Shown here in pieces: positions 1-64,000 of a DNA stretch of 64,000 nucleotides (position 1 is the first letter of the stretch; every line of letters begins with the position of its first letter). The DNA lies in assembly GCA_965223425.1 (NCBI GenBank), contig OZ245003.1, forward strand, positions 480,001 through 544,000, read 5' to 3'. The stretch is from Nitrosopumilus sp. (GTDB taxonomy: Archaea; Thermoproteota; Nitrososphaeria; Nitrososphaerales; Nitrosopumilaceae). The notes beneath the pieces were generated by a model. The model worked only from the letters and a program-made list of their open reading frames with translations. It was not told where the DNA came from and did no database searches. Made by a program: the position numbers and the translations under genes.

Positions 1-101
1 GACCCTCACGAAAATGTTTTACGTGTATAATTTAGTCTTTTACAAAAATTTTTTGTTATGACAGAAACTTTTAATCTGGCATTTTAATTCAAAGTATTTG
101 T

Positions 102-179
102 GCCCTTGTAGTATAGCCCGGTCTAGAATTCGGCCCTGTCACGGCTGAGACGCGTGTTCAAATCCCGCCGAGGGCGCCA
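102..179 (+). tRNA. tRNA-Asp(GTC), CCA encoded; integration target
   Basis: Acceptor GCCCTTG/CGAGGGC, anticodon arm CGGCC-CTGTCAC-GGCTG, T-loop TTCAAAT, ends G-CCA. Confidence 0.96.
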
Positions 180-181
180 TC
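163..181 (+). repeat. att site (tRNA-proximal copy)
   Basis: 3' end of tRNA-Asp, identical to 24730-24748. Confidence 0.92.
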
Positions 182-245
182 CTTTTCAAGCCGGCTCCCT
201 GCACAAAAAATTACCACTTTAAATGCAGATGGAGCTTCAAGACTG

Positions 246-1541
246 TTGCATCAAAAAAATCATAGTGCATCCTCTAGGAAACAAACCAGGGACGATGACA
301 TCCACAACTATGCCGGCAAGATAAGGCGGTTAAGACGAAAGCTCCCAGAGACAAGGCAGGGAGATCTGGCAGTCAGGTTCCTTGAAAAGCTAAAGGTGTC
401 GGGGCTAAAAGACGGAAGAGTGTGCTACTATGGCGACAGGCTGACCCTTATACTGAAATTATTTAACGGACATCCCGACGGGCCGGTCATGCTGGAAGCA
501 GCAGAAAAGCACCACTGCGAGTCAGTGCTCTCACAAATAATATCCAACGATGAATATGGGGGCGAGACCAAAAAGGCGTATGCACTTGCCCTGATGCGCT
601 TTGTTAACTATGCAAAGACCGGTGACGTGGGGTGCCGGGAGGACGGGTATGCAGGGGAGGTATCCTGGATTAGGCCGTCAAAGTATCTCGACAAAAACGA
701 CGTTACCGTCAAGTCAGAGGATCTGCTCACCGCAGACGAGATAACTGCGCTTTTGGGTGCAATATCTAACAAGCGCGACCGGGCCATGTACTGGGTGCTC
801 TTCGAGGGGGCGTTTAGGACGGGTGAGCTCCTAAAGTTCAGAATCGGGGGAGTGGACTTTAGGGACGACCATGTCGTGGTGACCACCCATGGCGGCAAGA
901 CGGGTTCGAAGAGAATACCACTGGTGCTCTCGTTCCGACCGCTACTGGAGTGGCTTGCAGAGCATCCAAACAGAAACAATCCGGACGCATTCCTTTGGTG
1001 CTCTGATGCCCCCCAAAACAAGGCCGGAAGGATTTCATACAGTTATCTGAGACGGCACCTCAAGCAATACGCCGAGAAGGCAGGAATCAAAAAGAGGATA
1101 TGGATATACCTGATGCGGCACACGCAGCTTACACAGCTTGCCAAAAAGCTCTCAGACCAGACACTCCGGGCGTACGGCAACTGGAGTCCAAGCTCCAACA
1201 TGGCGCGCAAGTACGTCCATCTCTCCGGCAAGGACATGGATGAGGCAATACTGGGGATGCATGGAATAAGATCCAAAAATGATACGAGCGGGTCGGTCAG
1301 ACTAGAGTCCTGCCCGCGATGTGACAACAAGGACACCCCTGACTCCCAGCGGTGCTCCAAGTGCGGATACATTCTGGATCGGAAGCTCCTCCCCGATGAG
1401 GCCAAGACGTACATGGAGATGGCAGACGAGATGAGGGCTGGCCTGGACCGGATAGGGGCCCTTGAGGACAAGATAGACCTGCTGTTTGCAAGACTTCTTA
1501 CTGGGGATCCCGTGGCGCCCCGGCAGCAAGACGCTCCCTGA
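246..1541 (+). CDS. Tyrosine recombinase/integrase with C-terminal Zn ribbon
   Basis: FRTGEL (R), GKTG (K), YLMRH, GNWS, KYVH (Tyr); CPRC..CSKC; immediately downstream of the att/tRNA; not split by att. Confidence 0.93.
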   Translation: MHQKNHSASSRKQTRDDDIHNYAGKIRRLRRKLPETRQGDLAVRFLEKLKVSGLKDGRVCYYGDRLTLILKLFNGHPDGPVMLEAAEKHHCESVLSQIISNDEYGGETKKAYALALMRFVNYAKTGDVGCREDGYAGEVSWIRPSKYLDKNDVTVKSEDLLTADEITALLGAISNKRDRAMYWVLFEGAFRTGELLKFRIGGVDFRDDHVVVTTHGGKTGSKRIPLVLSFRPLLEWLAEHPNRNNPDAFLWCSDAPQNKAGRISYSYLRRHLKQYAEKAGIKKRIWIYLMRHTQLTQLAKKLSDQTLRAYGNWSPSSNMARKYVHLSGKDMDEAILGMHGIRSKNDTSGSVRLESCPRCDNKDTPDSQRCSKCGYILDRKLLPDEAKTYMEMADEMRAGLDRIGALEDKIDLLFARLLTGDPVAPRQQDAP

Positions 1542-1745
1542 GTCTTGCGACCTCGCGTCTGTACTCTAAAATGGCCTGCCGGAGCTGCTCCAAGGTGCTT
1601 TTTGAGACTTGGATGTATTCTTCCATGCATGATAATTGGGAGTTCCTTAAAAGAGGTCAATCCAGGTCTGAATCAAATATGCATCCGTCTTCAAAAACCG
1701 CGAATTTGGCAGTCGGCAGTTGACTAGGCTCCTGGCAACAGTAAT

Positions 1746-2636
1746 ATGGATCGTATACCGTACATTACAGTACTTATGTTCAAAACCGGTAACCTGCACA
1801 AGTCCAGCAGAATACTCTTGAACAAGATAATTGGCGTGATAGAAGAATACGAGGAGATGGGTTACATGCTAACCGTACGACAGATCTACTACCAGCTGGT
1901 AAGCCGTCTCATAGTCAAGAACATCAACAGCATGTACCAGCGCACCAGCAAGCTCGTCACTATTGGACGGATGCTCGGCGAGATAGACTGGGATTCAATA
2001 GTGGACAGAGCTCGGACGCCGAGGATGCCCGGCCAGTACGACAGCATGGCAAAGTTTGTCGACGCAGTCAAAAACTCGTACCGCAAGTACAGGTGGAGCG
2101 ACCAAGACCACTATGTCGAGGTCATAGTCGAAAAGGACGCGCTGGCCGGAATCTTGGAGCCCGTAACCCGCAAGTATCATGTATCGCTGCTTGCCAACAA
2201 GGGGTACTCCTCTGCTAGTGCCATACACGAGCTGGCAATGAGGATGAATTACCAGAACATAAAGGACAAAGAATGCCACATCCTGTACCTCGGGGATCAC
2301 GACCCCAGCGGGATTGACATGGTGCGCGACATCAAAGATAGGCTTGCCCACTTTGAGTGCTTTCCGGAGATGGAGAGGATTGCCCTCACCATGGATCAGA
2401 TAAAGGAGTACAAACCCCCGCCAAACCCGGCCAAGATATCCGATCCACGATCAGACAAGTACCGACAGCTGTACGGCAATGAATCGTGGGAGCTTGATGC
2501 CCTCGATCCCAAGGCGCTCGTCGACCTTGTAGAGTACAACATCACAAAATACCTGGACGTGGACAAGTACAACAGGATCATACAGTTGGAGCAAGAAGAG
2601 AGGGATCATCTGGATGCCGCTGTAGCCCGCATGTAA
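1746..2636 (+). CDS. Spo11/Topo VI-A-like TOPRIM protein (Mini-A type)
   Basis: TVRQIYYQLV (winged helix with candidate catalytic Tyr), VEKDAL and YLGDHDPSG (TOPRIM E and DxD), WELDAL; start may be 1776. Confidence 0.75.
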   Translation: MDRIPYITVLMFKTGNLHKSSRILLNKIIGVIEEYEEMGYMLTVRQIYYQLVSRLIVKNINSMYQRTSKLVTIGRMLGEIDWDSIVDRARTPRMPGQYDSMAKFVDAVKNSYRKYRWSDQDHYVEVIVEKDALAGILEPVTRKYHVSLLANKGYSSASAIHELAMRMNYQNIKDKECHILYLGDHDPSGIDMVRDIKDRLAHFECFPEMERIALTMDQIKEYKPPPNPAKISDPRSDKYRQLYGNESWELDALDPKALVDLVEYNITKYLDVDKYNRIIQLEQEERDHLDAAVARM

Positions 2637-2668
2637 TTTGGCCTTAAATTAAAACCGATATTATACTA

Positions 2669-3502
2669 TTGATGCTGAAAATTGGACTGGATATAGGGAC
2701 GGGTTTTGTAAAGTGCGTTTCAAACAACGGCTCTGTCAGATTCCCATCAATCTATGTCAAGAGAACACATGGTGATTGGACGGGTACCGTCACCGAGGCA
2801 GTAGGCGAAAAGGCGGCAAGGATGCTTGACAGTACAGGTGCTGCCACGGTACGCCCCATCATCCGGGGCAGGCCGGATCCCCGATATCAAAAACAGGTAG
2901 AGATGCTCATCCGGGAATCCGTCTCGCGCATACGCACTTTGGCAGGCCGTAGCGCGGACTGTGACGATACGATACGTATTGCCGTGGGACTGCCATACGA
3001 GGCGTCTGACTATCGCGAGACCATATCGAAAATGGTCAAAAAGACAACCGGTGCAGAGCGATGCGATGTGGTAGCCCAGGCAGTCGGCACCCTGGTTGAT
3101 GCAGGCAAGGTCAGCGGCATGGTCGTCTCCATAGGTCAGGGAACAAGCGAGATCATAGTCATTGACGACAACCACGTAATAGACGGCGAGAGTTCCAGAT
3201 GGGCCTCAGAATTCATCACCCGCAAGATCTCAAAGTTTGCCCACCTGGATCCAAATCTTTTGCTTGCACGCAAAGACACGTGTAAAAAATACGCAAAGGT
3301 GCTGGCAGAAAATCTGGCAACAGAGATTATAGACATGGCATCAGGATACGGCAACGCATATGATCTTGTGCTGTCCGGCGGCGGTCTGCTGATACCGGGA
3401 GTCCGAGACGAGCTTGAATCCAGACTCAAAAAATTCAAGGTCGTAATACCGGATGATCCCGTCATGAGCAACGCAACGGGTCTCTACAAACTCGTCGAAT
3501 AA
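2669..3502 (+). CDS. ParM/StbA-family actin-like ATPase
   Basis: Phosphate-1 IGLDIGTGFVK, FPS motif, phosphate-2 SIGQGTSE, adenosine LSGGG, C-terminal DPVMSNATG. Confidence 0.85.
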   Translation: MMLKIGLDIGTGFVKCVSNNGSVRFPSIYVKRTHGDWTGTVTEAVGEKAARMLDSTGAATVRPIIRGRPDPRYQKQVEMLIRESVSRIRTLAGRSADCDDTIRIAVGLPYEASDYRETISKMVKKTTGAERCDVVAQAVGTLVDAGKVSGMVVSIGQGTSEIIVIDDNHVIDGESSRWASEFITRKISKFAHLDPNLLLARKDTCKKYAKVLAENLATEIIDMASGYGNAYDLVLSGGGLLIPGVRDELESRLKKFKVVIPDDPVMSNATGLYKLVE

Positions 3503-3523
3503 TTTTTTTTTTTGCCAAAAAAA
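3503..3523 (+). terminator. T-tract terminator after actin gene
   Basis: 11 consecutive T right after the stop codon, followed by a complementary A-run. Confidence 0.5.
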
Positions 3524-3554
3524 GTGCCTTAAATATTATTCAAATATTGCAGAC

Positions 3555-6500
3555 ATGGGATCAAAGCGATGGCACCTTGCCAACAAGAAAAAGCCTGCAG
3601 GACAGCTGGGAGAGGCAAAGCACTTTCTGGCAGCCCCTGAAAAACTGGCTGCCTGCTCGATTACGGTTCCAATAGAGATGGACAAAAAGGCGGCCATTAA
3701 TGCTGCAGGCGGTCTTACCAGTGCAGGCATACGCAGTTTTGAGATATGGTGGGACGCCTCTGAAAAGAGACTAGAGCTGGTTTTGGTGGCAGAGAAAAGC
3801 GATCTTGCCACCTACAGGCAGGCATTTTTGAACATGTATCCAAATGCGGTATTTACCGAGCTGGAGAGTACGGAACCCGGGTGGTTTGAGCGCGAGTCCG
3901 AATACCAGATATTTGACGTGGGCACGCACCATGGACACTATTCTGCAGTATTTGATCAGGCCCGAGCCCACCAGCTGATAACCCAGGTGGCAAACACCAT
4001 CCAGCTATCCAGACAGGCCTGGATACAGTTTGTATTCAAACAGCACTCGTTTGCCCCTTTTTTGAGAAGACATGTCACGCGCCTTGATGCCAAGATTCAC
4101 GAGATCAAGCGCGGCAGGTATCTTAGCAATACCGAGATTATAATGAACCCCGACAAAAAGCCCCACGAGCACCACGAGCTTGGATACGACCTTACAAACA
4201 ACTATTCCGGCCTGCAAAAACATGCGACCCTCAAGATGCAGTCGGCCCAGCTGTTGATGAGCATCAGGGGAATTGTAAAAAGCGAGCGGGACTTGGACTT
4301 GAACTTTGATGAGATAGAGGCTCTTCCCGTAGAAAACATACACTCAGGCCACGAACATCTGACTAAATTTCGATACAAGAATAAGAATTTCTGGGACGGC
4401 GAGCCCAAAAAGACTGCCGTCAAAGTGGCAGGCAGCAAGGAAAAGCCTCCCAGGATTGGAATCTTTGAGGGCAGGCTTTTACCTGATCCCGTCAAATTTC
4501 AGGACCGTGCCATTGGCAGATATTTTGACAAGGGAATGCTCGGATACAGGGAACGCGAACCCATGCCATTTCTCATACTAAACCAGTCCGAAATTCCGCT
4601 GTTTATCCACCTGCCAGAACCCGTCACACCAAACATAGACACGACCAGGGGTGTCACCATTCCCTCAAAGCCGTCAATCAAAGACGGCTCTTGTCTTGGA
4701 TTCTTTCGACCCAAAGAGGATGGCTTTGAGTGGAAAAAGATGTGGGGAAAGATTGCCAGATCCAAGGACGTGGATGCGGCAGTCATATCTACTGCAGACC
4801 TTGCCACCCACATCTATGCCGTGGGTGCGTCAGGTTCCGGCAAGACATCCCTCATCCGGGTACTCTCAAAACATCTTGAGATTTGGAACGACTCTGATGA
4901 GTTCAAAAACGCCTTCATATATGTAGACCCCAAGGGGGATGACTCTCACAAGTTCGTAAGACAGTGTGAAAAAGAATCACTGTCCAGCGGACGCATACAT
5001 TTTCTTGATCCCCAAAAGACCCGCTTTTCGATAAACCCGCTGGAGCTGCCGACCCACTCGCCCTGGGAGAGAGAGGAGGTAGTCTCCAGATATGTCGGAT
5101 ACTTTATGAAAACCATAGAGGAATGGTACCAACAGTCGGCAAGCTATGTCCAGATGGAGAGGATATTCCGGGCACTGTTATTTTACATCTACATGAAGCA
5201 TGATGCCCCCACATTTCTTGACATTCACGATATAATCCTACGGTTACAGGAAAACGGCGTCAGGGCCATGCCGCATATCATCCAGACGTTTGGTACGCCA
5301 GAGCCAGAGATGAAGCAGGCCCTGACAAGTATTGCCACTCTAAAGGGCGAGGCATTCATACCATTACTTAACAGGGTGGAGCAGTTTGCCACAGACCCGG
5401 TTCTCAGGCGCATGTTCTCTGTGAGACACGGAACAGTCGACTTTGGAGAGATAATCAAGCCCGGTCACCAGTCCATAGTCAGGATATCGCCACTTAACAT
5501 GCCCCAGCACGTCCAGCCGCTTGCCATGCAGGCCTTTATCCTGAAACTGTGGTTTACCATACAAGAGCGGGCCAACCGGGTACCAGACGAGGCAGAACGC
5601 ACACAGGTGGTTCTGGCACTAGACGAGTTCCAGATAGTAAAGGATCTCCAGGTGCTACAGCTTATGTTGGAGCAGGCAAGGTCGCTTGGTCTCGGACTGG
5701 TACTGTCTCATCAGACCACCGAGCAGATAAGTGACAAACAGCTTGGAATAATATCGGGCAACTCTGGCACACAGCTTATCGGCAAGGTAAACGGCAAGGA
5801 CGCCTCCAGAATTGCCCAGATATGGGATCCCCAGTTTCAAAAGGAACTACAGCAGCAGTTTGCCAGCCAGGAATACTTTCACTGGACTATACGGGAAAAG
5901 GCGCCCCCTGGAAAGGAGCAGCCACCCCCCGTACAGTTCTGGCTGGCCAGACCGCCGGAGCTGACCATCGATGACCACACCTATGACGAGTTTGTCAGGG
6001 CGCAGCTGGCACGGTATGGTTCCGGGTCAATAGAGCCAAACACCATAACCCAGGCCGCAAAGAAAAGGACCCAGTGGATTGAGAATATAGAGGTAGAGTT
6101 TCCAACAAAGATAGAGTGGGATATAATGCGCCTGCTCGAAGGCGGGGAGATGAGACAGGCCCAGATTGTCTCGGCCCTACACGTACAGAACCGCGACGAG
6201 GTCGCCCCCGTCCTCAAAGAGATGGAGGAGCAGGGAAGAATAGAAAGAATTGATGCCGGGCGCACATCACCGTACCAGTTGACGGCCAAGACCCAGGCAG
6301 CATATTTTGAGTTTGATCATACACAGATAGGTACCGCCCAGGACATACCCGAGGTGGCAAGAAAGGCCATCGAGGCATATCTTGCGGAGGGACTGTTTGT
6401 CGCCATGGCGTCCCAGAGGATCAAAAAAGGCAGGGACAGAACAGACCTGATAGCCTATGATTATTCAAGAGATGTGCCCATCAGCGTTGAGATAGAGTCA

Positions 6501-6674
6501 GTCAGCGAGGTGCAGAGTCATCAGGAGCACGTCAGGTACAACATGACAAAATGGCCCAAGATGGGATTCTCAGAGTGCCATGTATGGTCCAAGAGCCAGA
6601 AAATAAGGCAGATCTGGGCAGGACTGGATGAAGAGGAGAAAAAAAGAATCTCACCCATCGTCATTTCATCCTGA
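3555..6674 (+). CDS. VirD4/TraG-HerA-type ATPase with C-terminal winged helix and PD-(D/E)XK-like domain
   Basis: Walker A GASGSGKT, YVDPKGD, SINPLE, Walker B LALDEFQ, EQARSLG, SHQTTEQ; C-terminal TDLIAY..VEIES. Confidence 0.8.
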   Translation: MGSKRWHLANKKKPAGQLGEAKHFLAAPEKLAACSITVPIEMDKKAAINAAGGLTSAGIRSFEIWWDASEKRLELVLVAEKSDLATYRQAFLNMYPNAVFTELESTEPGWFERESEYQIFDVGTHHGHYSAVFDQARAHQLITQVANTIQLSRQAWIQFVFKQHSFAPFLRRHVTRLDAKIHEIKRGRYLSNTEIIMNPDKKPHEHHELGYDLTNNYSGLQKHATLKMQSAQLLMSIRGIVKSERDLDLNFDEIEALPVENIHSGHEHLTKFRYKNKNFWDGEPKKTAVKVAGSKEKPPRIGIFEGRLLPDPVKFQDRAIGRYFDKGMLGYREREPMPFLILNQSEIPLFIHLPEPVTPNIDTTRGVTIPSKPSIKDGSCLGFFRPKEDGFEWKKMWGKIARSKDVDAAVISTADLATHIYAVGASGSGKTSLIRVLSKHLEIWNDSDEFKNAFIYVDPKGDDSHKFVRQCEKESLSSGRIHFLDPQKTRFSINPLELPTHSPWEREEVVSRYVGYFMKTIEEWYQQSASYVQMERIFRALLFYIYMKHDAPTFLDIHDIILRLQENGVRAMPHIIQTFGTPEPEMKQALTSIATLKGEAFIPLLNRVEQFATDPVLRRMFSVRHGTVDFGEIIKPGHQSIVRISPLNMPQHVQPLAMQAFILKLWFTIQERANRVPDEAERTQVVLALDEFQIVKDLQVLQLMLEQARSLGLGLVLSHQTTEQISDKQLGIISGNSGTQLIGKVNGKDASRIAQIWDPQFQKELQQQFASQEYFHWTIREKAPPGKEQPPPVQFWLARPPELTIDDHTYDEFVRAQLARYGSGSIEPNTITQAAKKRTQWIENIEVEFPTKIEWDIMRLLEGGEMRQAQIVSALHVQNRDEVAPVLKEMEEQGRIERIDAGRTSPYQLTAKTQAAYFEFDHTQIGTAQDIPEVARKAIEAYLAEGLFVAMASQRIKKGRDRTDLIAYDYSRDVPISVEIESVSEVQSHQEHVRYNMTKWPKMGFSECHVWSKSQKIRQIWAGLDEEEKKRISPIVISS

Positions 6675-6969
6675 GCTTTTCAAGCTGGCTTTTGTTTTCC
6701 GGTTCTTTTTTCCCTAGAGCCTCTGCTAGTTCCCCGCGATATCCCGGTTCTTCTCCGTCCAGGACGGTCGAGTCTCGGTCTGCATCTGTCAGATCCTTTT
6801 TTGTAATGTTGGACTCTGTCGGCTTTATGATGATTTTGTTTTTTGATATGGCAAACCGGACGTACTGGTTTTTTCGTATGCCCAGAGCATGGACTATTTG
6901 TAGCGGGATGGTCACAGTATATGAGCCCTGGCGGAATTGTATCTTTCTCTGTATGTCTTCTAGTTCCAT
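6661..6969 (-). CDS. AbrB/MazE/SpoVT-fold DNA-binding protein with charged C-terminal tail
   Basis: RKIQFRQGSYTVTIPLQIVHALGIRKNQYVRF..IIIKP pattern; ATG 6969 lies ~25 bp from a TTATAT box; the longer ORF call reads through a repeat array. Confidence 0.8.
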   Translation of the reverse strand: MELEDIQRKIQFRQGSYTVTIPLQIVHALGIRKNQYVRFAISKNKIIIKPTESNITKKDLTDADRDSTVLDGEEPGYRGELAEALGKKEPENKSQLEKLRMK

Positions 6970-7004
6970 GATTGGAAATACCTGGATGCATATAAGGGCA
7001 AAAA

Positions 7005-7169
7005 ATGCATGATGTGTACTGCCAGAATGCATGATGTGTACTGGCATGTTTTTTGGATGCATGATCTGCATGAGGGAGATGCAGAATATGCATATTGGGC
7101 AATTTTCACCATGCAGGATATGCATTGTTATGATGCAGAATATGCATATGGGTCATGCATGGTATGCAT
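7005..7169. repeat. Array of seven 15-bp pseudo-palindromes ATGCA-N5-TGCAT (operator/centromere-like)
   Basis: Units start at 7005, 7027, 7057, 7079, 7111, 7133, 7155 (first two end TGTAC). Confidence 0.85.
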
Positions 7170-7403
7170 TTGGTATCATCTTCGGTATGGCAGCCACGCT
7201 TGAATTAACCGTCTGAACGCTTTGCATTTACCTCACAAAAACGAACAACGAACTTGTTTTGATGATTCATTCAAAGGTTCTTTTCTTCCGAGACTCTTGA
7301 CAGAGTCCCTCTCCCACCAGCACGAGGTTTTTTGGAAAAAACCTCTCAAGACCCAACATCCCAATCGAGCCGTGACCGGCTCGATTACTCGCACCAAAAT
7401 TAC

Positions 7404-7499
7404 ATGATTCAGGGGGCTCAAATTAATTACAATAATAGTATGATCAAAGGGGGGCTCAAATTATAATTCTCATATATGATCAAAGAGGGGCTTGTATTA
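7404..7499 (+). repeat. Three iteron-like repeats ATGAT(C/T)..AG(G/A)GGGGCT..ATTA with 36-bp period
   Basis: Copies start 7404, 7440, 7476, separated by AT-rich spacers. Confidence 0.7.
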
Positions 7500-7924
7500 T
7501 TTTTTTAAATTATTTTGTGGCAGGAGATCAATTGAGTGGTATTTTTGACACCGGTTCTGGTAAATTCCTGTGATCTGATCACTAAAATCTACCAGATCCA
7601 AATTTGAGGTGTATTTAAAGCCCCTGAAAAATCCCAGAGTTCCCCGTTAGCGGTTAGTTACCTGTAATGTGGAAACTTTGCCCATTGGCATGTTGATCGT
7701 CATTTGATTCTCTGTCTGACTCTAGGCATGACTTTTGTAGACTTTGTAGACTTTGAGCCACATCTGTCTGACTCTTGGCTACTTTGTCTACTTGGACTCT
7801 CCTGTCCTTTTTCATTGCCTCTAGACCTCTTAACGTAGTCCTTGTACCAATTCACATACGATTCTTAACGGAACCCAACAGCATATGACTAAAACTTGAA
7901 AAGTATTACCAACCACCTAATGAT

Positions 7925-8056
7925 ATGGACAGGGAGGGAACCAACAGACGAGTCGGCCCATGTGAGTCGTGTGGACATGAAAAATGGATCTATGACTTTG
8001 ACGATGATATAGAAGGGTATTGTACCATGTGTTATCGTGAGATCTATGAGAGTTAA
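7925..8056 (+). CDS. Small CxxC..CxxC zinc-finger protein (43 aa)
   Basis: Manual translation MDREGTNRRVGPCESCGHEKWIYDFDDDIEGYCTMCYREIYES. Confidence 0.5.
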   Translation: MDREGTNRRVGPCESCGHEKWIYDFDDDIEGYCTMCYREIYES

Positions 8057-8094
8057 TCCGGCCATCAAATGTGACCCATATGGAAGCACCCAAA

Positions 8095-8210
8095 TATTGA
8101 AAAAAATTCACTTAAATCACAAATGATTTTACTATGATATATTGGGCATGCCAGAGAGAAGTCAGATTACAAAGGGATCCCGTGTATTAATCGAGACAAA
8201 GGAGAACCAG
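8095..8210 (+). repeat. ~115-bp direct repeat copy 1 (promoter + first 21 codons of YwbE-Schlafen gene, truncated)
   Basis: Near-identical to 9803-9920; encodes MPERSQITKGSRVLIETKENQ then diverges. Confidence 0.9.
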
Positions 8211-8240
8211 TCCTTGATATTTCTACACAACAAAATCATT

Positions 8241-9740
8241 TTATGTTCTATCTTGTAGCAATTTCAACTTCCATTCTAGAAATTTTGGATCTAGCGGATA
8301 TTTCATATCGTGTCTTAGTCTTAATTCAGGAGTGACGTGACTAACCCACGACCTGACCTGATTGGTAGAGTTCTCACTGAGCAACTCTGATATTTCGACT
8401 CCAAAGTCTTGCTCTATGGTTATGAAGCCTTTTTCAAAGGCGACATCACACAATCTACATAGCAACAGTCCATTTTGTGGGTTCATGGAATTATATGGAT
8501 CTTTCCTTCTCATTATACGATATGGCACTATGTGTGCTCCGATCACATAGTCGTGAATCCCAAAGCCACACAGAGCACATTTTTCATAATCCTTTAACAG
8601 CTCGGCTCGAAACACTTCTTGTTTTTTCCTAACATATACCGTCCGCATCTCCCCGTTGGAGTAAAAGTTTCCCTTCCGTATCTCTTTTTCAACGTGGTCA
8701 TACACCTCATTATTCATAGCTATCTCATCAAGCCGCCATATTCCCACTCCTAATTTTTTGTCGCCTTTCTCGTCCCAATCAACCAAGATCTTCTTTTCTC
8801 TCAAGCGACTGATCTCATTTACCACCGCCTTGTAGAGTGGGTTTTTCGATTTGTCAGAACCATACAAAGAAACATCTATCCCAAGTTTGCTTGCCACCAG
8901 AGCATCAACTTCGGTTTTGGTATGCCATATGGACTCGTATTGTAATTCCTGATTGTCCGATCTGCCTTCAGCGTGCCTGTGCTCTTTTTCTTTTATGAGG
9001 GGCATGGTGCGTCCTTCACTAGTGAGGCATTCCCAAACGTGCATCCGGAGACCTGCATGGTCTATGGGAAGTTTAAGGGTGGCTGTACGAAGCACGTCAT
9101 AAAATGATCCATGTTTCTCCGATTCTATTCGTTCGACATCATCCTTGTTGAGTTTTTTGAGGAATCTTATCCATTCCTGCATCACCTTGATCATCATTGC
9201 TTTGTTATGATTTTTGAAAAACTTCATTGCATCCGGATTCAGGTCAATTCCTGCATTCAAATCTACGAATTTTCTATTCCTGTTGATCTCCCTACCAATT
9301 TCATACTTAAAGAATGCCCGTATCTCCGCCGTCTGTGGTATCTTAACCCTTTGGAATCTCCACGTCACATTATGGAAACATTTTTTTGCTATTTGCCTGA
9401 TGCATTTTTTAATTTTCTCAGGCTCTGATCTTTTAACATAGCTTAACGTATTGTTATAATACGAGTCATCGAATTGATCTTTTATTATGTTCATGATCTC
9501 CAGCGTTTGGCCTGCCTGTGGAATTTGTTTTATCTTCAACTTTGTCTGTGGCCAATAATATTTGAGAAAATATTCCGCAATGGTCAAATAATCCACATGT
9601 GTATCAGTATTGTCCCTACTGTAGTCTAGTAGAAATTTTGCAAATGCGAATTTGTAGGTATTGTCCTTGTTACTGTTGACTAGAATTTCTGATAAAATTC
9701 TCTCAAATTCCTTGGCTTGAAAAGTGTCAAAAACCAACAT
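8241..9740 (-). CDS. HNH endonuclease, putative restriction enzyme
   Basis: N-terminal NTYKFAFAKFLLD motif; C-terminal CALCG..GAHIVPY..NPQNGLLLCRLCD.AF. Confidence 0.8.
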   Translation of the reverse strand: MLVFDTFQAKEFERILSEILVNSNKDNTYKFAFAKFLLDYSRDNTDTHVDYLTIAEYFLKYYWPQTKLKIKQIPQAGQTLEIMNIIKDQFDDSYYNNTLSYVKRSEPEKIKKCIRQIAKKCFHNVTWRFQRVKIPQTAEIRAFFKYEIGREINRNRKFVDLNAGIDLNPDAMKFFKNHNKAMMIKVMQEWIRFLKKLNKDDVERIESEKHGSFYDVLRTATLKLPIDHAGLRMHVWECLTSEGRTMPLIKEKEHRHAEGRSDNQELQYESIWHTKTEVDALVASKLGIDVSLYGSDKSKNPLYKAVVNEISRLREKKILVDWDEKGDKKLGVGIWRLDEIAMNNEVYDHVEKEIRKGNFYSNGEMRTVYVRKKQEVFRAELLKDYEKCALCGFGIHDYVIGAHIVPYRIMRRKDPYNSMNPQNGLLLCRLCDVAFEKGFITIEQDFGVEISELLSENSTNQVRSWVSHVTPELRLRHDMKYPLDPKFLEWKLKLLQDRT

Positions 9741-9857
9741 TTTACTACCATATGCAATCGTAAATATGCTTTTTTAATGCAAATGCGATCTTCTGCTCTT
9801 CGTATTGAAAGAAAAATTCACTTAAATCACAAATGATTCCACTATGATATATTGGAC

Positions 9858-10616
9858 ATGCCAACTAGGAGCAGTATTACAAAGGGATCCCGTGTATTAA
9901 TCGAGACAAAGGAGAACCAGGGAACCGGTCGCCTCACAGAGGGCACAGTTAAAGAGATGTTGACTGCTGGCAACTCACACCCACACGGAATAAAGGTACG
10001 ACTTGATGATGGACAGGTTGGACGTGTCAAGCAGGTAACTGTAATGAAAGGAACTGTAAAACCACAATTTGTGGATCTGAGCAAAAAAGAGATCCCAAAA
10101 ACAGAAGACAAGTACAACGAATTCAAGGAATTCTACCAGTATGATGAAAAAATCGAAAGGCTATCAAGCGACAAGGAAAAATCTAACGCCATAGACGGCA
10201 TAAAGCACTCCGTACAAAAGAGATTTGCCATAGCTGTATGTTCCTTTGGAAATTCTCACAAAGGAGGTTTTGTATATTTGGGAATACGGTCAGATGGCTC
10301 GATAGCAGGATTAGATAGAGATAAAAAATTTGGCGGATTTTCAGACTATAATGACTCATTTGCAAATCATATCAAAGACAGACTAGAAGATTTCCTAAAG
10401 GATCGTGTATTCATTACAAGCAAGGTAGAGATGAGATTCCGAACCATTGACGATAAGACCATCTGTATAATTCAAGTACTTCCTGCAGACCGGCCCTTGT
10501 ATCTTAATGATAAAGAAAAGGCGTTCTTTGTAAGGGGGGCCTCACCTAGAGCAGAAAAGCTAGACGTCGAAGAACAGTTCAGATACATAAAAGAGAGATT
10601 TCCACATCATCACTGA
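9858..10616 (+). CDS. YwbE-like domain fused to Schlafen/AlbA_2 domain
   Basis: N-term TKENQGTGRLTEG.VKEMLT..SHPHGIKVRL.DGQVGRV (YwbE); C-term NEFKE..AVCSFGNS..GGFVYLGI..DG..FFVR (AlbA_2). Confidence 0.8.
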   Translation: MPTRSSITKGSRVLIETKENQGTGRLTEGTVKEMLTAGNSHPHGIKVRLDDGQVGRVKQVTVMKGTVKPQFVDLSKKEIPKTEDKYNEFKEFYQYDEKIERLSSDKEKSNAIDGIKHSVQKRFAIAVCSFGNSHKGGFVYLGIRSDGSIAGLDRDKKFGGFSDYNDSFANHIKDRLEDFLKDRVFITSKVEMRFRTIDDKTICIIQVLPADRPLYLNDKEKAFFVRGASPRAEKLDVEEQFRYIKERFPHHH

Positions 10617-10618
10617 TT

Positions 10619-11578
10619 ATGACTGATCTTTATCACAGCCCTCTGTTTGAGAATATTCGAGATTATCTCAGTAAGTGTGGCTCAGATGAGACCATTTTTC
10701 TCTTTGTACCGTATATCAAAACAAAGATTCTTGACAAGCTACTAGATGGCATACAAAACAGAATAGTCGTTGTTACTACTTGGAACCCAAAGGACATACA
10801 GTTTGGTTCTTCAGAGCTTGCCCTGTATCCGTATTGTAAGGAGCGAAATATTGCCCTGTATGTGAGTGAAAACATGCATCTCAAAGTATATTCCATTGGA
10901 CTGGAAAGTGCGATACTTGCTACGGGTAACATATCGCATAGGGGACTATTACCTGATGGAAACTATGAGGCTGCAACCGTGCTTGAACATCTAACCAATG
11001 ATGATAGATTATTCTTTGAAAAGATACGAAGAGAGGCAAGACTGGTAGATGATGCAATGTATGACGAGCTCAAAAAATGGAGTGAAGATAACCAGATAGA
11101 TCTACCAAAACAGGTTGCGTTGGAAGATATAATATCAAGTCCAAAAAAAGATGATTTTTTAATATCTGCCCTTCCAATGACGCGCAGTGTGGATGATCTT
11201 GTGTTGGGGTATAAGAGAATGTCTGCAGGACAAGTGCCGTCTGATGATTCAGAAATAACTGCGTGTATATTTCATGATCTAGCAAATTATGGCATTGCAG
11301 TGGGACTCTCAGAATCAGAGTTTATCCAAGAGCTGTCTGTCAAGTTTTTTGCACATCCATTCATCAAAAAGATTGACAAATTTATCTCTCCAGAAGCATA
11401 TTTTGGCAGAATCAAGGAATGGGTGCAGAACAACTGTACTGATGTGCCGGTGCCAAGCAGAAGGGAGCTGACCGGAAATGTACAGGTGTTGCTAGAATGG
11501 TTTGAGAAACTAGGAAATGGAAGATATCAGATTGATATTCCAGGCACAAGATCACAAAGGATTAGAAGACTATCATGA
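10619..11578 (+). CDS. Phospholipase-D-family (HKD-type) nuclease
   Basis: LFVPYIK, MHLKVYSIG, ILATGNISHRGL, GNYEA: single HxK motif as in BfiI/NgoFVII-type nucleases. Confidence 0.78.
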   Translation: MTDLYHSPLFENIRDYLSKCGSDETIFLFVPYIKTKILDKLLDGIQNRIVVVTTWNPKDIQFGSSELALYPYCKERNIALYVSENMHLKVYSIGLESAILATGNISHRGLLPDGNYEAATVLEHLTNDDRLFFEKIRREARLVDDAMYDELKKWSEDNQIDLPKQVALEDIISSPKKDDFLISALPMTRSVDDLVLGYKRMSAGQVPSDDSEITACIFHDLANYGIAVGLSESEFIQELSVKFFAHPFIKKIDKFISPEAYFGRIKEWVQNNCTDVPVPSRRELTGNVQVLLEWFEKLGNGRYQIDIPGTRSQRIRRLS

Positions 11579-11599
11579 TCAAAAGATGTTCATTGGAAA

Positions 11600-13219
11600 T
11601 TAGGGATTTGGATCATTATATCGCCATAGATCAGCAAAGTATTCGTCTGCAAGCTCTATTGATGGGAGTATGTCCAATATTCTAATAAGTTTAAACTGTT
11701 CTGTACCTCCCATACGTGGACCGCGCATTCCACGACCGATCATCTGTTGATGAAGTACAATTGATCTAGTTGGTCTTGCTATGAACACTACATCTATGTT
11801 GGGCGCATCAAATCCAACAGAAAAAACATTAACATTGCATATGCATTTTATTTTTCCTATTTTGAATTTTGATATTACATCACGTCTATATTCTATGGGA
11901 GTTTCACCATCAACATGTGCTGCATTTCCTCCTAATGCCAAAATTATGGCACACATTAATTTTGATTGTTTTATGTTTGGAGCAAAGTATAATATTTGAT
12001 TGTTATCTGCTATTAATTTTTTCAATCGCTCGGCAATTATAAAATTTCTTCTATTGTCATTAGCAATTTTATCTAATATTTCTAATGGAAGATCATGATC
12101 ATCTGCAAATTTTCTTCTTTGTTCTTGTGTTAAGATAAATTCTCTGTCGGATCTAATAGTTTCAGGTTCACAATATGCTAGATAACCCCTTGACTGGAGA
12201 TATGATATGTTATCCATATCACCTGAATCAATTTCTATTATTTCATCATTGAAATATTCCCTCAGTTTTTTATTTTCTGGATTTTCTACTCCCCTTATGG
12301 GAGTAGCGGTAAGACCAATTATTCTAGTGCCTTTTTCTTCTAAGTGTCGTATGACGTTTTTATGGGTGCGTGCTATAACATTATGTGCTTCATCAGCCAC
12401 CACCAATTCTGGTTGTGGGAAATTATTTGAATTTAACAAATTATTTAGTTTTTGATATGTAGCTACTATGAATGCATTGGGCTTAAAATTGTCTGGAATG
12501 TTTTTCCCCCATACTCGATATACATGTAAATCAGCCTTGCCCAAATGAGACCATATCTCTTTCATCGATATGATGGCCTGTTCACACAATTCTTCACGAT
12601 CAGCAAGCCAGACTACGTGTCTCTTTTTATTATCACCGATACCATTGTTTAAAAAATTACTCACTATCTCCAAAGCTGTTCGTGTTTTACCTGCACCCGT
12701 TGGCATTTTTATGATAAAACGCATCCATGGATTTTCTATCAATCTCATCGCATCATAGAAAATTTTACTTTGATATTCTTTCAGCATTAAAAGTGGTTTA
12801 TTAGACTGTATTACAAATTCAGTACTACGATCTTCTTCAATGTTTGGCACAAGGCTTTCATCGTATCCAAATTCTTCAATGAATGCTTGTGTCTCATCAT
12901 TATGTCCCCATGTTAGCTTTGAAGCTTTTTCAATTGAATTTTTGTACAATTCTTCATTTTGAGATGGAATTGATATGCCAACTCTGTGTAAAAATCTAAT
13001 GCATTTTTTTCTATCTGCATATCTCAAAAGTTTTAGACGAAATTCTGATTTTTTGTAGGACGATATATTTAACGCATGGTGAAGTTTTCCAAGAATCTCT
13101 TTTGTTTCTATGTCGAAATTTTCATCCGATGTTATTTTGTTGAGAATTAGGTTTAATGGATCCCAGTATTCACTTAGTGCAGTTTCTAATTCACTACGTG
13201 GTAGTTTATCATTTAACAT
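11600..13219 (-). CDS. SF2 DEAD/DEAH helicase (restriction-associated type)
   Basis: MPTGAGKT, VADEAH, GLTATP, GFDAPNID, QMIGRGMRG. Confidence 0.92.
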   Translation of the reverse strand: MLNDKLPRSELETALSEYWDPLNLILNKITSDENFDIETKEILGKLHHALNISSYKKSEFRLKLLRYADRKKCIRFLHRVGISIPSQNEELYKNSIEKASKLTWGHNDETQAFIEEFGYDESLVPNIEEDRSTEFVIQSNKPLLMLKEYQSKIFYDAMRLIENPWMRFIIKMPTGAGKTRTALEIVSNFLNNGIGDNKKRHVVWLADREELCEQAIISMKEIWSHLGKADLHVYRVWGKNIPDNFKPNAFIVATYQKLNNLLNSNNFPQPELVVADEAHNVIARTHKNVIRHLEEKGTRIIGLTATPIRGVENPENKKLREYFNDEIIEIDSGDMDNISYLQSRGYLAYCEPETIRSDREFILTQEQRRKFADDHDLPLEILDKIANDNRRNFIIAERLKKLIADNNQILYFAPNIKQSKLMCAIILALGGNAAHVDGETPIEYRRDVISKFKIGKIKCICNVNVFSVGFDAPNIDVVFIARPTRSIVLHQQMIGRGMRGPRMGGTEQFKLIRILDILPSIELADEYFADLWRYNDPNP

Positions 13220-13229
13220 CTATTACATC

Positions 13230-14969
13230 CTAATTTTTGTATGATTTTCTTAAGTGATAGCTCCACTTTACAAGGTGTTCTTCTACAGTGGTTCCAACAG
13301 ACTGTGTCCTAATCAAGTCATCAAGATCGTACTGACCTTCGGCATATGCATAGATGAGTCTGTCTATGTCATTTTTGAGTTCTTGAGCAAGTTTCTTAAG
13401 TTCAGAATTTTGTGGATCAGCAGATATAGATTCTATATCTTTGATCCTTCTATATACTTCAACAAAGAATGGATGACTCATGTTATAATGAACTACTTTT
13501 TTGCCTACGTCGTCTAATACGTCAATGAACGGACCATCTGAGCGAGCCTTGTGATCGTGTATAATTTTGTACGTTGTATCTGTGTCTGTCACTTCTTTTA
13601 CATAGTCTTCCTGTTCTTTTTTATTATCAAAGAGTTCTTCTGCGTGTTTTTGTGCGTTTTCTCTATTCTCGCCTTTAGAAGCAGATGTGGGTAACGGTGG
13701 GCTAATGCCTGTAAGAGTTACTTCTATGCCAGTATGGCTTTTCAACGATCCGGTTTCAGATTCGCTCTTTTTTTGATCTTCATCATTCCAGTCTTCTTCT
13801 ATGTCTTTCCTGAACTTGTTGATTATTGAGGGTTGAATCTTTTTCTGTAATATGTCTCTTAATTCTTTGAGGGGTCTAGCACCAATTTTTATGTTCTTCA
13901 CAGAAAACCAGTGATCAAGAATTGGTTCAAAATCAATCTCACACCCCCAAAACCTATCGACAGGTTTTAGTGCTGGTGAGAATCTAGATATTGGGCCATA
14001 ATAGACTTCCCGTCCATTTCTCAATATAGAAAATCCTTCATTTTCATGTACTTTTCTTTCAATACTGTATTTGCTTCTTCCACCATAGCCTTTCAAGTGA
14101 GCGTTTTTCTGTCCCTTTCTCAAAGATCTGGGAAGGATGGATGTTCTAATTGTTATCTTGCCTTTTCTTTCACCACTACTGGGAGCGTCTACATCATGCG
14201 TCTGATGCTCAAACACATGCTCGTCTTGAAGTGTTGCACGTTCATCTGTTGGAAATTTGGGATTTTTTGTAGCATACAAAGGATCATGTGATGTAACTAA
14301 TTCGTTATTTACTCCATCATCAATGAATATTTTTCTCACATTGTCATTTTTTGTGACTTTACCATCTTTGATTATCTCTTCGCCTATGAATTTACGATAT
14401 ATTCTGCCAAGACGATGTTTGAGCTCATCGAGATCGAATTCTGTATCAATTCGTTCAATTTTACTCCAGATTACTAATGTGCCATGATCTCCTACCAGAT
14501 CTTTATATTTGTCTGGGAGATTTTTTGATTCTCTAGGATGTAGGAATGGTTCTACATCATTATCTATTCCACTATTGTCTAAAAACGTGTAGTGCCAATT
14601 TCCCTGTTTTTGTCTAGAATATACCTCGATTTTATCACATACGTTGATTGCCCCCATAGTCATTCCAACTCCAAATCGGCCTATTCCTTTTCGATCATCA
14701 TATCTATCAGAGTAACCGATAACTAGACAATTCTGGAGTTTATCAGGATTCATTCCATATCCATCGTCTCCAAATGCTATGGTTACAGGACGAGGTTTTT
14801 GTTTGCGTGGAGGCGTATTCATCTCGAATTTAATCTTGATTTCTTTTGATTCTGCTTGAATCGAATTATCTACTACTTCATAGATAGCCGAGTAAGCATC
14901 AAAGTCATTATTGCGAAGAGATTTCAGAGCCGCACCTATGAGTATGGGTGATATGCCTTCTGCGCTCAT
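13230..14969 (-). CDS. GHKL/MORC-family ATPase
   Basis: EVVDNSIQA, DDGYGM, GIGRFGVGM, HGTLVIW. Confidence 0.9.
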   Translation of the reverse strand: MSAEGISPILIGAALKSLRNNDFDAYSAIYEVVDNSIQAESKEIKIKFEMNTPPRKQKPRPVTIAFGDDGYGMNPDKLQNCLVIGYSDRYDDRKGIGRFGVGMTMGAINVCDKIEVYSRQKQGNWHYTFLDNSGIDNDVEPFLHPRESKNLPDKYKDLVGDHGTLVIWSKIERIDTEFDLDELKHRLGRIYRKFIGEEIIKDGKVTKNDNVRKIFIDDGVNNELVTSHDPLYATKNPKFPTDERATLQDEHVFEHQTHDVDAPSSGERKGKITIRTSILPRSLRKGQKNAHLKGYGGRSKYSIERKVHENEGFSILRNGREVYYGPISRFSPALKPVDRFWGCEIDFEPILDHWFSVKNIKIGARPLKELRDILQKKIQPSIINKFRKDIEEDWNDEDQKKSESETGSLKSHTGIEVTLTGISPPLPTSASKGENRENAQKHAEELFDNKKEQEDYVKEVTDTDTTYKIIHDHKARSDGPFIDVLDDVGKKVVHYNMSHPFFVEVYRRIKDIESISADPQNSELKKLAQELKNDIDRLIYAYAEGQYDLDDLIRTQSVGTTVEEHLVKWSYHLRKSYKN

Positions 14970-14999
14970 TCTCTAATCTGCCATGTGCCCTTTTTTAAA

Positions 15000-15872
15000 T
15001 TATAGGTGGCAGACGGTACACGGGGTTTTCTCATCATCATCATCTAACACATCTGCCAAAACATCAACCAATGGCAAATTCTTTCTTTTTGACTTTGCTT
15101 TTTTGAGCTTTTCTTCATGCTTTTTCATTATGTCATCTCGTCTTTCCAACAGCTCTGTTAGGGTCTCTCCCTCAGACCATGTGTATTGTCTGCCTTTCAT
15201 ACCGCTTGATTTGAAATCAGCGTCTCCTGCAACACCTGCATCTTTAAGTATCTTTTGCTCTATTGCAACTGCGCGTTTGAACAAATCAGGATGATTGTCT
15301 GCAAGACCAACCCACTCTGCTTTGCGTTGAAAGAAGCAAAAATAACAACCAGAGCGTGTCCTCCACTTGTAATAATCAGGCAGGTTGATTCCTGCATCTT
15401 CTAGTATCTTTATGACACCGGTGTGATCAATGTCATCATCGATGAATGGAAATATTGTCTTGATATTTGGCTTGGTGGATACATACCCGGTTCTGCTTTT
15501 TTCATCAGAGCGAATTGCCACGTATGATGTTACTTCAGCGTCTCCAATCCAGTCCTCAAGTGGCTTTATCTTCAACATACTAGTACACCACCTCATCTGT
15601 GGAGATGGAAGTGTACCACGAAATACCTCAAAATAATGATCAAAACTTCGAGTAGAGTTTAGTTTTATGATTTTTTTGCCTAGGACGACTTCAAGCTTTG
15701 CAAGATAAGCATAGGTCTCTGGCAGTTCTGCACCTGTATCGCAGAAAAAATACTCCATGTCTGGAACTTTATCTCGCATGTATACAGCAAGGGCACTAGA
15801 ATCTTTACCTCCAGATATTCCGCAAACGTGTCTTGGCAATAACAATTGAAAAGATTCTAAGAATATAATCAT
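15000..15872 (-). CDS. sspD: PAPS-reductase-family phosphorothioation protein (SspD-like)
   Basis: PP-loop SGGKDS, DTGAE, RWCT..LKI.P, RSGCYFCFFQ, terminal CTVCHL; context with DUF4007, ATPase and desulfurase; start may be TTG 15839. Confidence 0.78.
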   Translation of the reverse strand: MIIFLESFQLLLPRHVCGISGGKDSSALAVYMRDKVPDMEYFFCDTGAELPETYAYLAKLEVVLGKKIIKLNSTRSFDHYFEVFRGTLPSPQMRWCTSMLKIKPLEDWIGDAEVTSYVAIRSDEKSRTGYVSTKPNIKTIFPFIDDDIDHTGVIKILEDAGINLPDYYKWRTRSGCYFCFFQRKAEWVGLADNHPDLFKRAVAIEQKILKDAGVAGDADFKSSGMKGRQYTWSEGETLTELLERRDDIMKKHEEKLKKAKSKRKNLPLVDVLADVLDDDDEKTPCTVCHL

Positions 15873-16035
15873 TATTATCTAAATTCCAAATAAAAGGTAG
15901 ATCCGGCGTGGAATTTCGGAGTTGCAAGCATGGTGCCTAAAACTCTCAGATGGGTATTATTCACGTCTAAATTTAGTCTTGAGAAAAGTTATCGAACATA
16001 CCATATTGAAGACAAACCTTTAAACTTGAAAATAG

Positions 16036-17817
16036 TTGTTTACTAGCAACATGGGTAACATCTGCCATTCAGAAACAGATCCACTTGGTACTATATTGGA
16101 TGGTAGAACTAGTTTTATCGTTCCAAATTATCAAAGAGCATATAGTTGGGGAAACGATAAAGTTAACGAACTTTGGGAAGATCTTGTAGATGGCTATGCT
16201 AGTGATCCCAATCATTTGTATCTGTTAGGTCCGATTGTTGTAGTAAAACTGCCAGGTACAAGGATATTGAATGAGATTGTTGACGGACAACAACGTTTGG
16301 TTACTCTTACGCTGTTATTTTGTGCCTTGCGTAACTCACTAGCAGAACATGAACCAAACAACGAGTTTGATAAAAAAGATTATACGGATTTGATAGATGA
16401 AATTAACAAATCAATAAGAACAGATGCTAAACAGCCATTAATCAAACTGAATAATAAAGATGATAATGATGTTTTTACAGATATTTGTAATGCAAAAAAC
16501 CCATTACAAAATACAACATCGAATACATCGCTAACTGCTAATTATGACATATTATTAAAACTGGCTAGAGAATTATGTAAAAAACGTTTTGATAAGGAAA
16601 ATGATAGGGATGCGATACGCAGTATCAGAAAGACATTTTGCACTATAAAGAATAACACTAATTTCATATATGTTACTATTCAAGACGAAGATTACTCATA
16701 TCAAGTTTTTCAATCTTTGAATTCCAAAGGTCAGAAGCTTAATCAAGCTGATCTAATTAAAAGCATTCTTTTGAACAAAGCGCCCGACAAGGTAACGGAT
16801 AGATGGGATGCAATAATGAGTTCTAAACCAATCAAGAAAAATCCTGATGATTTTCTGTACTATTCAATGTTGTCTAGAACATGTCCCAAATCAGATGGAT
16901 CAGACGAAGTGCTAAAAATAAAAATGTCTAGCAGAATAAAAAGCAAATGTAAAAATCCGACAGATGTGGAGGAATATTTAAAAGAACTCTCAGAAGATTC
17001 GCGCATAATAGAAGTGTTAAACAGACCCGAGACCCTGCGTTCAGAAGATAAATATGATTTAGACTTTATACATTTTTTTTATGGAATACAACAAATCAAC
17101 GCAAAATATTTTCGGAGGCCTATAATTACTGCATATAGAGAATGGGGATCTTCAAACAGTGATACTAAACTTCTGATAGGCTGTCTTTTAAAATTCTTCT
17201 TCATGTACCGAACAATTTCTAAATTGGACATAGATCTGTTAAAACGAATTGCTAGAGATGTGACATGCCATATTCTGAATGGAAAAAAACTAGATGAGAT
17301 TTTATACACTATACTGAAGAGTGAAAAACCAGGTGTCGAAGATAACATTAACCAAGATGATTTCATGAATGAGTTCAAAAATAACATAAATAATTTAAAA
17401 ACCTCGGTTGCTACCTACATACTTTATTCATTAGAAAAAAAACTTCATGATGATCAAGGTACACACATAGAATTCAACAAATATCACATAGAGTACATAT
17501 TTCCAAAAAATCCCGATTATGAAAAATGGGCTAACAAAGATGAATTAGACGATCATAAAAATCGACTAGGCAACCTAACATTACTAGATATGAAGTGGAA
17601 TGCTACTATGAAAAACTACAGCTTTGAGGATAAGCGCAATAAAGGAACTAGATGTTATCTGGAATCAGGTTTGGAATTGAATAAAAAATATCTTAGAAAA
17701 TATGAACGATGGGGAATAGAAGAAATCGAAAAACGTGAAAAAGAATTGATTGAATGTGCAAGTGGAATCTGGAATCTAGCCGAGTATCTTCAACTAGCAA
17801 AAAAACCCCAAGATTGA
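16036..17817 (+). CDS. DUF262-DUF1524 protein (GmrSD/SspE-like)
   Basis: VPNYQRAYSW, IVDGQQRLVT, FQSLNSKG..L..ADLIK; C-term IEYIFP..RLGNLTLL..N; ATG start may be 16051. Confidence 0.85.
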   Translation: MFTSNMGNICHSETDPLGTILDGRTSFIVPNYQRAYSWGNDKVNELWEDLVDGYASDPNHLYLLGPIVVVKLPGTRILNEIVDGQQRLVTLTLLFCALRNSLAEHEPNNEFDKKDYTDLIDEINKSIRTDAKQPLIKLNNKDDNDVFTDICNAKNPLQNTTSNTSLTANYDILLKLARELCKKRFDKENDRDAIRSIRKTFCTIKNNTNFIYVTIQDEDYSYQVFQSLNSKGQKLNQADLIKSILLNKAPDKVTDRWDAIMSSKPIKKNPDDFLYYSMLSRTCPKSDGSDEVLKIKMSSRIKSKCKNPTDVEEYLKELSEDSRIIEVLNRPETLRSEDKYDLDFIHFFYGIQQINAKYFRRPIITAYREWGSSNSDTKLLIGCLLKFFFMYRTISKLDIDLLKRIARDVTCHILNGKKLDEILYTILKSEKPGVEDNINQDDFMNEFKNNINNLKTSVATYILYSLEKKLHDDQGTHIEFNKYHIEYIFPKNPDYEKWANKDELDDHKNRLGNLTLLDMKWNATMKNYSFEDKRNKGTRCYLESGLELNKKYLRKYERWGIEEIEKREKELIECASGIWNLAEYLQLAKKPQD

Positions 17818-18157
17818 TCATGTGATCATTTTATCTTAGATGCTAGCTCATCAAATTCTTTTTTGGAGACTGTCAGACAGAACAGTACTTTGTTGGGTTT
17901 TTTTGCATTTTTTATCATAGGGTAGAATTTTATGGTGTACATGTTGTCCTTTTTTATAATCTCGTATGGCCTCTCGCCTATCTTATTTCGCACTTGATGT
18001 CTTAACTGGCATGTGATTTTATAGTTTTACAATAGACAGGCGAATTCGGCCTTGAATATTATTATACTAGTTTATCGTACTATAACTTACCGTATCCGAA
18101 ACCTCTGGACTATCCGATAAAGATGGGGAATCGGGGGCATGATTGTGGATACGGCTT

Positions 18158-18721
18158 TTATTTTAAATTCTCATTGAGCTTTTCTTTGATCCATTCTGTC
18201 GAATCTAGATGAATCAACCCGTCAATATTCATCTCATCATTATTTGCCCATGCAACAAGATCCGATAGGGTATGAATGAAGGCATTTTTAGAATGACATA
18301 GATTGTTATCTACGACAAATCCTAGACAGTCTAAATCACATTGAAAATTAATACGTGATAATTCTTCTTTATGACTCGTTGTAAATTTGGTAATATCTTC
18401 ATGGATGAATTTGTATAGCAAGTGGTTGTACCTGCGATGTATTGCACGGTATCTAGTGGGACTGATTTTCTTTTTGGCGTTCTCAATTATGTCGTGTTTG
18501 TCCAACCGTATACAAAGCGCAATGTTTTCTCTGTAGTTAAATTCAAGTTTGGATGCAAGCTCTCTACGCATTCTGCTGGTTTTAAGTGTAGCAGAATGGA
18601 TTTTATTTATTTCTAAATTTTTAATCATGGCAACAAGATTTTCTTCTACTCCGACTACAAGTCCCATATATTTCGAGTCGTCATTAGGTCTTCCAGAAAG
18701 ATCCATTCCTCCAACAAGCAT
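18158..18721 (-). CDS. Hypothetical protein, possible RNase H fold (DUF3800-like)
   Basis: N-terminal GMDLSG, central D, C-terminal LSDLVAW; starts 4 bp after sspC-like stop. Confidence 0.5.
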   Translation of the reverse strand: MLVGGMDLSGRPNDDSKYMGLVVGVEENLVAMIKNLEINKIHSATLKTSRMRRELASKLEFNYRENIALCIRLDKHDIIENAKKKISPTRYRAIHRRYNHLLYKFIHEDITKFTTSHKEELSRINFQCDLDCLGFVVDNNLCHSKNAFIHTLSDLVAWANNDEMNIDGLIHLDSTEWIKEKLNENLK

Positions 18722-18724
18722 GTT

Positions 18725-21700
18725 TTACACTTGGAATTTAGAGCTCAGCGTTGCTATTAATGCGTTAAGATCCTTGTCAGTTAATCCTGACTTTTTCATA
18801 TCTTTTAATATTTTAACTACGAGTTTTTCCATTTTCTTTTTTTGTTCGGGTCTTAATGATACTACGGTATGGTGTTCGCTGCCATCTGCATGAGTTACTG
18901 TTACCTGATATGACGGCTTTACAAAATTATTCGATATATTTGCAAAATGAATCGATGCTAGTCTCTTGAATTTTCCAGATATCGACATCAGGTTATTCTC
19001 AAACATTGCACGTTGATCATCAGTCCAAGATATAGGTGATACTTCTGTCAGGCTCAGGGCCACATAGTTTATCCAGTCCTCATCTCGCTCCAAGACATCA
19101 GATGATAATGCAGTAAGAAACACCTTCATCTTTTGATCAGTAATGCTTTGAAGCATTACAGAGGCAGCTTTTGACAGCTTTGCCCTGTTGTCGATTCCCG
19201 TTGAATCAAAGAGCATTTTTTTGATATCTTGCGTCAGCTTGAGGTATTCATTTTGTAGTGTGGTCTTGGATTTGGTAAGAGTGCTTGAGAATTTTACCAT
19301 GTCTTTTTGTGAGGTTTTAGAGTCAAATCCTAGTGCATTTGGAAGTGATTCAAACAACAAGGTGTCTGGCTCTACTGCGTGCAATACCGCATCTCTTACC
19401 GCCATAGAGTCTTTGTCAAGTCTTTTTGTCTGCTTTACATATGGGGGCAATGCAGACACGATTCGAACTAGGCGTGATACCACATCAAGCACACTGCCTT
19501 CCGAGTTTATCTCAAAGTCAGATATGACCGTCTTTAGCAGTTGCTTTTTGGATGGTGTGCTCTTGAAATATTTGACTTCAAAGTGATCAGGATTCTTTAT
19601 CATTCGCTCTGCAATCTCGATCATAATGTATGGTGTGTACGTGCCATGTTCATACAAGGCAATGTTGTTTTTGTATATCAAAAGAATTGCAACTGCAAAT
19701 ATTGCCAAAACGCCATCCTTTATTCCAAATGGCGAGAGTCTGCACATTTGATATATCTTTGATAGTGGTACTCGCTTGCTAGATTTTTTGATCATATGCA
19801 GAATCGCATCCCACGCCGGCTTGATTTCAGGCCCTCTTGGATCCTGCAGCTTCCATTTGTTTCCTATCGTACCGACATGAATTTTATGGTGATCAAATAT
19901 CGCATTGTATATTGCAACATCGGGACCAAATCCCTCCAGACCAAAGTTGGCCTGGTCTGCATGATTTATCATGTGTTCCAACAGCTTTCTTTTTGCGGCA
20001 GACCCCTGCGAGGATAAGACGGTTCTGTTTATCATCTCGTTGTATATGTGTGGGGTCTGAGGGTATTTTTCATTGCACACCCTGGAGATAATGGCACTTG
20101 GGGTTCCTGACTGTTTTACCGGTTTGTCTGTGAGATATGACCACATCGCGTTTGTTCCATATGTGATTCCAAATTCTCTATCCAAGATGATCTCGGCATC
20201 GGCCAGCCTTTCTTCTAGTTCTTTGCGCGCTACCCAGTCTGATATGACATCTTCGTTGTTGTCTAGAATATCGCGTATTGCCATTACCTCTGTTACTGCG
20301 TGTCGCAGATCAGAGGTGTCACCGGCAGTTACTACAACAAGGGGCTTGTCGGATTTGAATGCAAGGGAATCTCCGGTATTGTATATTATTGCACCGTCAT
20401 AGTTATCATCGAGTTTTATCTCCGGTGTCGTGGTAAATATCCGCTTGAACAGTCTGATTGTGCCGGTCTCTATGCTGTGCCTTGCGGCAACGACGGGTTC
20501 GAGGTTCATGACCTCTTGCAGCATGCCGGTCAGGGAGTACTTTTGATACCTCTTGCGGTACATGTCTAGCTTTGCTGCAATGTCAATGTCTGTACCATGC
20601 CATATCCTGTATTCGTCTGCATACTTTCTGTATGTAATGATGGATTTTTTCTCTAGTTTCTTCAGCACTTGCGTTGCCCCTTCACCCACCGCATAGTTGA
20701 TTATCTTACGTGATGCTCGAAGGTATCCGGATCTCCCAATCAGGTTTAGTATTCCTATGGTCTTGAGGGTCTTTGTCTCTTCCTTGGTCAGTCCGTGCGA
20801 GTCGCGTATTATGGTCTCGATCTCCATAAGTCTGGTAATGCTTGCAGAGCTTGAATGGATCATGCTAGTGCCGGATATGAAATAATCATACAATGTGTCG
20901 AGTCCTATCGACGGCAGCTCGTCTTCTTCCTTCCATGTATTCTCGTCGATGAATGTCGCAACCGTATGCTTGCCGGCATCTGATATAAACGACAGCAGGG
21001 TGCGCTCGTGCTGACCATACCGAGAGCATAACTCCGGCAGAACCTCTAATGCAAGCGGCTCTAGTGGATAGCATGCCGCTACTGTATTGGAGTCAAAGCC
21101 GCTGTCTATGCCGAGACTTTGCATCTGATTTGATTCTTTTTTGGCCCATCTGTAGACATGGCGGCGATTCTTGGTATTTTCGTCTGGTTTTATGGTATTT
21201 GAGATCAAAAGCCTGGTTTGGTCAGGTGAGTTTGCAAATGGAATATCCTCGAATCTTCCCTGGATCTTTGCCCATTCCTGTTTTTGTGTGGCAGAAACGC
21301 CGACTGCATATTCTTCGAACGCCATATGTTGTAACGTGATTATTGACAATGGGAGCTTTCTGCCCGGGCCGGACATCTCTGCAAGCTCCTGCAATAGGAA
21401 CAAGTCGCTTTGTTGGGACTCGTCGGTAGCAAAGTATTCTATGTTTTTGCCAAACTCGTCGATCATTATAACTACTGGCAATTCTTTGCACATGCTCGAT
21501 ATTATCTCCGTCACTTTTTTTGTTGTAGGTATCCTGTTGTTTTTCAAGTCGCGCATGCTTTTGCGCAGCTCGTTTGCCTGTGTGAAATTATTCGTAGTGT
21601 ATCTTTCAAAATATCTGGTTGCTCCGCCGTCTAGCGCGCGGAGTATGGTCGCAGTTATGGGTTCACGCCGCGCCGTTGCCGTACATCTTATCAATCCGTC

Positions 21701-22069
21701 ATTGTGGGTTTTTGTCTTTCCCCTTGCGCTGCGCAGTATCTGGGCAGTATCAGCTGATGTGGCCTTTAACGTCTTGTATGCCACTTGCCATTCAGCATCG
21801 TCTTTTGTTGCCAACAGTCCGTTTAGAAATATCATCATGGTGGACTTGCCCGAGCCGTATGGTCCTGTGATGGATAGCATCCTGCCACTTTTGGCTCCGC
21901 GCAGACCTGCAGAAAACCGTTCTATTATCTCAATGGTGCTAGCACTAGGAAGATAATTTTTCATGGTTGTAATGTCATCGTTTTCTATGTTTGCAGATGG
22001 GAATTGTTTTGGTGGCACCGTGACCAATCTGGACAGGGGAACGGCTTTGGATTTTTGAGCAACTCTCAA
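18725..22069 (-). CDS. sspC: Large P-loop ATPase, SspC-like
   Basis: GPYGSGKS, IMIDEFGK, LLQELAE, EWAKIQGRF, GQHERTL; overlaps DUF4007 gene. Confidence 0.8.
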   Translation of the reverse strand: MRVAQKSKAVPLSRLVTVPPKQFPSANIENDDITTMKNYLPSASTIEIIERFSAGLRGAKSGRMLSITGPYGSGKSTMMIFLNGLLATKDDAEWQVAYKTLKATSADTAQILRSARGKTKTHNDGLIRCTATARREPITATILRALDGGATRYFERYTTNNFTQANELRKSMRDLKNNRIPTTKKVTEIISSMCKELPVVIMIDEFGKNIEYFATDESQQSDLFLLQELAEMSGPGRKLPLSIITLQHMAFEEYAVGVSATQKQEWAKIQGRFEDIPFANSPDQTRLLISNTIKPDENTKNRRHVYRWAKKESNQMQSLGIDSGFDSNTVAACYPLEPLALEVLPELCSRYGQHERTLLSFISDAGKHTVATFIDENTWKEEDELPSIGLDTLYDYFISGTSMIHSSSASITRLMEIETIIRDSHGLTKEETKTLKTIGILNLIGRSGYLRASRKIINYAVGEGATQVLKKLEKKSIITYRKYADEYRIWHGTDIDIAAKLDMYRKRYQKYSLTGMLQEVMNLEPVVAARHSIETGTIRLFKRIFTTTPEIKLDDNYDGAIIYNTGDSLAFKSDKPLVVVTAGDTSDLRHAVTEVMAIRDILDNNEDVISDWVARKELEERLADAEIILDREFGITYGTNAMWSYLTDKPVKQSGTPSAIISRVCNEKYPQTPHIYNEMINRTVLSSQGSAAKRKLLEHMINHADQANFGLEGFGPDVAIYNAIFDHHKIHVGTIGNKWKLQDPRGPEIKPAWDAILHMIKKSSKRVPLSKIYQMCRLSPFGIKDGVLAIFAVAILLIYKNNIALYEHGTYTPYIMIEIAERMIKNPDHFEVKYFKSTPSKKQLLKTVISDFEINSEGSVLDVVSRLVRIVSALPPYVKQTKRLDKDSMAVRDAVLHAVEPDTLLFESLPNALGFDSKTSQKDMVKFSSTLTKSKTTLQNEYLKLTQDIKKMLFDSTGIDNRAKLSKAASVMLQSITDQKMKVFLTALSSDVLERDEDWINYVALSLTEVSPISWTDDQRAMFENNLMSISGKFKRLASIHFANISNNFVKPSYQVTVTHADGSEHHTVVSLRPEQKKKMEKLVVKILKDMKKSGLTDKDLNALIATLSSKFQV

Positions 22070-23019
22070 TGTGTCAACAACCTCATCTGTGGATTCTTGT
22101 CAAGGCGGAGCTTTCTACCGTATGCCAGATGTAGTATCTCCATATGGGCCTTTTCTACAGAGTCAAAGACTAGATGCTGTGCCCCGTTGATGTTGGACAT
22201 CCTTATCGACTCTGCCTTGTTGCATGCCTCCTGGAGCATGTCGGCAATATCATTTTCACCCATCTTGAAGACATTTCCAACGCTTCCGGTCTCGGTTGCA
22301 AGCCTGCCAACGGAGATGCTCTTTGAGGTTATGCCTGCCCTACCCACAAAGTCAATGCACGCAAAGGCCACGATCAGGGGCGATATGCCGTGTTTTTTGC
22401 CAAATACGAACCTCATCGTATCCTTTGAGCTCTGCTTTATCAGGTGTAGCTGTCGGAATGGGCAGTCTAGATAGTCCTCAATGGATAGCTTGGCCTGTCT
22501 GGTACTATAGGTGCGTATGAACACGTCGATATCCTTTTTGACGGATTTTTCACTGGGAGTGTTCCAGTCAGACAGGTTTCTGACGCGCGCCATAACCGAC
22601 TCTGTTACATCCTCGATCTTGAGGTTTGTAGCAGAAAACTCGTTCATAATTATCCACCATACCGGAACCTTGCAAGGAGGGGCAAACAACAGCCAGTGCA
22701 ACAACCACAATGTATCGGGTTGTTCAAGGTAGGGATCAAGACCCTTTTCTCCAAATATAGTGCGTCCCATGTGTGTGGGCTCCCATGTGGCCTTACTTGA
22801 ATGACCGCGTGGTTCTATTATCTTGTTTGCCGTACTCCAAAACCTCATGGAACGAACCATGTTCTTTCCTACTCCGAGTCGTATGGTCGCGTCATCACGT
22901 GAAAATATTTTCCTATCATCTCTTGCCTTGTCATATGCCTTTTTGAGCCATCCGTATCGAAGATGGAATGATTCGTGGTTTGCAAACACGGGTGCAGGTA
23001 TTGCTTCTGTGATCAACAT
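22066..23019 (-). CDS. sspB: DUF4007 protein, SspB-like
   Basis: FANHESFHLRYGWLKK, LGVGKNMVRSMRFW, DPYLE...TLWLLHW. Confidence 0.85.
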   Translation of the reverse strand: MLITEAIPAPVFANHESFHLRYGWLKKAYDKARDDRKIFSRDDATIRLGVGKNMVRSMRFWSTANKIIEPRGHSSKATWEPTHMGRTIFGEKGLDPYLEQPDTLWLLHWLLFAPPCKVPVWWIIMNEFSATNLKIEDVTESVMARVRNLSDWNTPSEKSVKKDIDVFIRTYSTRQAKLSIEDYLDCPFRQLHLIKQSSKDTMRFVFGKKHGISPLIVAFACIDFVGRAGITSKSISVGRLATETGSVGNVFKMGENDIADMLQEACNKAESIRMSNINGAQHLVFDSVEKAHMEILHLAYGRKLRLDKNPQMRLLTH

Positions 23020-24194
23020 TATATCTTTGCAACCTCCGCTTCTTTTCCTCTAACATATTGTACCGCATTTACAATCGAGTTTACTGCCACATCGATATCC
23101 TGTTGCGTTGTATGGCGTCCTATTGATATCCGTATTGATTCGTTTGCCTCGTCTGTATTCAAACCCATGGCAGTGAGAACATGGGATGGTTCCATAGCTG
23201 CTGACGAGCAGGCGCTACCTGTTGCTATCTCTATTTCAGGAGCATTTACAATTACTGCATCAGCAAGTGCGCCGTTGATTCGTATACTTGATGTGTTTGG
23301 AATTCTGTCTGCGTTTTTTCCATTTATTGAAACATCTGAAATAGAGTCTGTTATCTTTTTCTCAAAATTATCTCGTAGCTGTTTTTGTCGTGGACTGTCA
23401 CCCAATCCCTTGACTGATGCAATCTCGCAGGCTTTGCCAAATCCGACTATGCCTGGTACGTTGAGTGTTCCACTGCGCATGTTTTTCTCCTGGCCCCCAC
23501 CATACAGTATTCCCTGCATCTGTTTTCTAGCATGTCTGGTGGCTACTAGCGCACCACATCCCTTGGGACCGTAAATCTTGTGGCTGCTAAACGTTACCAT
23601 GTCAATATCAAGATCCTCTGCGTTAAAGGGAATCTTTCCTATGGCCTGTGTGGCATCACAATGAACTAGGGCATTATATGCATGGGCCCGTTGAGCAATC
23701 TCTTTGATTGGCTGAATTACGCCCGTCTCGCTGTTTGCAGCCATCACCGAGACAATATCTATTCCTCCATTAAACAATTCTTTCTCCAACATGCTAAGGT
23801 CGATTATGCCATCTTTGTTTACCGGAATTTTTCTGACATTGGCTTCCTTCTCTGACAACAACCTGCACGGTTCTAGAACTGATTTGTGTTCTGTGCTTCC
23901 AACTAGAACGCGTAATGGGCTTTCCTTGTTTATTGATAATCCAAAAAAGATCATGTTATTGGCCTCGGTGGCACCAGATGTGAATATAACATCAGCCGGC
24001 CTCATCCCCACAATGTCTGCAACATGTGTCCGTGCATCCTCCACTAGGTCGGCTGCAATATTTCCGGTATTGTGATTCTCACTTGATGGATTTCCAAAAT
24101 TTTTTGTAAATACAGGGATCATGGATTCTAACACACTTTCATCAACTGGGGTAGTAGAGTTGTAATCAAGATATGCCACGTAATAGATTTTCAA
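23019..24194 (-). CDS. sspA: Cysteine desulfurase, SspA/IscS-like
   Basis: YLDYNSTTP, FTSGATEA, SHKIYGPKG (PLP Lys), GSACSS (catalytic Cys). Confidence 0.88.
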   Translation of the reverse strand: MKIYYVAYLDYNSTTPVDESVLESMIPVFTKNFGNPSSENHNTGNIAADLVEDARTHVADIVGMRPADVIFTSGATEANNMIFFGLSINKESPLRVLVGSTEHKSVLEPCRLLSEKEANVRKIPVNKDGIIDLSMLEKELFNGGIDIVSVMAANSETGVIQPIKEIAQRAHAYNALVHCDATQAIGKIPFNAEDLDIDMVTFSSHKIYGPKGCGALVATRHARKQMQGILYGGGQEKNMRSGTLNVPGIVGFGKACEIASVKGLGDSPRQKQLRDNFEKKITDSISDVSINGKNADRIPNTSSIRINGALADAVIVNAPEIEIATGSACSSAAMEPSHVLTAMGLNTDEANESIRISIGRHTTQQDIDVAVNSIVNAVQYVRGKEAEVAKI

Positions 24195-24729
24195 TCATGA
24201 TTTATATCTCTAATCTATTTCAAGCAGTGCGAGCTTGGGGTCACATCCTGACGATCTGTCGCTTATTATAGAATCACAGCATTTGTAATGCATCTTTGGA
24301 TCTGCTCCGATCATCCGGACTCGATCTCTGATTTACAGAGCTCGCCCTCTCCAGAGTGCAAGCCCGTCAGGCAAGACTATTATGATACAGTGCCGTAATA
24401 TTAAACCGATGACAGCACAGAGTACCCACTCTTTCCAATCATCAAAGTTCGTCGGGCCCACCGGCCTCAACCGAGAAAAGCTGGCAGGGAAGATTTCAAA
24501 AATGTCATAGATCCGTACACCCATTACCATACATGACGTACAGGAATTCGGACAAGTCTGGGTTTCGTACGCTATACCGATTAGGTGTCATCCAACCAGC
24601 ACAAAAAACACAAAACTAACACGAAAAGGAAACTTTATGATACCCATGCTGTATTAATCATCGTGCCAAAAACACAAGATCCAAACAATCCTGAAAATAA
24701 AGATGGGGAGCCGGCCGGAAGACACAGAC

Positions 24730-24748
24730 TCCCGCCGAGGGCGCCATC
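24730..24748 (+). repeat. att site (distal copy)
   Basis: Exact copy of 163-181. Confidence 0.92.
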
Positions 24749-24768
24749 ATTTTAGTTTAAATCCCTCA

Positions 24769-25065
24769 CCGATATTCTACATCATCGAGTCTTAAACTAA
24801 CAAAAAACTTGGAAAAGAAGTAACTTTTGATGATTATCGTAAAAACAAGCCTGTTATTGCAGCTGAAGTTGGCCGAGCTTTATCTCAATTAATTCATTAC
24901 AAAGAAAAACTTGGAACAGAAAAATACAATATTGTTGAGGGAATTGTAGTTATTGGAAGAAAAACTAAAGAATCAGATTATTTCATCAAAGTTTTTAGTA
25001 CTTATCTTCATAGCATAGAGATTACCACGTTTGATGACTTGTATGATAAAGCATCAGTCATATAG
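24769..25065 (+). pseudogene. Shedu (SduA/DUF4263-like) nuclease C-terminal remnant
   Basis: Manual translation FYIIE*..EVGRALSQLIHY..GIVVIGR..LHSIEITTFDDLYDKA; no start, internal stop at 24793. Confidence 0.6.
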
Positions 25066-26170
25066 TCTCGAGCAAAAGTTCTTGAGATCAAATATGTTAG
25101 ACAGAAATACATTTTGATCACGCCGCACCACGCATTGCAATGCCCACAGTAAAATCCGAAGACCTGAAGAAAGCGTACAAGAGGGAGAAGAACCCTCGTG
25201 TCAAGATCAGAATGGCGGCCGTAAACATGGTGTGCATGAACAATGAAAGCATTCAACATGTGGCAGACTCGCTCATGCAGTGCCCCAACTGGGTGTCCTT
25301 CTGGGTGGAACGCTTCAAGGAGGAGGAGGGCGGCATAGACGCCCTCCGGGATCTTCCAAAGACAGGCAGGCCGCCAAAGGTTCGGTTGGACAAGATTGCA
25401 AGGGTTGTATCAGATGCAAACAGCAGCGGCATTATTACGCCAAAAAGACTCAAAAGCGACATACAAAAAAGATTCAAAGTAAAATACCACATAACCAGCA
25501 TCAGAAAGATAATGCACAAGCTTGGAATGTCTGCCAAGACGGCTCAGCGCATCCACATCAGCAGGGCAGAAATTGACAAAATCAAAAGGTGGCAACACAA
25601 TGCAAAAAGGCGGATTTCACGCCTGGAATTGAAGGGTTTTACAACTGTCGTTTTTGACGAATCGATATTCATCGACGATCCTGCAAGTGGCGCAAAGTAC
25701 TGATCACCAAAAGGGGAGCCAATCACAACGACATACAAGGGACGGCACGGCAGGGTGGTGGCATACGGCTCCATTGCGACAGACGGCAGGCAGTTCTTTA
25801 GGACATATGACAGGTTTGACAAGGAGACGGTTCTGCAATACATCAAGGAGATGACAAGTCATTTTGGCAAGGTGACAATCATCATGGACAACGCGCCGCA
25901 GCACAAGGCAAGGATTGTAAAAGAGTTTCTTGCAGGCAACCCCGATGTCAGGACAATATGGCTTCCGACTGCAACGCCTGAGCTCAGTGCAGTTGAGGAG
26001 TACTGGCATCAGGCAAAACGGGACGTGTCGGTATCTGAATATTACGCTACGGTTGTGCACATGCGCCATGCAATGTCAGAATATTTCAGGACAGCCCGTC
26101 CCAAGCTTGATGCGATGAAGTTTATCTGTAGAAGGTCGCTCACTCTCAAAAACTTTTGATTGACACTATA
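25061..26170 (+). mobile_element. IS630-family insertion sequence
   Basis: 27-bp TIRs TATAGTCTCGAGCAAAAGTTCTTGAGA / TCTCAAAAACTTTTGATTGACACTATA (4 mismatches, TA ends); HTH + DDE ORF. Confidence 0.9.
25140..26159 (+). pseudogene. IS630 transposase interrupted by one in-frame TGA
   Basis: FDES, MDNAPQHK, PELSAVEEYW motifs; TGA at 25701-25703 in KY*SPKG, both halves in the same frame. Confidence 0.85.
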
Positions 26171-26263
26171 TCTTACATGACTTCCAACTTGATGAATTTT
26201 CTTAAAACCAATTTTCTCAATAATCTTACACATATCTCTACCAAAAATGAGATTAAGTTTCAT
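26171..26263 (-). pseudogene. hicA: hicA toxin 5' half, truncated by IS630
   Basis: IIEKIGF..HQVGSHVRY then runs into IS end; downstream of hicB. Confidence 0.75.
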
Positions 26264-26475
26264 TATGCTTGAATCTGTTGTATTCCTACAAATCTTAATG
26301 GTTCTACATCTTCATCTTTACTACAAGATGATATAGCTTCTTTGATTCTATCTGTTGCTTCTGTTACTGTTTTTCCTTGAGTGTAGCATCCTGAAATATT
26401 TGGAACTTTTGCTATATACATACCATCTTCATCCTGTTCTATGATTACGGTGTATGTTTTTTCTTGTGTCCTCAT
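26263..26475 (-). CDS. hicB: HicB-family antitoxin
   Basis: YTVIIEQDEDG.YIAKVP.ISGCYTQGKT..EA...IKEAI. Confidence 0.85.
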   Translation of the reverse strand: MRTQEKTYTVIIEQDEDGMYIAKVPNISGCYTQGKTVTEATDRIKEAISSCSKDEDVEPLRFVGIQQIQA

Positions 26476-26741
26476 TAATTACGATACTTTGATATTTCTT
26501 TAAACTCTTACGATCCTACCTTTGGTTTTTTGAGTGATTTTGTGACTATCTAGGCGTGAATAAATTAGGGATATGAACAGATCTCCAGAATCATTCTGAG
26601 GACACCATCATTTTTCTAAATTTGATTTGTTGAAAATATCTTTTAACCGATCAGAAATACATTGTATAATTTATAATCGAAAAAGAAATTTTGCATGATT
26701 TTCCTACAAGAATATTAAAATTCAGGCAATTTTAGTAGATT

Positions 26742-27428
26742 TTGATGTCTGAAGAAAAAGATGAATCTGAAGTAGAAGCAACATCTACCGAAGACTCAGC
26801 TTCTGAAACACCATCCAAAGAATCTAAAAAACCTAAAGCCTCTGATGAAGCAGCTGAAGTCGAAGCCACAATAAAGGCTGCAGAAAAAGCAGAAGCTGAA
26901 GCACAAAAAGCTCTTGAAAAAGCAAAAGCGGCAAAAGAAAAAGCAGAAGCTGCAGCAGAAGCAGAATACAAGGCAATTGCCAATGAGATAAAAGCAGAAG
27001 CGGCAAAGGCATCTGATTACACTTTCAAAAGGCAAGGTGAAGAAATCTTTAGACGAGAAATGGGAGAGCCCGAATTTTTCTTAGATAAAAAAAACCGATT
27101 CCCACGCCCAATCCTTTCACCTGAAGAACAAGAAACTATAACAAGAAAAGCTGAGATGTTCAAAGACACTACCCCTGATTATGTTCCTGAACATGTTCTT
27201 AGTCCGGAATTTGGTGGTATTTCCAACTATGAACGTAGCGTAGATGAATTTTTAAAAGTAGCCAAACTAAATCTTGAAACACTAAAAGCTGATCCGGATG
27301 CTACAGAAAAACAAATCCAAGACGCTAAAGATGAAATTACTTATTTAGAATCATTACATGAAAACTATTACATTGGAATGAATGTTTTCAGAACTGCAAA
27401 AGGTGGACGAGACAAGATTAAATCTTAA
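26742..27428 (+). CDS. Hypothetical protein with Ala/Glu/Lys-rich N-terminus
   Basis: Long ORF with host-like codon usage. Confidence 0.7.
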   Translation: MMSEEKDESEVEATSTEDSASETPSKESKKPKASDEAAEVEATIKAAEKAEAEAQKALEKAKAAKEKAEAAAEAEYKAIANEIKAEAAKASDYTFKRQGEEIFRREMGEPEFFLDKKNRFPRPILSPEEQETITRKAEMFKDTTPDYVPEHVLSPEFGGISNYERSVDEFLKVAKLNLETLKADPDATEKQIQDAKDEITYLESLHENYYIGMNVFRTAKGGRDKIKS

Positions 27429-27438
27429 TGGTGATGAT

Positions 27439-28515
27439 ATGAGTGAAGTAAATTTTGATGTAATGAATGCACGTGTCACTTTCAAAAACATCCCTTTACA
27501 TACGTTATCAAAATTTGCCTTCAAAGATGTAATAGCAGCATGTAAGGAATTCAAAAAAATTCCTGCTGTAGATGAATGCATCATTATCCAAACTGCAAGT
27601 AGGGTTGAAATATTTCTGGTAAGTATTGTTGAAACTCCTGATTCTCCTGACGCTAGAAGAGCTGAAGGAAAAACTCTTGTGTTAAACCAAGTTAAAGATA
27701 CATGGATATCTTTGTCATCCTTAGAACAAATTGATATTGATCACTTTGATCAAACTCTTGAAGTGTACAAAGGCGACGACGTATATCTTCATTTATTGCG
27801 TTTAGCATCTGGAATAGACTCTTTTGTTGTAGGAAAACAAGAGGTTTACGATGAGATTGTTCAATCTTTAGCTAATGCAAAAAATGCAGGCGTTTCAGGT
27901 AAAATCACTAACAAACTATTTGAAAGCGTAATTAGATTAGCCACACGAATGCGTGATACTACTGGAATTGGAAAAGACACTGTCTCTCTTGGCGATGTTG
28001 CAGTAAAATTAGTAGATGAAAAAGCTGGACTTGATTCCAAGAAAAAAATCTTAATTATTGGCACTGGTGAGCCTGCAGCTATGCTTGCAAAAACTTTGAA
28101 TAAAAAAGATGCTGCATTTGATGTGGCCAGTAGAAGCGTTGACCGTGCAACCGGATTTACAACGCTTTTGGGAGGTAACCCTGTTGACTTTAACGATGTT
28201 TTAGCTGGTTTTGGCAAATATGACATTATCTTTGTTGCAACAACATCTGATTATTTCTTAATCACCTACGACAGAATTCATTTGGTAATGGAAGAAAAGA
28301 AAAAAGGTACTCTGATTTTAGATTTGTCTGATCCTAGAACCGTTGATGAAGGAATTACCGCTCTTCCGGGAATAAAATTATTGTTCAGAGATCAAATTTA
28401 TGAAATTTTTGAAGAAAGTGTCAAGGCCAGAGCCGGTATTGTCCCTGCAGTGGAAAAAATCATAGAAAAAGAAATTCCTGTCTTATCTGCAACAATGAAA
28501 AAATTAGACGCTTAA
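27439..28515 (+). CDS. hemA: Glutamyl-tRNA reductase-like protein (catalytic Cys absent)
   Basis: HLLRLASGIDS.VVG, Rossmann IIGTGE, DLSDPR; QTASRVE in place of TCNR.E. Confidence 0.75.
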   Translation: MSEVNFDVMNARVTFKNIPLHTLSKFAFKDVIAACKEFKKIPAVDECIIIQTASRVEIFLVSIVETPDSPDARRAEGKTLVLNQVKDTWISLSSLEQIDIDHFDQTLEVYKGDDVYLHLLRLASGIDSFVVGKQEVYDEIVQSLANAKNAGVSGKITNKLFESVIRLATRMRDTTGIGKDTVSLGDVAVKLVDEKAGLDSKKKILIIGTGEPAAMLAKTLNKKDAAFDVASRSVDRATGFTTLLGGNPVDFNDVLAGFGKYDIIFVATTSDYFLITYDRIHLVMEEKKKGTLILDLSDPRTVDEGITALPGIKLLFRDQIYEIFEESVKARAGIVPAVEKIIEKEIPVLSATMKKLDA

Positions 28516-28516
28516 T

Positions 28517-28684
28517 TTAGATGCCTTGCTTTCTTAAAAGAAACTGCATTACGGCTTCTTTAGAATAATCTATTCCATGTTCATCATCAGTGTGTGTTCT
28601 AAAATTCTCAATCACTTCTTCCATTCCCCCTTCAGCTACAAAATCACATTCAAAACCATAATCTCCACACTTGAGTTTTGCCAT
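28517..28684 (-). CDS. DUF1059-like small metal-binding protein (55 aa)
   Basis: Manual translation MAKLKCGDYGFECDF..H...EHG. Confidence 0.75.
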   Translation of the reverse strand: MAKLKCGDYGFECDFVAEGGMEEVIENFRTHTDDEHGIDYSKEAVMQFLLRKQGI

Positions 28685-28789
28685 ATCTTGGAAAAAATCC
28701 TGTGATATAAATATCCACAGGTGTATTTTCCCTTAGTCAAAACCGCTTTTCTTATTCTTAAAATTGGATCTTAATTGACTTTTTGAAAA

Positions 28790-29632
28790 CTATCCGTAAG
28801 ATTCAAACTTGATTCCAAAACTTCCATCAGATTTCTTCTCATGCTCAGTAACAAAACCCCTTGAACCAATCGCTTCAATTACCCCGTCAATTGTACCTTG
28901 GTAACCACAAATGTATACGATGGTATTGTCTGGTGTTATTTCTTCTCCTACCATCTCATCTACTGGTGATAATCCCGTTTTTTTATCAGGCTTGAAAAAT
29001 GATTCCACTCTGCCTACATGGCCAGACCAAGATCTGTTAAAGAATTCTTTTGGCCTGCTAATAGCTGCCCTGTATCTGAAATTCCATTTTTCTCTGCCTC
29101 TTTTTTCACTTTCGTTTTCTAGATCTGTCAAAAGTCGTTTGTAGCTTAGTTCATCAACATAGCTTGCTCCATGTAGAACAACTATCTCTCTTTTGTCACT
29201 AGTGTCATGGAAATGTTTTGCAAATGCAATGAATGGAGCTAACCCTGTTCCGCCACCAACACAAATTATTCTTCTATTGTCTTTCTGTCCGTTAGGTAAC
29301 ACCTCACTAATTTGTAATGCAGCTCCAGTAGGATCACCCAGTGCCACTTCATCACCGACGCTAAGATAAAACAATTCAGTTGTAACGCGACCCGGAAGTG
29401 GCTTTCTTACCCATCTGATTACAAATTCAAAATAATCTCTGTTTTCTGCATGTGATGCAATTGAGTATGCGCGTCTAACAATCTTTTTTTCCGTTGGTAT
29501 TGGAAGGCCGATTGTTAGAAACTGACCAGTTTTATATTCAGGCATTCCATTTTCTGGTACTAGGCGAATGATTACTAGATCCTCTTTTAATAACTCCATA
29601 TAAGTGACCTTTGCCTTCATCTCAGTAACCAT
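28790..29632 (-). CDS. Ferredoxin-NADP+ reductase family oxidoreductase
   Basis: GQF, RRAYSIAS, GGGTGLAPF, YICG, terminal ESYG. Confidence 0.88.
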   Translation of the reverse strand: MVTEMKAKVTYMELLKEDLVIIRLVPENGMPEYKTGQFLTIGLPIPTEKKIVRRAYSIASHAENRDYFEFVIRWVRKPLPGRVTTELFYLSVGDEVALGDPTGAALQISEVLPNGQKDNRRIICVGGGTGLAPFIAFAKHFHDTSDKREIVVLHGASYVDELSYKRLLTDLENESEKRGREKWNFRYRAAISRPKEFFNRSWSGHVGRVESFFKPDKKTGLSPVDEMVGEEITPDNTIVYICGYQGTIDGVIEAIGSRGFVTEHEKKSDGSFGIKFESYG

Positions 29633-29757
29633 ACAGTGTTTTTTCGCGACTTTGGATAAATATATTTCTGTTATATTTTGATTCAAAAAATTTGATTATT
29701 AATCTAAAACATAAAAACCTAGAAAACTTTGTTGTGTTTAATTTCTTACTTGTTTGT

Positions 29758-30558
29758 TCACTGATTAATCTGTGACATTATCTCATCAAGAATTTTCTGA
29801 TTTGCAGCTGCAATAAAAGACACTCTTGTATCATAGCTCAGATCTGCATCAAGTGGATTCAAGTCTGCATCTAACAGTAATCCTCCTGCCTCCTTTACAA
29901 TTAGATAGCCTGCTGCAATATCTTGAATTCTAATTTTACCCCTCAAATCAATAAAAACATCCATTAATCCCCTTGCAAATAGTGCCATTTCTAGTGCATT
30001 TGCGCCAAAATGTCTTGTGTGATTATGGTTTTCAAATATCGGATGTAGCCGTTTCATCAAGTCTACTGTTGCACCAGACGTGTTAATGCCGACAATTTTG
30101 TAGATTGGATCACTGTTATGCACTTTGATCTGCTCTTCGTTGAAAAATGAACCCTTATTTTTTGAAGCCCAATACATTTCCCCATTTGCCAAATTTGTAA
30201 TAACCCCATCTGTAATTGAGCTAAGCTTATTCTCAGTTGCAAATGCCAACGAACTACAGAAAAAAGGAACGCCACGTACTGCGTTAGCAGAGCCATCTAT
30301 TGCATCCATAATGACGTATCCTTTAGGATTATCTGATAATTCTACTCGTCCGCATTCCTCACCTAAAACAACACACTCAAAATTAATTTCCCTAAGATAG
30401 TCTAAAACTGTTTTTTCAGCAACAATGTCTATATTTCGTGAAATATCTCCTCCCGCACCTATGCCAAAATCTCCTGCAGCGTGTTCAGTGCCTGCAAGAT
30501 CTTTTACATTTTCATAAATTCGATTTGAAACTTGACGAAGAATTTCTATTACTTCCAT
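29758..30558 (-). CDS. suhB: Inositol monophosphatase/FBPase family
   Basis: GEE, DAIDGSAN, DIAAG..IVKEAGG. Confidence 0.88.
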   Translation of the reverse strand: MEVIEILRQVSNRIYENVKDLAGTEHAAGDFGIGAGGDISRNIDIVAEKTVLDYLREINFECVVLGEECGRVELSDNPKGYVIMDAIDGSANAVRGVPFFCSSLAFATENKLSSITDGVITNLANGEMYWASKNKGSFFNEEQIKVHNSDPIYKIVGINTSGATVDLMKRLHPIFENHNHTRHFGANALEMALFARGLMDVFIDLRGKIRIQDIAAGYLIVKEAGGLLLDADLNPLDADLSYDTRVSFIAAANQKILDEIMSQINQ

Positions 30559-30640
30559 ACCGCATGTTCAGTATTTCGTAATTTAAGTCAAGTAAACATT
30601 TGTTTTGAAAGCATAAATAACAATAAAGAAGTTTACGTTT

Positions 30641-31756
30641 GTGAGTGGCAAGGATCAATCAGTTGTAAGTAAAGAAGCTTTGATGAGTACAAAACCTGGA
30701 AAACAAATACTCAAACAAGGATTATTCAAATCAAAAGGTTTCAAACTATTTAACAAGTACAGGGACGAAACAGAAAATGAGTTTCCAAATTTTGCAGAAC
30801 GATTTGCACAGGGCCTTCTTAATGAAATAAAGTCCGATACTGACCCAAATTCTACTCAGCAAGCATTTGGTAATGAAGTAGATTCCACTGAAATAATACT
30901 AGGCGCATCTGAAATTGAGCCTGTTAAATCAAAATTAGAAAGTCCAGACGTTCTAAAAGATAGGGTGCTTCGAATTTTAAATTCCAATTTTGTAAAGATG
31001 ACCTTCCCTGTTTTTAATGCACTATTTGACGGCGCCTCAGAATATACTGGAAGAAATGATCATCAATTAAGACAAGATATGGTTGAGGGGCACATCTTGG
31101 CAATCGATCTTAGCGAACCGATGGATAGAATTGTGGACAGAGATGAAGACTTGGAATTTCTTGATGATTACAAACTAATGAATCCATACATTCTGAAATT
31201 AGCTAGAGATAAAATTTCAAATGGCGGCGACAAAGTTCTCAAAGAATTTGAAGAAGGATTCAAAGATGCAAGAGTAGGACAGTATCTTGATGAGAAATTA
31301 AAATCAAAACCGACAGAAATTACTGAGGAAGAAATGACCTTATCTTACAAAAAATATCGCGCAGTAATGGGAACTGCAGGTAAAAACATGGCTTTGGCAG
31401 AACGGCCATTAGGTGAAATTTTCTATTTGGGTATGGCAAAAGCTGCAGAAGGTGTCGGATGTGGTAATGAAATCGAAGACTCGATCAAAAATGGATTTGT
31501 AAAAATACCTTCATGGCCACTTTATTACTCGTTATTGTCAAATGATGTGAAAAAAGGATTTGAAATCACACTTGAAAAAAGCAACTTGTATTTACAGGAT
31601 GCCCGTCTTACTCTTGAAATGTTACCTGAAGGATTTTCTCATAAAGAATTTTTGGAATTTTTGTTTTTAACTGTAGAACATTACAATCAGTATTGGTACA
31701 ATCAATTGCAAAAGGCCAACAAATGGTCGGAATTCGAATCCAAACTTCCCAGGTGA
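30641..31756 (+). CDS. Hypothetical protein
   Basis: 371-aa ORF, host-like composition, operon with RFC-L. Confidence 0.75.
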   Translation: MSGKDQSVVSKEALMSTKPGKQILKQGLFKSKGFKLFNKYRDETENEFPNFAERFAQGLLNEIKSDTDPNSTQQAFGNEVDSTEIILGASEIEPVKSKLESPDVLKDRVLRILNSNFVKMTFPVFNALFDGASEYTGRNDHQLRQDMVEGHILAIDLSEPMDRIVDRDEDLEFLDDYKLMNPYILKLARDKISNGGDKVLKEFEEGFKDARVGQYLDEKLKSKPTEITEEEMTLSYKKYRAVMGTAGKNMALAERPLGEIFYLGMAKAAEGVGCGNEIEDSIKNGFVKIPSWPLYYSLLSNDVKKGFEITLEKSNLYLQDARLTLEMLPEGFSHKEFLEFLFLTVEHYNQYWYNQLQKANKWSEFESKLPR

Positions 31757-31764
31757 TAAAATTG

Positions 31765-32922
31765 ATGTGGTCTGAAAAACACCGACCTCAGATTATTTCT
31801 GATATGGTGGGAAACGAAGAATCCCGCTCTTCTATAGTGGAATGGTTTGCAAAGTGGAAAAAAGGAACAAAGCCGCTTCTTCTTGTCGGCCCTCCTGGAA
31901 TTGGAAAAACCACCATGGCGTATCTTATCGCAAAACAATTTGGATATGATATGATTGGGCTCAATGCTAGTGACGCTAGAAGTAAATCTAGAATTAATGA
32001 AATTCTTGAACCTGTTTTAGGTAATGTGAGTGTCTTGGGAACTCCGATGATATTTGTTGATGAGGTGGACGGAATTCATGGTCGTGGAGATTATGGCGGT
32101 GTTGCGGCACTTGTTGAAATTCTAAAGGAACCCACAGTTCCTATTGTTCTTGCCGCAAATGATGACACGCAAGATAAAATGAAAAATATCAAAAAAGCAG
32201 TTAAGACAATCTCTTTCAAAAGAATTCCGCCACGTCTCTTGAGAGTCTATCTTGAAAATATCCTGAAAAAAGAAAATGCAAAACTGAGTCCTGGATCTTT
32301 GATTAAAGTCATTGTCAAATCACGTGGCGACATACGTTCAATGATTAACCTTACTCAATCTCTGGTTACCGGGTTTAATCCCCAAACTGAAACATCTTTT
32401 GAAAGTATTAATGTTGAAGATGGCATAAACGCATTCTTTAAAGCAAACTCGATTGAAGAAGCCAGAAGTGTTTTATATTCAATGCAAATTGATCCACGAG
32501 AAAAAATTAATGCGTTTTACTCTAGTATTATTACATCCAATCTGGATAATGCCTCTCTTGCAAAATACTTGGAAGTTATTTCAAGTGCTGACATGCTTTA
32601 TGGAAAAATTATGAAAACTCAAAACTGGAGACTGTTACGCTATCTTAATGATATTTTGATCAAATTATACCAAAACGATGATCGAATTAGATATGCACAG
32701 TACAATCTTTCTTGGCCTCTGCTAAACAGAATTCGTTGGGATGGTGCTAAAATTAAATCCTTGTCATCTGTTATGGCAAAAAAATTGCATCTCTCCTCAA
32801 GTTCTTTTGTCACACTTTGCTTGCCATTTGTTTTGCTTTGTATTAAAAATAAAACTTTGGAATTGGAATTAGAAGAGACATTTGGTGATATTATTGAAAA
32901 GGAGGTTGAACTAATTCAATGA
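31765..32922 (+). CDS. rfcL: Replication factor C large subunit
   Basis: WSEKHRP, GPPGIGKT, LNASDAR, DEVDG, GDIRS. Confidence 0.88.
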   Translation: MWSEKHRPQIISDMVGNEESRSSIVEWFAKWKKGTKPLLLVGPPGIGKTTMAYLIAKQFGYDMIGLNASDARSKSRINEILEPVLGNVSVLGTPMIFVDEVDGIHGRGDYGGVAALVEILKEPTVPIVLAANDDTQDKMKNIKKAVKTISFKRIPPRLLRVYLENILKKENAKLSPGSLIKVIVKSRGDIRSMINLTQSLVTGFNPQTETSFESINVEDGINAFFKANSIEEARSVLYSMQIDPREKINAFYSSIITSNLDNASLAKYLEVISSADMLYGKIMKTQNWRLLRYLNDILIKLYQNDDRIRYAQYNLSWPLLNRIRWDGAKIKSLSSVMAKKLHLSSSSFVTLCLPFVLLCIKNKTLELELEETFGDIIEKEVELIQ

Positions 32923-33230
32923 GTTGGAGAAAAATTCCCATGAAGTTTCCGGGAACTTGCATAGTATGTAATGACAAAATTGAGGTTAATGAGATTGGAT
33001 TGTGGGCAAAAGGGTTGGGTGTTAAACATGAAAAATGTGCTCAAATTAACGAACTGCAATGTGTAGTTTGTGGCGCACCTGCAGGTTGCCCTCAATGTGA
33101 ATTTCAAGAAAATTGTAATATTCCTAATGTGTCCCAACTGTGTATATGTAAGAAATGTAGCGAGGAAAAAGATGCTTTTAGTTCCTATCAAAGATCGGCA
33201 AAGAAGAAATTTCCAATTATTAATTTCTGA
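32919..33230 (+). CDS. Cys-rich hypothetical protein
   Basis: Multiple CxxC; overlaps rfcL stop. Confidence 0.7.
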   Translation: MSWRKIPMKFPGTCIVCNDKIEVNEIGLWAKGLGVKHEKCAQINELQCVVCGAPAGCPQCEFQENCNIPNVSQLCICKKCSEEKDAFSSYQRSAKKKFPIINF

Positions 33231-33319
33231 AATGAATTTGGATTTTTGTAAAAATCTGATAATTTTTCTGCAATCAAATTAAATTAATATATGAAACCAT
33301 TTTGCTTTAGATTACTATT

Positions 33320-34867
33320 ATGCATTCTGAAAAGATTGAAGGGTATACTAAGAGAAATAACACGGCCTTGCAAGGGGGCGGTCAAGACAGAATCAAGGCC
33401 CAACATGATAAGGGTAAATTAACTGCTCGAGAAAGGATCGATCTTTTACTTGATGAGGGCACCTTTACTGAAATTGATCCAATGGTGACTCATCATTATC
33501 ATGAATATGACATGCAGAAAAAGAAGTTCTTTACAGATGGTGTAGTTGGTGGATATGGAACAGTTAATGGGAGACAAATCTTTGTCTTTGCTTATGATTT
33601 CACTGTGCTTGGTGGAACATTGAGTCATATGGGTGCAAAAAAAATTACTAAACTAATGGATCATGCAGTAAGAACCGGATGTCCAGTCATTGGAATAATG
33701 GATTCTGGTGGTGCAAGAATTCAAGAAGGAATTATGAGCCTTGATGGATTTGCAGATATATTTTATCATAATCAATTAGCTTCTGGAGTAATTCCGCAAA
33801 TTACTGCAAGTATTGGTCCTTCTGCAGGCGGTTCTGTCTACTCTCCTGCAATGACGGACTTTGTAATTATGGTGGATAAAGCAGGAACCATGTTTGTTAC
33901 AGGACCTGATGTGGTCAAGACTGTGTTGGGCGAAGAAATTTCATTTGATGACCTTGGCGGAGCTATGACTCATGGCTCAAAGAGCGGCGTTGCGCATTTT
34001 GTTGCACAAAATGAATACGAATGTATGGACTGCATAAAAAAATTAATCTCATATCTGCCACAAAATAACACTGAAGAACCACCCAAAGTCACAACTGATG
34101 ATGATCCAAACAGACTAGATCATAATCTGATTAACATAATTCCTGAAAATCCATTACAACCTTATGACATGAAAGAGATCATAAACTCAGTTGTTGACAG
34201 TCATGAATTCTTTGAAGTTCATGAATTGTTTGCGCCAAATGTTGTTGTAGGCTATGGAAGATTGAATGGTCAAACTGTTGGAATTGTAGCAAACAATCCC
34301 ATGCATCTTGCAGGCGCACTTGATATTGATTCATCAAACAAGGCAGCACGATTTATCCGATTCTGTGATTCATTTAACATACCCATTGTCACTTTAGTTG
34401 ATACTCCAGGTTACATGCCCGGTTCCAATCAAGAACATAACGGAATCATTAGACATGGAAGTAAACTACTTTATGCATACTGTGAAGCCACTGTTCCACG
34501 AATTACACTGGTTGTTGGAAAAGCATATGGTGGCGCATACATTGCAATGGGAAGTAAAAATCTCAGAACAGATGTCAACTATGCTTGGCCAACTGCTAGA
34601 TGTGCTGTACTGGGCGGAGAAGCGGCCGTCAAAATCATGTATAGAAAAGAATTACAGACGTCTGATGATCCTGAGGCATTCAAAAAACAGTTAATTGATG
34701 AATTTGCTGAAAAATTTGAAAATCCTTACGTTGCTGCTTCTCACGGAACCGTTGATAATGTGATTGATCCAGCTGAAACAAGACCCATGTTAATCAAGGC
34801 ACTTGCAATGCTTGCAAACAAAAGAGAGAAACAGCTACCTAGAAAACATGGAAATATCAACTTGTGA
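33320..34867 (+). CDS. pccB: Acetyl/propionyl-CoA carboxylase carboxyltransferase subunit
   Basis: GKLTARERI, DSGGARIQEG, KAYGGAY, RKHGNI. Confidence 0.92.
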   Translation: MHSEKIEGYTKRNNTALQGGGQDRIKAQHDKGKLTARERIDLLLDEGTFTEIDPMVTHHYHEYDMQKKKFFTDGVVGGYGTVNGRQIFVFAYDFTVLGGTLSHMGAKKITKLMDHAVRTGCPVIGIMDSGGARIQEGIMSLDGFADIFYHNQLASGVIPQITASIGPSAGGSVYSPAMTDFVIMVDKAGTMFVTGPDVVKTVLGEEISFDDLGGAMTHGSKSGVAHFVAQNEYECMDCIKKLISYLPQNNTEEPPKVTTDDDPNRLDHNLINIIPENPLQPYDMKEIINSVVDSHEFFEVHELFAPNVVVGYGRLNGQTVGIVANNPMHLAGALDIDSSNKAARFIRFCDSFNIPIVTLVDTPGYMPGSNQEHNGIIRHGSKLLYAYCEATVPRITLVVGKAYGGAYIAMGSKNLRTDVNYAWPTARCAVLGGEAAVKIMYRKELQTSDDPEAFKKQLIDEFAEKFENPYVAASHGTVDNVIDPAETRPMLIKALAMLANKREKQLPRKHGNINL

Positions 34868-34873
34868 TCAAAG

Positions 34874-36361
34874 ATGATTGAAAAAGTACTTATCGCAAAC
34901 AGAGGGGAGATTGCTTTACGTGTAATTAGAACTTGCAAAAGACTTGGAATTAAAACAGTTGCAGTTTATTCTGATGAAGATTACAACTCCCTGCACGTAA
35001 AGCAAGCAACTGAGGCATATCATATTGGTGAGGCGGCCCCTGCAAAGTCATACCTTAACCAAGAAAAAATTCTCGATGTGATGCTATCGGCAGGCGCTGA
35101 TGCTGTTCATCCGGGCTATGGCTTTCTTTCTGAAAATGATGACTTTGCAAGATTATGTGAAAAAAATAAAATTAATTTCATTGGCCCTTCTGCTGACTCT
35201 ATGAACCTTTGTGGTGATAAAATGCGATGCAAGGCCGCAATGCTAAAAGCCAAGGTACCCACCGTACCTGGAAGTCCTGATTTAGTTAAGGATGTAGACG
35301 AGGCAGAAAAGATTGCAAACGATATCAGTTATCCCGTATTGCTAAAATCAGTTTATGGCGGCGGAGGGCGTGGAATTAGACTGGCCACCAATGATAAAGA
35401 ATTGCGTGAGGGCTACGAATCAGTTACAGGGGAATCGATTGCGGCTGTAGGGAAATCAGCAATTCTTGTAGAAAAATTCCTAGAGAAAACAAGACACATT
35501 GAATATCAAATGGCAAGAGACACCCATGGCAATGCCGTTCATATCTTTGAAAGAGAATGCTCAATTCAAAGACGCAACCAAAAATTAATTGAACAAACTC
35601 CCTCTCCAATTGTTGATGAGGAAACAAGGGAACGTATAGGAGAAATCGTGCGCAATGCAGCTGATGCAGTTGACTATACCAATCTGGGTACAGCAGAGTT
35701 TCTAAGAGCTGACAATGGCGAATTCTATTTTATTGAAATTAATGCTAGATTGCAAGTAGAACACCCAATTACAGAATATGTGTCCGGGCTGGACTTGGTT
35801 AAACTACAGCTTGATATCGCAAATGGTGAACCGATTCCATTCAAACAAAAAGATCTCAAAATGAATGGATATGCAATTGAATGTAGAATCAATGCAGAGG
35901 ACACTTTCTTGGACTTTGCACCCTCTACTGGACCGGTTCCGGATGTGACAATACCTGCAGGACCGGGTGTTAGATGTGACACTTATCTGTACTCTGGATG
36001 CACAGTTTCTCCGTTTTATGACTCGTTAATGGCAAAACTCGTTACATGGGGACAGACATTTGATGAATCCAGAACAAGAATGCTTGCTGCATTAAATGAC
36101 TTTTACATTCAAGGAGTTGAAACCTCGATTCCCCTCTACAAAACAATTCTAAATTCAGATGAATACAAAAACGGTGAACTCTCAACTGATTTTCTCAAGC
36201 GTTTTGGTATGATTGACAGACTAACTGAAGACCTTAAGAAAGAAAAAGAAGAGAAAAGTGAAGCCGCTTTGGCTGCCGCAATAATTCATTCTGAATACTT
36301 TAAGAGCCGCGTACAAAACCACGCTGCTAGCAATCCTAACTGGAAAAACAAATTGGATTGA
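34874..36361 (+). CDS. accC: Biotin carboxylase
   Basis: IANRGEIA, HPGYGFLSEN, RECSIQRRNQK, RLQVEH. Confidence 0.95.
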   Translation: MIEKVLIANRGEIALRVIRTCKRLGIKTVAVYSDEDYNSLHVKQATEAYHIGEAAPAKSYLNQEKILDVMLSAGADAVHPGYGFLSENDDFARLCEKNKINFIGPSADSMNLCGDKMRCKAAMLKAKVPTVPGSPDLVKDVDEAEKIANDISYPVLLKSVYGGGGRGIRLATNDKELREGYESVTGESIAAVGKSAILVEKFLEKTRHIEYQMARDTHGNAVHIFERECSIQRRNQKLIEQTPSPIVDEETRERIGEIVRNAADAVDYTNLGTAEFLRADNGEFYFIEINARLQVEHPITEYVSGLDLVKLQLDIANGEPIPFKQKDLKMNGYAIECRINAEDTFLDFAPSTGPVPDVTIPAGPGVRCDTYLYSGCTVSPFYDSLMAKLVTWGQTFDESRTRMLAALNDFYIQGVETSIPLYKTILNSDEYKNGELSTDFLKRFGMIDRLTEDLKKEKEEKSEAALAAAIIHSEYFKSRVQNHAASNPNWKNKLD

Positions 36362-36367
36362 TGGATA

Positions 36368-36883
36368 ATGGACTATAAAATACAAGATCTTGAAAAATCA
36401 TTTGACGGAAAAATAACTGAAAGTCTTGGAAATAATGAATATGTCATTAAAATTAATGATGCTGAACACCAGCTAAAAATTCTAAATATTAATTCAAAAG
36501 GAATTGAATTTATTTTGGACCAAAACTACCACAGAGCAAAATATCTTGAACAATCTACAAATGAAGTGAGCCTAGTAATCGATAATGTCCCAGTTACTCT
36601 TAACATGTATACTCATTTTGATCAAGTAGTTTACAAAAATTCCGGTGGAGGTGCTGGCGCTGGTAATGCACAATTAGCTTTGAAGAGTCAAATTCCAGGC
36701 AAAGTTGTTTCCATTGCAGTCGCTGAAGACGATTCCGTAAAGAAGGGCGATGTTGTCTGTACTTTGGAGTCCATGAAAATGCAAGTTGCAGTTAAAGCGC
36801 ACAAAGATGGTACTATCAAATCAATAAAAATTAAAGAAGCAGGAACTGTCGCCAAAGGCGACGCAATCGTAGATATAGAATAA
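36368..36883 (+). CDS. accB: Biotin carboxyl carrier protein
   Basis: ESMKM biotinylation motif. Confidence 0.92.
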   Translation: MDYKIQDLEKSFDGKITESLGNNEYVIKINDAEHQLKILNINSKGIEFILDQNYHRAKYLEQSTNEVSLVIDNVPVTLNMYTHFDQVVYKNSGGGAGAGNAQLALKSQIPGKVVSIAVAEDDSVKKGDVVCTLESMKMQVAVKAHKDGTIKSIKIKEAGTVAKGDAIVDIE

Positions 36884-36897
36884 AAAAGGGATGTTTC

Positions 36898-37362
36898 CTA
36901 TTTTAGGAAATTTTTAATTTCTTCATAGTTTGGCTCTTTTAATGGATCTTCTGAAACCCATTTGTAACCGATCTTTCCATCTTCCATAATTATGAATACA
37001 GAACGTTTTGCAGCATTGTAGTCCTTGATGTGCAACAAATCTTTTAACAGTATGTCGTAATCACGAATTGTTTTACTGCTGTAATCTCCCAATAATGGGA
37101 AATTAAAATTATTTTTTTCTGCAAATGCTTTGTTTGCAAATGGACCGTCATTACTGATTGCTATTACTTGTGCACCAAGGTCAGAAATTTCTTGCAAAGA
37201 GTCCCTGAATGTGCATAACTCTGTTTCACAAACTGGAGAACTTGCAGCAACGATGAATGAAAGTACAATCTTTTTTCCTTTAAATTCATCCAAAGCCCGC
37301 AATTTCAATTCTGTATCTGGAAGTTCAAAGTCAGGAGCAGTGTCTCCAATATTCAATGACAT
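36898..37362 (-). CDS. Peroxiredoxin (BCP/AhpC family)
   Basis: GDTAPDF, SPVCETELC. Confidence 0.88.
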   Translation of the reverse strand: MSLNIGDTAPDFELPDTELKLRALDEFKGKKIVLSFIVAASSPVCETELCTFRDSLQEISDLGAQVIAISNDGPFANKAFAEKNNFNFPLLGDYSSKTIRDYDILLKDLLHIKDYNAAKRSVFIIMEDGKIGYKWVSEDPLKEPNYEEIKNFLK

Positions 37363-37475
37363 TGTCGATTTTTGTCATTATCCTATTAAGTAGTTTACAA
37401 AAATCATTTTTTCCAAAATTTGATCGAAAAAAGGAGGCATACCTTTTTATACAAAAATTCGGTCAAAAAGCTAAA

Positions 37476-37850
37476 TTGGTCGGGGAATTAGCGGGCAATT
37501 ATAGTACCGTTGTATTGATGTTTGTGTTTGGCATAGTCGCAATGGCACCTGCCTTGGTAATTTCAAGAATGATTTCGCCGCGAAAACGAAGTAATCCTGT
37601 TAAATTTCTGCCAATGGAATGTGGCCAAGTCCCCTCAGGAGAAGGGCGAACTCACTTTATGATGCAGTATTACCCTTACATTCTGATGTTTGTAGTATTT
37701 GATGTCATGGCAATTTTCTTGTATGCGTGGGGAAGTTCTCTTTTAGAACTCCCAAAGAGTGCAACTTTACCTATGATTGGATTTTTGGGTATAATGTTTG
37801 GAGCAATGTCGTTTGCTTTGTATCAGTCAGGGAGACGAAGAATATGGTAG
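37476..37850 (+). CDS. nuoA: NADH-quinone oxidoreductase subunit A
   Basis: PMECG, MQYYPYILMFVVFDV; start uncertain. Confidence 0.88.
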   Translation: MVGELAGNYSTVVLMFVFGIVAMAPALVISRMISPRKRSNPVKFLPMECGQVPSGEGRTHFMMQYYPYILMFVVFDVMAIFLYAWGSSLLELPKSATLPMIGFLGIMFGAMSFALYQSGRRRIW

Positions 37851-37890
37851 TTTTTTATACAAATCACATCTACGAGGATAGGGAGTAAGA

Positions 37891-38415
37891 TTGCTTAAAG
37901 ACTTGGTAACACCAGAAAACGCAAATGTCTTTGTAGGAAAGTTGGGAGACATTTTAGAAAGAGCAATCGGTAAGCCATTGGGCTACGCCATCAATTGGGG
38001 TAGAATCTGGTCACTCTGGCCTGTTCACATTGAAACAGCTTGTTGCAGTGTCGAATTTGGCGCAGCATCAAGTCCTAGATATGATGTTGAAAGATTTGGT
38101 ATCATCGAGGCATTTGGATCACTAAGACAATGTGATCTGATTGTTGTTCAAGGAACTATTACAAGAAAAATGGCACCACGTCTCAGATTAGTTTATGATC
38201 AAATGCCAGAACCAAAGTATGTAATTGCTATGGGAGCTTGTGCAATTACTGGAGGACTGTATTTTGATTCATACAATGTACTTCCAGGAATTGACGGAGT
38301 TATTCCAGTTGATGTCTATGTTCCGGGTTGCCCACCTAGACCTGAAACTCTTATCCAAGGATGTATTTTGTTACAAGAGAAAATCAAGAGAATGAAGGCT
38401 AGGACGTTTGTATAA
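37891..38415 (+). CDS. nuoB: NADH-quinone oxidoreductase subunit B
   Basis: TACCSVE, MGACA, VPGCPPRPE. Confidence 0.94.
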   Translation: MLKDLVTPENANVFVGKLGDILERAIGKPLGYAINWGRIWSLWPVHIETACCSVEFGAASSPRYDVERFGIIEAFGSLRQCDLIVVQGTITRKMAPRLRLVYDQMPEPKYVIAMGACAITGGLYFDSYNVLPGIDGVIPVDVYVPGCPPRPETLIQGCILLQEKIKRMKARTFV

Positions 38416-39005
38416 TGAGTTCTGATTCTGAAAATCCCGCAGAGGAAAAACCAGTAGCAAAACCTGCACCAAAGCCTGCTGCAAAAAAACCTGAAGAAGA
38501 ACCAGTAGAGTTACCTGCATTTGAGAAGGGAATCTCTGAAAAGATTGTTGAAAAGTTTGGTGACAAAGTCAAAGTCACATTCGTAAAAGAAGACAGGGTT
38601 GGAATCAGCGCCAGCAAAGATGATGTACACGATGTTGCAGAATTCATTCGTGATGGCTTGAACTATGATCATGTCGAATCTGTTTCAGGAGTGGATTACC
38701 CAGCAGATAAAGAGATTGAAGTTGTTTATCATATTGGTTCTTACAGCGACTCCTCATTAGCAAGACAGATCCTTGTTCTATCTACAAGAGCTCAGCGAGA
38801 AGAAAATCCGATCCCCGGAAATGATGCCACTAAACTCCCTAGTCTTAGAGATGTATTCTATAGTGTAGAATTTCATGAAAGGGAAGTTTTTGAAATGCTT
38901 GGTGTTTTCTTTGAAGGTCATCCAGATAATAGAAGATTACTTTTGCCAGAAGATTGGGCAGACCTGCCTCCACTTCGAAAGGACTTTGCAATAAAGGGAA
39001 GATAA
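38415..39005 (+). CDS. nuoC: NADH-quinone oxidoreductase subunit C
   Basis: EREVFEMLG..FEGHP..RRLLLP..PPLRKD. Confidence 0.92.
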   Translation: MSSDSENPAEEKPVAKPAPKPAAKKPEEEPVELPAFEKGISEKIVEKFGDKVKVTFVKEDRVGISASKDDVHDVAEFIRDGLNYDHVESVSGVDYPADKEIEVVYHIGSYSDSSLARQILVLSTRAQREENPIPGNDATKLPSLRDVFYSVEFHEREVFEMLGVFFEGHPDNRRLLLPEDWADLPPLRKDFAIKGR

Positions 39006-39006
39006 A

Positions 39007-40143
39007 ATGACTGCAGAACTACCGCCAGGATTAGCACTCCAAAAAGTCGACGAGAGAATCATGACTCTCAATGTTGGGCCACAACATCCGGGTTCTGGCC
39101 ACATGAGACTTGTCGTGCAAATTGATGGTGACTACATTGTTGCATGTGACCCCGATCCCGGATATGTTCATCGTGGAGAAGAAAAGATGGCAGAATATAG
39201 AAATTATATCTTAAACATTCCTCACTTGGAAAGACCTGTAATTCATGATTCATGCAATGTACTTTATCCATATGTCTTAGGAGTTGAAGAAATTCTTGGA
39301 ATTGAAGTTCCTGAACGTGCAAAGTATGTTCGAGTTATTGCATCTGAGCTAAACCGGTGTATTTACACAATGTATTGGCTTGCAATTTACGGAATCTTCT
39401 TGGGACACTCTACAATGTTCATGTGGCCTGCAGGTGATCGTGAATTCTTGATTGATCTTATGGAAAAGATGACAGGAGCTAGGGTAACGCATGCACATTT
39501 TGTTCCTGGCGGAGTTAGAAATGACCTGCCACCAAACTTTGAGGACGTATGCTTGCGTCATGTTGACTATTTTGAAAAACGTATCAAGGAATATGCTGCA
39601 GTCTTTTATGATAACCCGATTCTAATTTCAAGAACTAAAGATACCGGTGTTTTATCGCGCCAAGATGCAATTAGACTTGGAACAACTGGTTCTGTACTTC
39701 GTGCAAGTGGCGTTGATTATGATCTAAGAAAGAAGGAGCCTTATGATGTCTATGACGAGTTAGACGTTCACACCAATGTGATGAAAGAAGGCGATTCTTA
39801 TGCAAGATCTGTCGTTCCTTGGCTTGATATGATGGAAAGCTGTAGCATTATCAGACAAGCATTACAAAAAATGCCAAAGTCTGGCTCTGTTAGGGTCAAA
39901 CTAAAACCAAATCCAAAAGGTAAGGGACTTGACACTGTATACAAACGTGTAGAATCTGGCAGGGGTTCTCTGGGTTGCTACATTGTTTCAGACGGAAAGC
40001 CTGAGCCATACAGACTAAAGATGAGCGTTGGCTCTTTTAGAAATTTGATTGCATTGCCATATCTTCTCAAAGGTGAAAAGCTCGGTAACATGCCATCTGT
40101 TTATTGGAGTCTTAATTATTGGCCAGTGGAGGCAGACAGGTAA
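39007..40143 (+). CDS. nuoD: NADH-quinone oxidoreductase subunit D
   Basis: NVGPQHP, GYVHRGEEK, terminal EADR. Confidence 0.94.
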   Translation: MTAELPPGLALQKVDERIMTLNVGPQHPGSGHMRLVVQIDGDYIVACDPDPGYVHRGEEKMAEYRNYILNIPHLERPVIHDSCNVLYPYVLGVEEILGIEVPERAKYVRVIASELNRCIYTMYWLAIYGIFLGHSTMFMWPAGDREFLIDLMEKMTGARVTHAHFVPGGVRNDLPPNFEDVCLRHVDYFEKRIKEYAAVFYDNPILISRTKDTGVLSRQDAIRLGTTGSVLRASGVDYDLRKKEPYDVYDELDVHTNVMKEGDSYARSVVPWLDMMESCSIIRQALQKMPKSGSVRVKLKPNPKGKGLDTVYKRVESGRGSLGCYIVSDGKPEPYRLKMSVGSFRNLIALPYLLKGEKLGNMPSVYWSLNYWPVEADR

Positions 40144-41442
40144 ATGTCAGTTATTGCACCACAATTCAAACTAAGTGAGTTCATAAAGTCGTTACTTGAT
40201 AACGCATTCTGGATTTTAATGATAATGGTTTTAGCTGGTATTCCAGCAGTTATGATAGTTCTGTTTGTTGTTGAAATGCCAGTAATTGATGGTGAGTTAC
40301 TCACGCCATTTCTTGCATTTTCTTGGTTAGTGGATCCTTCACGTACACTCCCTATTGTTCACGCGTTCATGGCAACTGACATGTTCAGAGTGATGGCATT
40401 TCCAGGATTTGGTTTTGCAGCATTACTGGCTGCTGGAACAATTTTTGTTGAAAGAAAGATGCTGGCAAAATTGCAATTAAGGGTTGGTCCATTTTACTGT
40501 GGAAAAATTGAGGGAATTTTGCAATTGATGGGAGATGGGCTAAAACTGATTTCTAAAGAAATTATCATTCCTGCCAAAGCTGACAAGCCGCTTTTCTGGG
40601 CAGCGCCGGTACTCTTTGTAGCTACTGCAGCTGCATTTGTTGCATTGATTCCTGTTGCACCTGGTTGGGTAGTTGCAGATATTGATATGGGGTTAATTGG
40701 AGTGTTTGCAGTGATTGGGTTCTTCCCAATCATTACCATTCTTTCTGCGTGGTCTGCAAACAGCAAGTATCCGTTCATTGGAGGCATTAGGGCTTTGTTC
40801 CAAATGGTTTCATTTGAAATTCCGTTGATATTGTCCTTGCTGGGGGTTGTTATGTTGACAGGAACTCTAAATCTGTCTGAAATTGTAGAAAGTCAGTCTA
40901 GTTTCCCATGGATTATATTTTTGCCAATTGGTGCTATTGTGTTCTTTATCACAATGCTTGCAGAGTTAGAAAGAATACCATTTGATCTACCAGAAGCAGA
41001 AAGTGAAATTGTAGCAGGCTGGCTGACGGAATTTTCTGGAATGATGTATGGACTTGTTCAGTTGGGAACTTATCTGAAACTTTATGCATTTGCAGCTTTG
41101 TTTGCTGTCTTGTTCCTTGGTGGATGGCATGGTCCAATGGTTGTCCCCCCATTCCCATCTGAAATTATTACTGAAGGAATTGTAATGGGTCCTGTTACTG
41201 CCAAGATTCCCGGATTGCCACTGTTCACACAAGAAATGCTTAATGGTACACTTTGGTTTGTCCTAAAAACAGTTGGAGTAATCTTCTTTATCCTCTTGCC
41301 AAGGGGCGTCTTCCCAAGAATCAGAGTTGATCTGTTGCTGAGTCTTGGTTGGACCAAGCTGATTGGACTTTGTTTCGTTAACATCTTTATTGCTCTAGGT
41401 TTGCTGTACGCTGGAGTATTGGGATTCGGAGGATTACAATGA
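40144..41442 (+). CDS. nuoH: NADH-quinone oxidoreductase subunit H
   Basis: ERKMLAKLQLRVGP, RIPFDLPEAESE. Confidence 0.94.
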   Translation: MSVIAPQFKLSEFIKSLLDNAFWILMIMVLAGIPAVMIVLFVVEMPVIDGELLTPFLAFSWLVDPSRTLPIVHAFMATDMFRVMAFPGFGFAALLAAGTIFVERKMLAKLQLRVGPFYCGKIEGILQLMGDGLKLISKEIIIPAKADKPLFWAAPVLFVATAAAFVALIPVAPGWVVADIDMGLIGVFAVIGFFPIITILSAWSANSKYPFIGGIRALFQMVSFEIPLILSLLGVVMLTGTLNLSEIVESQSSFPWIIFLPIGAIVFFITMLAELERIPFDLPEAESEIVAGWLTEFSGMMYGLVQLGTYLKLYAFAALFAVLFLGGWHGPMVVPPFPSEIITEGIVMGPVTAKIPGLPLFTQEMLNGTLWFVLKTVGVIFFILLPRGVFPRIRVDLLLSLGWTKLIGLCFVNIFIALGLLYAGVLGFGGLQ

Positions 41443-41939
41443 TGGGGACTGCTACAGGTATTATTCGTGCATTAAATTCTGGAATCAAACACATTGCAAT
41501 AAAGCGATTTACGCTTCGTTATCCTGAGGAGAAACTAAAGTTTGTAGGGGATGGATATCAATTTGATCCTTCAACTGGTGTAGGGATTGCAGGACTAAAG
41601 GGGCGCCATATGTTATTCCATGATCATTGTACTGGCTGCCAATTGTGCTCTATTGCATGCGAAGGGGTTGCCGAAGCAATTGCAATGGTAAAGGTTCCAG
41701 AAGAACACAAACAAAATAAAAAAGCAATCATGCCGCAGATTGATTATGGCAAGTGTGTTTTCTGCGGTCTTTGTGTTGATGCATGTCCATTTTACGCACT
41801 TTACATGACTAATGATTATGAATTATCATCATTTTCTAAAGAGGGATTAATCTATACCCCCGCTCAGCTTCAGGTCAAACCCTACGTTTCACAGGACAGT
41901 GAAATCCAAATAACAGATAGAGGTGCATCACATGGCTGA
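41439..41939 (+). CDS. nuoI: NADH-quinone oxidoreductase subunit I
   Basis: Two 4Fe-4S motifs CTGCQLC..AC, CVFCGLCVDACP. Confidence 0.93.
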   Translation: MMGTATGIIRALNSGIKHIAIKRFTLRYPEEKLKFVGDGYQFDPSTGVGIAGLKGRHMLFHDHCTGCQLCSIACEGVAEAIAMVKVPEEHKQNKKAIMPQIDYGKCVFCGLCVDACPFYALYMTNDYELSSFSKEGLIYTPAQLQVKPYVSQDSEIQITDRGASHG

Positions 41940-42444
41940 TGCTGCGTTTCTTGCATTAACCGTAATTACAATTGGCTCTGCAATTGCCGCACTTGAGTTA
42001 AGATCACTAATTTATGGCTCGATTGCTTTAATGGGAACCCTTGGCGGCATCGCCGGCTTCTTCTTGCTGTTGGATGCGCCATTTGTTGCATTGTTCCAAC
42101 TTGCAGTCTATGTTGGCTCTATTGCTGTTTTGATTTTGTTTACTGTAATGTTGGTAAAAAGAGAACTTATCTTCAAAAAAATCGAAGACAAAAGAAGAAA
42201 GTTTGCAGGAATTGGATTGATGCTTGTAGTGATGGTAGCATTAGGTGCAGTGTTCTTAGATTCTGGAATCAAGACAATAACTACTGATGAGCCACCAGTT
42301 GATTTTAGAGATATTGGTGTTGACTTTGTGACCTACTATTGGCCTGCATTAATTTTGATGGCATTAATTTTAGCAGGTTCTGTAACTGGCGCACTAGTTT
42401 TAGCTAAACGAGAGGATGTGGAAAATGACCAACGAACTAGTTGA
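41932..42444 (+). CDS. nuoJ: NADH-quinone oxidoreductase subunit J
   Basis: FQLAVYVGSIAVLILF; operon position. Confidence 0.9.
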   Translation: MADAAFLALTVITIGSAIAALELRSLIYGSIALMGTLGGIAGFFLLLDAPFVALFQLAVYVGSIAVLILFTVMLVKRELIFKKIEDKRRKFAGIGLMLVVMVALGAVFLDSGIKTITTDEPPVDFRDIGVDFVTYYWPALILMALILAGSVTGALVLAKREDVENDQRTS

Positions 42445-42730
42445 TTTTACGCTTGTGTCAGTTGCCCTATTGGGAATAGGCATTTACGGTCTTGCAGTAA
42501 AGCGTAATTTTATTCGAATGTTATTTGCAGTCGAAATTATCATCAACGCGGCAAATCTTAACCTTGTTGCATTTGGCAGGTTCATACCTCACAGTGGCGG
42601 TCAAACTTTGGCGTTGTTCTCAATTGCAATTGCGGCTGCCGAAGTTGCAGTGGGACTTTCGTTAATTATCGTGGCCTATCGTATGTATCAGAATGTCGAT
42701 ATTGCAGACTTTAGGAGTTTGAAGGGATAA
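42425..42730 (+). CDS. nuoK: NADH-quinone oxidoreductase subunit K
   Basis: EIIINAAN, AAAEVAVGL. Confidence 0.92.
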   Translation: MTNELVDFTLVSVALLGIGIYGLAVKRNFIRMLFAVEIIINAANLNLVAFGRFIPHSGGQTLALFSIAIAAAEVAVGLSLIIVAYRMYQNVDIADFRSLKG

Positions 42731-44283
42731 TGGAGTATGCGTTATTGCAGGCAATCTTCTTGCCACTCTTACTGTCCCCAGTAGCTTACATTATTGGAAG
42801 AAAGGCAGGTCCTACGCCTGCAATGTGGTTTACATTTGCAGTTTTGCTTTACACAACAATTCTTGTAATCACTGCTGCACTATCTGGAACTGTAGAGGAG
42901 CATTACCCATGGACAGAGTTCTTCGGTGAATTTGGTTTCTTGCTTGATGGCTTGGCATCGCCGTTTGCTATAATCATCTATGTCCTATCCACAATTCTGG
43001 CACTTTACTCAAAACCATACATGATTCACAAATTCCACGAGCAATTCAAAGAGGAGCAAAAAACCAATGCCTCCACGAGTGGACAAACGTCCGTAGTTGA
43101 ATCATCTTCCCTTTCAAATTATGTCAATGCAAAGTCCGGACTCTACTTTGCACTTTATCTGGTCTTTGCAATGGGAATGCTTGGAACAGTACTTGCAACA
43201 AACCTGATTGAATTTTACTTGTTCTTTGAATTCATGCTGATTCCGGGTTTCTTTTTGGTTGCTCTTTGGGGCGATGGTCCAAGAAGAAAGATTGGCTTAA
43301 TGTTCCTATTTTGGACTCATGCCGGTGCAGTTGTTTTGCTGTTGGGCTTTTTGATGATAGGCCTTACCATTGGAAGTTTTGACTTTGCCGATATCAAAGA
43401 GTCAGAAATACCGCAAGACATTGTAATGATTTCTGCCATTGCAATTGCAATAGGTCTTGGTGTCAAGCTAGCAGTCTTTATGTTCCATATTTGGTTGCCA
43501 TATGTACACGGCTCTGCACCTACGCCAATCAGCGCATTATTGTCTCCAGCCATGATCGGAATTGGTGCCTATGGTATTTTCAGGCTAATTGTAGAGTTCT
43601 TGCCTTCAACGTTTGCCGACCTTGCAATATGGTTCCACATCTGGGGTCTTGTTACAATGATTTATGGCGGAGCAATGGCACTGATGCAAGATGATCTAAA
43701 ACGTCTTTTGGCATACTCTAGCATCAGTCAAATGGGTTATCTCTTGTTTGGTATTGGTTCAATGTCCGCCCTTGGACTTGCAGGTGCAGAGATGATGTAT
43801 GTAACACATGCACTTGGAAAAGGAATTCTCTTCATGATGGCCGGAATCATCATCGTTAAGGTTGGAACTAGAAGCATCTCCAAACTTGGTGGATTAGCTG
43901 GAAAAATGCCAATCACTGCAACTTGTGCAGTGATTGGTGCTCTAACAATCATGGGAATTCCACCAACCAGTGGATTTATGGGGGAATGGATTCTGTTTTA
44001 TGGCGCATTAGAGACTGCAATTGAAGAAGGCTCTACACTTAGGGCCGTGACATTTGGTCTGGGTCTTGTTGCAACTGCACTTACAATGTCTTACATGCTT
44101 TGGATGCTAAAACGCGTATTCTTTGGAAAAACACCTGAACGTCTTGACAAAGTCAAAGAAGGAAGCTGGTACATGACTGCACCAATGATGGTGTTGGCAG
44201 GATTTACTATTGTGGTGGGAATTTATCCAGATATTTTCCTGAAAACAATAATTCCGTACATGAATGGGGTGCTGGGAGTCTAG
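42730..44283 (+). CDS. nuoM: NADH-quinone oxidoreductase subunit M
   Basis: FYLFFEFMLIP, HIWLPYVH, LAYSSISQMG. Confidence 0.9.
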   Translation: MEYALLQAIFLPLLLSPVAYIIGRKAGPTPAMWFTFAVLLYTTILVITAALSGTVEEHYPWTEFFGEFGFLLDGLASPFAIIIYVLSTILALYSKPYMIHKFHEQFKEEQKTNASTSGQTSVVESSSLSNYVNAKSGLYFALYLVFAMGMLGTVLATNLIEFYLFFEFMLIPGFFLVALWGDGPRRKIGLMFLFWTHAGAVVLLLGFLMIGLTIGSFDFADIKESEIPQDIVMISAIAIAIGLGVKLAVFMFHIWLPYVHGSAPTPISALLSPAMIGIGAYGIFRLIVEFLPSTFADLAIWFHIWGLVTMIYGGAMALMQDDLKRLLAYSSISQMGYLLFGIGSMSALGLAGAEMMYVTHALGKGILFMMAGIIIVKVGTRSISKLGGLAGKMPITATCAVIGALTIMGIPPTSGFMGEWILFYGALETAIEEGSTLRAVTFGLGLVATALTMSYMLWMLKRVFFGKTPERLDKVKEGSWYMTAPMMVLAGFTIVVGIYPDIFLKTIIPYMNGVLGV

Positions 44284-44284
44284 T

Positions 44285-46366
44285 ATGGCAACTGAATCTA
44301 TTGGATTGCCATTTGAACCAAGTACTCTAAGTGCATGGCTTGTTTGGATACTGCCATTTGCTGCTGCATTAATCATGCCGGGAGTTGGAAAATTATCAAA
44401 ACATGTAACTGGATATGTTGCAGTTGGATTTGCTTTGATGAGTGCACTGTCTGCTGCATCAATGCTTCCTGTGGCTTTGGAGGCACATGAACTACATCAT
44501 CAAATTATGTGGATCGAGTCAATTGGTTTGAAAGGCGGCGTGCTAGCTGATCCGCTTTCTATAATCATGGCAAATGTTGTTGGTTGGATTTCATTTCTGA
44601 TTATGATTTACAGTACGGGATACATGAAAGGAGATAAAGACATTGCAAGATTCTGGTTCTGGATGATGTTCTTTATCGGTTCTATGCAGTTAATCGTCCT
44701 GTCTGATAACTTACTTCAAGTGTTCTTTGGATGGGAGGGTGTGGGACTTGCATCCTATGCATTGATCAGCTTTTGGTATCGTGATAAAAAGAAAGATCAT
44801 GTCGGTACTGAAGGAAGAACTGTTCTTGGTATGCTGGATTACTACTCCCCAACACATGCTGGTATGAAGGCATTCATCATGACCAAAGTTGGCGATGTGA
44901 TGATGATTGCAGGAATGCTTTTGATATTCTTGTTTGCAGGCACGTTTGGTTTCAAGGAATTAATGGGGGATACTGCGTGGGCCACTGCGATGTCCGCAGA
45001 GGGCCTCTTGGTTCCTGCATTTGTTTTGCTCTTTGGAGGCGCTATAGGAAAATCTGCCCAGTTCCCACTAAACGAGTGGCTATTGGAGGCAATGACTGGC
45101 CCTACCGCAGTTTCTGCATTGATTCATGCAGCAACTATGGTAAAGGCAGGCGTCTTCTTGGTTGCAAGAATTGGCCCTCTTGTTTTTGCATTGGCTGCTG
45201 CAGGAATTCTTGCAGAACAATTCTTTGAGATTGTTGCTTGGGTTGGCGCAATAACAGCTCTGCTGCTAGCTACGCAAGGAATGGTTAACGGGGAAATCAA
45301 GAAGGTTCTTGCATACTCCACTGGTTCCCAAATTGGTTATATGATGATGGCATTAGGTGTTGCCGGACTATCTCATCAATACGTTGATGGCTATACTGCA
45401 GGATTTTTCCATTTGATTTCTCATGCAATGTTCAAGGCTTCGTTGTTCATGGCAGCAGGCTCTTTGCTGCACATCGTTGGCTCTCGATTTATGAGTGATA
45501 TGGGAGGTCTGAAAAAACACATGAAGAAGACATATGCATTCATGTGGGCAGCCGGCCTTGGTTTGATGGGTGCGCCATTTATCACGACAGGTTTCTGGAG
45601 CAAGGATGCAATATTTGCAGCAGTTTATGAATCTGGAAATGAGTGGGCATTGCCACTGTTTGCAATTGCTGTATTGACTGCAGTGATTACTGCATTTTAC
45701 ACTACAAGGATGATTGGAATGGTCTTCTTTGGAAAGAAGAGCAAACATATCGAAAAGATGGAAGAGGAAGAAGGACATCACATCCATGAGGCATCAATAT
45801 CAATGTGGGCTCCCTATGGAATTCTTGCAGTTCTTACTGTTGGAATCGGTCTTGTCGGATTATCGACTGAAGAAGGACTGCACCATTTGTTTACCGAATA
45901 TCTTGAGCACTCGTTTGGTATTCACACTGAACATCTTGCAGTAGAGGCTTCAATTCTGCCAGAATTCTTGCAAGGACTTAATCCTGTCGCACTTGGTGCA
46001 TCATTGGCAGCATTTTCTATTGGAATCGGATTAGGCTACATCTTCTATATTGGCAGATGGGTTGATCCTGTAAAATTTGTAAACTCTAACATTTTCTTTT
46101 ATGCAATTCACAAAGTTTTCTTAAACAGATGGTATCTTAACGCAATAATCTATTGGTGCTTTGTTACAGCACCATTATGGTTGGCAAGAGGTGTGTTCAG
46201 ATACTTTGAGAGAACAGCCATTGATTACGGTATGAATGATGGATTCCAGAAAGCAGCCGGATGGGGTGCAAGAGTTGTACAAGGCACTCAAACTGGCGTC
46301 TCGCAGTCATATCTATTCGTATTTGGAGCAGGACTACTATTCGTGGTTCTGATGTTGTTGATGTAG
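44285..46366 (+). CDS. nuoL: NADH-quinone oxidoreductase subunit L
   Basis: GWEGVG, GKSAQFPL, AMTGPTAVSALIHAATMV. Confidence 0.93.
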   Translation: MATESIGLPFEPSTLSAWLVWILPFAAALIMPGVGKLSKHVTGYVAVGFALMSALSAASMLPVALEAHELHHQIMWIESIGLKGGVLADPLSIIMANVVGWISFLIMIYSTGYMKGDKDIARFWFWMMFFIGSMQLIVLSDNLLQVFFGWEGVGLASYALISFWYRDKKKDHVGTEGRTVLGMLDYYSPTHAGMKAFIMTKVGDVMMIAGMLLIFLFAGTFGFKELMGDTAWATAMSAEGLLVPAFVLLFGGAIGKSAQFPLNEWLLEAMTGPTAVSALIHAATMVKAGVFLVARIGPLVFALAAAGILAEQFFEIVAWVGAITALLLATQGMVNGEIKKVLAYSTGSQIGYMMMALGVAGLSHQYVDGYTAGFFHLISHAMFKASLFMAAGSLLHIVGSRFMSDMGGLKKHMKKTYAFMWAAGLGLMGAPFITTGFWSKDAIFAAVYESGNEWALPLFAIAVLTAVITAFYTTRMIGMVFFGKKSKHIEKMEEEEGHHIHEASISMWAPYGILAVLTVGIGLVGLSTEEGLHHLFTEYLEHSFGIHTEHLAVEASILPEFLQGLNPVALGASLAAFSIGIGLGYIFYIGRWVDPVKFVNSNIFFYAIHKVFLNRWYLNAIIYWCFVTAPLWLARGVFRYFERTAIDYGMNDGFQKAAGWGARVVQGTQTGVSQSYLFVFGAGLLFVVLMLLM

Positions 46367-46378
46367 GGGATTGATGGG

Positions 46379-47863
46379 ATGTTAGAGATTACTTCCACTC
46401 CGTTGGTGCTAATTGCAATACTGGGAACTGTTGGGGTTGTTTTACCAATCATTAGCATTGCAAGAAAAGAACAGGGCTCCAACTCATTTTATGCTGTAAT
46501 TGCATTTGCGGCACTAATCGCATCTATGGGATACGTTGGTTATCAATTTATCAATGATAATGTGGCAGTATCTGCCCTTTTCTCTGAAGACGTGCTAGTT
46601 GATGACGCATTTGGTGGATTCTTTGCAATAGCAATGCTAATTGTAGCTTTGTTCACCACAGTCGGTTCTTTTAATTATATGAGAAAACACAATTCTCCTG
46701 CAGTTTACTATTCCCTAATCTTGCTTGCAACAATCGGTATGGTGCTAGTTGCATATTCTACTGATTTGGTAATGTTGTTTGTTGCATGGGAGCTTATGAG
46801 TATTCCAACATACATTTTGGTTGGATTTATGAAAAAGAATCCAAGCTCAAATGAGGCTGCTCTAAAATATTTCTTGTTTGGTGCGCTATCATCTGCAATA
46901 ATTGTTTACGGAATTTCAATCTCATACGGATTAACTGGTTCTACAAACATTGGAGAAGTTATTCAAGGTTATTCAACACTGGATCCGTCTCTGTTGCCAT
47001 TGGCACTGCTTTCTGTTGGAATGTTTATTGCAGGGTTTGGATTCAAAATGGGACTTGTGCCTTTCCACCAATGGCTCCCAGATACTTATGAGGGAGCGCC
47101 ATCACCAATTACAGCTCTTCTTGCTGCAGCAACCAAGAAGGCAGGATTTGCAGCAACAATCAGAATTGTAATTCTTGGAATGGTTGTTCTAAATCTTGAT
47201 TGGACAATAGCTCTTGGAATTCTTGCGGTAATGACAATGACTGTTGGTAATGTTGCCGCAATCATGCAAAAGAACCTCTCCAGAATGCTGGCGTATTCCA
47301 GTATTGCACATGCAGGATACATTCTGATTGGACTTGCAGTTGCCCCATACAGCTCACTTGGCTTGCAAGGTTCTTTGTATCAAATTCTAAATCATGCAGT
47401 AATGAAAGGCGCTGCCTTTATTGCAATTGCAGGACTAGTAACTACTCTTGCTGTGACTAACATCGATAAACTAAAGGGACTGGGAAGAAGAATGCCTATC
47501 ACTGCATTGGGTCTGGTCGTCTCATTATTTGCACTTGCTGGCATTCCACCACTTGCAGGTTTTTGGAGTAAATTGATGTTGTTTGGCAGTGCCCTGGATG
47601 CAAGTACTGCATTATGGTGGGCACCATGGCTTGCAATTGCTGGCGTGCTTAACAGTGCATTATCACTTGCCTACTATGGTTGGATTACAAGAAAGATGTA
47701 CTTTGAAGGAGAAAAAGAAAAGAGAATTGCAGAACCAAAACCTGTCGTTGCTATTATGATTACCTCGATACTTTTCTTGGTCGGATTTGGCATATACCCA
47801 GAACCAATTCTCAAATTTGTGGAGATGGCAGCCCCTGTTATCAGCTTGGGTATTATGCCTTGA
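46379..47863 (+). CDS. nuoN: NADH-quinone oxidoreductase subunit N
   Basis: EAALKYF, FK..LVPFHQWLPDTYEGAP, RMLAYSSIAHAGY. Confidence 0.93.
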   Translation: MLEITSTPLVLIAILGTVGVVLPIISIARKEQGSNSFYAVIAFAALIASMGYVGYQFINDNVAVSALFSEDVLVDDAFGGFFAIAMLIVALFTTVGSFNYMRKHNSPAVYYSLILLATIGMVLVAYSTDLVMLFVAWELMSIPTYILVGFMKKNPSSNEAALKYFLFGALSSAIIVYGISISYGLTGSTNIGEVIQGYSTLDPSLLPLALLSVGMFIAGFGFKMGLVPFHQWLPDTYEGAPSPITALLAAATKKAGFAATIRIVILGMVVLNLDWTIALGILAVMTMTVGNVAAIMQKNLSRMLAYSSIAHAGYILIGLAVAPYSSLGLQGSLYQILNHAVMKGAAFIAIAGLVTTLAVTNIDKLKGLGRRMPITALGLVVSLFALAGIPPLAGFWSKLMLFGSALDASTALWWAPWLAIAGVLNSALSLAYYGWITRKMYFEGEKEKRIAEPKPVVAIMITSILFLVGFGIYPEPILKFVEMAAPVISLGIMP

Positions 47864-48704
47864 ACGAAGTAAAATTAATTAAATTATCCAAATTTACCTT
47901 TGAATCGCTGTCTGGAATTTTTCTTAAACCAATCCTAGCTTTTTCAGCATATTCTTTTAACAGTTCTTCCATTTTGTTAAAAACATCTCTTGGATCTGAA
48001 CTTTTCTTAATTAGGATGTTAAACAATTTGTCCTCGTTTTTCCAATCTAACAAATCATCTCTGATTTGATATGCAACTCCAATATTTTTACCGTATACAG
48101 TTAGTGCCTCAATTTGTTCCTCTGTTCCATTTGCAATAATTGCACCTGTTCTGGCTGCAACTTCGAATGCCGTTGCTGTCTTGTATTCGATTACTCTGAG
48201 ATAATCATCAAACGTGACATCTTCACTTGCCTCTAGTCTACTTTCGATCATTTCTCCCTCACTCATCAACATGGCAGTGGTGGCCAAATCTTTTGTAATT
48301 CTGGCGTTGTCCAGTCTGGAAGATATTGCTAGAATCAATCCTAAAACAAAGTCTCCTGTAAGGACACTTGTGTTGTATCCATATTTGATGTGAAATGGAT
48401 CCTTCTGCCTTCTCATAGTTTCATTATCAATGATATCGTCATGGATGATTGATTCCATGTGTAGAAATTCAACGGCGCAAGATGCTGCAAATGTGTTTTC
48501 GTCAATCTTTCCCACACTTTCAGCGGCCAAAATCAAAATAATGGGCCTAATTCGCTTTCCACCATCTAAGGAGTATTTTAGCGGCTCGATGAATTCTGAT
48601 TCAGAATAAAGATCTAGTTCTTTCTCCAAGGCATGGTCGATTTTTTCAATATATTTGCCATAGGTTTCAAGCAGGGGATTAATCTCAATATTTTTCCTAT
48701 CCAA
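47853..48704 (-). CDS. Polyprenyl diphosphate synthase
   Basis: GGKRIRP, HDDIID..RR, YKTA, QIRDDLLD. Confidence 0.9.
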   Translation of the reverse strand: MDRKNIEINPLLETYGKYIEKIDHALEKELDLYSESEFIEPLKYSLDGGKRIRPIILILAAESVGKIDENTFAASCAVEFLHMESIIHDDIIDNETMRRQKDPFHIKYGYNTSVLTGDFVLGLILAISSRLDNARITKDLATTAMLMSEGEMIESRLEASEDVTFDDYLRVIEYKTATAFEVAARTGAIIANGTEEQIEALTVYGKNIGVAYQIRDDLLDWKNEDKLFNILIKKSSDPRDVFNKMEELLKEYAEKARIGLRKIPDSDSKVNLDNLINFTSFKA

Positions 48705-48745
48705 GATAATCTGATCAAAAAACTTTGTTATTACTAATTAAATCT

Positions 48746-48839
48746 TGGTGCTCCAGCCGGGATTTTCATCGATTGATTTTGAACCCGGGATCACTGCCTT
48801 GAAAGGGCAGTATGCTTGACCGGTCTACACCACTGGAAC
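48746..48839 (-). tRNA. tRNA-Glu(TTC) with 15-nt intron in the T-loop (48763-48777)
   Basis: Acceptor GTTCCAG/CTGGAGC, anticodon arm CTGCC-CTTTCAA-GGCAG, BHB GGG-TTCA-AAA-TC..GA-TGAA-AAT-CCC, ends ACCA. Confidence 0.92.
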
Positions 48840-48919
48840 CCAAGAAAATTCAGTATTTTGACCATAAAATCTTTTGTAAACCACAAAGATTTTTTTATTG
48901 GCAAATTTGGAGATGAAAC

Positions 48920-49552
48920 ATGGGTATTGTAAAAAGAATTGATGAAATGATTGAAGAAAGAAGTTTACTAAAACATTCATTCTATCAGATGTGGTCTGAT
49001 GGAAAGTTAACGCAAGAATCCTTGGCAGGTTATTCTAAAGAATATTTTCAACTTGTAAAAGCGGTTCCGTCCTTTATGACTCCAATTATTGAACAAGCTC
49101 CTGATTCAGTAGTTAATGAACTAATTGCAAATCAACAGGAAGAATCTGATCATGTACGCCCATGGATTAGCTTTGCCGGAGAACTTGGTATAACTGAAGA
49201 AGAACTCGTTCCCTACACCGGACTGGTCAAAACCCGTAAAGCAGTATCTGATTTGAGCGAATTGATGAGCTCCTTTGAGAGTGGAGCATGCGCAATGTAT
49301 GCTTTTGAAAAAGAAATTCCTAAAATCAGCCAAACAAAGCTTGATGGTTTAGCAGAATTTTATGGAATGACCACTGATGAGGCAACAGAATACTTCAAAC
49401 TCCATACCGAGGCTGACATTAGACATGCGGCATCATGGAGAAACATTCTAGAAAACTCTTCAGCTGATTCAAACAACTTGCTTGAGATTGCAGACAAGTC
49501 CATTTCAGCACAAAACCTGTTGCTTGATAGTTGTTATGAAGAATATTGCTAG
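48920..49552 (+). CDS. TenA/PqqC/CADD-like heme-oxygenase-fold protein
   Basis: LLKHSFYQMW, EE.DH..PW, YAFE, YFKLHTEADIRH. Confidence 0.8.
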   Translation: MGIVKRIDEMIEERSLLKHSFYQMWSDGKLTQESLAGYSKEYFQLVKAVPSFMTPIIEQAPDSVVNELIANQQEESDHVRPWISFAGELGITEEELVPYTGLVKTRKAVSDLSELMSSFESGACAMYAFEKEIPKISQTKLDGLAEFYGMTTDEATEYFKLHTEADIRHAASWRNILENSSADSNNLLEIADKSISAQNLLLDSCYEEYC

Positions 49553-49593
49553 TCTCATAACATTTTATACCTAAGAAAAAGTTCATCTGCTTA

Positions 49594-49667
49594 GGGCCCG
49601 TAACTCAGCTTGGTAGAGTAACCGGCTCATAACCGGTGAGCCAAGGGATCGAAGCCCTTCGGGCCCA
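49594..49667 (+). tRNA. tRNA with CAT anticodon, probably tRNA-Ile2
   Basis: GGGCCCG/CGGGCCC acceptor, ACCGG-CTCATAA-CCGGT; acceptor type fits Ile2 rather than Met. Confidence 0.88.
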
Positions 49668-49789
49668 TACCCCACTTGATCCTTTATTTGGTCACATGAT
49701 TATAGAGGTGATACTATGACTAATACTGACTATTCTTTAGAGAATTTATCAGACATTTCCCCCTTTGAGAATTACACTGCTGCAATAAG

Positions 49790-49972
49790 GGATAAATCTA
49801 CTCGAAAAAAATATGCAGTACATCCATTTTATGCAAAAGAAAAAATTTGATCACTAGTAAGAGTGCCAAGCTATCAAGAGAAGATAAAAAGTATGCTGAA
49901 AAAAAGGGAGTAAAAATTGATCGTATTAGTGCAAAATCCCGCCCAAAAAAGAAAAAATCATGGTGGGAATAA
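49790..49972 (+). pseudogene. Possible Mrr-like nuclease C-terminal fragment
   Basis: Frameshifted LITSKSAKLSREDKKYAEKKGVKI resembles the end of Mrr_cat domains. Confidence 0.3.
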
Positions 49973-49981
49973 TATTCTATA

Positions 49982-50608
49982 TTATAACTCAGTAGACATT
50001 TTTTTAAAATTATTTTTAATATAATTTTTCACCAAATCTTCACCTCTTTGAAAATTATTCAAATGAGATTCATCCTCATTTTTTTGTTCATCAATAATAT
50101 GCAAAACTAGTTTGTTTTTAGGCAATCTCGTCATCCAACCATAAATATTACATTGGTCAATTGCATATTGACGTATTTTTTTTAATTGTCGTCTTGAAGA
50201 CATGAATTTTGCTTCAAAAATAGTGTCATCATTTTTGCCATCCAATCTGCCAGTGATAAAATATTCTTTCTCATCAACAGTGATTGCTTTCTTGATGAAA
50301 TCCTTTTCAAATCCTTTACTAACAAAGCCATTTGTTGCATGCAAAAATGAGCCTAATCTCATGGCAGCTTCTTTAGAAGACAGTCTTTTAATGCGATCTT
50401 CAAGTTCCTGAATAGTCATTTCTCCTATTAGTTTGGTTTTATCCTCACCATCTCTATAATGAATATCCTCCAAGATGGTACTAACTGAGATCGCCAAATG
50501 TTCATGAGATGTCTCATCAAGATTAAACATAGGCCAAGTACCATCTTCAGCAGGTCTTTTAATAATAAAATCACCACATAAATGACAATTCGTTTTAAAA
50601 TCACTCAT
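49982..50608 (-). CDS. PD-(D/E)XK (RecB/Cas4-like) nuclease with N-terminal Zn-binding motif
   Basis: GRLDG, IFEAK, QCNIY; CHLC..H at N-terminus. Confidence 0.7.
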   Translation of the reverse strand: MSDFKTNCHLCGDFIIKRPAEDGTWPMFNLDETSHEHLAISVSTILEDIHYRDGEDKTKLIGEMTIQELEDRIKRLSSKEAAMRLGSFLHATNGFVSKGFEKDFIKKAITVDEKEYFITGRLDGKNDDTIFEAKFMSSRRQLKKIRQYAIDQCNIYGWMTRLPKNKLVLHIIDEQKNEDESHLNNFQRGEDLVKNYIKNNFKKMSTEL

Positions 50609-50729
50609 GATGATAACATCATAACCTCATCTAAAAATATGACTTACTCCTAGTCAAATGATGGTTACTTTTATATCAATTAAAAAATTCTCAATAGGCT
50701 TAAATCTTCATAATCCTTCTTGAATCTAA

Positions 50730-51284
50730 ATGGGATTAGACGTTTTTGATGCAATCGCATTAACTATTCATGCAAACAACGATGAAATCGCAAGTAAAAC
50801 AACAATACAGAAATTAATTTACTTTCATACGGTTACGATCAAGAATTTAGACATTTCAAACTATACTCATTATTTCTATGGTCCATTTAATCGAGAAGTA
50901 TCAACTGCATTAGAAGATATGTCTGAATTCTCATATATTGACCAAAATATCATTTCAGGATACTATGAAACTTACAATTACAGATTAACAGATAACGGAA
51001 TCAAATATGCTGAAACTGCAATGGGAAAATATTCTGATGAATTCAAAACAATTTCTAAAACTATCGAGATATGTAATGAATACTGCGAACTAAAACCAAC
51101 ACCATTATCATATGCAGCAAAGGCACACTATATTTTAGCAAACTCTAAAAATCAATTTAAAGACAAATATTCAGCAGAAGATGTAAAAACAATTGCAAAA
51201 GACTTTGATTGGAATATTTCCGCAAAAGATGCATTAACTGGACTCACATTACTTCAAAACCTCGACCTTGTCTCTACCTTATAG
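50730..51284 (+). CDS. YwgA/SocA-like winged-helix protein
   Basis: SKTTIQKLIYF, YFYGPF..EV, YRLTDNG. Confidence 0.7.
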   Translation: MGLDVFDAIALTIHANNDEIASKTTIQKLIYFHTVTIKNLDISNYTHYFYGPFNREVSTALEDMSEFSYIDQNIISGYYETYNYRLTDNGIKYAETAMGKYSDEFKTISKTIEICNEYCELKPTPLSYAAKAHYILANSKNQFKDKYSAEDVKTIAKDFDWNISAKDALTGLTLLQNLDLVSTL

Positions 51285-51652
51285 TTATTTTAGATCCAAA
51301 GCAATCAGAGATCCACTTTATGGATTCATTGATCTTTCTGAATTAGAAACTAAAGTAATAGATACTGAAATTTTTAGAAGACTGCAATTTATCAAACAAC
51401 TCTCTCATGCATATGTTGTTTATCCATCATCAATTCATACTAGATTTGAACATTCTCTAGGAACATTATATGTATCAAATATCATGGCAAACGAATTAGG
51501 ATTTACAAAACAAGACGATGTTGAAAGAATAAGATTATCCTGTTTGTTGCATGATATTGGGCATGGTCCATTTTCTCATTTATTTGAGTCTATAATAGAA
51601 AAAATCAACCCAACAATTCCAGAACCACATGAGAAAATATCAAAAATTATGA
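51268..51652 (+). pseudogene. HD-domain dNTP triphosphohydrolase (YwfO/SAMHD1-like), truncated by IS remnant
   Basis: IRDPLYG, FRRL..IKQL, HTRFEHSLG, LLHDIGHGPFSH; homology stops at the TIR. Confidence 0.85.
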
Positions 51653-52223
51653 TTAGACTTTATGCACAATTGAATCATAAAAATTTTTCCGAAAGATTTA
51701 GATCCATTTTGATCGCCACAACAGGTAATGGAATCTACAGAACAGACTATACGCAGGCTGCAAAGGGAGCTCAAGCAAAAGGACACAGCAATCAAGCAGA
51801 ACAACATGCACGCCATCGGAAGAATAAAGCAGTGGGCAAGGATGACAGACCCGTACGACGGCACGGTAGAAGAGTTTCGCGAGGAGCTTGCCGTGTGTAC
51901 AGGCCTTGTAAACTTTGGTTTGCTGTGGGATGCGAAAAGAAAGCGGCCGTCACTTGATTATTGATGTATGATACGGGGTGCATGATGCACTGGAATGGTG
52001 CGCATATATGCGCTTGAATTCTCCCGGATCTGCTGAGTGATCGTATATTTTGTGCCAGACGGGGTTATTTTTTGGACTTGCTTGCCTTTGTATCTTGATG
52101 GCTTGCGCTGTAGAAAAAAAATTTGACGTCATTTACAGAGGGGTTGATAGCAGAGAGAGAGAAAATCCTGATGGCTTGCGCTGTAGAAAAAAAATTTGAC
52201 TGGTCAATATGCATAATGTCTAA
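51653..52223 (+). mobile_element. Internally deleted IS5 (ISL2-like) element / MITE
   Basis: Imperfect TIRs TTAGACTTTATGCACAATTGA / TCAATATGCATAATGTCTAA; ORF 51728-51964 carries HAIGRIK..GLVNF transposase C-terminus; 32-bp direct repeat at 52096 and 52169. Confidence 0.7.
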
Positions 52224-52410
52224 TAAAAAAATAAAATTATGACGCCTAAATTGAATCTTAACGTAAAAGCAAAATATTCTGAGGCCCTTCGGGCCCATTA
52301 TATTTCCATTAGTTTTTAAAATAAGCAAGTCTAAAACTTACTGGCCGCAATGAAGAATCAGAGTTATATCTGAACGATGATTGGAAGGCATTTGTCTGAG
52401 CTGCCAATAC

Positions 52411-53016
52411 TCATTTGTTAATTTGTTCTTTTACTTTTTCTAAAATGCTCTCGTCTACAAGATTTTGTTCATACAATGCCTCTGTAATTTGTAAAATATC
52501 CAGAATTGAATGCATCTTTACTCCCAATTCAGACAGGGCCTCATCTGCACCTTCCATTCTATTCACAATTACATATGCGTCTTTTACAGAAATGTTCACT
52601 TCTTTTAGTAATTTTATTGCATTTACAACCGAACCCCCGGTAGTTGCAACATCATCAATCATGACTACTTTCATTCCATCATGAATTTTTCCTTCAACTG
52701 ATTTTGAAGTGCCGTAATCTTTTGGCTTACTTCTTACATAGATTAGTGGTTTTACAGTTTCTATGGATAATGCAGTTGCAATCACCAATCCGCCTGTTGG
52801 TATAGAAGCAACAGAATCAAATGTGTCTAATCCGATGTCTTGCACAATTTCACTTTCAAGATGTTTTACCATTTTTCTAAATTCGTGAGGATAGCCTGAA
52901 ACTAATCTCAAGTCCATATAGTATGAGCTCTTTTTTCCACTGGCAAGAGTGAAATCTCCAAATTTTATGATGCCATTTTGATGCAAAAAGGTTGTAAACT
53001 CTTTTACAAAGTCCAT
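52411..53016 (-). CDS. pyrE: Orotate phosphoribosyltransferase
   Basis: FTLASGKKS.YY.D, K.YGT, IDDVATTGGS. Confidence 0.94.
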   Translation of the reverse strand: MDFVKEFTTFLHQNGIIKFGDFTLASGKKSSYYMDLRLVSGYPHEFRKMVKHLESEIVQDIGLDTFDSVASIPTGGLVIATALSIETVKPLIYVRSKPKDYGTSKSVEGKIHDGMKVVMIDDVATTGGSVVNAIKLLKEVNISVKDAYVIVNRMEGADEALSELGVKMHSILDILQITEALYEQNLVDESILEKVKEQINK

Positions 53017-53066
53017 ACCAAAATTAACTACACTGGATTTATTTTGGTTTGTATTATGTATGAATC

Positions 53067-54149
53067 ATGCCTGAAATCTGGTTAAATTATGGTGTTACAG
53101 ACGTTGTTTTAGACATAAGGGCAGAAAATTTGGAGCAAAAAATTGATTCTGAGGGTAAAATTTTAGAGGATCAAGCGATCCATGAAAAACTCAACGCACT
53201 TGACCTGTCAAAACCGATGGAACTTGTAGTTTTACATAATTCAAAATCCATCCAAAAAATCATTTCATCATTATTTACACTATGTGAGCAAAAATCAAAG
53301 CCATTCCCAAAAATTTTGGCTGATAAAAAAATACTAAATCTTGTCAAAGCAGGATTGCCTGAAGGAAGCTCCATAAATGAATTTGACAATGCTGGACTTT
53401 CAAATTCAAACCTTGTATTCATGTCTGAAATGGAGTTTGATGGATTGTTTGGCTATGAGACCATTTCAACTCGCCTGATCAAAAAATTCGGTCTAGAATC
53501 CATGCTTTTGGCATATGCAAAAAGACAAGGAAACCTTCCCGCACCTGGACAATATCCTGAAAGTTTGGAGGAGGCAAAAAAATTTACTGATAACTTTGAA
53601 ATTCAAGGAATTGAAATAGTTGCCAATTCTGAAGGCATAATAGATTTTTCTATAGGCCATCCCTCTGAAACTGCTTCCTCAACAAAAATTTTGGAATCCC
53701 ATTCGATTAAAGATGTGGGTCAGCACAAAACAATGATAGCTAGTACCGGTAAAGATGCAAGTAATGACCGTCTGGGAAAATCACTCTCGTCTCTTTGGAA
53801 TTGCTCAAATGCAGTTAAAAAAGACGGTCTGGCAATTTTGGTGGCCGAATGTAAAGGCGGTTTGGGTTCTGATGCAATTCAGCAATACGTTGAAGATAGA
53901 CTGACCCTGGAGCAGCTACGAAACCCCGCTAAATACATCAGCGGAATGGAGGATTTGCTGTTTCTTTCCGAAGTTCAAAAGAACTTTCAAATTGGCTTGA
54001 TCTCAATCCTTCCGGAATTTTATGCAAAGAAACTTGACATGATTTCCCTGCCTGGAATAAAGTATTCCATGGATTATATTCTAAAAACACAAGGCGCAAG
54101 ACAGAAAGTTGCAGTAGTTACAGATGGTGCAAGACTTTTGTTACGGTAA
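53067..54149 (+). CDS. Hypothetical protein, distant LarA/DUF2088-like
   Basis: C-terminal VKKDG..ILVAECKGGLG..V.DG pattern. Confidence 0.55.
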   Translation: MPEIWLNYGVTDVVLDIRAENLEQKIDSEGKILEDQAIHEKLNALDLSKPMELVVLHNSKSIQKIISSLFTLCEQKSKPFPKILADKKILNLVKAGLPEGSSINEFDNAGLSNSNLVFMSEMEFDGLFGYETISTRLIKKFGLESMLLAYAKRQGNLPAPGQYPESLEEAKKFTDNFEIQGIEIVANSEGIIDFSIGHPSETASSTKILESHSIKDVGQHKTMIASTGKDASNDRLGKSLSSLWNCSNAVKKDGLAILVAECKGGLGSDAIQQYVEDRLTLEQLRNPAKYISGMEDLLFLSEVQKNFQIGLISILPEFYAKKLDMISLPGIKYSMDYILKTQGARQKVAVVTDGARLLLR

Positions 54150-55247
54150 AAAGCCGGGTAAAAACTCTGTTGGTAACGGCGCGCATAAAACCGCTAATCC
54201 GATAATTCCAATGTATGCAAGTTTCCTATTTCTTGAAAGTGGCGATACATCATCTAGCGGGCTTGCGCTAGGATTCCTCGAGCTCATTACAAGAATCAAT
54301 ACTGCCATTAGCCAATAATTTAGCAAAACCAGAATTGCCATACTCCCATAAGTTGCATACCTGTGCATCTTTGGGCCAAGTAATGTTCTGGCCATGTGCC
54401 CTCCATCTAATTGCCATGCAGGCAGCAAATTCAAAAACGTAATTAAAAATCCAATCCAAGCTGCAAATAAAACCGGCGTCATGATTACCTCGTGTCCGCT
54501 TGTGCCCTTACCAAACATTGCCAAGCTAGCAGACATTAGCAATGGCTCTCCCTGGCCCCATTCCATCAACCTCGATTCAGCAAATAACCCTGCAGCAATG
54601 TCTTGATCTAGGACTGGTGCAGTGTATGCTCCATAAATTGAAACTATTACTGCAATTACCAATCCTGCAATGGGGCCTGCAATAGCTACATCAAATAGGA
54701 TTTCCCTGTTGATTGTTAGCCCTCTTGATTGAATGAACGCACCAAATGTTGGAATGCCAATTACTGGCAGTCCTGGTATAAAGTAGGGCCAACTTGTTTT
54801 TAGCCCATGTAATTTTGCAGCAATAATGTGACCTAGTTCATGAATTCCCAAAATTCCCAATAGCGATACTGTGTATACTAGGGCCATCTCTAAAGGATCC
54901 CCTATCTCTACAATTGAATTTGTTCCAGCTGTTCTGTAATATCCGTCAATCATTACAAATGAAATTACAACTGCAAACAACATTCTGGGAGTCCATGCGG
55001 CATTCAGCCATCTTCTCTGTTTTTTCGGAGCAAATTTTTGAATGATTATATATTTTGAATCATTCATCCTCTCTAATTTACAAACATAACTCATATCCTC
55101 TAATTTTCTTGCTAAACTCTCAAATTTTGATTTGAATTCCCCATCTTCAATTCTAAACTCTAAGGAAAATTCTGCCTTTGTAAAATCGCTGACATCAAAC
55201 ATGGAATTGACTAACGAAATAATCTCATCCTGTGAGGGCTCCTCCAT
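54141..55247 (-). CDS. Site-2 protease (M50 family)
   Basis: HELGH, AGPIAG, NLLPAWQLDGGH. Confidence 0.92.
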   Translation of the reverse strand: MEEPSQDEIISLVNSMFDVSDFTKAEFSLEFRIEDGEFKSKFESLARKLEDMSYVCKLERMNDSKYIIIQKFAPKKQRRWLNAAWTPRMLFAVVISFVMIDGYYRTAGTNSIVEIGDPLEMALVYTVSLLGILGIHELGHIIAAKLHGLKTSWPYFIPGLPVIGIPTFGAFIQSRGLTINREILFDVAIAGPIAGLVIAVIVSIYGAYTAPVLDQDIAAGLFAESRLMEWGQGEPLLMSASLAMFGKGTSGHEVIMTPVLFAAWIGFLITFLNLLPAWQLDGGHMARTLLGPKMHRYATYGSMAILVLLNYWLMAVLILVMSSRNPSASPLDDVSPLSRNRKLAYIGIIGLAVLCAPLPTEFLPGFLP

Positions 55248-55758
55248 CTATTTAGGCTAGATCTTTCCATTAAAATGGGTTTTTGGTTTAACAGCTAAGC
55301 GAAATGATTAAGGAAACCACTCTCATGTGCAGAACCAAACCGCTGATCTGATCTCAGATTTGAGGCATTTTGCTTAACTGGGGTCCAGTCTTCCCAGAAG
55401 TACCAAGTTTTCCTCTGAACCATAACCAGTAATCCGTGATTCTACAGATTCTGGGTGCGTGTGATTCTTTGTAGTAGAAAGTTTCTCCTCTTGGTAATCT
55501 CTACGAAGTACTGGGAAGACTGGAGTTTGAAAAAAAATATATAAATATCAAAACAAAAGCATCAAGTTGTTGAATCATACATTTCAGTTATCTGCTTTCA
55601 AGAAGCCGTCGCTAGCCTTACTGCACCTCTGTCATTCCTGCAGTAATCTTGCCTTCCCTGCCACAATGTTGCCTGACATCGGGGGGGGGGGGGTGGAGGA
55701 AGGATTAGCAGCAGCAGTAATGGCATTGGGAGAAGAAGAGTACAGGAGATTCTGAGAG

Positions 55759-58700
55759 TTGCGACGATTGATAAAACCGCCGTTGCTTGCAACGACAACA
55801 ACGACAGCAGCAGCAATAGCGGCACTTGTTCTTCTGATTCCCCTTTGCATTCCCCTTGCTGATGCTGCGATAGATTCGCCTGTTCCAGTCGCCTCCTTTG
55901 ATGACGGAGACACCGTCACAGTCGGCATGACAAACAAGACATTTGACGAGCTTGACCAAGCACATGACATCACCACGGTAAGGATAGGCACCGGCACGTA
56001 CGCCCTGGTCGTATCATTAACTGACTCAGGTGTCCAGATAATAGACATTACAGATCCCGCAAGCCCCGTCCCGACTGCCTCCTTTGAGGACGGGGACACA
56101 GTCGAAGTCGGCGGGACAAACAAGACATTTGACAAGCTTTTCAACGGACGGGACATCACCACGGTAAGGATAGGCTCCAGTACCTACGCCCTGGTCGCAG
56201 CAACCCTTGACCACGGCGTCCAGATAATAGACATTACAGATCCCGCAAACCCCGTCCCGACTGCCTCCTTTGAGGACGGGGACACAGTCGAAGTCGGCAT
56301 GACAAACAAGACATTTGACGAGCTTAGGCAACCATATGGCATCACCACGGTAAGGATAGGCTCCAGTACCTACGCCCTGGTCGCAGCAAACCTTGATGAC
56401 GGCGTCCAGATAATAGACATTACGGATCCCGCAAGCCCCGTCCCGACTGCCTCCTTTGAGGACGGGGACACAGTCGAAGTCGGCGGGACAAACAAGACAT
56501 TTGACGAGCTTGATGGCGCACGGGGCATCACCACGGTAAGGATAGGCTCCAGTACCTACGCCCTGGTCGCAGCATACTTTGATGACGGCGTCCAGATAAT
56601 AGACATTACGGATCCCGCAAGCCCCGTCCCGACTGCCTCCTTTGAGGACGGGGACACAGTCGAAGTCGGCGGGACAAACAAGACATTTGACGAGCTTGGG
56701 AAAGCATTTGGCATCACCACGGTAAGGATAGGCTCCAGTACCTACGCCCTGGTCGCAGCATACGTTGATGACGGCGTCCAGATAATAGACATTACGGATC
56801 CCGCAAGCCCCGTCCCGACTGCCTCCTTTGAGGACGGGGACACAGTCGAAGTCGGCGGGACAAACAAGACATTTGACGAGCTTGATGGCGCATTTGGCAT
56901 CACCACGGTAAGGATAGGCTCCAGTACCTACGCCCTGGTCGCAGCATACTTTGATGACGGCGTCCAGATAATAGACATTACGGATCCCGCAAGCCCCGTC
57001 CCGACTGCCTCCTTTGAGGACGGGGACACAGTCCAAGTCGGCGGGACAAACAAGACATTTGACGAGCTTGATGGCGCACAGGGCATTACCGTAGTGGATA
57101 TAGGTGCCAGTACCTACGTACTGGTCGCATCATACGTTGATGACGGCGTCCAGATAATAGACATTACCAATCCCGCAATAGATCCCCCCAGGTTCGTCTC
57201 AGCCGAACTAGACGAGTTAACTGGTGTGCTGAGCGTCACCTTTGACAAGACAATCGACGCATCCAGCGTCGATGCCACAATGTTCCACATAAGAGAGCCC
57301 GAATCCATCACGGGAGGAGTGACCCTGTCTGCACCGGAGCTTGACACTGCCGCTATTGCTACTACTGACGGCACCGCGCTCTCATTTACGCTGACTGGCC
57401 CGAACCGCGACGCAGTCATCGCGCTAGATGACCCGCAGCTGGAGATAGGGGAGGGCGCCGTGGCCGACGTCAATGGCACCAAGATAACTGCAGCATTTGA
57501 TATACGGACTGCCAGGTTCGCCGAGTCTTTTGCCTTGGGGGCGACAGATAAAGGTACCAGAGACATCTCCTTCTCAAATGACGGCCTGAGGATGTTACTG
57601 GCAGGCCCCAATCGTAATTCTAACGTACACCAGTACGTCCTGCCTGCAGCATTTGACGTGTCAGGCGCCAACCTTACCAACGATGTTACGCTTTCAGACG
57701 CTCCTTCCATAAACGGAATCACCTTCTCAAATGACGGCCTAAGGATGTTTACGGTCAATACGTTAATTGATGCCGTATACCAGTACGCCCTGCCTACAGC
57801 ATTTGACGTGTCAGGCGCCAGCTTTGCTCAATCCCTCAACATCCAATCTCCGCGAACCCATCCAACTGACGTCGCCTTTTCAAACGACGGCCACAGGATG
57901 TTCTTGGTGGGGATTTTCGAATATAAGATAGACCGGTACGACCTGCCTACAGCATTTAACGTGACAGGCGCCGAACACGTCGGCGTTTTCTCATTAGAAC
58001 GAAGGATAGATGGTAATCAGTATGGCCTTACCTTCTCAAATGACGGCCACAGGATGTTCGTTATGTTTGGACAAGATAATTCAAACACCTTCTACGCCTA
58101 CAAATCCGTACACCAGTACGACCTGCCTACAGCATTTGACACGACAGGCGCCAGCCTTGTCGGCACCTTTGATGTCTCTCCGCAGTCGACGACACAAACA
58201 GGCATCGCCTTCTCAAATGACGGCCTTGGGATGTTCAGTACAGATACGTCTACTAGCACAGTATACCGGTACGACCTGAGGCTGCTCTACGACATAAACA
58301 GGCAGCCAGTCGCAGAGGCAGGCCCAAACCAGCACGTGCAGGAAAGAGACACGGTGACCCTTGACGGGACCAACTCGGCGGATCCTGATGACGGCGACAC
58401 CACCACCCTGACATACTCGTGGTCCCAGACATCCGGCTCCCCTGCCGTATCCCTGGAAAACGCCAACACAACAAGCCCCACATTCACTGCACCGCAAACC
58501 GGCAGTACTGCCGCCCTAGAGTTCACGCTTACGGCAAGCGACGATTCCTTGTCAAACGGCACTGACACGGTAACTGTCACAGTCTACGACGACCAGACAG
58601 TCTTTGCCAGGTCTGCCACGTACTATGAAAACCACGGCCTCCTCGGCATAACCTTCAACAGGGACATCGATAGACTGCCAGGTATTTTATTTGACTTGTT

Positions 58701-61700
58701 TTTTATCCGCGAGTCCGGCTCTAATTTTGGCGGCTCGGATCTTGCCTCCTCTGAATGGCTGCAAAACACGGCAGCGCGCAGCACGATGATCTTCATGCTT
58801 GACCCGTCCACGGATGACGCAGTCAGGGCTTTGACATTCCCGGAGATTGACATAGAGGCTTTTGCCGTGTCTGGCACAAATGGCATCCGATTTCTGTACG
58901 ACCAAGTCGAACTGCCAGTCGTCAAAAGCGGCGCATTTCTTCCGCGGGTAACCACTGCTGTTGCCTCGGCCCAAAGCGAGATCACCGTGCGCTTTTTGTC
59001 CAACGTCGACACGGACATAACCAACGGCACGGGATGGTCCGTGGGCGCCTCCGTGGACGTGGGCCTGGAAGAAAACCTTGCCGTAGAGTCAAACTCGGAT
59101 CCCGGCGGGACGACAGACGCCATGACGCTTGCGCTAAACGGCTCGCTGCCAACAGGATTCAGGTCAGGTGCCATCTTCCTTGACTACCAGAGGCCGTCTG
59201 ATGACGGCACCGGCATCTTCAACGGCACCGAATACCTGGGCAGCACCAACCGCATCTTGCTAACTGACGGCATACCACCGGTAATAGTCAATGCCAGCGC
59301 AGCTTCTCCAACTGCCACGTCAATAACCCTGACCTTCTCAGAGAGGATCACAGGCAAGTCTGATGCCGAAAGCTTTTCGCTCTCGCGTACGGCAGGCAGC
59401 GCCACCACGACGCCGGTGCCTGCAGTGGTGTCGCAGGTAGAGGCCGGCTCATCTCCCACCATCACGCTTAACCTTAACGGCACCATCGGCAACAACGACC
59501 TGGTTATCGGCTACAACCGGGATCTGGGAGGCGACAGCAGCATGGCAGACATTGCAGGCAACCCCGTGGCAAGCTTTGCAGACATACCGGTGGCCACGCC
59601 GCCTGCGGATCCCGTTCTGCCTACACCACCGGAAGACGACAGCTACGCGATAGATTCGCCTGTTCCAGTAGCCTCTATCACTGACGGCCAGACCCATTCT
59701 AACGGCAAGACATTTGACGAGCTTAACGGCGTATATGACATCGCCACAGTAAAGATAGACACTAGTACCTACGCCCTGGTTGTAGCAAGCACATTTGGTG
59801 CTGACAACGGCGTCCAGATAATCGACATTACAGATCCCGCAAATCCCGCACCAGTCGCCTCCTTTGATAAAGGGGATACCGTCACAGTCGGCAATGCAAC
59901 CAAGACATTTGACGAGCTTCTTGGCGCACGAGCCATCACCACAGTAAAGATAGACACTAGTACCTACGCCCTGGTCGCAGCATTCACTGACAACGGCGTC
60001 CAGATAATCAACGTCACCAATCCCGACTTGCCAGCCCCAGTCGCCTCCTTTGATGACGGGGACATCGTCACAGTCAACGGGACAACCAAGACATTTGACA
60101 CGCTTCGAGGTACACGAACCATCACCACCGTGGATATAGACTCCAGCACGTACGCCCTGGTAGCAGCATCCAATGACGACGGCGTCCAGATAGTCGACAT
60201 TACAGATCCCGCAAAACCCGTCCCAACCGCCTCCTTTGATGACGGGGACACCGTCACAGTCGGCGATACAGAGAAGACGTTTGACGAGCTTAATGGCGCA
60301 CGGGCCATCACCACCGTGGATATAGATTCCAGCACGTACGCCCTGGTCGCATCATTTAATGACGACGGCGTCCAGATAGTCGACATTACAGATCCCACAA
60401 AACCCGTCCCAACCGCCTCCTTTGATGACGGGGACACCGTCGAAGTCGGCGGGACAACCAAGACATTTGACGAGCTTGATCAGGCAAATGGCATCACCAC
60501 AGTAAAGATAGATTCCAGCACGTACGCCCTGGTCGCATCATTAGATGACGACGGCGTCCAGATAGTCGACATTACAGATCCCGCAAAACCCGTCCCAACC
60601 GCCTCCTTTGATGACGGGGACACCGTCACAGTCGGCAATGCAAACAGGACATTTGACGAGCTTGACGGCGCACGGGCCATCACCACCGTGGATATAGGTT
60701 CCAGCACGTACGCCCTGGTCGCATCATTTAATGACGACGGCGTCCAGATAGTCGACATTACGGATCCCTCAAACCCCTTCCCGACAGCCTCCTTTGATGA
60801 CGGGGACACCGTCACAGTCAATGGGACAACCAGGACATTTGACGAGCTTGACGGCGCACGGGCCATCACCACCGTGGATATAGGTTCCAGCACGTACGCC
60901 CTGGTCGCATCACTCACTGACAACGGCGTCCAGATAGTCGGCATCTCGTCAAGATCTATTACAAACCAGCCCACTGTAGCCCCAACCCTCGTATCTGTTG
61001 AAAGGCACGACCCTGCCACACAGAACACAAACGATACCACCCCGACCTTCAGGGCAACCTTCAGCAAGGCAGTAACCAACGTGGATGCACCAGACTTTGT
61101 GATCATAGGTGATGCCACAGCGACAGTCTCTGCTGTCACCCCGGTATCTGATACGGTATACCACGTGGAGGTAAACGTGACTGCAGACGGCATAGTCAAC
61201 CTTGGCATCGCTGCAGGACACAACATCCAAGATGCTGCAGGCAACTCCCTGTTCGGTACTGAGCCTACCGATACAGACGAGCCATACACCATAGATACAG
61301 TTCCCCCAACCCTTGCATCAGTTACAAGGCACAGCCCTGCAGAGGAGGACACAAGCCGTGTCTATCCGGCCTTCAGGGTCACCTTCAGCGAGGAAGTAAA
61401 CAACGTGGATGAATCAGACTTTGATACCACAGGCAGCGCCACCGTGGATGGCTTGGAAGTCCTCCTAAACTTTGCTTTGGGTAACATCCCCGTATACGAC
61501 ATATTTGCAACGGTAACTGCAGATGGCACAATCAACCTTGACATCAATACAGAAAACGACATCAAAGACGCCGCAGGCAACGCCCTGTCCGGCACGGCAC
61601 CGACGGGGGCCGACGAATCATACACCATAGATACCGCTCCGCCAACCCTTGTATCCGTTGCAAGGCATGACCCCCTCACAGAAAACACAAACGATACCAC

Positions 61701-64000
61701 CCCCACCTTCGGGGTAACCTTCAGCGAGGCAGTAAACAACGTGGACCAATCAGACTTTGATACCTCAGGCAACGCCACTTCAACAGTCTTCACAGTCACC
61801 AAGGCATCTGATACGGTATACCACGTGGGGGTGACCGTAACTGCAAACGGCACAGTCGGCCTTGAACTCGCATTAACAGAAGACATTCATGATGCTGCAC
61901 GCAACCCCCTGCTTGTAGCGCTGACTGTCGACGAATCATACAACGTCCTCCTCACGCAGGCAGAAAACCGGCAGCCGACAATCACCCTAACCGGCGACAA
62001 CCCTGCAACTGCAGAAAGGTACGTCACATACACAGATGCCGGGGCAGCCTGCGCCGATCCTGACGGCGATGATATAACGCTTACCAGCTCTTCTAATGTG
62101 GACACGGACACAGTATCTTTGCCGGCATCTCCTTACCGGTACACCTACTCGTGTACAGACGAACACGGGCTTGCCGCGACAAACAAGACCAGACTCGTCA
62201 GTGTGGAGGATACCGTGAAACCTGTGATTACCCTTGTCGGCCCGGCATCAGTATCGCTGACAGTGGGCGACACATACACGGAAGAAGGGGCAACCTGCAC
62301 TGACTCTGGCCGTCTGCTTGGTGCTGCCAGTATCGGCGGCGCTACGGTGGACACGGCTGTCGTCAACGAGTACGATGTGGTGTATGCCTGCTCAGACGGG
62401 TACAACAACGCTATTCCGGTAACCAGGACCGTAACTGTTACAGAGCCCACGATAACGCCACCACCACCGGACGTCAACGTCCCCCCATCTGCGTCAATCA
62501 GCGCGCCTCCCCGGGCAGCAGAGGGAACGCAGGTATACCTTGACGGGAGCGGCTCGACAGACACTGACGGCACCATACAATCATACAACTGGACTGCCAG
62601 CAACCCGGCAGTAACCATCACCGGCAGCAACCTGCCAACTGCGTCATTTATTGCCCCCCAGGTCACAGAGAACACCCCTCTGCTCATCACGCTGAAGGTA
62701 ACTGACAACCAAGGCGCTACAGGCTCTGCACAGCACACCATGACCATAATCAACATAAGCCCGCCACCTGACGACAGTGCCGCCCCCACCTTCACTGCCA
62801 GGACCGGCCCTGCCACAAACCAGATAACTGTAACATTCTCCAAGGCCGTCAACAGCACTGCTGACTCCCACGCAGCATGGGGCGTGGCAGGAAGCACGGT
62901 CACCGCAGTCACCGGCCTTGACGGGACAGGCAGCACCGCAGTAATAACGCTGCAAAGCCCGGTACAGCCGCCTGATGCAACGCCTGCCGTAACATACAAT
63001 GCCGATGCGGGGGCGGACATTTCAGATGCGGCAGGCAACGCGTTAGCTACTGCAACTGTCACCGCTACTGCGGGACATCCTGCAGGTCTTCACATCCACC
63101 TGATCGGCGATGCCTTCCTATACCACCCGTACGGGGAACCGTACACCGACAAGGGCGCCCTGTGCCATGACGCAGACGGAAACGACATAACTGACACCGG
63201 CGACTATGAAACCCTGCCATACCTGAATCAGACGCAGACAATAAACGAAAAACTTCATGAAGGTCCAGAAACCCCTCTTAATTTTACCCACCCCACCCAA
63301 AACCTTTACCGCCCCTTTGATCCGCAGGAGGTAACATACAAGTGTGCTACCTCGCCGCTTGAATTCGTAGAGGAGTCCAGGCAAGTAGCCCTGCGTGATG
63401 AAACCCCTCCTGAAATCCGACTAAACGGGTCCCGCAACGTGGATCTGGAGATAGGCAAGACATTTAATGATACTGCCACATGCACTGACGCTCCTCTCAA
63501 ATACCAGACAGAACTTGTAGGCGGCCTCTTTTATCTGACTTTTCTCAACTCTTCCCTCCCTGACGGGTACCAGGACGCTACAGGGGAACACACGATAACC
63601 TACACATGTTCGGACTCTAAAGGCAACGACGCAGAGGATACAAGCAGGACGCTTCATGTAGGCACGCCTGACAACACGCCACCCGTGCTTGCAGTCAACC
63701 CCGATGTGGTGACCACCCTGGCAAACGGCACGCATATCGTACGGCAGGATGTCGGCTTTGCAGCAGCAGGTGACGGCGGCCTGCAGTCCGCAGTATCCTG
63801 CACGGACAACAGGGACGATACCCCTGCAATTACCCTTGATCCTGCCACGGTGGACACCTCGTCTGCTGGCACCCATACCATAACGTACTCCTGCACGGAT
63901 GCTGCCGGCAAACAAGCTGATACCGTCACAGTCACCTGGGATTTCGGTCCTGCAGCCCCCGTGCTTGCAGTAACGCCCGCAGACACCGCAGTCACGCTTG
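55759..64000 (+). CDS. Giant secreted/surface protein (>2700 aa, incomplete): two LVIVD propellers, a second propeller type, PKD, Ig-like and DUF5011-like domains
   Basis: Frame +1 open wherever checked from TTG 55759 to window end (absent from ORF track, presumably because no stop); signal peptide ..AAAIAALVLLIPLCIPLADA; GVQIIDITDP, FSNDG..YxLPTAFD, AEAGPNQ..TLDG..DPD, ITL.G repeats. Confidence 0.88.
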   Translation, partial: MRRLIKPPLLATTTTTAAAIAALVLLIPLCIPLADAAIDSPVPVASFDDGDTVTVGMTNKTFDELDQAHDITTVRIGTGTYALVVSLTDSGVQIIDITDPASPVPTASFEDGDTVEVGGTNKTFDKLFNGRDITTVRIGSSTYALVAATLDHGVQIIDITDPANPVPTASFEDGDTVEVGMTNKTFDELRQPYGITTVRIGSSTYALVAANLDDGVQIIDITDPASPVPTASFEDGDTVEVGGTNKTFDELDGARGITTVRIGSSTYALVAAYFDDGVQIIDITDPASPVPTASFEDGDTVEVGGTNKTFDELGKAFGITTVRIGSSTYALVAAYVDDGVQIIDITDPASPVPTASFEDGDTVEVGGTNKTFDELDGAFGITTVRIGSSTYALVAAYFDDGVQIIDITDPASPVPTASFEDGDTVQVGGTNKTFDELDGAQGITVVDIGASTYVLVASYVDDGVQIIDITNPAIDPPRFVSAELDELTGVLSVTFDKTIDASSVDATMFHIREPESITGGVTLSAPELDTAAIATTDGTALSFTLTGPNRDAVIALDDPQLEIGEGAVADVNGTKITAAFDIRTARFAESFALGATDKGTRDISFSNDGLRMLLAGPNRNSNVHQYVLPAAFDVSGANLTNDVTLSDAPSINGITFSNDGLRMFTVNTLIDAVYQYALPTAFDVSGASFAQSLNIQSPRTHPTDVAFSNDGHRMFLVGIFEYKIDRYDLPTAFNVTGAEHVGVFSLERRIDGNQYGLTFSNDGHRMFVMFGQDNSNTFYAYKSVHQYDLPTAFDTTGASLVGTFDVSPQSTTQTGIAFSNDGLGMFSTDTSTSTVYRYDLRLLYDINRQPVAEAGPNQHVQERDTVTLDGTNSADPDDGDTTTLTYSWSQTSGSPAVSLENANTTSPTFTAPQTGSTAALEFTLTASDDSLSNGTDTVTVTVYDDQTVFARSATYYENHGLLGITFNRDIDRLPGILFDLFFIRESGSNFGGSDLASSEWLQNTAARSTMIFMLDPSTDDAVRALTFPEIDIEAFAVSGTNGIRFLYDQVELPVVKSGAFLPRVTTAVASAQSEITVRFLSNVDTDITNGTGWSVGASVDVGLEENLAVESNSDPGGTTDAMTLALNGSLPTGFRSGAIFLDYQRPSDDGTGIFNGTEYLGSTNRILLTDGIPPVIVNASAASPTATSITLTFSERITGKSDAESFSLSRTAGSATTTPVPAVVSQVEAGSSPTITLNLNGTIGNNDLVIGYNRDLGGDSSMADIAGNPVASFADIPVATPPADPVLPTPPEDDSYAIDSPVPVASITDGQTHSNGKTFDELNGVYDIATVKIDTSTYALVVASTFGADNGVQIIDITDPANPAPVASFDKGDTVTVGNATKTFDELLGARAITTVKIDTSTYALVAAFTDNGVQIINVTNPDLPAPVASFDDGDIVTVNGTTKTFDTLRGTRTITTVDIDSSTYALVAASNDDGVQIVDITDPAKPVPTASFDDGDTVTVGDTEKTFDELNGARAITTVDIDSSTYALVASFNDDGVQIVDITDPTKPVPTASFDDGDTVEVGGTTKTFDELDQANGITTVKIDSSTYALVASLDDDGVQIVDITDPAKPVPTASFDDGDTVTVGNANRTFDELDGARAITTVDIGSSTYALVASFNDDGVQIVDITDPSNPFPTASFDDGDTVTVNGTTRTFDELDGARAITTVDIGSSTYALVASLTDNGVQIVGISSRSITNQPTVAPTLVSVERHDPATQNTNDTTPTFRATFSKAVTNVDAPDFVIIGDATATVSAVTPVSDTVYHVEVNVTADGIVNLGIAAGHNIQDAAGNSLFGTEPTDTDEPYTIDTVPPTLASVTRHSPAEEDTSRVYPAFRVTFSEEVNNVDESDFDTTGSATVDGLEVLLNFALGNIPVYDIFATVTADGTINLDINTENDIKDAAGNALSGTAPTGADESYTIDTAPPTLVSVARHDPLTENTNDTTPTFGVTFSEAVNNVDQSDFDTSGNATSTVFTVTKASDTVYHVGVTVTANGTVGLELALTEDIHDAARNPLLVALTVDESYNVLLTQAENRQPTITLTGDNPATAERYVTYTDAGAACADPDGDDITLTSSSNVDTDTVSLPASPYRYTYSCTDEHGLAATNKTRLVSVEDTVKPVITLVGPASVSLTVGDTYTEEGATCTDSGRLLGAASIGGATVDTAVVNEYDVVYACSDGYNNAIPVTRTVTVTEPTITPPPPDVNVPPSASISAPPRAAEGTQVYLDGSGSTDTDGTIQSYNWTASNPAVTITGSNLPTASFIAPQVTENTPLLITLKVTDNQGATGSAQHTMTIINISPPPDDSAAPTFTARTGPATNQITVTFSKAVNSTADSHAAWGVAGSTVTAVTGLDGTGSTAVITLQSPVQPPDATPAVTYNADAGADISDAAGNALATATVTATAGHPAGLHIHLIGDAFLYHPYGEPYTDKGALCHDADGNDITDTGDYETLPYLNQTQTINEKLHEGPETPLNFTHPTQNLYRPFDPQEVTYKCATSPLEFVEESRQVALRDETPPEIRLNGSRNVDLEIGKTFNDTATCTDAPLKYQTELVGGLFYLTFLNSSLPDGYQDATGEHTITYTCSDSKGNDAEDTSRTLHVGTPDNTPPVLAVNPDVVTTLANGTHIVRQDVGFAAAGDGGLQSAVSCTDNRDDTPAITLDPATVDTSSAGTHTITYSCTDAAGKQADTVTVTWDFGPAAPVLAVTPADTAVTL
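55867..57180 (+). repeat. Seven 186-bp tandem coding repeats (LVIVD blades), cluster 1
   Basis: GAC(G/A)AGCTT anchors at 55945, 56131, 56317, 56503, 56689, 56875, 57061. Confidence 0.92.
59647..60950 (+). repeat. Seven ~186-bp tandem coding repeats (LVIVD blades), cluster 2
   Basis: Anchors at 59716, 59911, 60097, 60283, 60469, 60655, 60841; starts with the same GCGATAGATTCGCCTGTTCCAGT as cluster 1. Confidence 0.9.

What the first reader, a model, noticed from the sequence alone, without database searches (positions are those of the whole stretch)
2669..7169. Candidate archaeal type II-like partition system: ParM actin + AbrB-fold adaptor + helically phased centromere-like array
Seen: seven ATGCA-N5-TGCAT units spaced 22, 30, 22, 32, 22, 22 bp (about 2 or 3 helical turns, so same DNA face), directly upstream of the promoter of a small AbrB-fold gene with a charged tail ending QLEKLRMK; a ParM-type actin lies in the same backbone with no adjacent ParR-like gene. 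Known: ParMRC uses a small autoregulating adaptor that binds repeats at its promoter and contacts ParM via a C-terminal tail; characterised archaeal systems (SegAB, AspA-ParBA) use Walker ATPases. Inference: this is an actin-driven segrosome with an AbrB-fold adaptor, an arrangement I do not know to be described.
Basis: partly seen in the sequence, partly recalled or inferred. Interest (0 to 1): 0.82.

Follow-up and report, generated by a model that had tools for sequence, protein, structure and literature searches.

The report
Actin, AbrB adaptor and phased array
A small mobile element in an ammonia-oxidising archaeon carries an actin-like gene, a giant DNA-pump-like ATPase and a small DNA-binding protein with its own phased repeat array, which together look like a new kind of DNA-maintenance (probably segregation) module.

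Summary
There are five exact and two 2-mismatch ATGCA-N5-TGCAT units at 7005-7169. They are phased at about 10.7 bp and start 8 bp upstream of the promoter box of a 102-aa AbrB/MazE-fold gene that ends in LEKLRMK.

The locus is the end of a 7.4-kb element integrated at tRNA-Asp: integrase, Mini-A-like protein, actin-like ATPase, a 1039-aa VirB4/VirD4/HerA-like ATPase with wHTH, AbrB, array, then a conserved box with hairpins.

Comparison of 111 fetched loci gave four results:
- The array motif changes with the AbrB DNA-binding domain.
- The AbrB C-terminal tail (LxxLxΦ) is conserved while the body diverges.
- All 17 actin-bearing relatives that retain the ATPase 3' end keep actin, ATPase, AbrB and a long phased array.
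- The same AbrB-tail gene also sits tail-to-tail with the ATPase where no actin is present (8 of 10 loci), and tail-to-tail with a sister actin (6 of 6; four of these six loci show no ATPase).

AbrB is therefore a modular DNA adaptor linked to both NTPases. An actin-driven segrosome is plausible and partly supported, but unproven. No ParM family membership was shown. The one complex prediction gave no verdict.

The parts
102..179 (+). tRNA-Asp(GTC), integration target. Its 3' end (163-181) is repeated at 24730-24748.
   Evidence: ARAGORN; Rfam; 19-bp exact direct repeat
246..1541 (+). Tyrosine integrase (431 aa)
   Evidence: PF00589, 7e-17
1746..2636 (+). 296-aa Toprim/topoisomerase-like protein. 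'Mini-A-like' is a recalled name.
   Evidence: phrog_6247 'DNA topoisomerase', 2e-91; no Pfam or PDB sequence hit
2642..2649 (+). Promoter-like box CCTTAAAT of the actin gene
   Evidence: Read; the same box and about the same spacing to the start codon recur at all three genes
2669..3502 (+). Actin-like ATPase, 277 aa (ATG at 2672)
   Evidence: PF06723, 6.5e-14, and ALP_N, 5.7e-5; AF2 model pLDDT 93.4; VIA Z 26-18 to BeeR, MreB, Dh-cParM1, actin, crenactin, Ta0583, R1 ParM and AlfA
3527..3534 (+). Promoter-like box CCTTAAAT of the ATPase gene, 20 nt before the ATG
   Evidence: Read
3555..6674 (+). 1039-aa ATPase: N-domain (1-400), FtsK/HerA/VirB4/VirD4-type motor (about 405-800), variable wHTH region (about 800-950), and a conserved C-terminal domain carrying a D...ExE motif
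   Evidence: PF10412 at 23.9 bits (cut-off 20.5), DUF7343 and TraG-D_C; NCBIfam VirD4-like CD1115, 1.3e-6; model pLDDT 84.8; Foldseek hits TrwK/VirB4, HerA, TrwB and DndH-C; conservation profile
6661..6969 (-). AbrB/MazE-fold DNA-binding protein, 102 aa, with an acidic linker and the conserved C-terminal helix LEKLRMK. Its last 14 nt overlap the ATPase gene end.
6990..6997 (-). Promoter-like box CCTTATAT of the AbrB gene, 20 nt before the ATG. The ATGCAT half-site 6986-6991 overlaps the box's downstream end and lies between it and the start.
   Evidence: Read
7005..7169 (.). Array of seven 15-bp units (ATGCA-N5-TGCAT; the first two read ATGCA-N5-TGTAC), spaced 22/30/22/32/22/22
7224..7257 (+). 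Conserved non-coding box GCATTTACCTCAC...AAACGAAC, found beyond the array in relatives of both ATPase clades
7290..7309 (+). Hairpin 1 with compensatory changes across relatives. Further hairpins lie at 7324-7345 and 7363-7386.
   Evidence: 5 of 7 pairs changed on both sides; 93.5% of cells paired against 33-57% when slid. I7, I10.
7412..7500 (+). Repeats GGGGGCTCAAATTA / TATGATCAAAGGGGGGCTCAAATTAT, shared with the paralogous element ELB
   Evidence: D3, D5
7544..7552 (.). Approximate right end of the 7.4-kb mobile unit
   Evidence: contigs of run X4 match 150-7544 at about 99% and then run on unlike. GC drops from about 0.50 to 0.41 here.

Best explanation
The array is the cognate binding site of the adjacent AbrB/MazE-fold protein. 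Each 15-bp unit offers two inverted half-sites one helical turn apart, and the units are 2 or 3 turns apart. AbrB dimers or tetramers would therefore coat one face of about 165 bp, reach the half-site in their own leaderless promoter (autoregulation), and form a large nucleoprotein complex. That complex would lie next to a conserved box and a set of hairpins.

I propose that this complex is the cis-acting 'handle' of a 7.4-kb integrative element. Through its conserved C-terminal LxxLxΦ(K) helix, the AbrB complex would couple the DNA to the element's NTPases. These are the actin-like filament former, which most likely segregates the excised episome in a ParMRC-like way, and the VirB4/VirD4/HerA-like ATPase-wHTH protein encoded tail-to-tail with AbrB, which would translocate or process DNA at the neighbouring box. 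On this reading it is a three-protein variant of an actin-based segrosome, not a two-protein one.

Shown here: the array and its phasing; the AbrB fold; the promoter geometry; the array motif tracking the AbrB DNA-binding domain; conservation of the tail; gene linkage in three arrangements; the actin fold; the translocase fold.

Inferred: DNA binding, autoregulation, tail-to-motor coupling, filament formation, and partition as the function.
For: 1) The array is non-random and phased.

2) Relatives carry arrays at the same place, with different unit sequences but recurring periods of 22/32/54, 33, 44 or 55 bp, far above shuffles. For example L034 gives 40 self-matches at lag 22 against a shuffle maximum of 5.

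3) The ATGCA-N5-TGCAT unit (<=1 mismatch) occurs 5-9 times only where the AbrB N-domain is at least 73% identical to the window's (WIN, L036, L034, L035). It occurs 3 times in ELB and 0 times in 15 other loci. L034's ATPase wHTH region is only 51% identical, like that of loci with unrelated arrays.

4) In the AbrB alignment of 20 sequences, the nearly invariant columns are M1 and L96 and L99 of the tail. P22 is the one invariant column. Overall identity falls to 15-40%. L96-K98 lie outside the overlap with the ATPase ORF (read).

5) Linkage. 21 of 24 close-actin loci (19 of 22 fetched, plus the window and ELB) have the ATPase next to the actin. All 17 with the ATPase 3' end present have the convergent AbrB-tail ORF.

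6) In a sister actin subfamily (L073, L103-L107), a PF04014 gene with tails such as ISLADLQY or LESQFEV lies tail-to-tail with the actin in 6 of 6 loci. No ATPase was found in the fetched DNA of four of them. The backbone is the same: tRNA, integrase, Mini-A-like or TFIIB-like gene, actin, AbrB.

7) The element has only five genes and no other candidate partition or adaptor gene.

8) The actin model is a filament-type actin fold. PHROGs places it nearest a 'partition protein' family, 5.5e-14.
Against: - The AbrB-tail gene with the same LxxLxΦ pattern (NPLKDLDL, NPLKNLKF) occurs with the ATPase and no detectable actin in 8 of 10 loci. Five of those genomes had no actin match anywhere with this query. 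The tail therefore cannot depend on this actin.
- Long phased arrays are seen only where actin and ATPase are both present. Actin-only class A loci have 2-4 sites, not above shuffles. ATPase-only loci have short 9-bp tandems.
- The actin gene has its own promoter and is 3.2 kb from AbrB.
- More distant actins have another small downstream gene and no AbrB-tail gene.
- Solo AbrB-tail genes persist beside ATPase remnants in G250, which fits a repressor or immunity role.
- 22-bp phasing is also typical of replication iterons (recalled).
- All loci come from one family of archaea, so the counts are not independent.
Confidence: 0.45

Rival explanations
1. Plain operator. AbrB is only an autoregulated repressor or immunity regulator of the element. 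The array is its extended operator. The tail serves oligomerisation or binds a host factor. The actin and the ATPase act independently.
For: - AbrB/MazE-fold proteins are typical autoregulators (established knowledge).
- One half-site lies between the promoter box and the start codon.
- Solo AbrB-tail genes with arrays persist beside decayed ATPase remnants (L096-L098).
- The same tail pattern is found with the actin alone, with the ATPase alone and with both. A partner common to all three classes can be neither NTPase.
Against: - Seven to twelve phased sites over 150-250 bp is far more than a promoter needs.
- The tail-to-tail arrangement with an NTPase gene is kept across three gene orders and down to 30-41% protein identity.
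- The tail is conserved more strongly than the body.
Confidence: 0.25
2. Loading site for the ATPase. The array with AbrB is an accessory-protein site next to a processing or loading site (box plus hairpins) for the VirB4/VirD4/HerA-like ATPase-wHTH-nuclease-like protein. It would work like oriT with TraM-TraD or TrwA-TrwB, or like clt with TraB in Streptomyces. The actin would be an unrelated add-on.
For: - The AbrB and ATPase gene ends overlap in both ATPase clades.
- The cis region lies at the 3' end of the ATPase gene.
- The box (TTCGCA(T/A)T(T/A)TAC) is conserved down to 45% ATPase identity.
- A hairpin in this region covaries.
- The ATPase folds like conjugation ATPases, and no relaxase is present.
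- Thaumarchaeal ICEs are reported to carry VirB4/VirD4 homologues and no relaxase (PMC6563490, section 12 read).
Against: - Class A elements keep actin and AbrB without the ATPase.
- No other T4SS genes lie in the 7.4-kb element.
- The ATPase has no evident membrane segment by eye (not computed).
- The ten most distant ATPase loci have no AbrB gene.
Confidence: 0.2
3. Iteron-type replication origin. The phased repeats are iterons, AbrB is the origin-binding protein, and the A/T-rich box with its hairpins is where unwinding or priming takes place.
For: - 22-bp phasing of 15-21-bp repeats next to an A-rich conserved box.
- The element has no recognisable replication initiator, so one of the five proteins must serve or recruit replication.
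Against: - AbrB-fold initiators are not known to me (recalled).
- No Rep, primase or MCM gene lies beside the array.
- Array length varies widely between relatives, from 3 to 12 units.
Confidence: 0.1

Closest known systems
ParMRC (type II partition, plasmid R1) and AlfA/AlfB-parN (B. subtilis pLS32); features recalled
   Same: - An actin-fold NTPase; AlfA is also small (its solved chain is 267 residues, VIA Z 18.6).
- A small DNA-binding protein with a repeat array at its own promoter.
- A C-terminal peptide as the expected motor contact.
- A mobile-element context.
   Different: - The adaptor fold is AbrB/MazE, not ribbon-helix-helix.
- The adaptor gene is convergent and separated from the actin by a 3.1-kb ATPase gene, not in one operon.
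- The actin does not reach any ParM family threshold.
- The adaptor family also occurs without the actin.
SrpMRC of SXT/R391 integrative conjugative elements (PMC4489591; search listing and abstract only)
   Same: An integrating element that carries an actin-type partition system for its excised form.
   Different: That system is bacterial, lies in a large ICE with a full conjugation apparatus, and has a ParM/ParR-type pair.
Relaxosome accessory protein with coupling ATPase (TraM-TraD, TrwA-TrwB), and TraB-clt of Streptomyces plasmids (recalled)
   Same: - A VirD4/FtsK-type ATPase.
- A small protein binding repeated sites, or repeats lying at the 3' end of the ATPase gene.
- A protein-protein contact through a terminal tail.
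   Different: - Here the tail is on the small protein.
- The ATPase is fused to a wHTH and a nuclease-like domain.
- No relaxase and no other T4SS genes are present.
- An actin gene is part of the module.
MazE/AbrB-type antitoxins and transition-state regulators
   Same: - The swapped-hairpin DNA-binding fold (PF04014; PDB MazE 1e-5).
- An acidic, flexible C-terminal half ending in a partner-binding motif.
- Palindromic sites at the protein's own promoter.
   Different: - There is no toxin gene in an operon with it.
- The array is far longer than an operator.
- The neighbour gene is an NTPase, in convergent orientation.
Archaeal partition systems SegAB and AspA-ParB-ParA (pNOB8); Haloferax HpaAB (PMC13722703, passages read)
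   Same: Archaeal DNA segregation with a site-specific DNA-binding adaptor.
   Different: All of these use Walker-type ParA ATPases, with RHH, PadR-like or ParB adaptors. None uses an actin or an AbrB fold.

Membership tests
Type II (ParMRC-like) partition system | Motor is an actin-fold NTPase | tested here: met
   PF06723 at 51.9 bits (cut-off 27). AF2 model pLDDT 93.4. VIA Z 26.1-18.6 to filament-forming actins, including three ParMs.
Type II (ParMRC-like) partition system | Motor belongs to the ParM/StbA sequence family | tested here: not met
   NCBIfam ParM PRK13917 scores 19.1 bits against a cut-off of 417. The best models are MreB-type. By fold, MreB, BeeR, ParM and actin are tied. One source names a 38%-identical relative 'ParM/StbA family protein'.
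Type II (ParMRC-like) partition system | Adaptor gene lies directly downstream of the motor in one operon | tested here: not met
   AbrB is on the opposite strand, 3.2 kb away, beyond the ATPase gene. In class A relatives it is adjacent but convergent.
Type II (ParMRC-like) partition system | Array of repeated adaptor sites at the adaptor/operon promoter | tested here: met
   Seven phased units start 8 bp upstream of the AbrB promoter box. The motif co-varies with the AbrB DNA-binding domain. Binding itself was not tested.
Type II (ParMRC-like) partition system | Adaptor C-terminus binds the motor | tested here: inconclusive
Type II (ParMRC-like) partition system | Motor and adaptor are inherited together | tested here: inconclusive
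   Together in 17 of 17 window-type loci and 6 of 6 class A loci. But AbrB-tail occurs without actin in 8 of 10 loci, and actin occurs with a different small gene in 12 of 16 loci.
Type II (ParMRC-like) partition system | ATP-dependent filament formation that moves DNA | not testable with these tools
   Needs biochemistry or imaging.
AbrB/MazE/SpoVT superfamily (PF04014) | Swapped-hairpin DNA-binding domain | tested here: met
   The window protein scores 23.9 bits (cut-off 24.7). 16 of 20 aligned relatives match, best 6e-10. The family profile hits MazE 1ub4 at 1e-5.
MazEF-type toxin-antitoxin pair | Toxin gene in an operon with the antitoxin | tested here: not met
   No co-directional neighbour exists. 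The only neighbour is the convergent ATPase gene.
VirB4/VirD4 (FtsK-HerA superfamily) conjugation ATPases | P-loop translocase motor of that fold | tested here: met
   PF10412 at 23.9 bits (cut-off 20.5). Foldseek E 1e-13 to 1e-10 to TrwK/VirB4, HerA and TrwB.
VirB4/VirD4 (FtsK-HerA superfamily) conjugation ATPases | Accompanied by other type IV secretion genes | tested here: not met
   The 7.4-kb element has five ORFs, none of them a T4SS component. In some actin-less relatives a prepilin-peptidase-like gene and a TFIIB-like gene lie nearby, judged by eye.
Iteron-type replication origin | Phased direct repeats beside the gene of a known initiator | tested here: inconclusive
   Repeats are present. 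No known initiator family was found in the element.

The most novel reading that the evidence does not exclude
Nitrosopumilaceae mobile elements carry a previously undescribed actin-based DNA segregation machine. Its centromere-binding adaptor is an AbrB/MazE-fold protein with a C-terminal LxxLxΦ docking helix. The machine comes in a minimal form (actin plus AbrB) and in an extended form, where a VirB4/HerA-like translocase-wHTH-nuclease is inserted between them and the centromere grows into a long helically phased array. The extended form would couple partition to DNA translocation or processing. This would be the first actin-type partition system of archaea and the first AbrB-fold centromere-binding protein.
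Probability: 0.3. Interest if true: 0.85.

Novelty: new variant of a known kind. Interest (0 to 1): 0.65.

Why it matters
To my recollection, no actin-driven plasmid or episome segregation system has been characterised in archaea. The archaeal systems I saw in the literature use Walker ATPases. My searches found no AbrB-fold centromere-binding protein and no description of this module:
-, with the find: PMC6563490 has 0 occurrences of actin, MreB or AbrB.
-.
- I could not see that paper's supplementary tables, which may list these genes.

The module is small, about 5 kb: three proteins and one DNA site. It is conserved in many genomes with natural variants of array, tail and gene order. It can therefore be rebuilt directly in vitro.

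If the actin reading fails, the alternative is also of interest. A conjugation-type ATPase fused to DNA-binding and nuclease-like domains, with a dedicated DNA adaptor, would bear on the open question of how archaeal integrative elements without relaxases move or maintain their DNA.

Tried and rejected
- **Complex prediction.** Chains were the actin, ATPase residues 400-1039, and AbrB residues 58-102 as partner. The verdict was 'no answer'. Scores were 0.50, 0.57 and 0.42. With the partner replaced they were 0.00 and 0.00. With the ATPase fragment replaced by an unrelated protein the score was 0.65. I do not use this result for or against binding.
- **Array similarity against protein regions.** I correlated shared 7-mers between arrays with the identity of five protein regions. 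All regions correlated alike (rho 0.32-0.37), so the test did not discriminate. I replaced it with the unit count.
- **Sequencing runs.** No RNA holder is listed, so there is no information on expression.
- **Read laying.** All runs are contigs. They gave no joint that shows an excised circle.
- **Rfam at E<=1 on window 1-9000.** Only the tRNA matched. The box and hairpin region belongs to no known RNA family.
- **PDB sequence searches.** The ATPase and orf296 gave no hits.
- **Protein Atlas.** The ATPase N-domain resembles DUF8128 clusters (score 0.92), which is a lead only. The C-terminal part scored 0.76, which is nothing usable.
- **Small adaptor-like gene between actin and ATPase.** None was found in the gaps of window-type loci.
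- **Tail as a PCNA- or ESCRT (MIM1)-like motif.** I considered this from memory only. The resemblance is weak and was not tested.
- **Literature.** These searches found nothing on an AbrB-fold centromere protein or on this module.
No earlier notes and no gene-context look-ups were available.

Full report
**1. What is at the coordinates**

The window starts with tRNA-Asp at 102-179. A block of about 50% GC follows and ends near 7500, against 33-42% in the sequence that follows (about 7-19 kb). The block holds five genes:
- a tyrosine integrase, 246-1541
- a 296-aa topoisomerase/Toprim-like protein, 1746-2636 (phrog_6247, 2e-91)
- a 277-aa actin-like ATPase, 2669-3502
- a 1039-aa ATPase, 3555-6674
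- on the other strand, a 102-aa AbrB/MazE-fold protein, 6661-6969, whose last 14 nt overlap the ATPase gene end

Beyond the AbrB start lie the array (7005-7169), a conserved box (7224-7257), three hairpins and short repeats.

Contigs of another public run carry window positions 150-7544 at about 99% identity and then continue into unlike DNA. The 7.4-kb block is therefore a discrete, recently mobile unit.

A 19-bp copy of the tRNA 3' end at 24730 closes a second, low-GC island full of defence-type genes. That island is not part of the finding.

**2. The observation**

Their starts fit one face of the helix: R=0.92 at 10.7 bp, p about 0.003. Shuffled sequence gives at most 3 loose units, against 11 observed.

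All three genes share a CCTTA(A/T)AT box about 20 nt before the start codon. This implies leaderless transcripts. The AbrB box lies 8 bp from the first unit, and an ATGCAT half-site sits between box and start.

The AbrB fold is supported by Pfam (16 of 20 relatives match) and by a profile hit to solved MazE.

**3. Relatives**

The window's own genome holds a paralogous element, ELB (actin 60%, ATPase 70%, AbrB 33% identical). It also holds an actin-less decayed copy (ELC), a remnant (ELD) and a distant actin (ELE).

In 401 genomes of the class, the actin occurs in 42, all in one family, often in several copies. That tally includes the unpublished genomes G132 and G327. The ATPase occurs in 62 of the 401.

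I fetched and compared 111 loci in all. Four arrangements emerged.

*Class B, the window type: actin, ATPase, then convergent AbrB.*
- 21 of 24 close-actin loci have the ATPase next to the actin. L046 ends at its contig end, and L052 and L055 lack the ATPase.
- All 17 loci with the ATPase 3' end present have the convergent AbrB ORF with an LxxLxΦ(K) tail.
- 15 of the 17 show 6-mer self-matches above every shuffle. L036 does not, and L038 holds 100 masked N. The leading periods in the 15 are 22/54, 31-33, 44, 53-55 or 63 bp.

*Class C: ATPase (45-55% identical) and AbrB, without actin.*
- None of 20 ATPase-selected loci has an actin.
- 8 of the 10 closer loci have the convergent AbrB gene. Six of these carry NPL-type tails (NPLKDLDL, NPLKNLKF, NPLDEVF, NPLDGHEF).
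- Their arrays are short 9-bp tandems, or absent.

*Class A: a sister actin subfamily (L073, L103-L107).*
- A PF04014 gene lies tail-to-tail right after the actin in 6 of 6 loci. Tails include ISLADLQY, VSLAELQY, LESQFEV, LESRFE and QSFENWD.
- No ATPase was found in the fetched DNA of four of the six.
- L103-L105 lie beside a tRNA. The backbones are small: an integrase in L103 and L104, then a Mini-A-like (L103, L105) or TFIIB-like (L104, L106) gene, a 304-324-aa protein (L103, L104, L106), the actin, and AbrB.
- Their repeats number 2-4 and are not above shuffles.

*Class D: more distant actins (about 37% identical).*
- They are followed by an overlapping gene for a 93-105-aa protein of another family in 12 of 16 loci examined.
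- They have no AbrB-tail gene and no ATPase.

**4. Who reads the array**

Units of the window's type occur 5-9 times only where the AbrB N-domain is at least 73% identical to the window's. They occur 3 times in ELB and 0 times in 15 other loci.

The ATPase's own wHTH region (residues 800-950) is its most variable part, 36-50% identical against 88-98% in the motor. In L034 it is only 51% identical to the window's, although L034 shares the array motif. The array therefore follows AbrB.

**5. The tail**

In the alignment of 20 AbrB proteins, the only nearly invariant positions are the start methionine (M1) and the two tail leucines. P22 of the fold is the one invariant column. The leucines lie outside the part that overlaps the ATPase ORF. 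The ATPase C-termini themselves vary. The constraint therefore belongs to AbrB.

The same LxxLxΦ pattern appears in classes A, B and C. This is the main reason why I cannot assign the partner. The partner is the actin in some classes and the ATPase in others, or both, or something common to all, such as self-association or a host factor.

**6. The two NTPases**

The actin model is confident (pLDDT 93.4). It is tied between BeeR, MreB, a chromosomal ParM, actin, crenactin and Ta0583 at Z 26-23.5. R1 ParM scores 21.3 and AlfA 18.6. It is a filament-type actin fold, but it is not a member of the ParM family by any curated threshold.

The ATPase model (pLDDT 84.8) resembles VirB4, HerA, TrwB and DndH-C. 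Conservation marks a C-terminal domain with invariant D964, E981, H989 and K999.

**7. Reading**

The best-supported explanation is that AbrB bound to the phased array forms the DNA 'handle' of the element and couples it to the neighbouring NTPases. Partition by the actin is the most likely function in this element.

Three points favour this:
- the minimal class A elements
- the lack of any other adaptor or partition gene
- the array architecture

The ATPase is part of the module, not a bystander. I give this reading 0.45. The rivals are a plain operator (0.25), an ATPase loading or transfer site (0.20) and an iteron origin (0.10).

All counts come from one archaeal family and are not independent events.

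**8. Literature**

The survey of thaumarchaeal integrated elements does not mention actin, MreB or AbrB in its main text (PMC6563490; find, and sections 12 and 13 read). I could not see its supplements.

Searches for an AbrB-fold centromere protein or for this module found nothing.

Noticed in passing
window 7552-24748: A low-GC island lies between the 7.4-kb element and a 19-bp copy of the tRNA-Asp 3' end (24730-24748). It is full of defence-type genes:
- HNH_2 (8241-9740)
- DUF2196 + Schlafen AlbA_2 (9852-10616)
- PLD-like (10619-11578)
- ResIII/DEAD helicase (11600-13219)
- HATPase_c_3 (13230-14969)
- PAPS-reductase domain (15000-15872)
- GmrSD (16036-17817)
- a 1114-aa P-loop protein (18725-22069)
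- DUF4007 (22066-23019)
- a class-V aminotransferase/cysteine-desulfurase type (23019-24194)

The set looks like a DNA phosphorothioation (Dnd-like) system plus restriction. It is probably a second element at the same att site.
   Followed up: partly
window 7224-7386; L036, L094, L034, L035, L037, L053, L054, L049, L042 (alignment A4): A conserved box, GCATTTACC..AAACGAAC, is followed by hairpins whose stems differ between relatives but stay complementary. In hairpin 1, 5 of 7 pairs have changes on both sides. It has no Rfam match. It could be a structured RNA or a DNA hairpin of an origin or transfer site.
   Followed up: partly
L056-L070 and own genome G000:C1:1692161-1693015: A more distant actin subfamily (about 37% identical) is followed by an overlapping gene for a 93-105-aa protein (MLSKTERxF...). 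Its C-terminal tails vary (..SKFENW, ..NSDWGT, ..ILDMNKMA). It is a candidate adaptor of a different fold. L056 and L058 have three CTCCTTAAGCC repeats about 33 bp apart behind it.
   Followed up: partly
L096, L097, L098 (genome G250): Several solo AbrB-tail genes are present, some with only the last 40-80 codons of the ATPase gene beside them. The AbrB gene seems to outlive the rest of the element.
   Followed up: partly
L103 4150-5100, L104 1803-2717, L106 6236-7210: In class A elements a 304-324-aa protein lies directly upstream of the actin. It has an AbrB-like N-terminal motif (SSFI(I/V)S(L/F)P) and an acidic C-terminus. Pfam found nothing in the L104 copy, the only one scanned.
   Followed up: no
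own genome G000:C1 about 892832-894127, 1900655-1901809, 2466684-2467697: The same IS-type transposase gene flanks or interrupts three of the related elements (ELB, ELC, ELD). In ELC it sits where the array should be.
   Followed up: no
window 1746-2636: A topoisomerase/Toprim-like protein (phrog_6247, 2e-91) recurs in the backbone of window-type and class A elements (37-65% identical). It is the only candidate for a DNA-cleaving replication function besides the ATPase's C-terminal domain.
   Followed up: partly
window 55759-63999: An open frame of more than 2747 aa runs off the window end, in a region of 53-58% GC. I did not examine it.
   Followed up: no
window 7552-7600: A stretch of about 45 nt has very high contig depth in three metagenome runs and different flanks on both sides. 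This suggests a sequence shared by many abundant relatives or elements.
   Followed up: no
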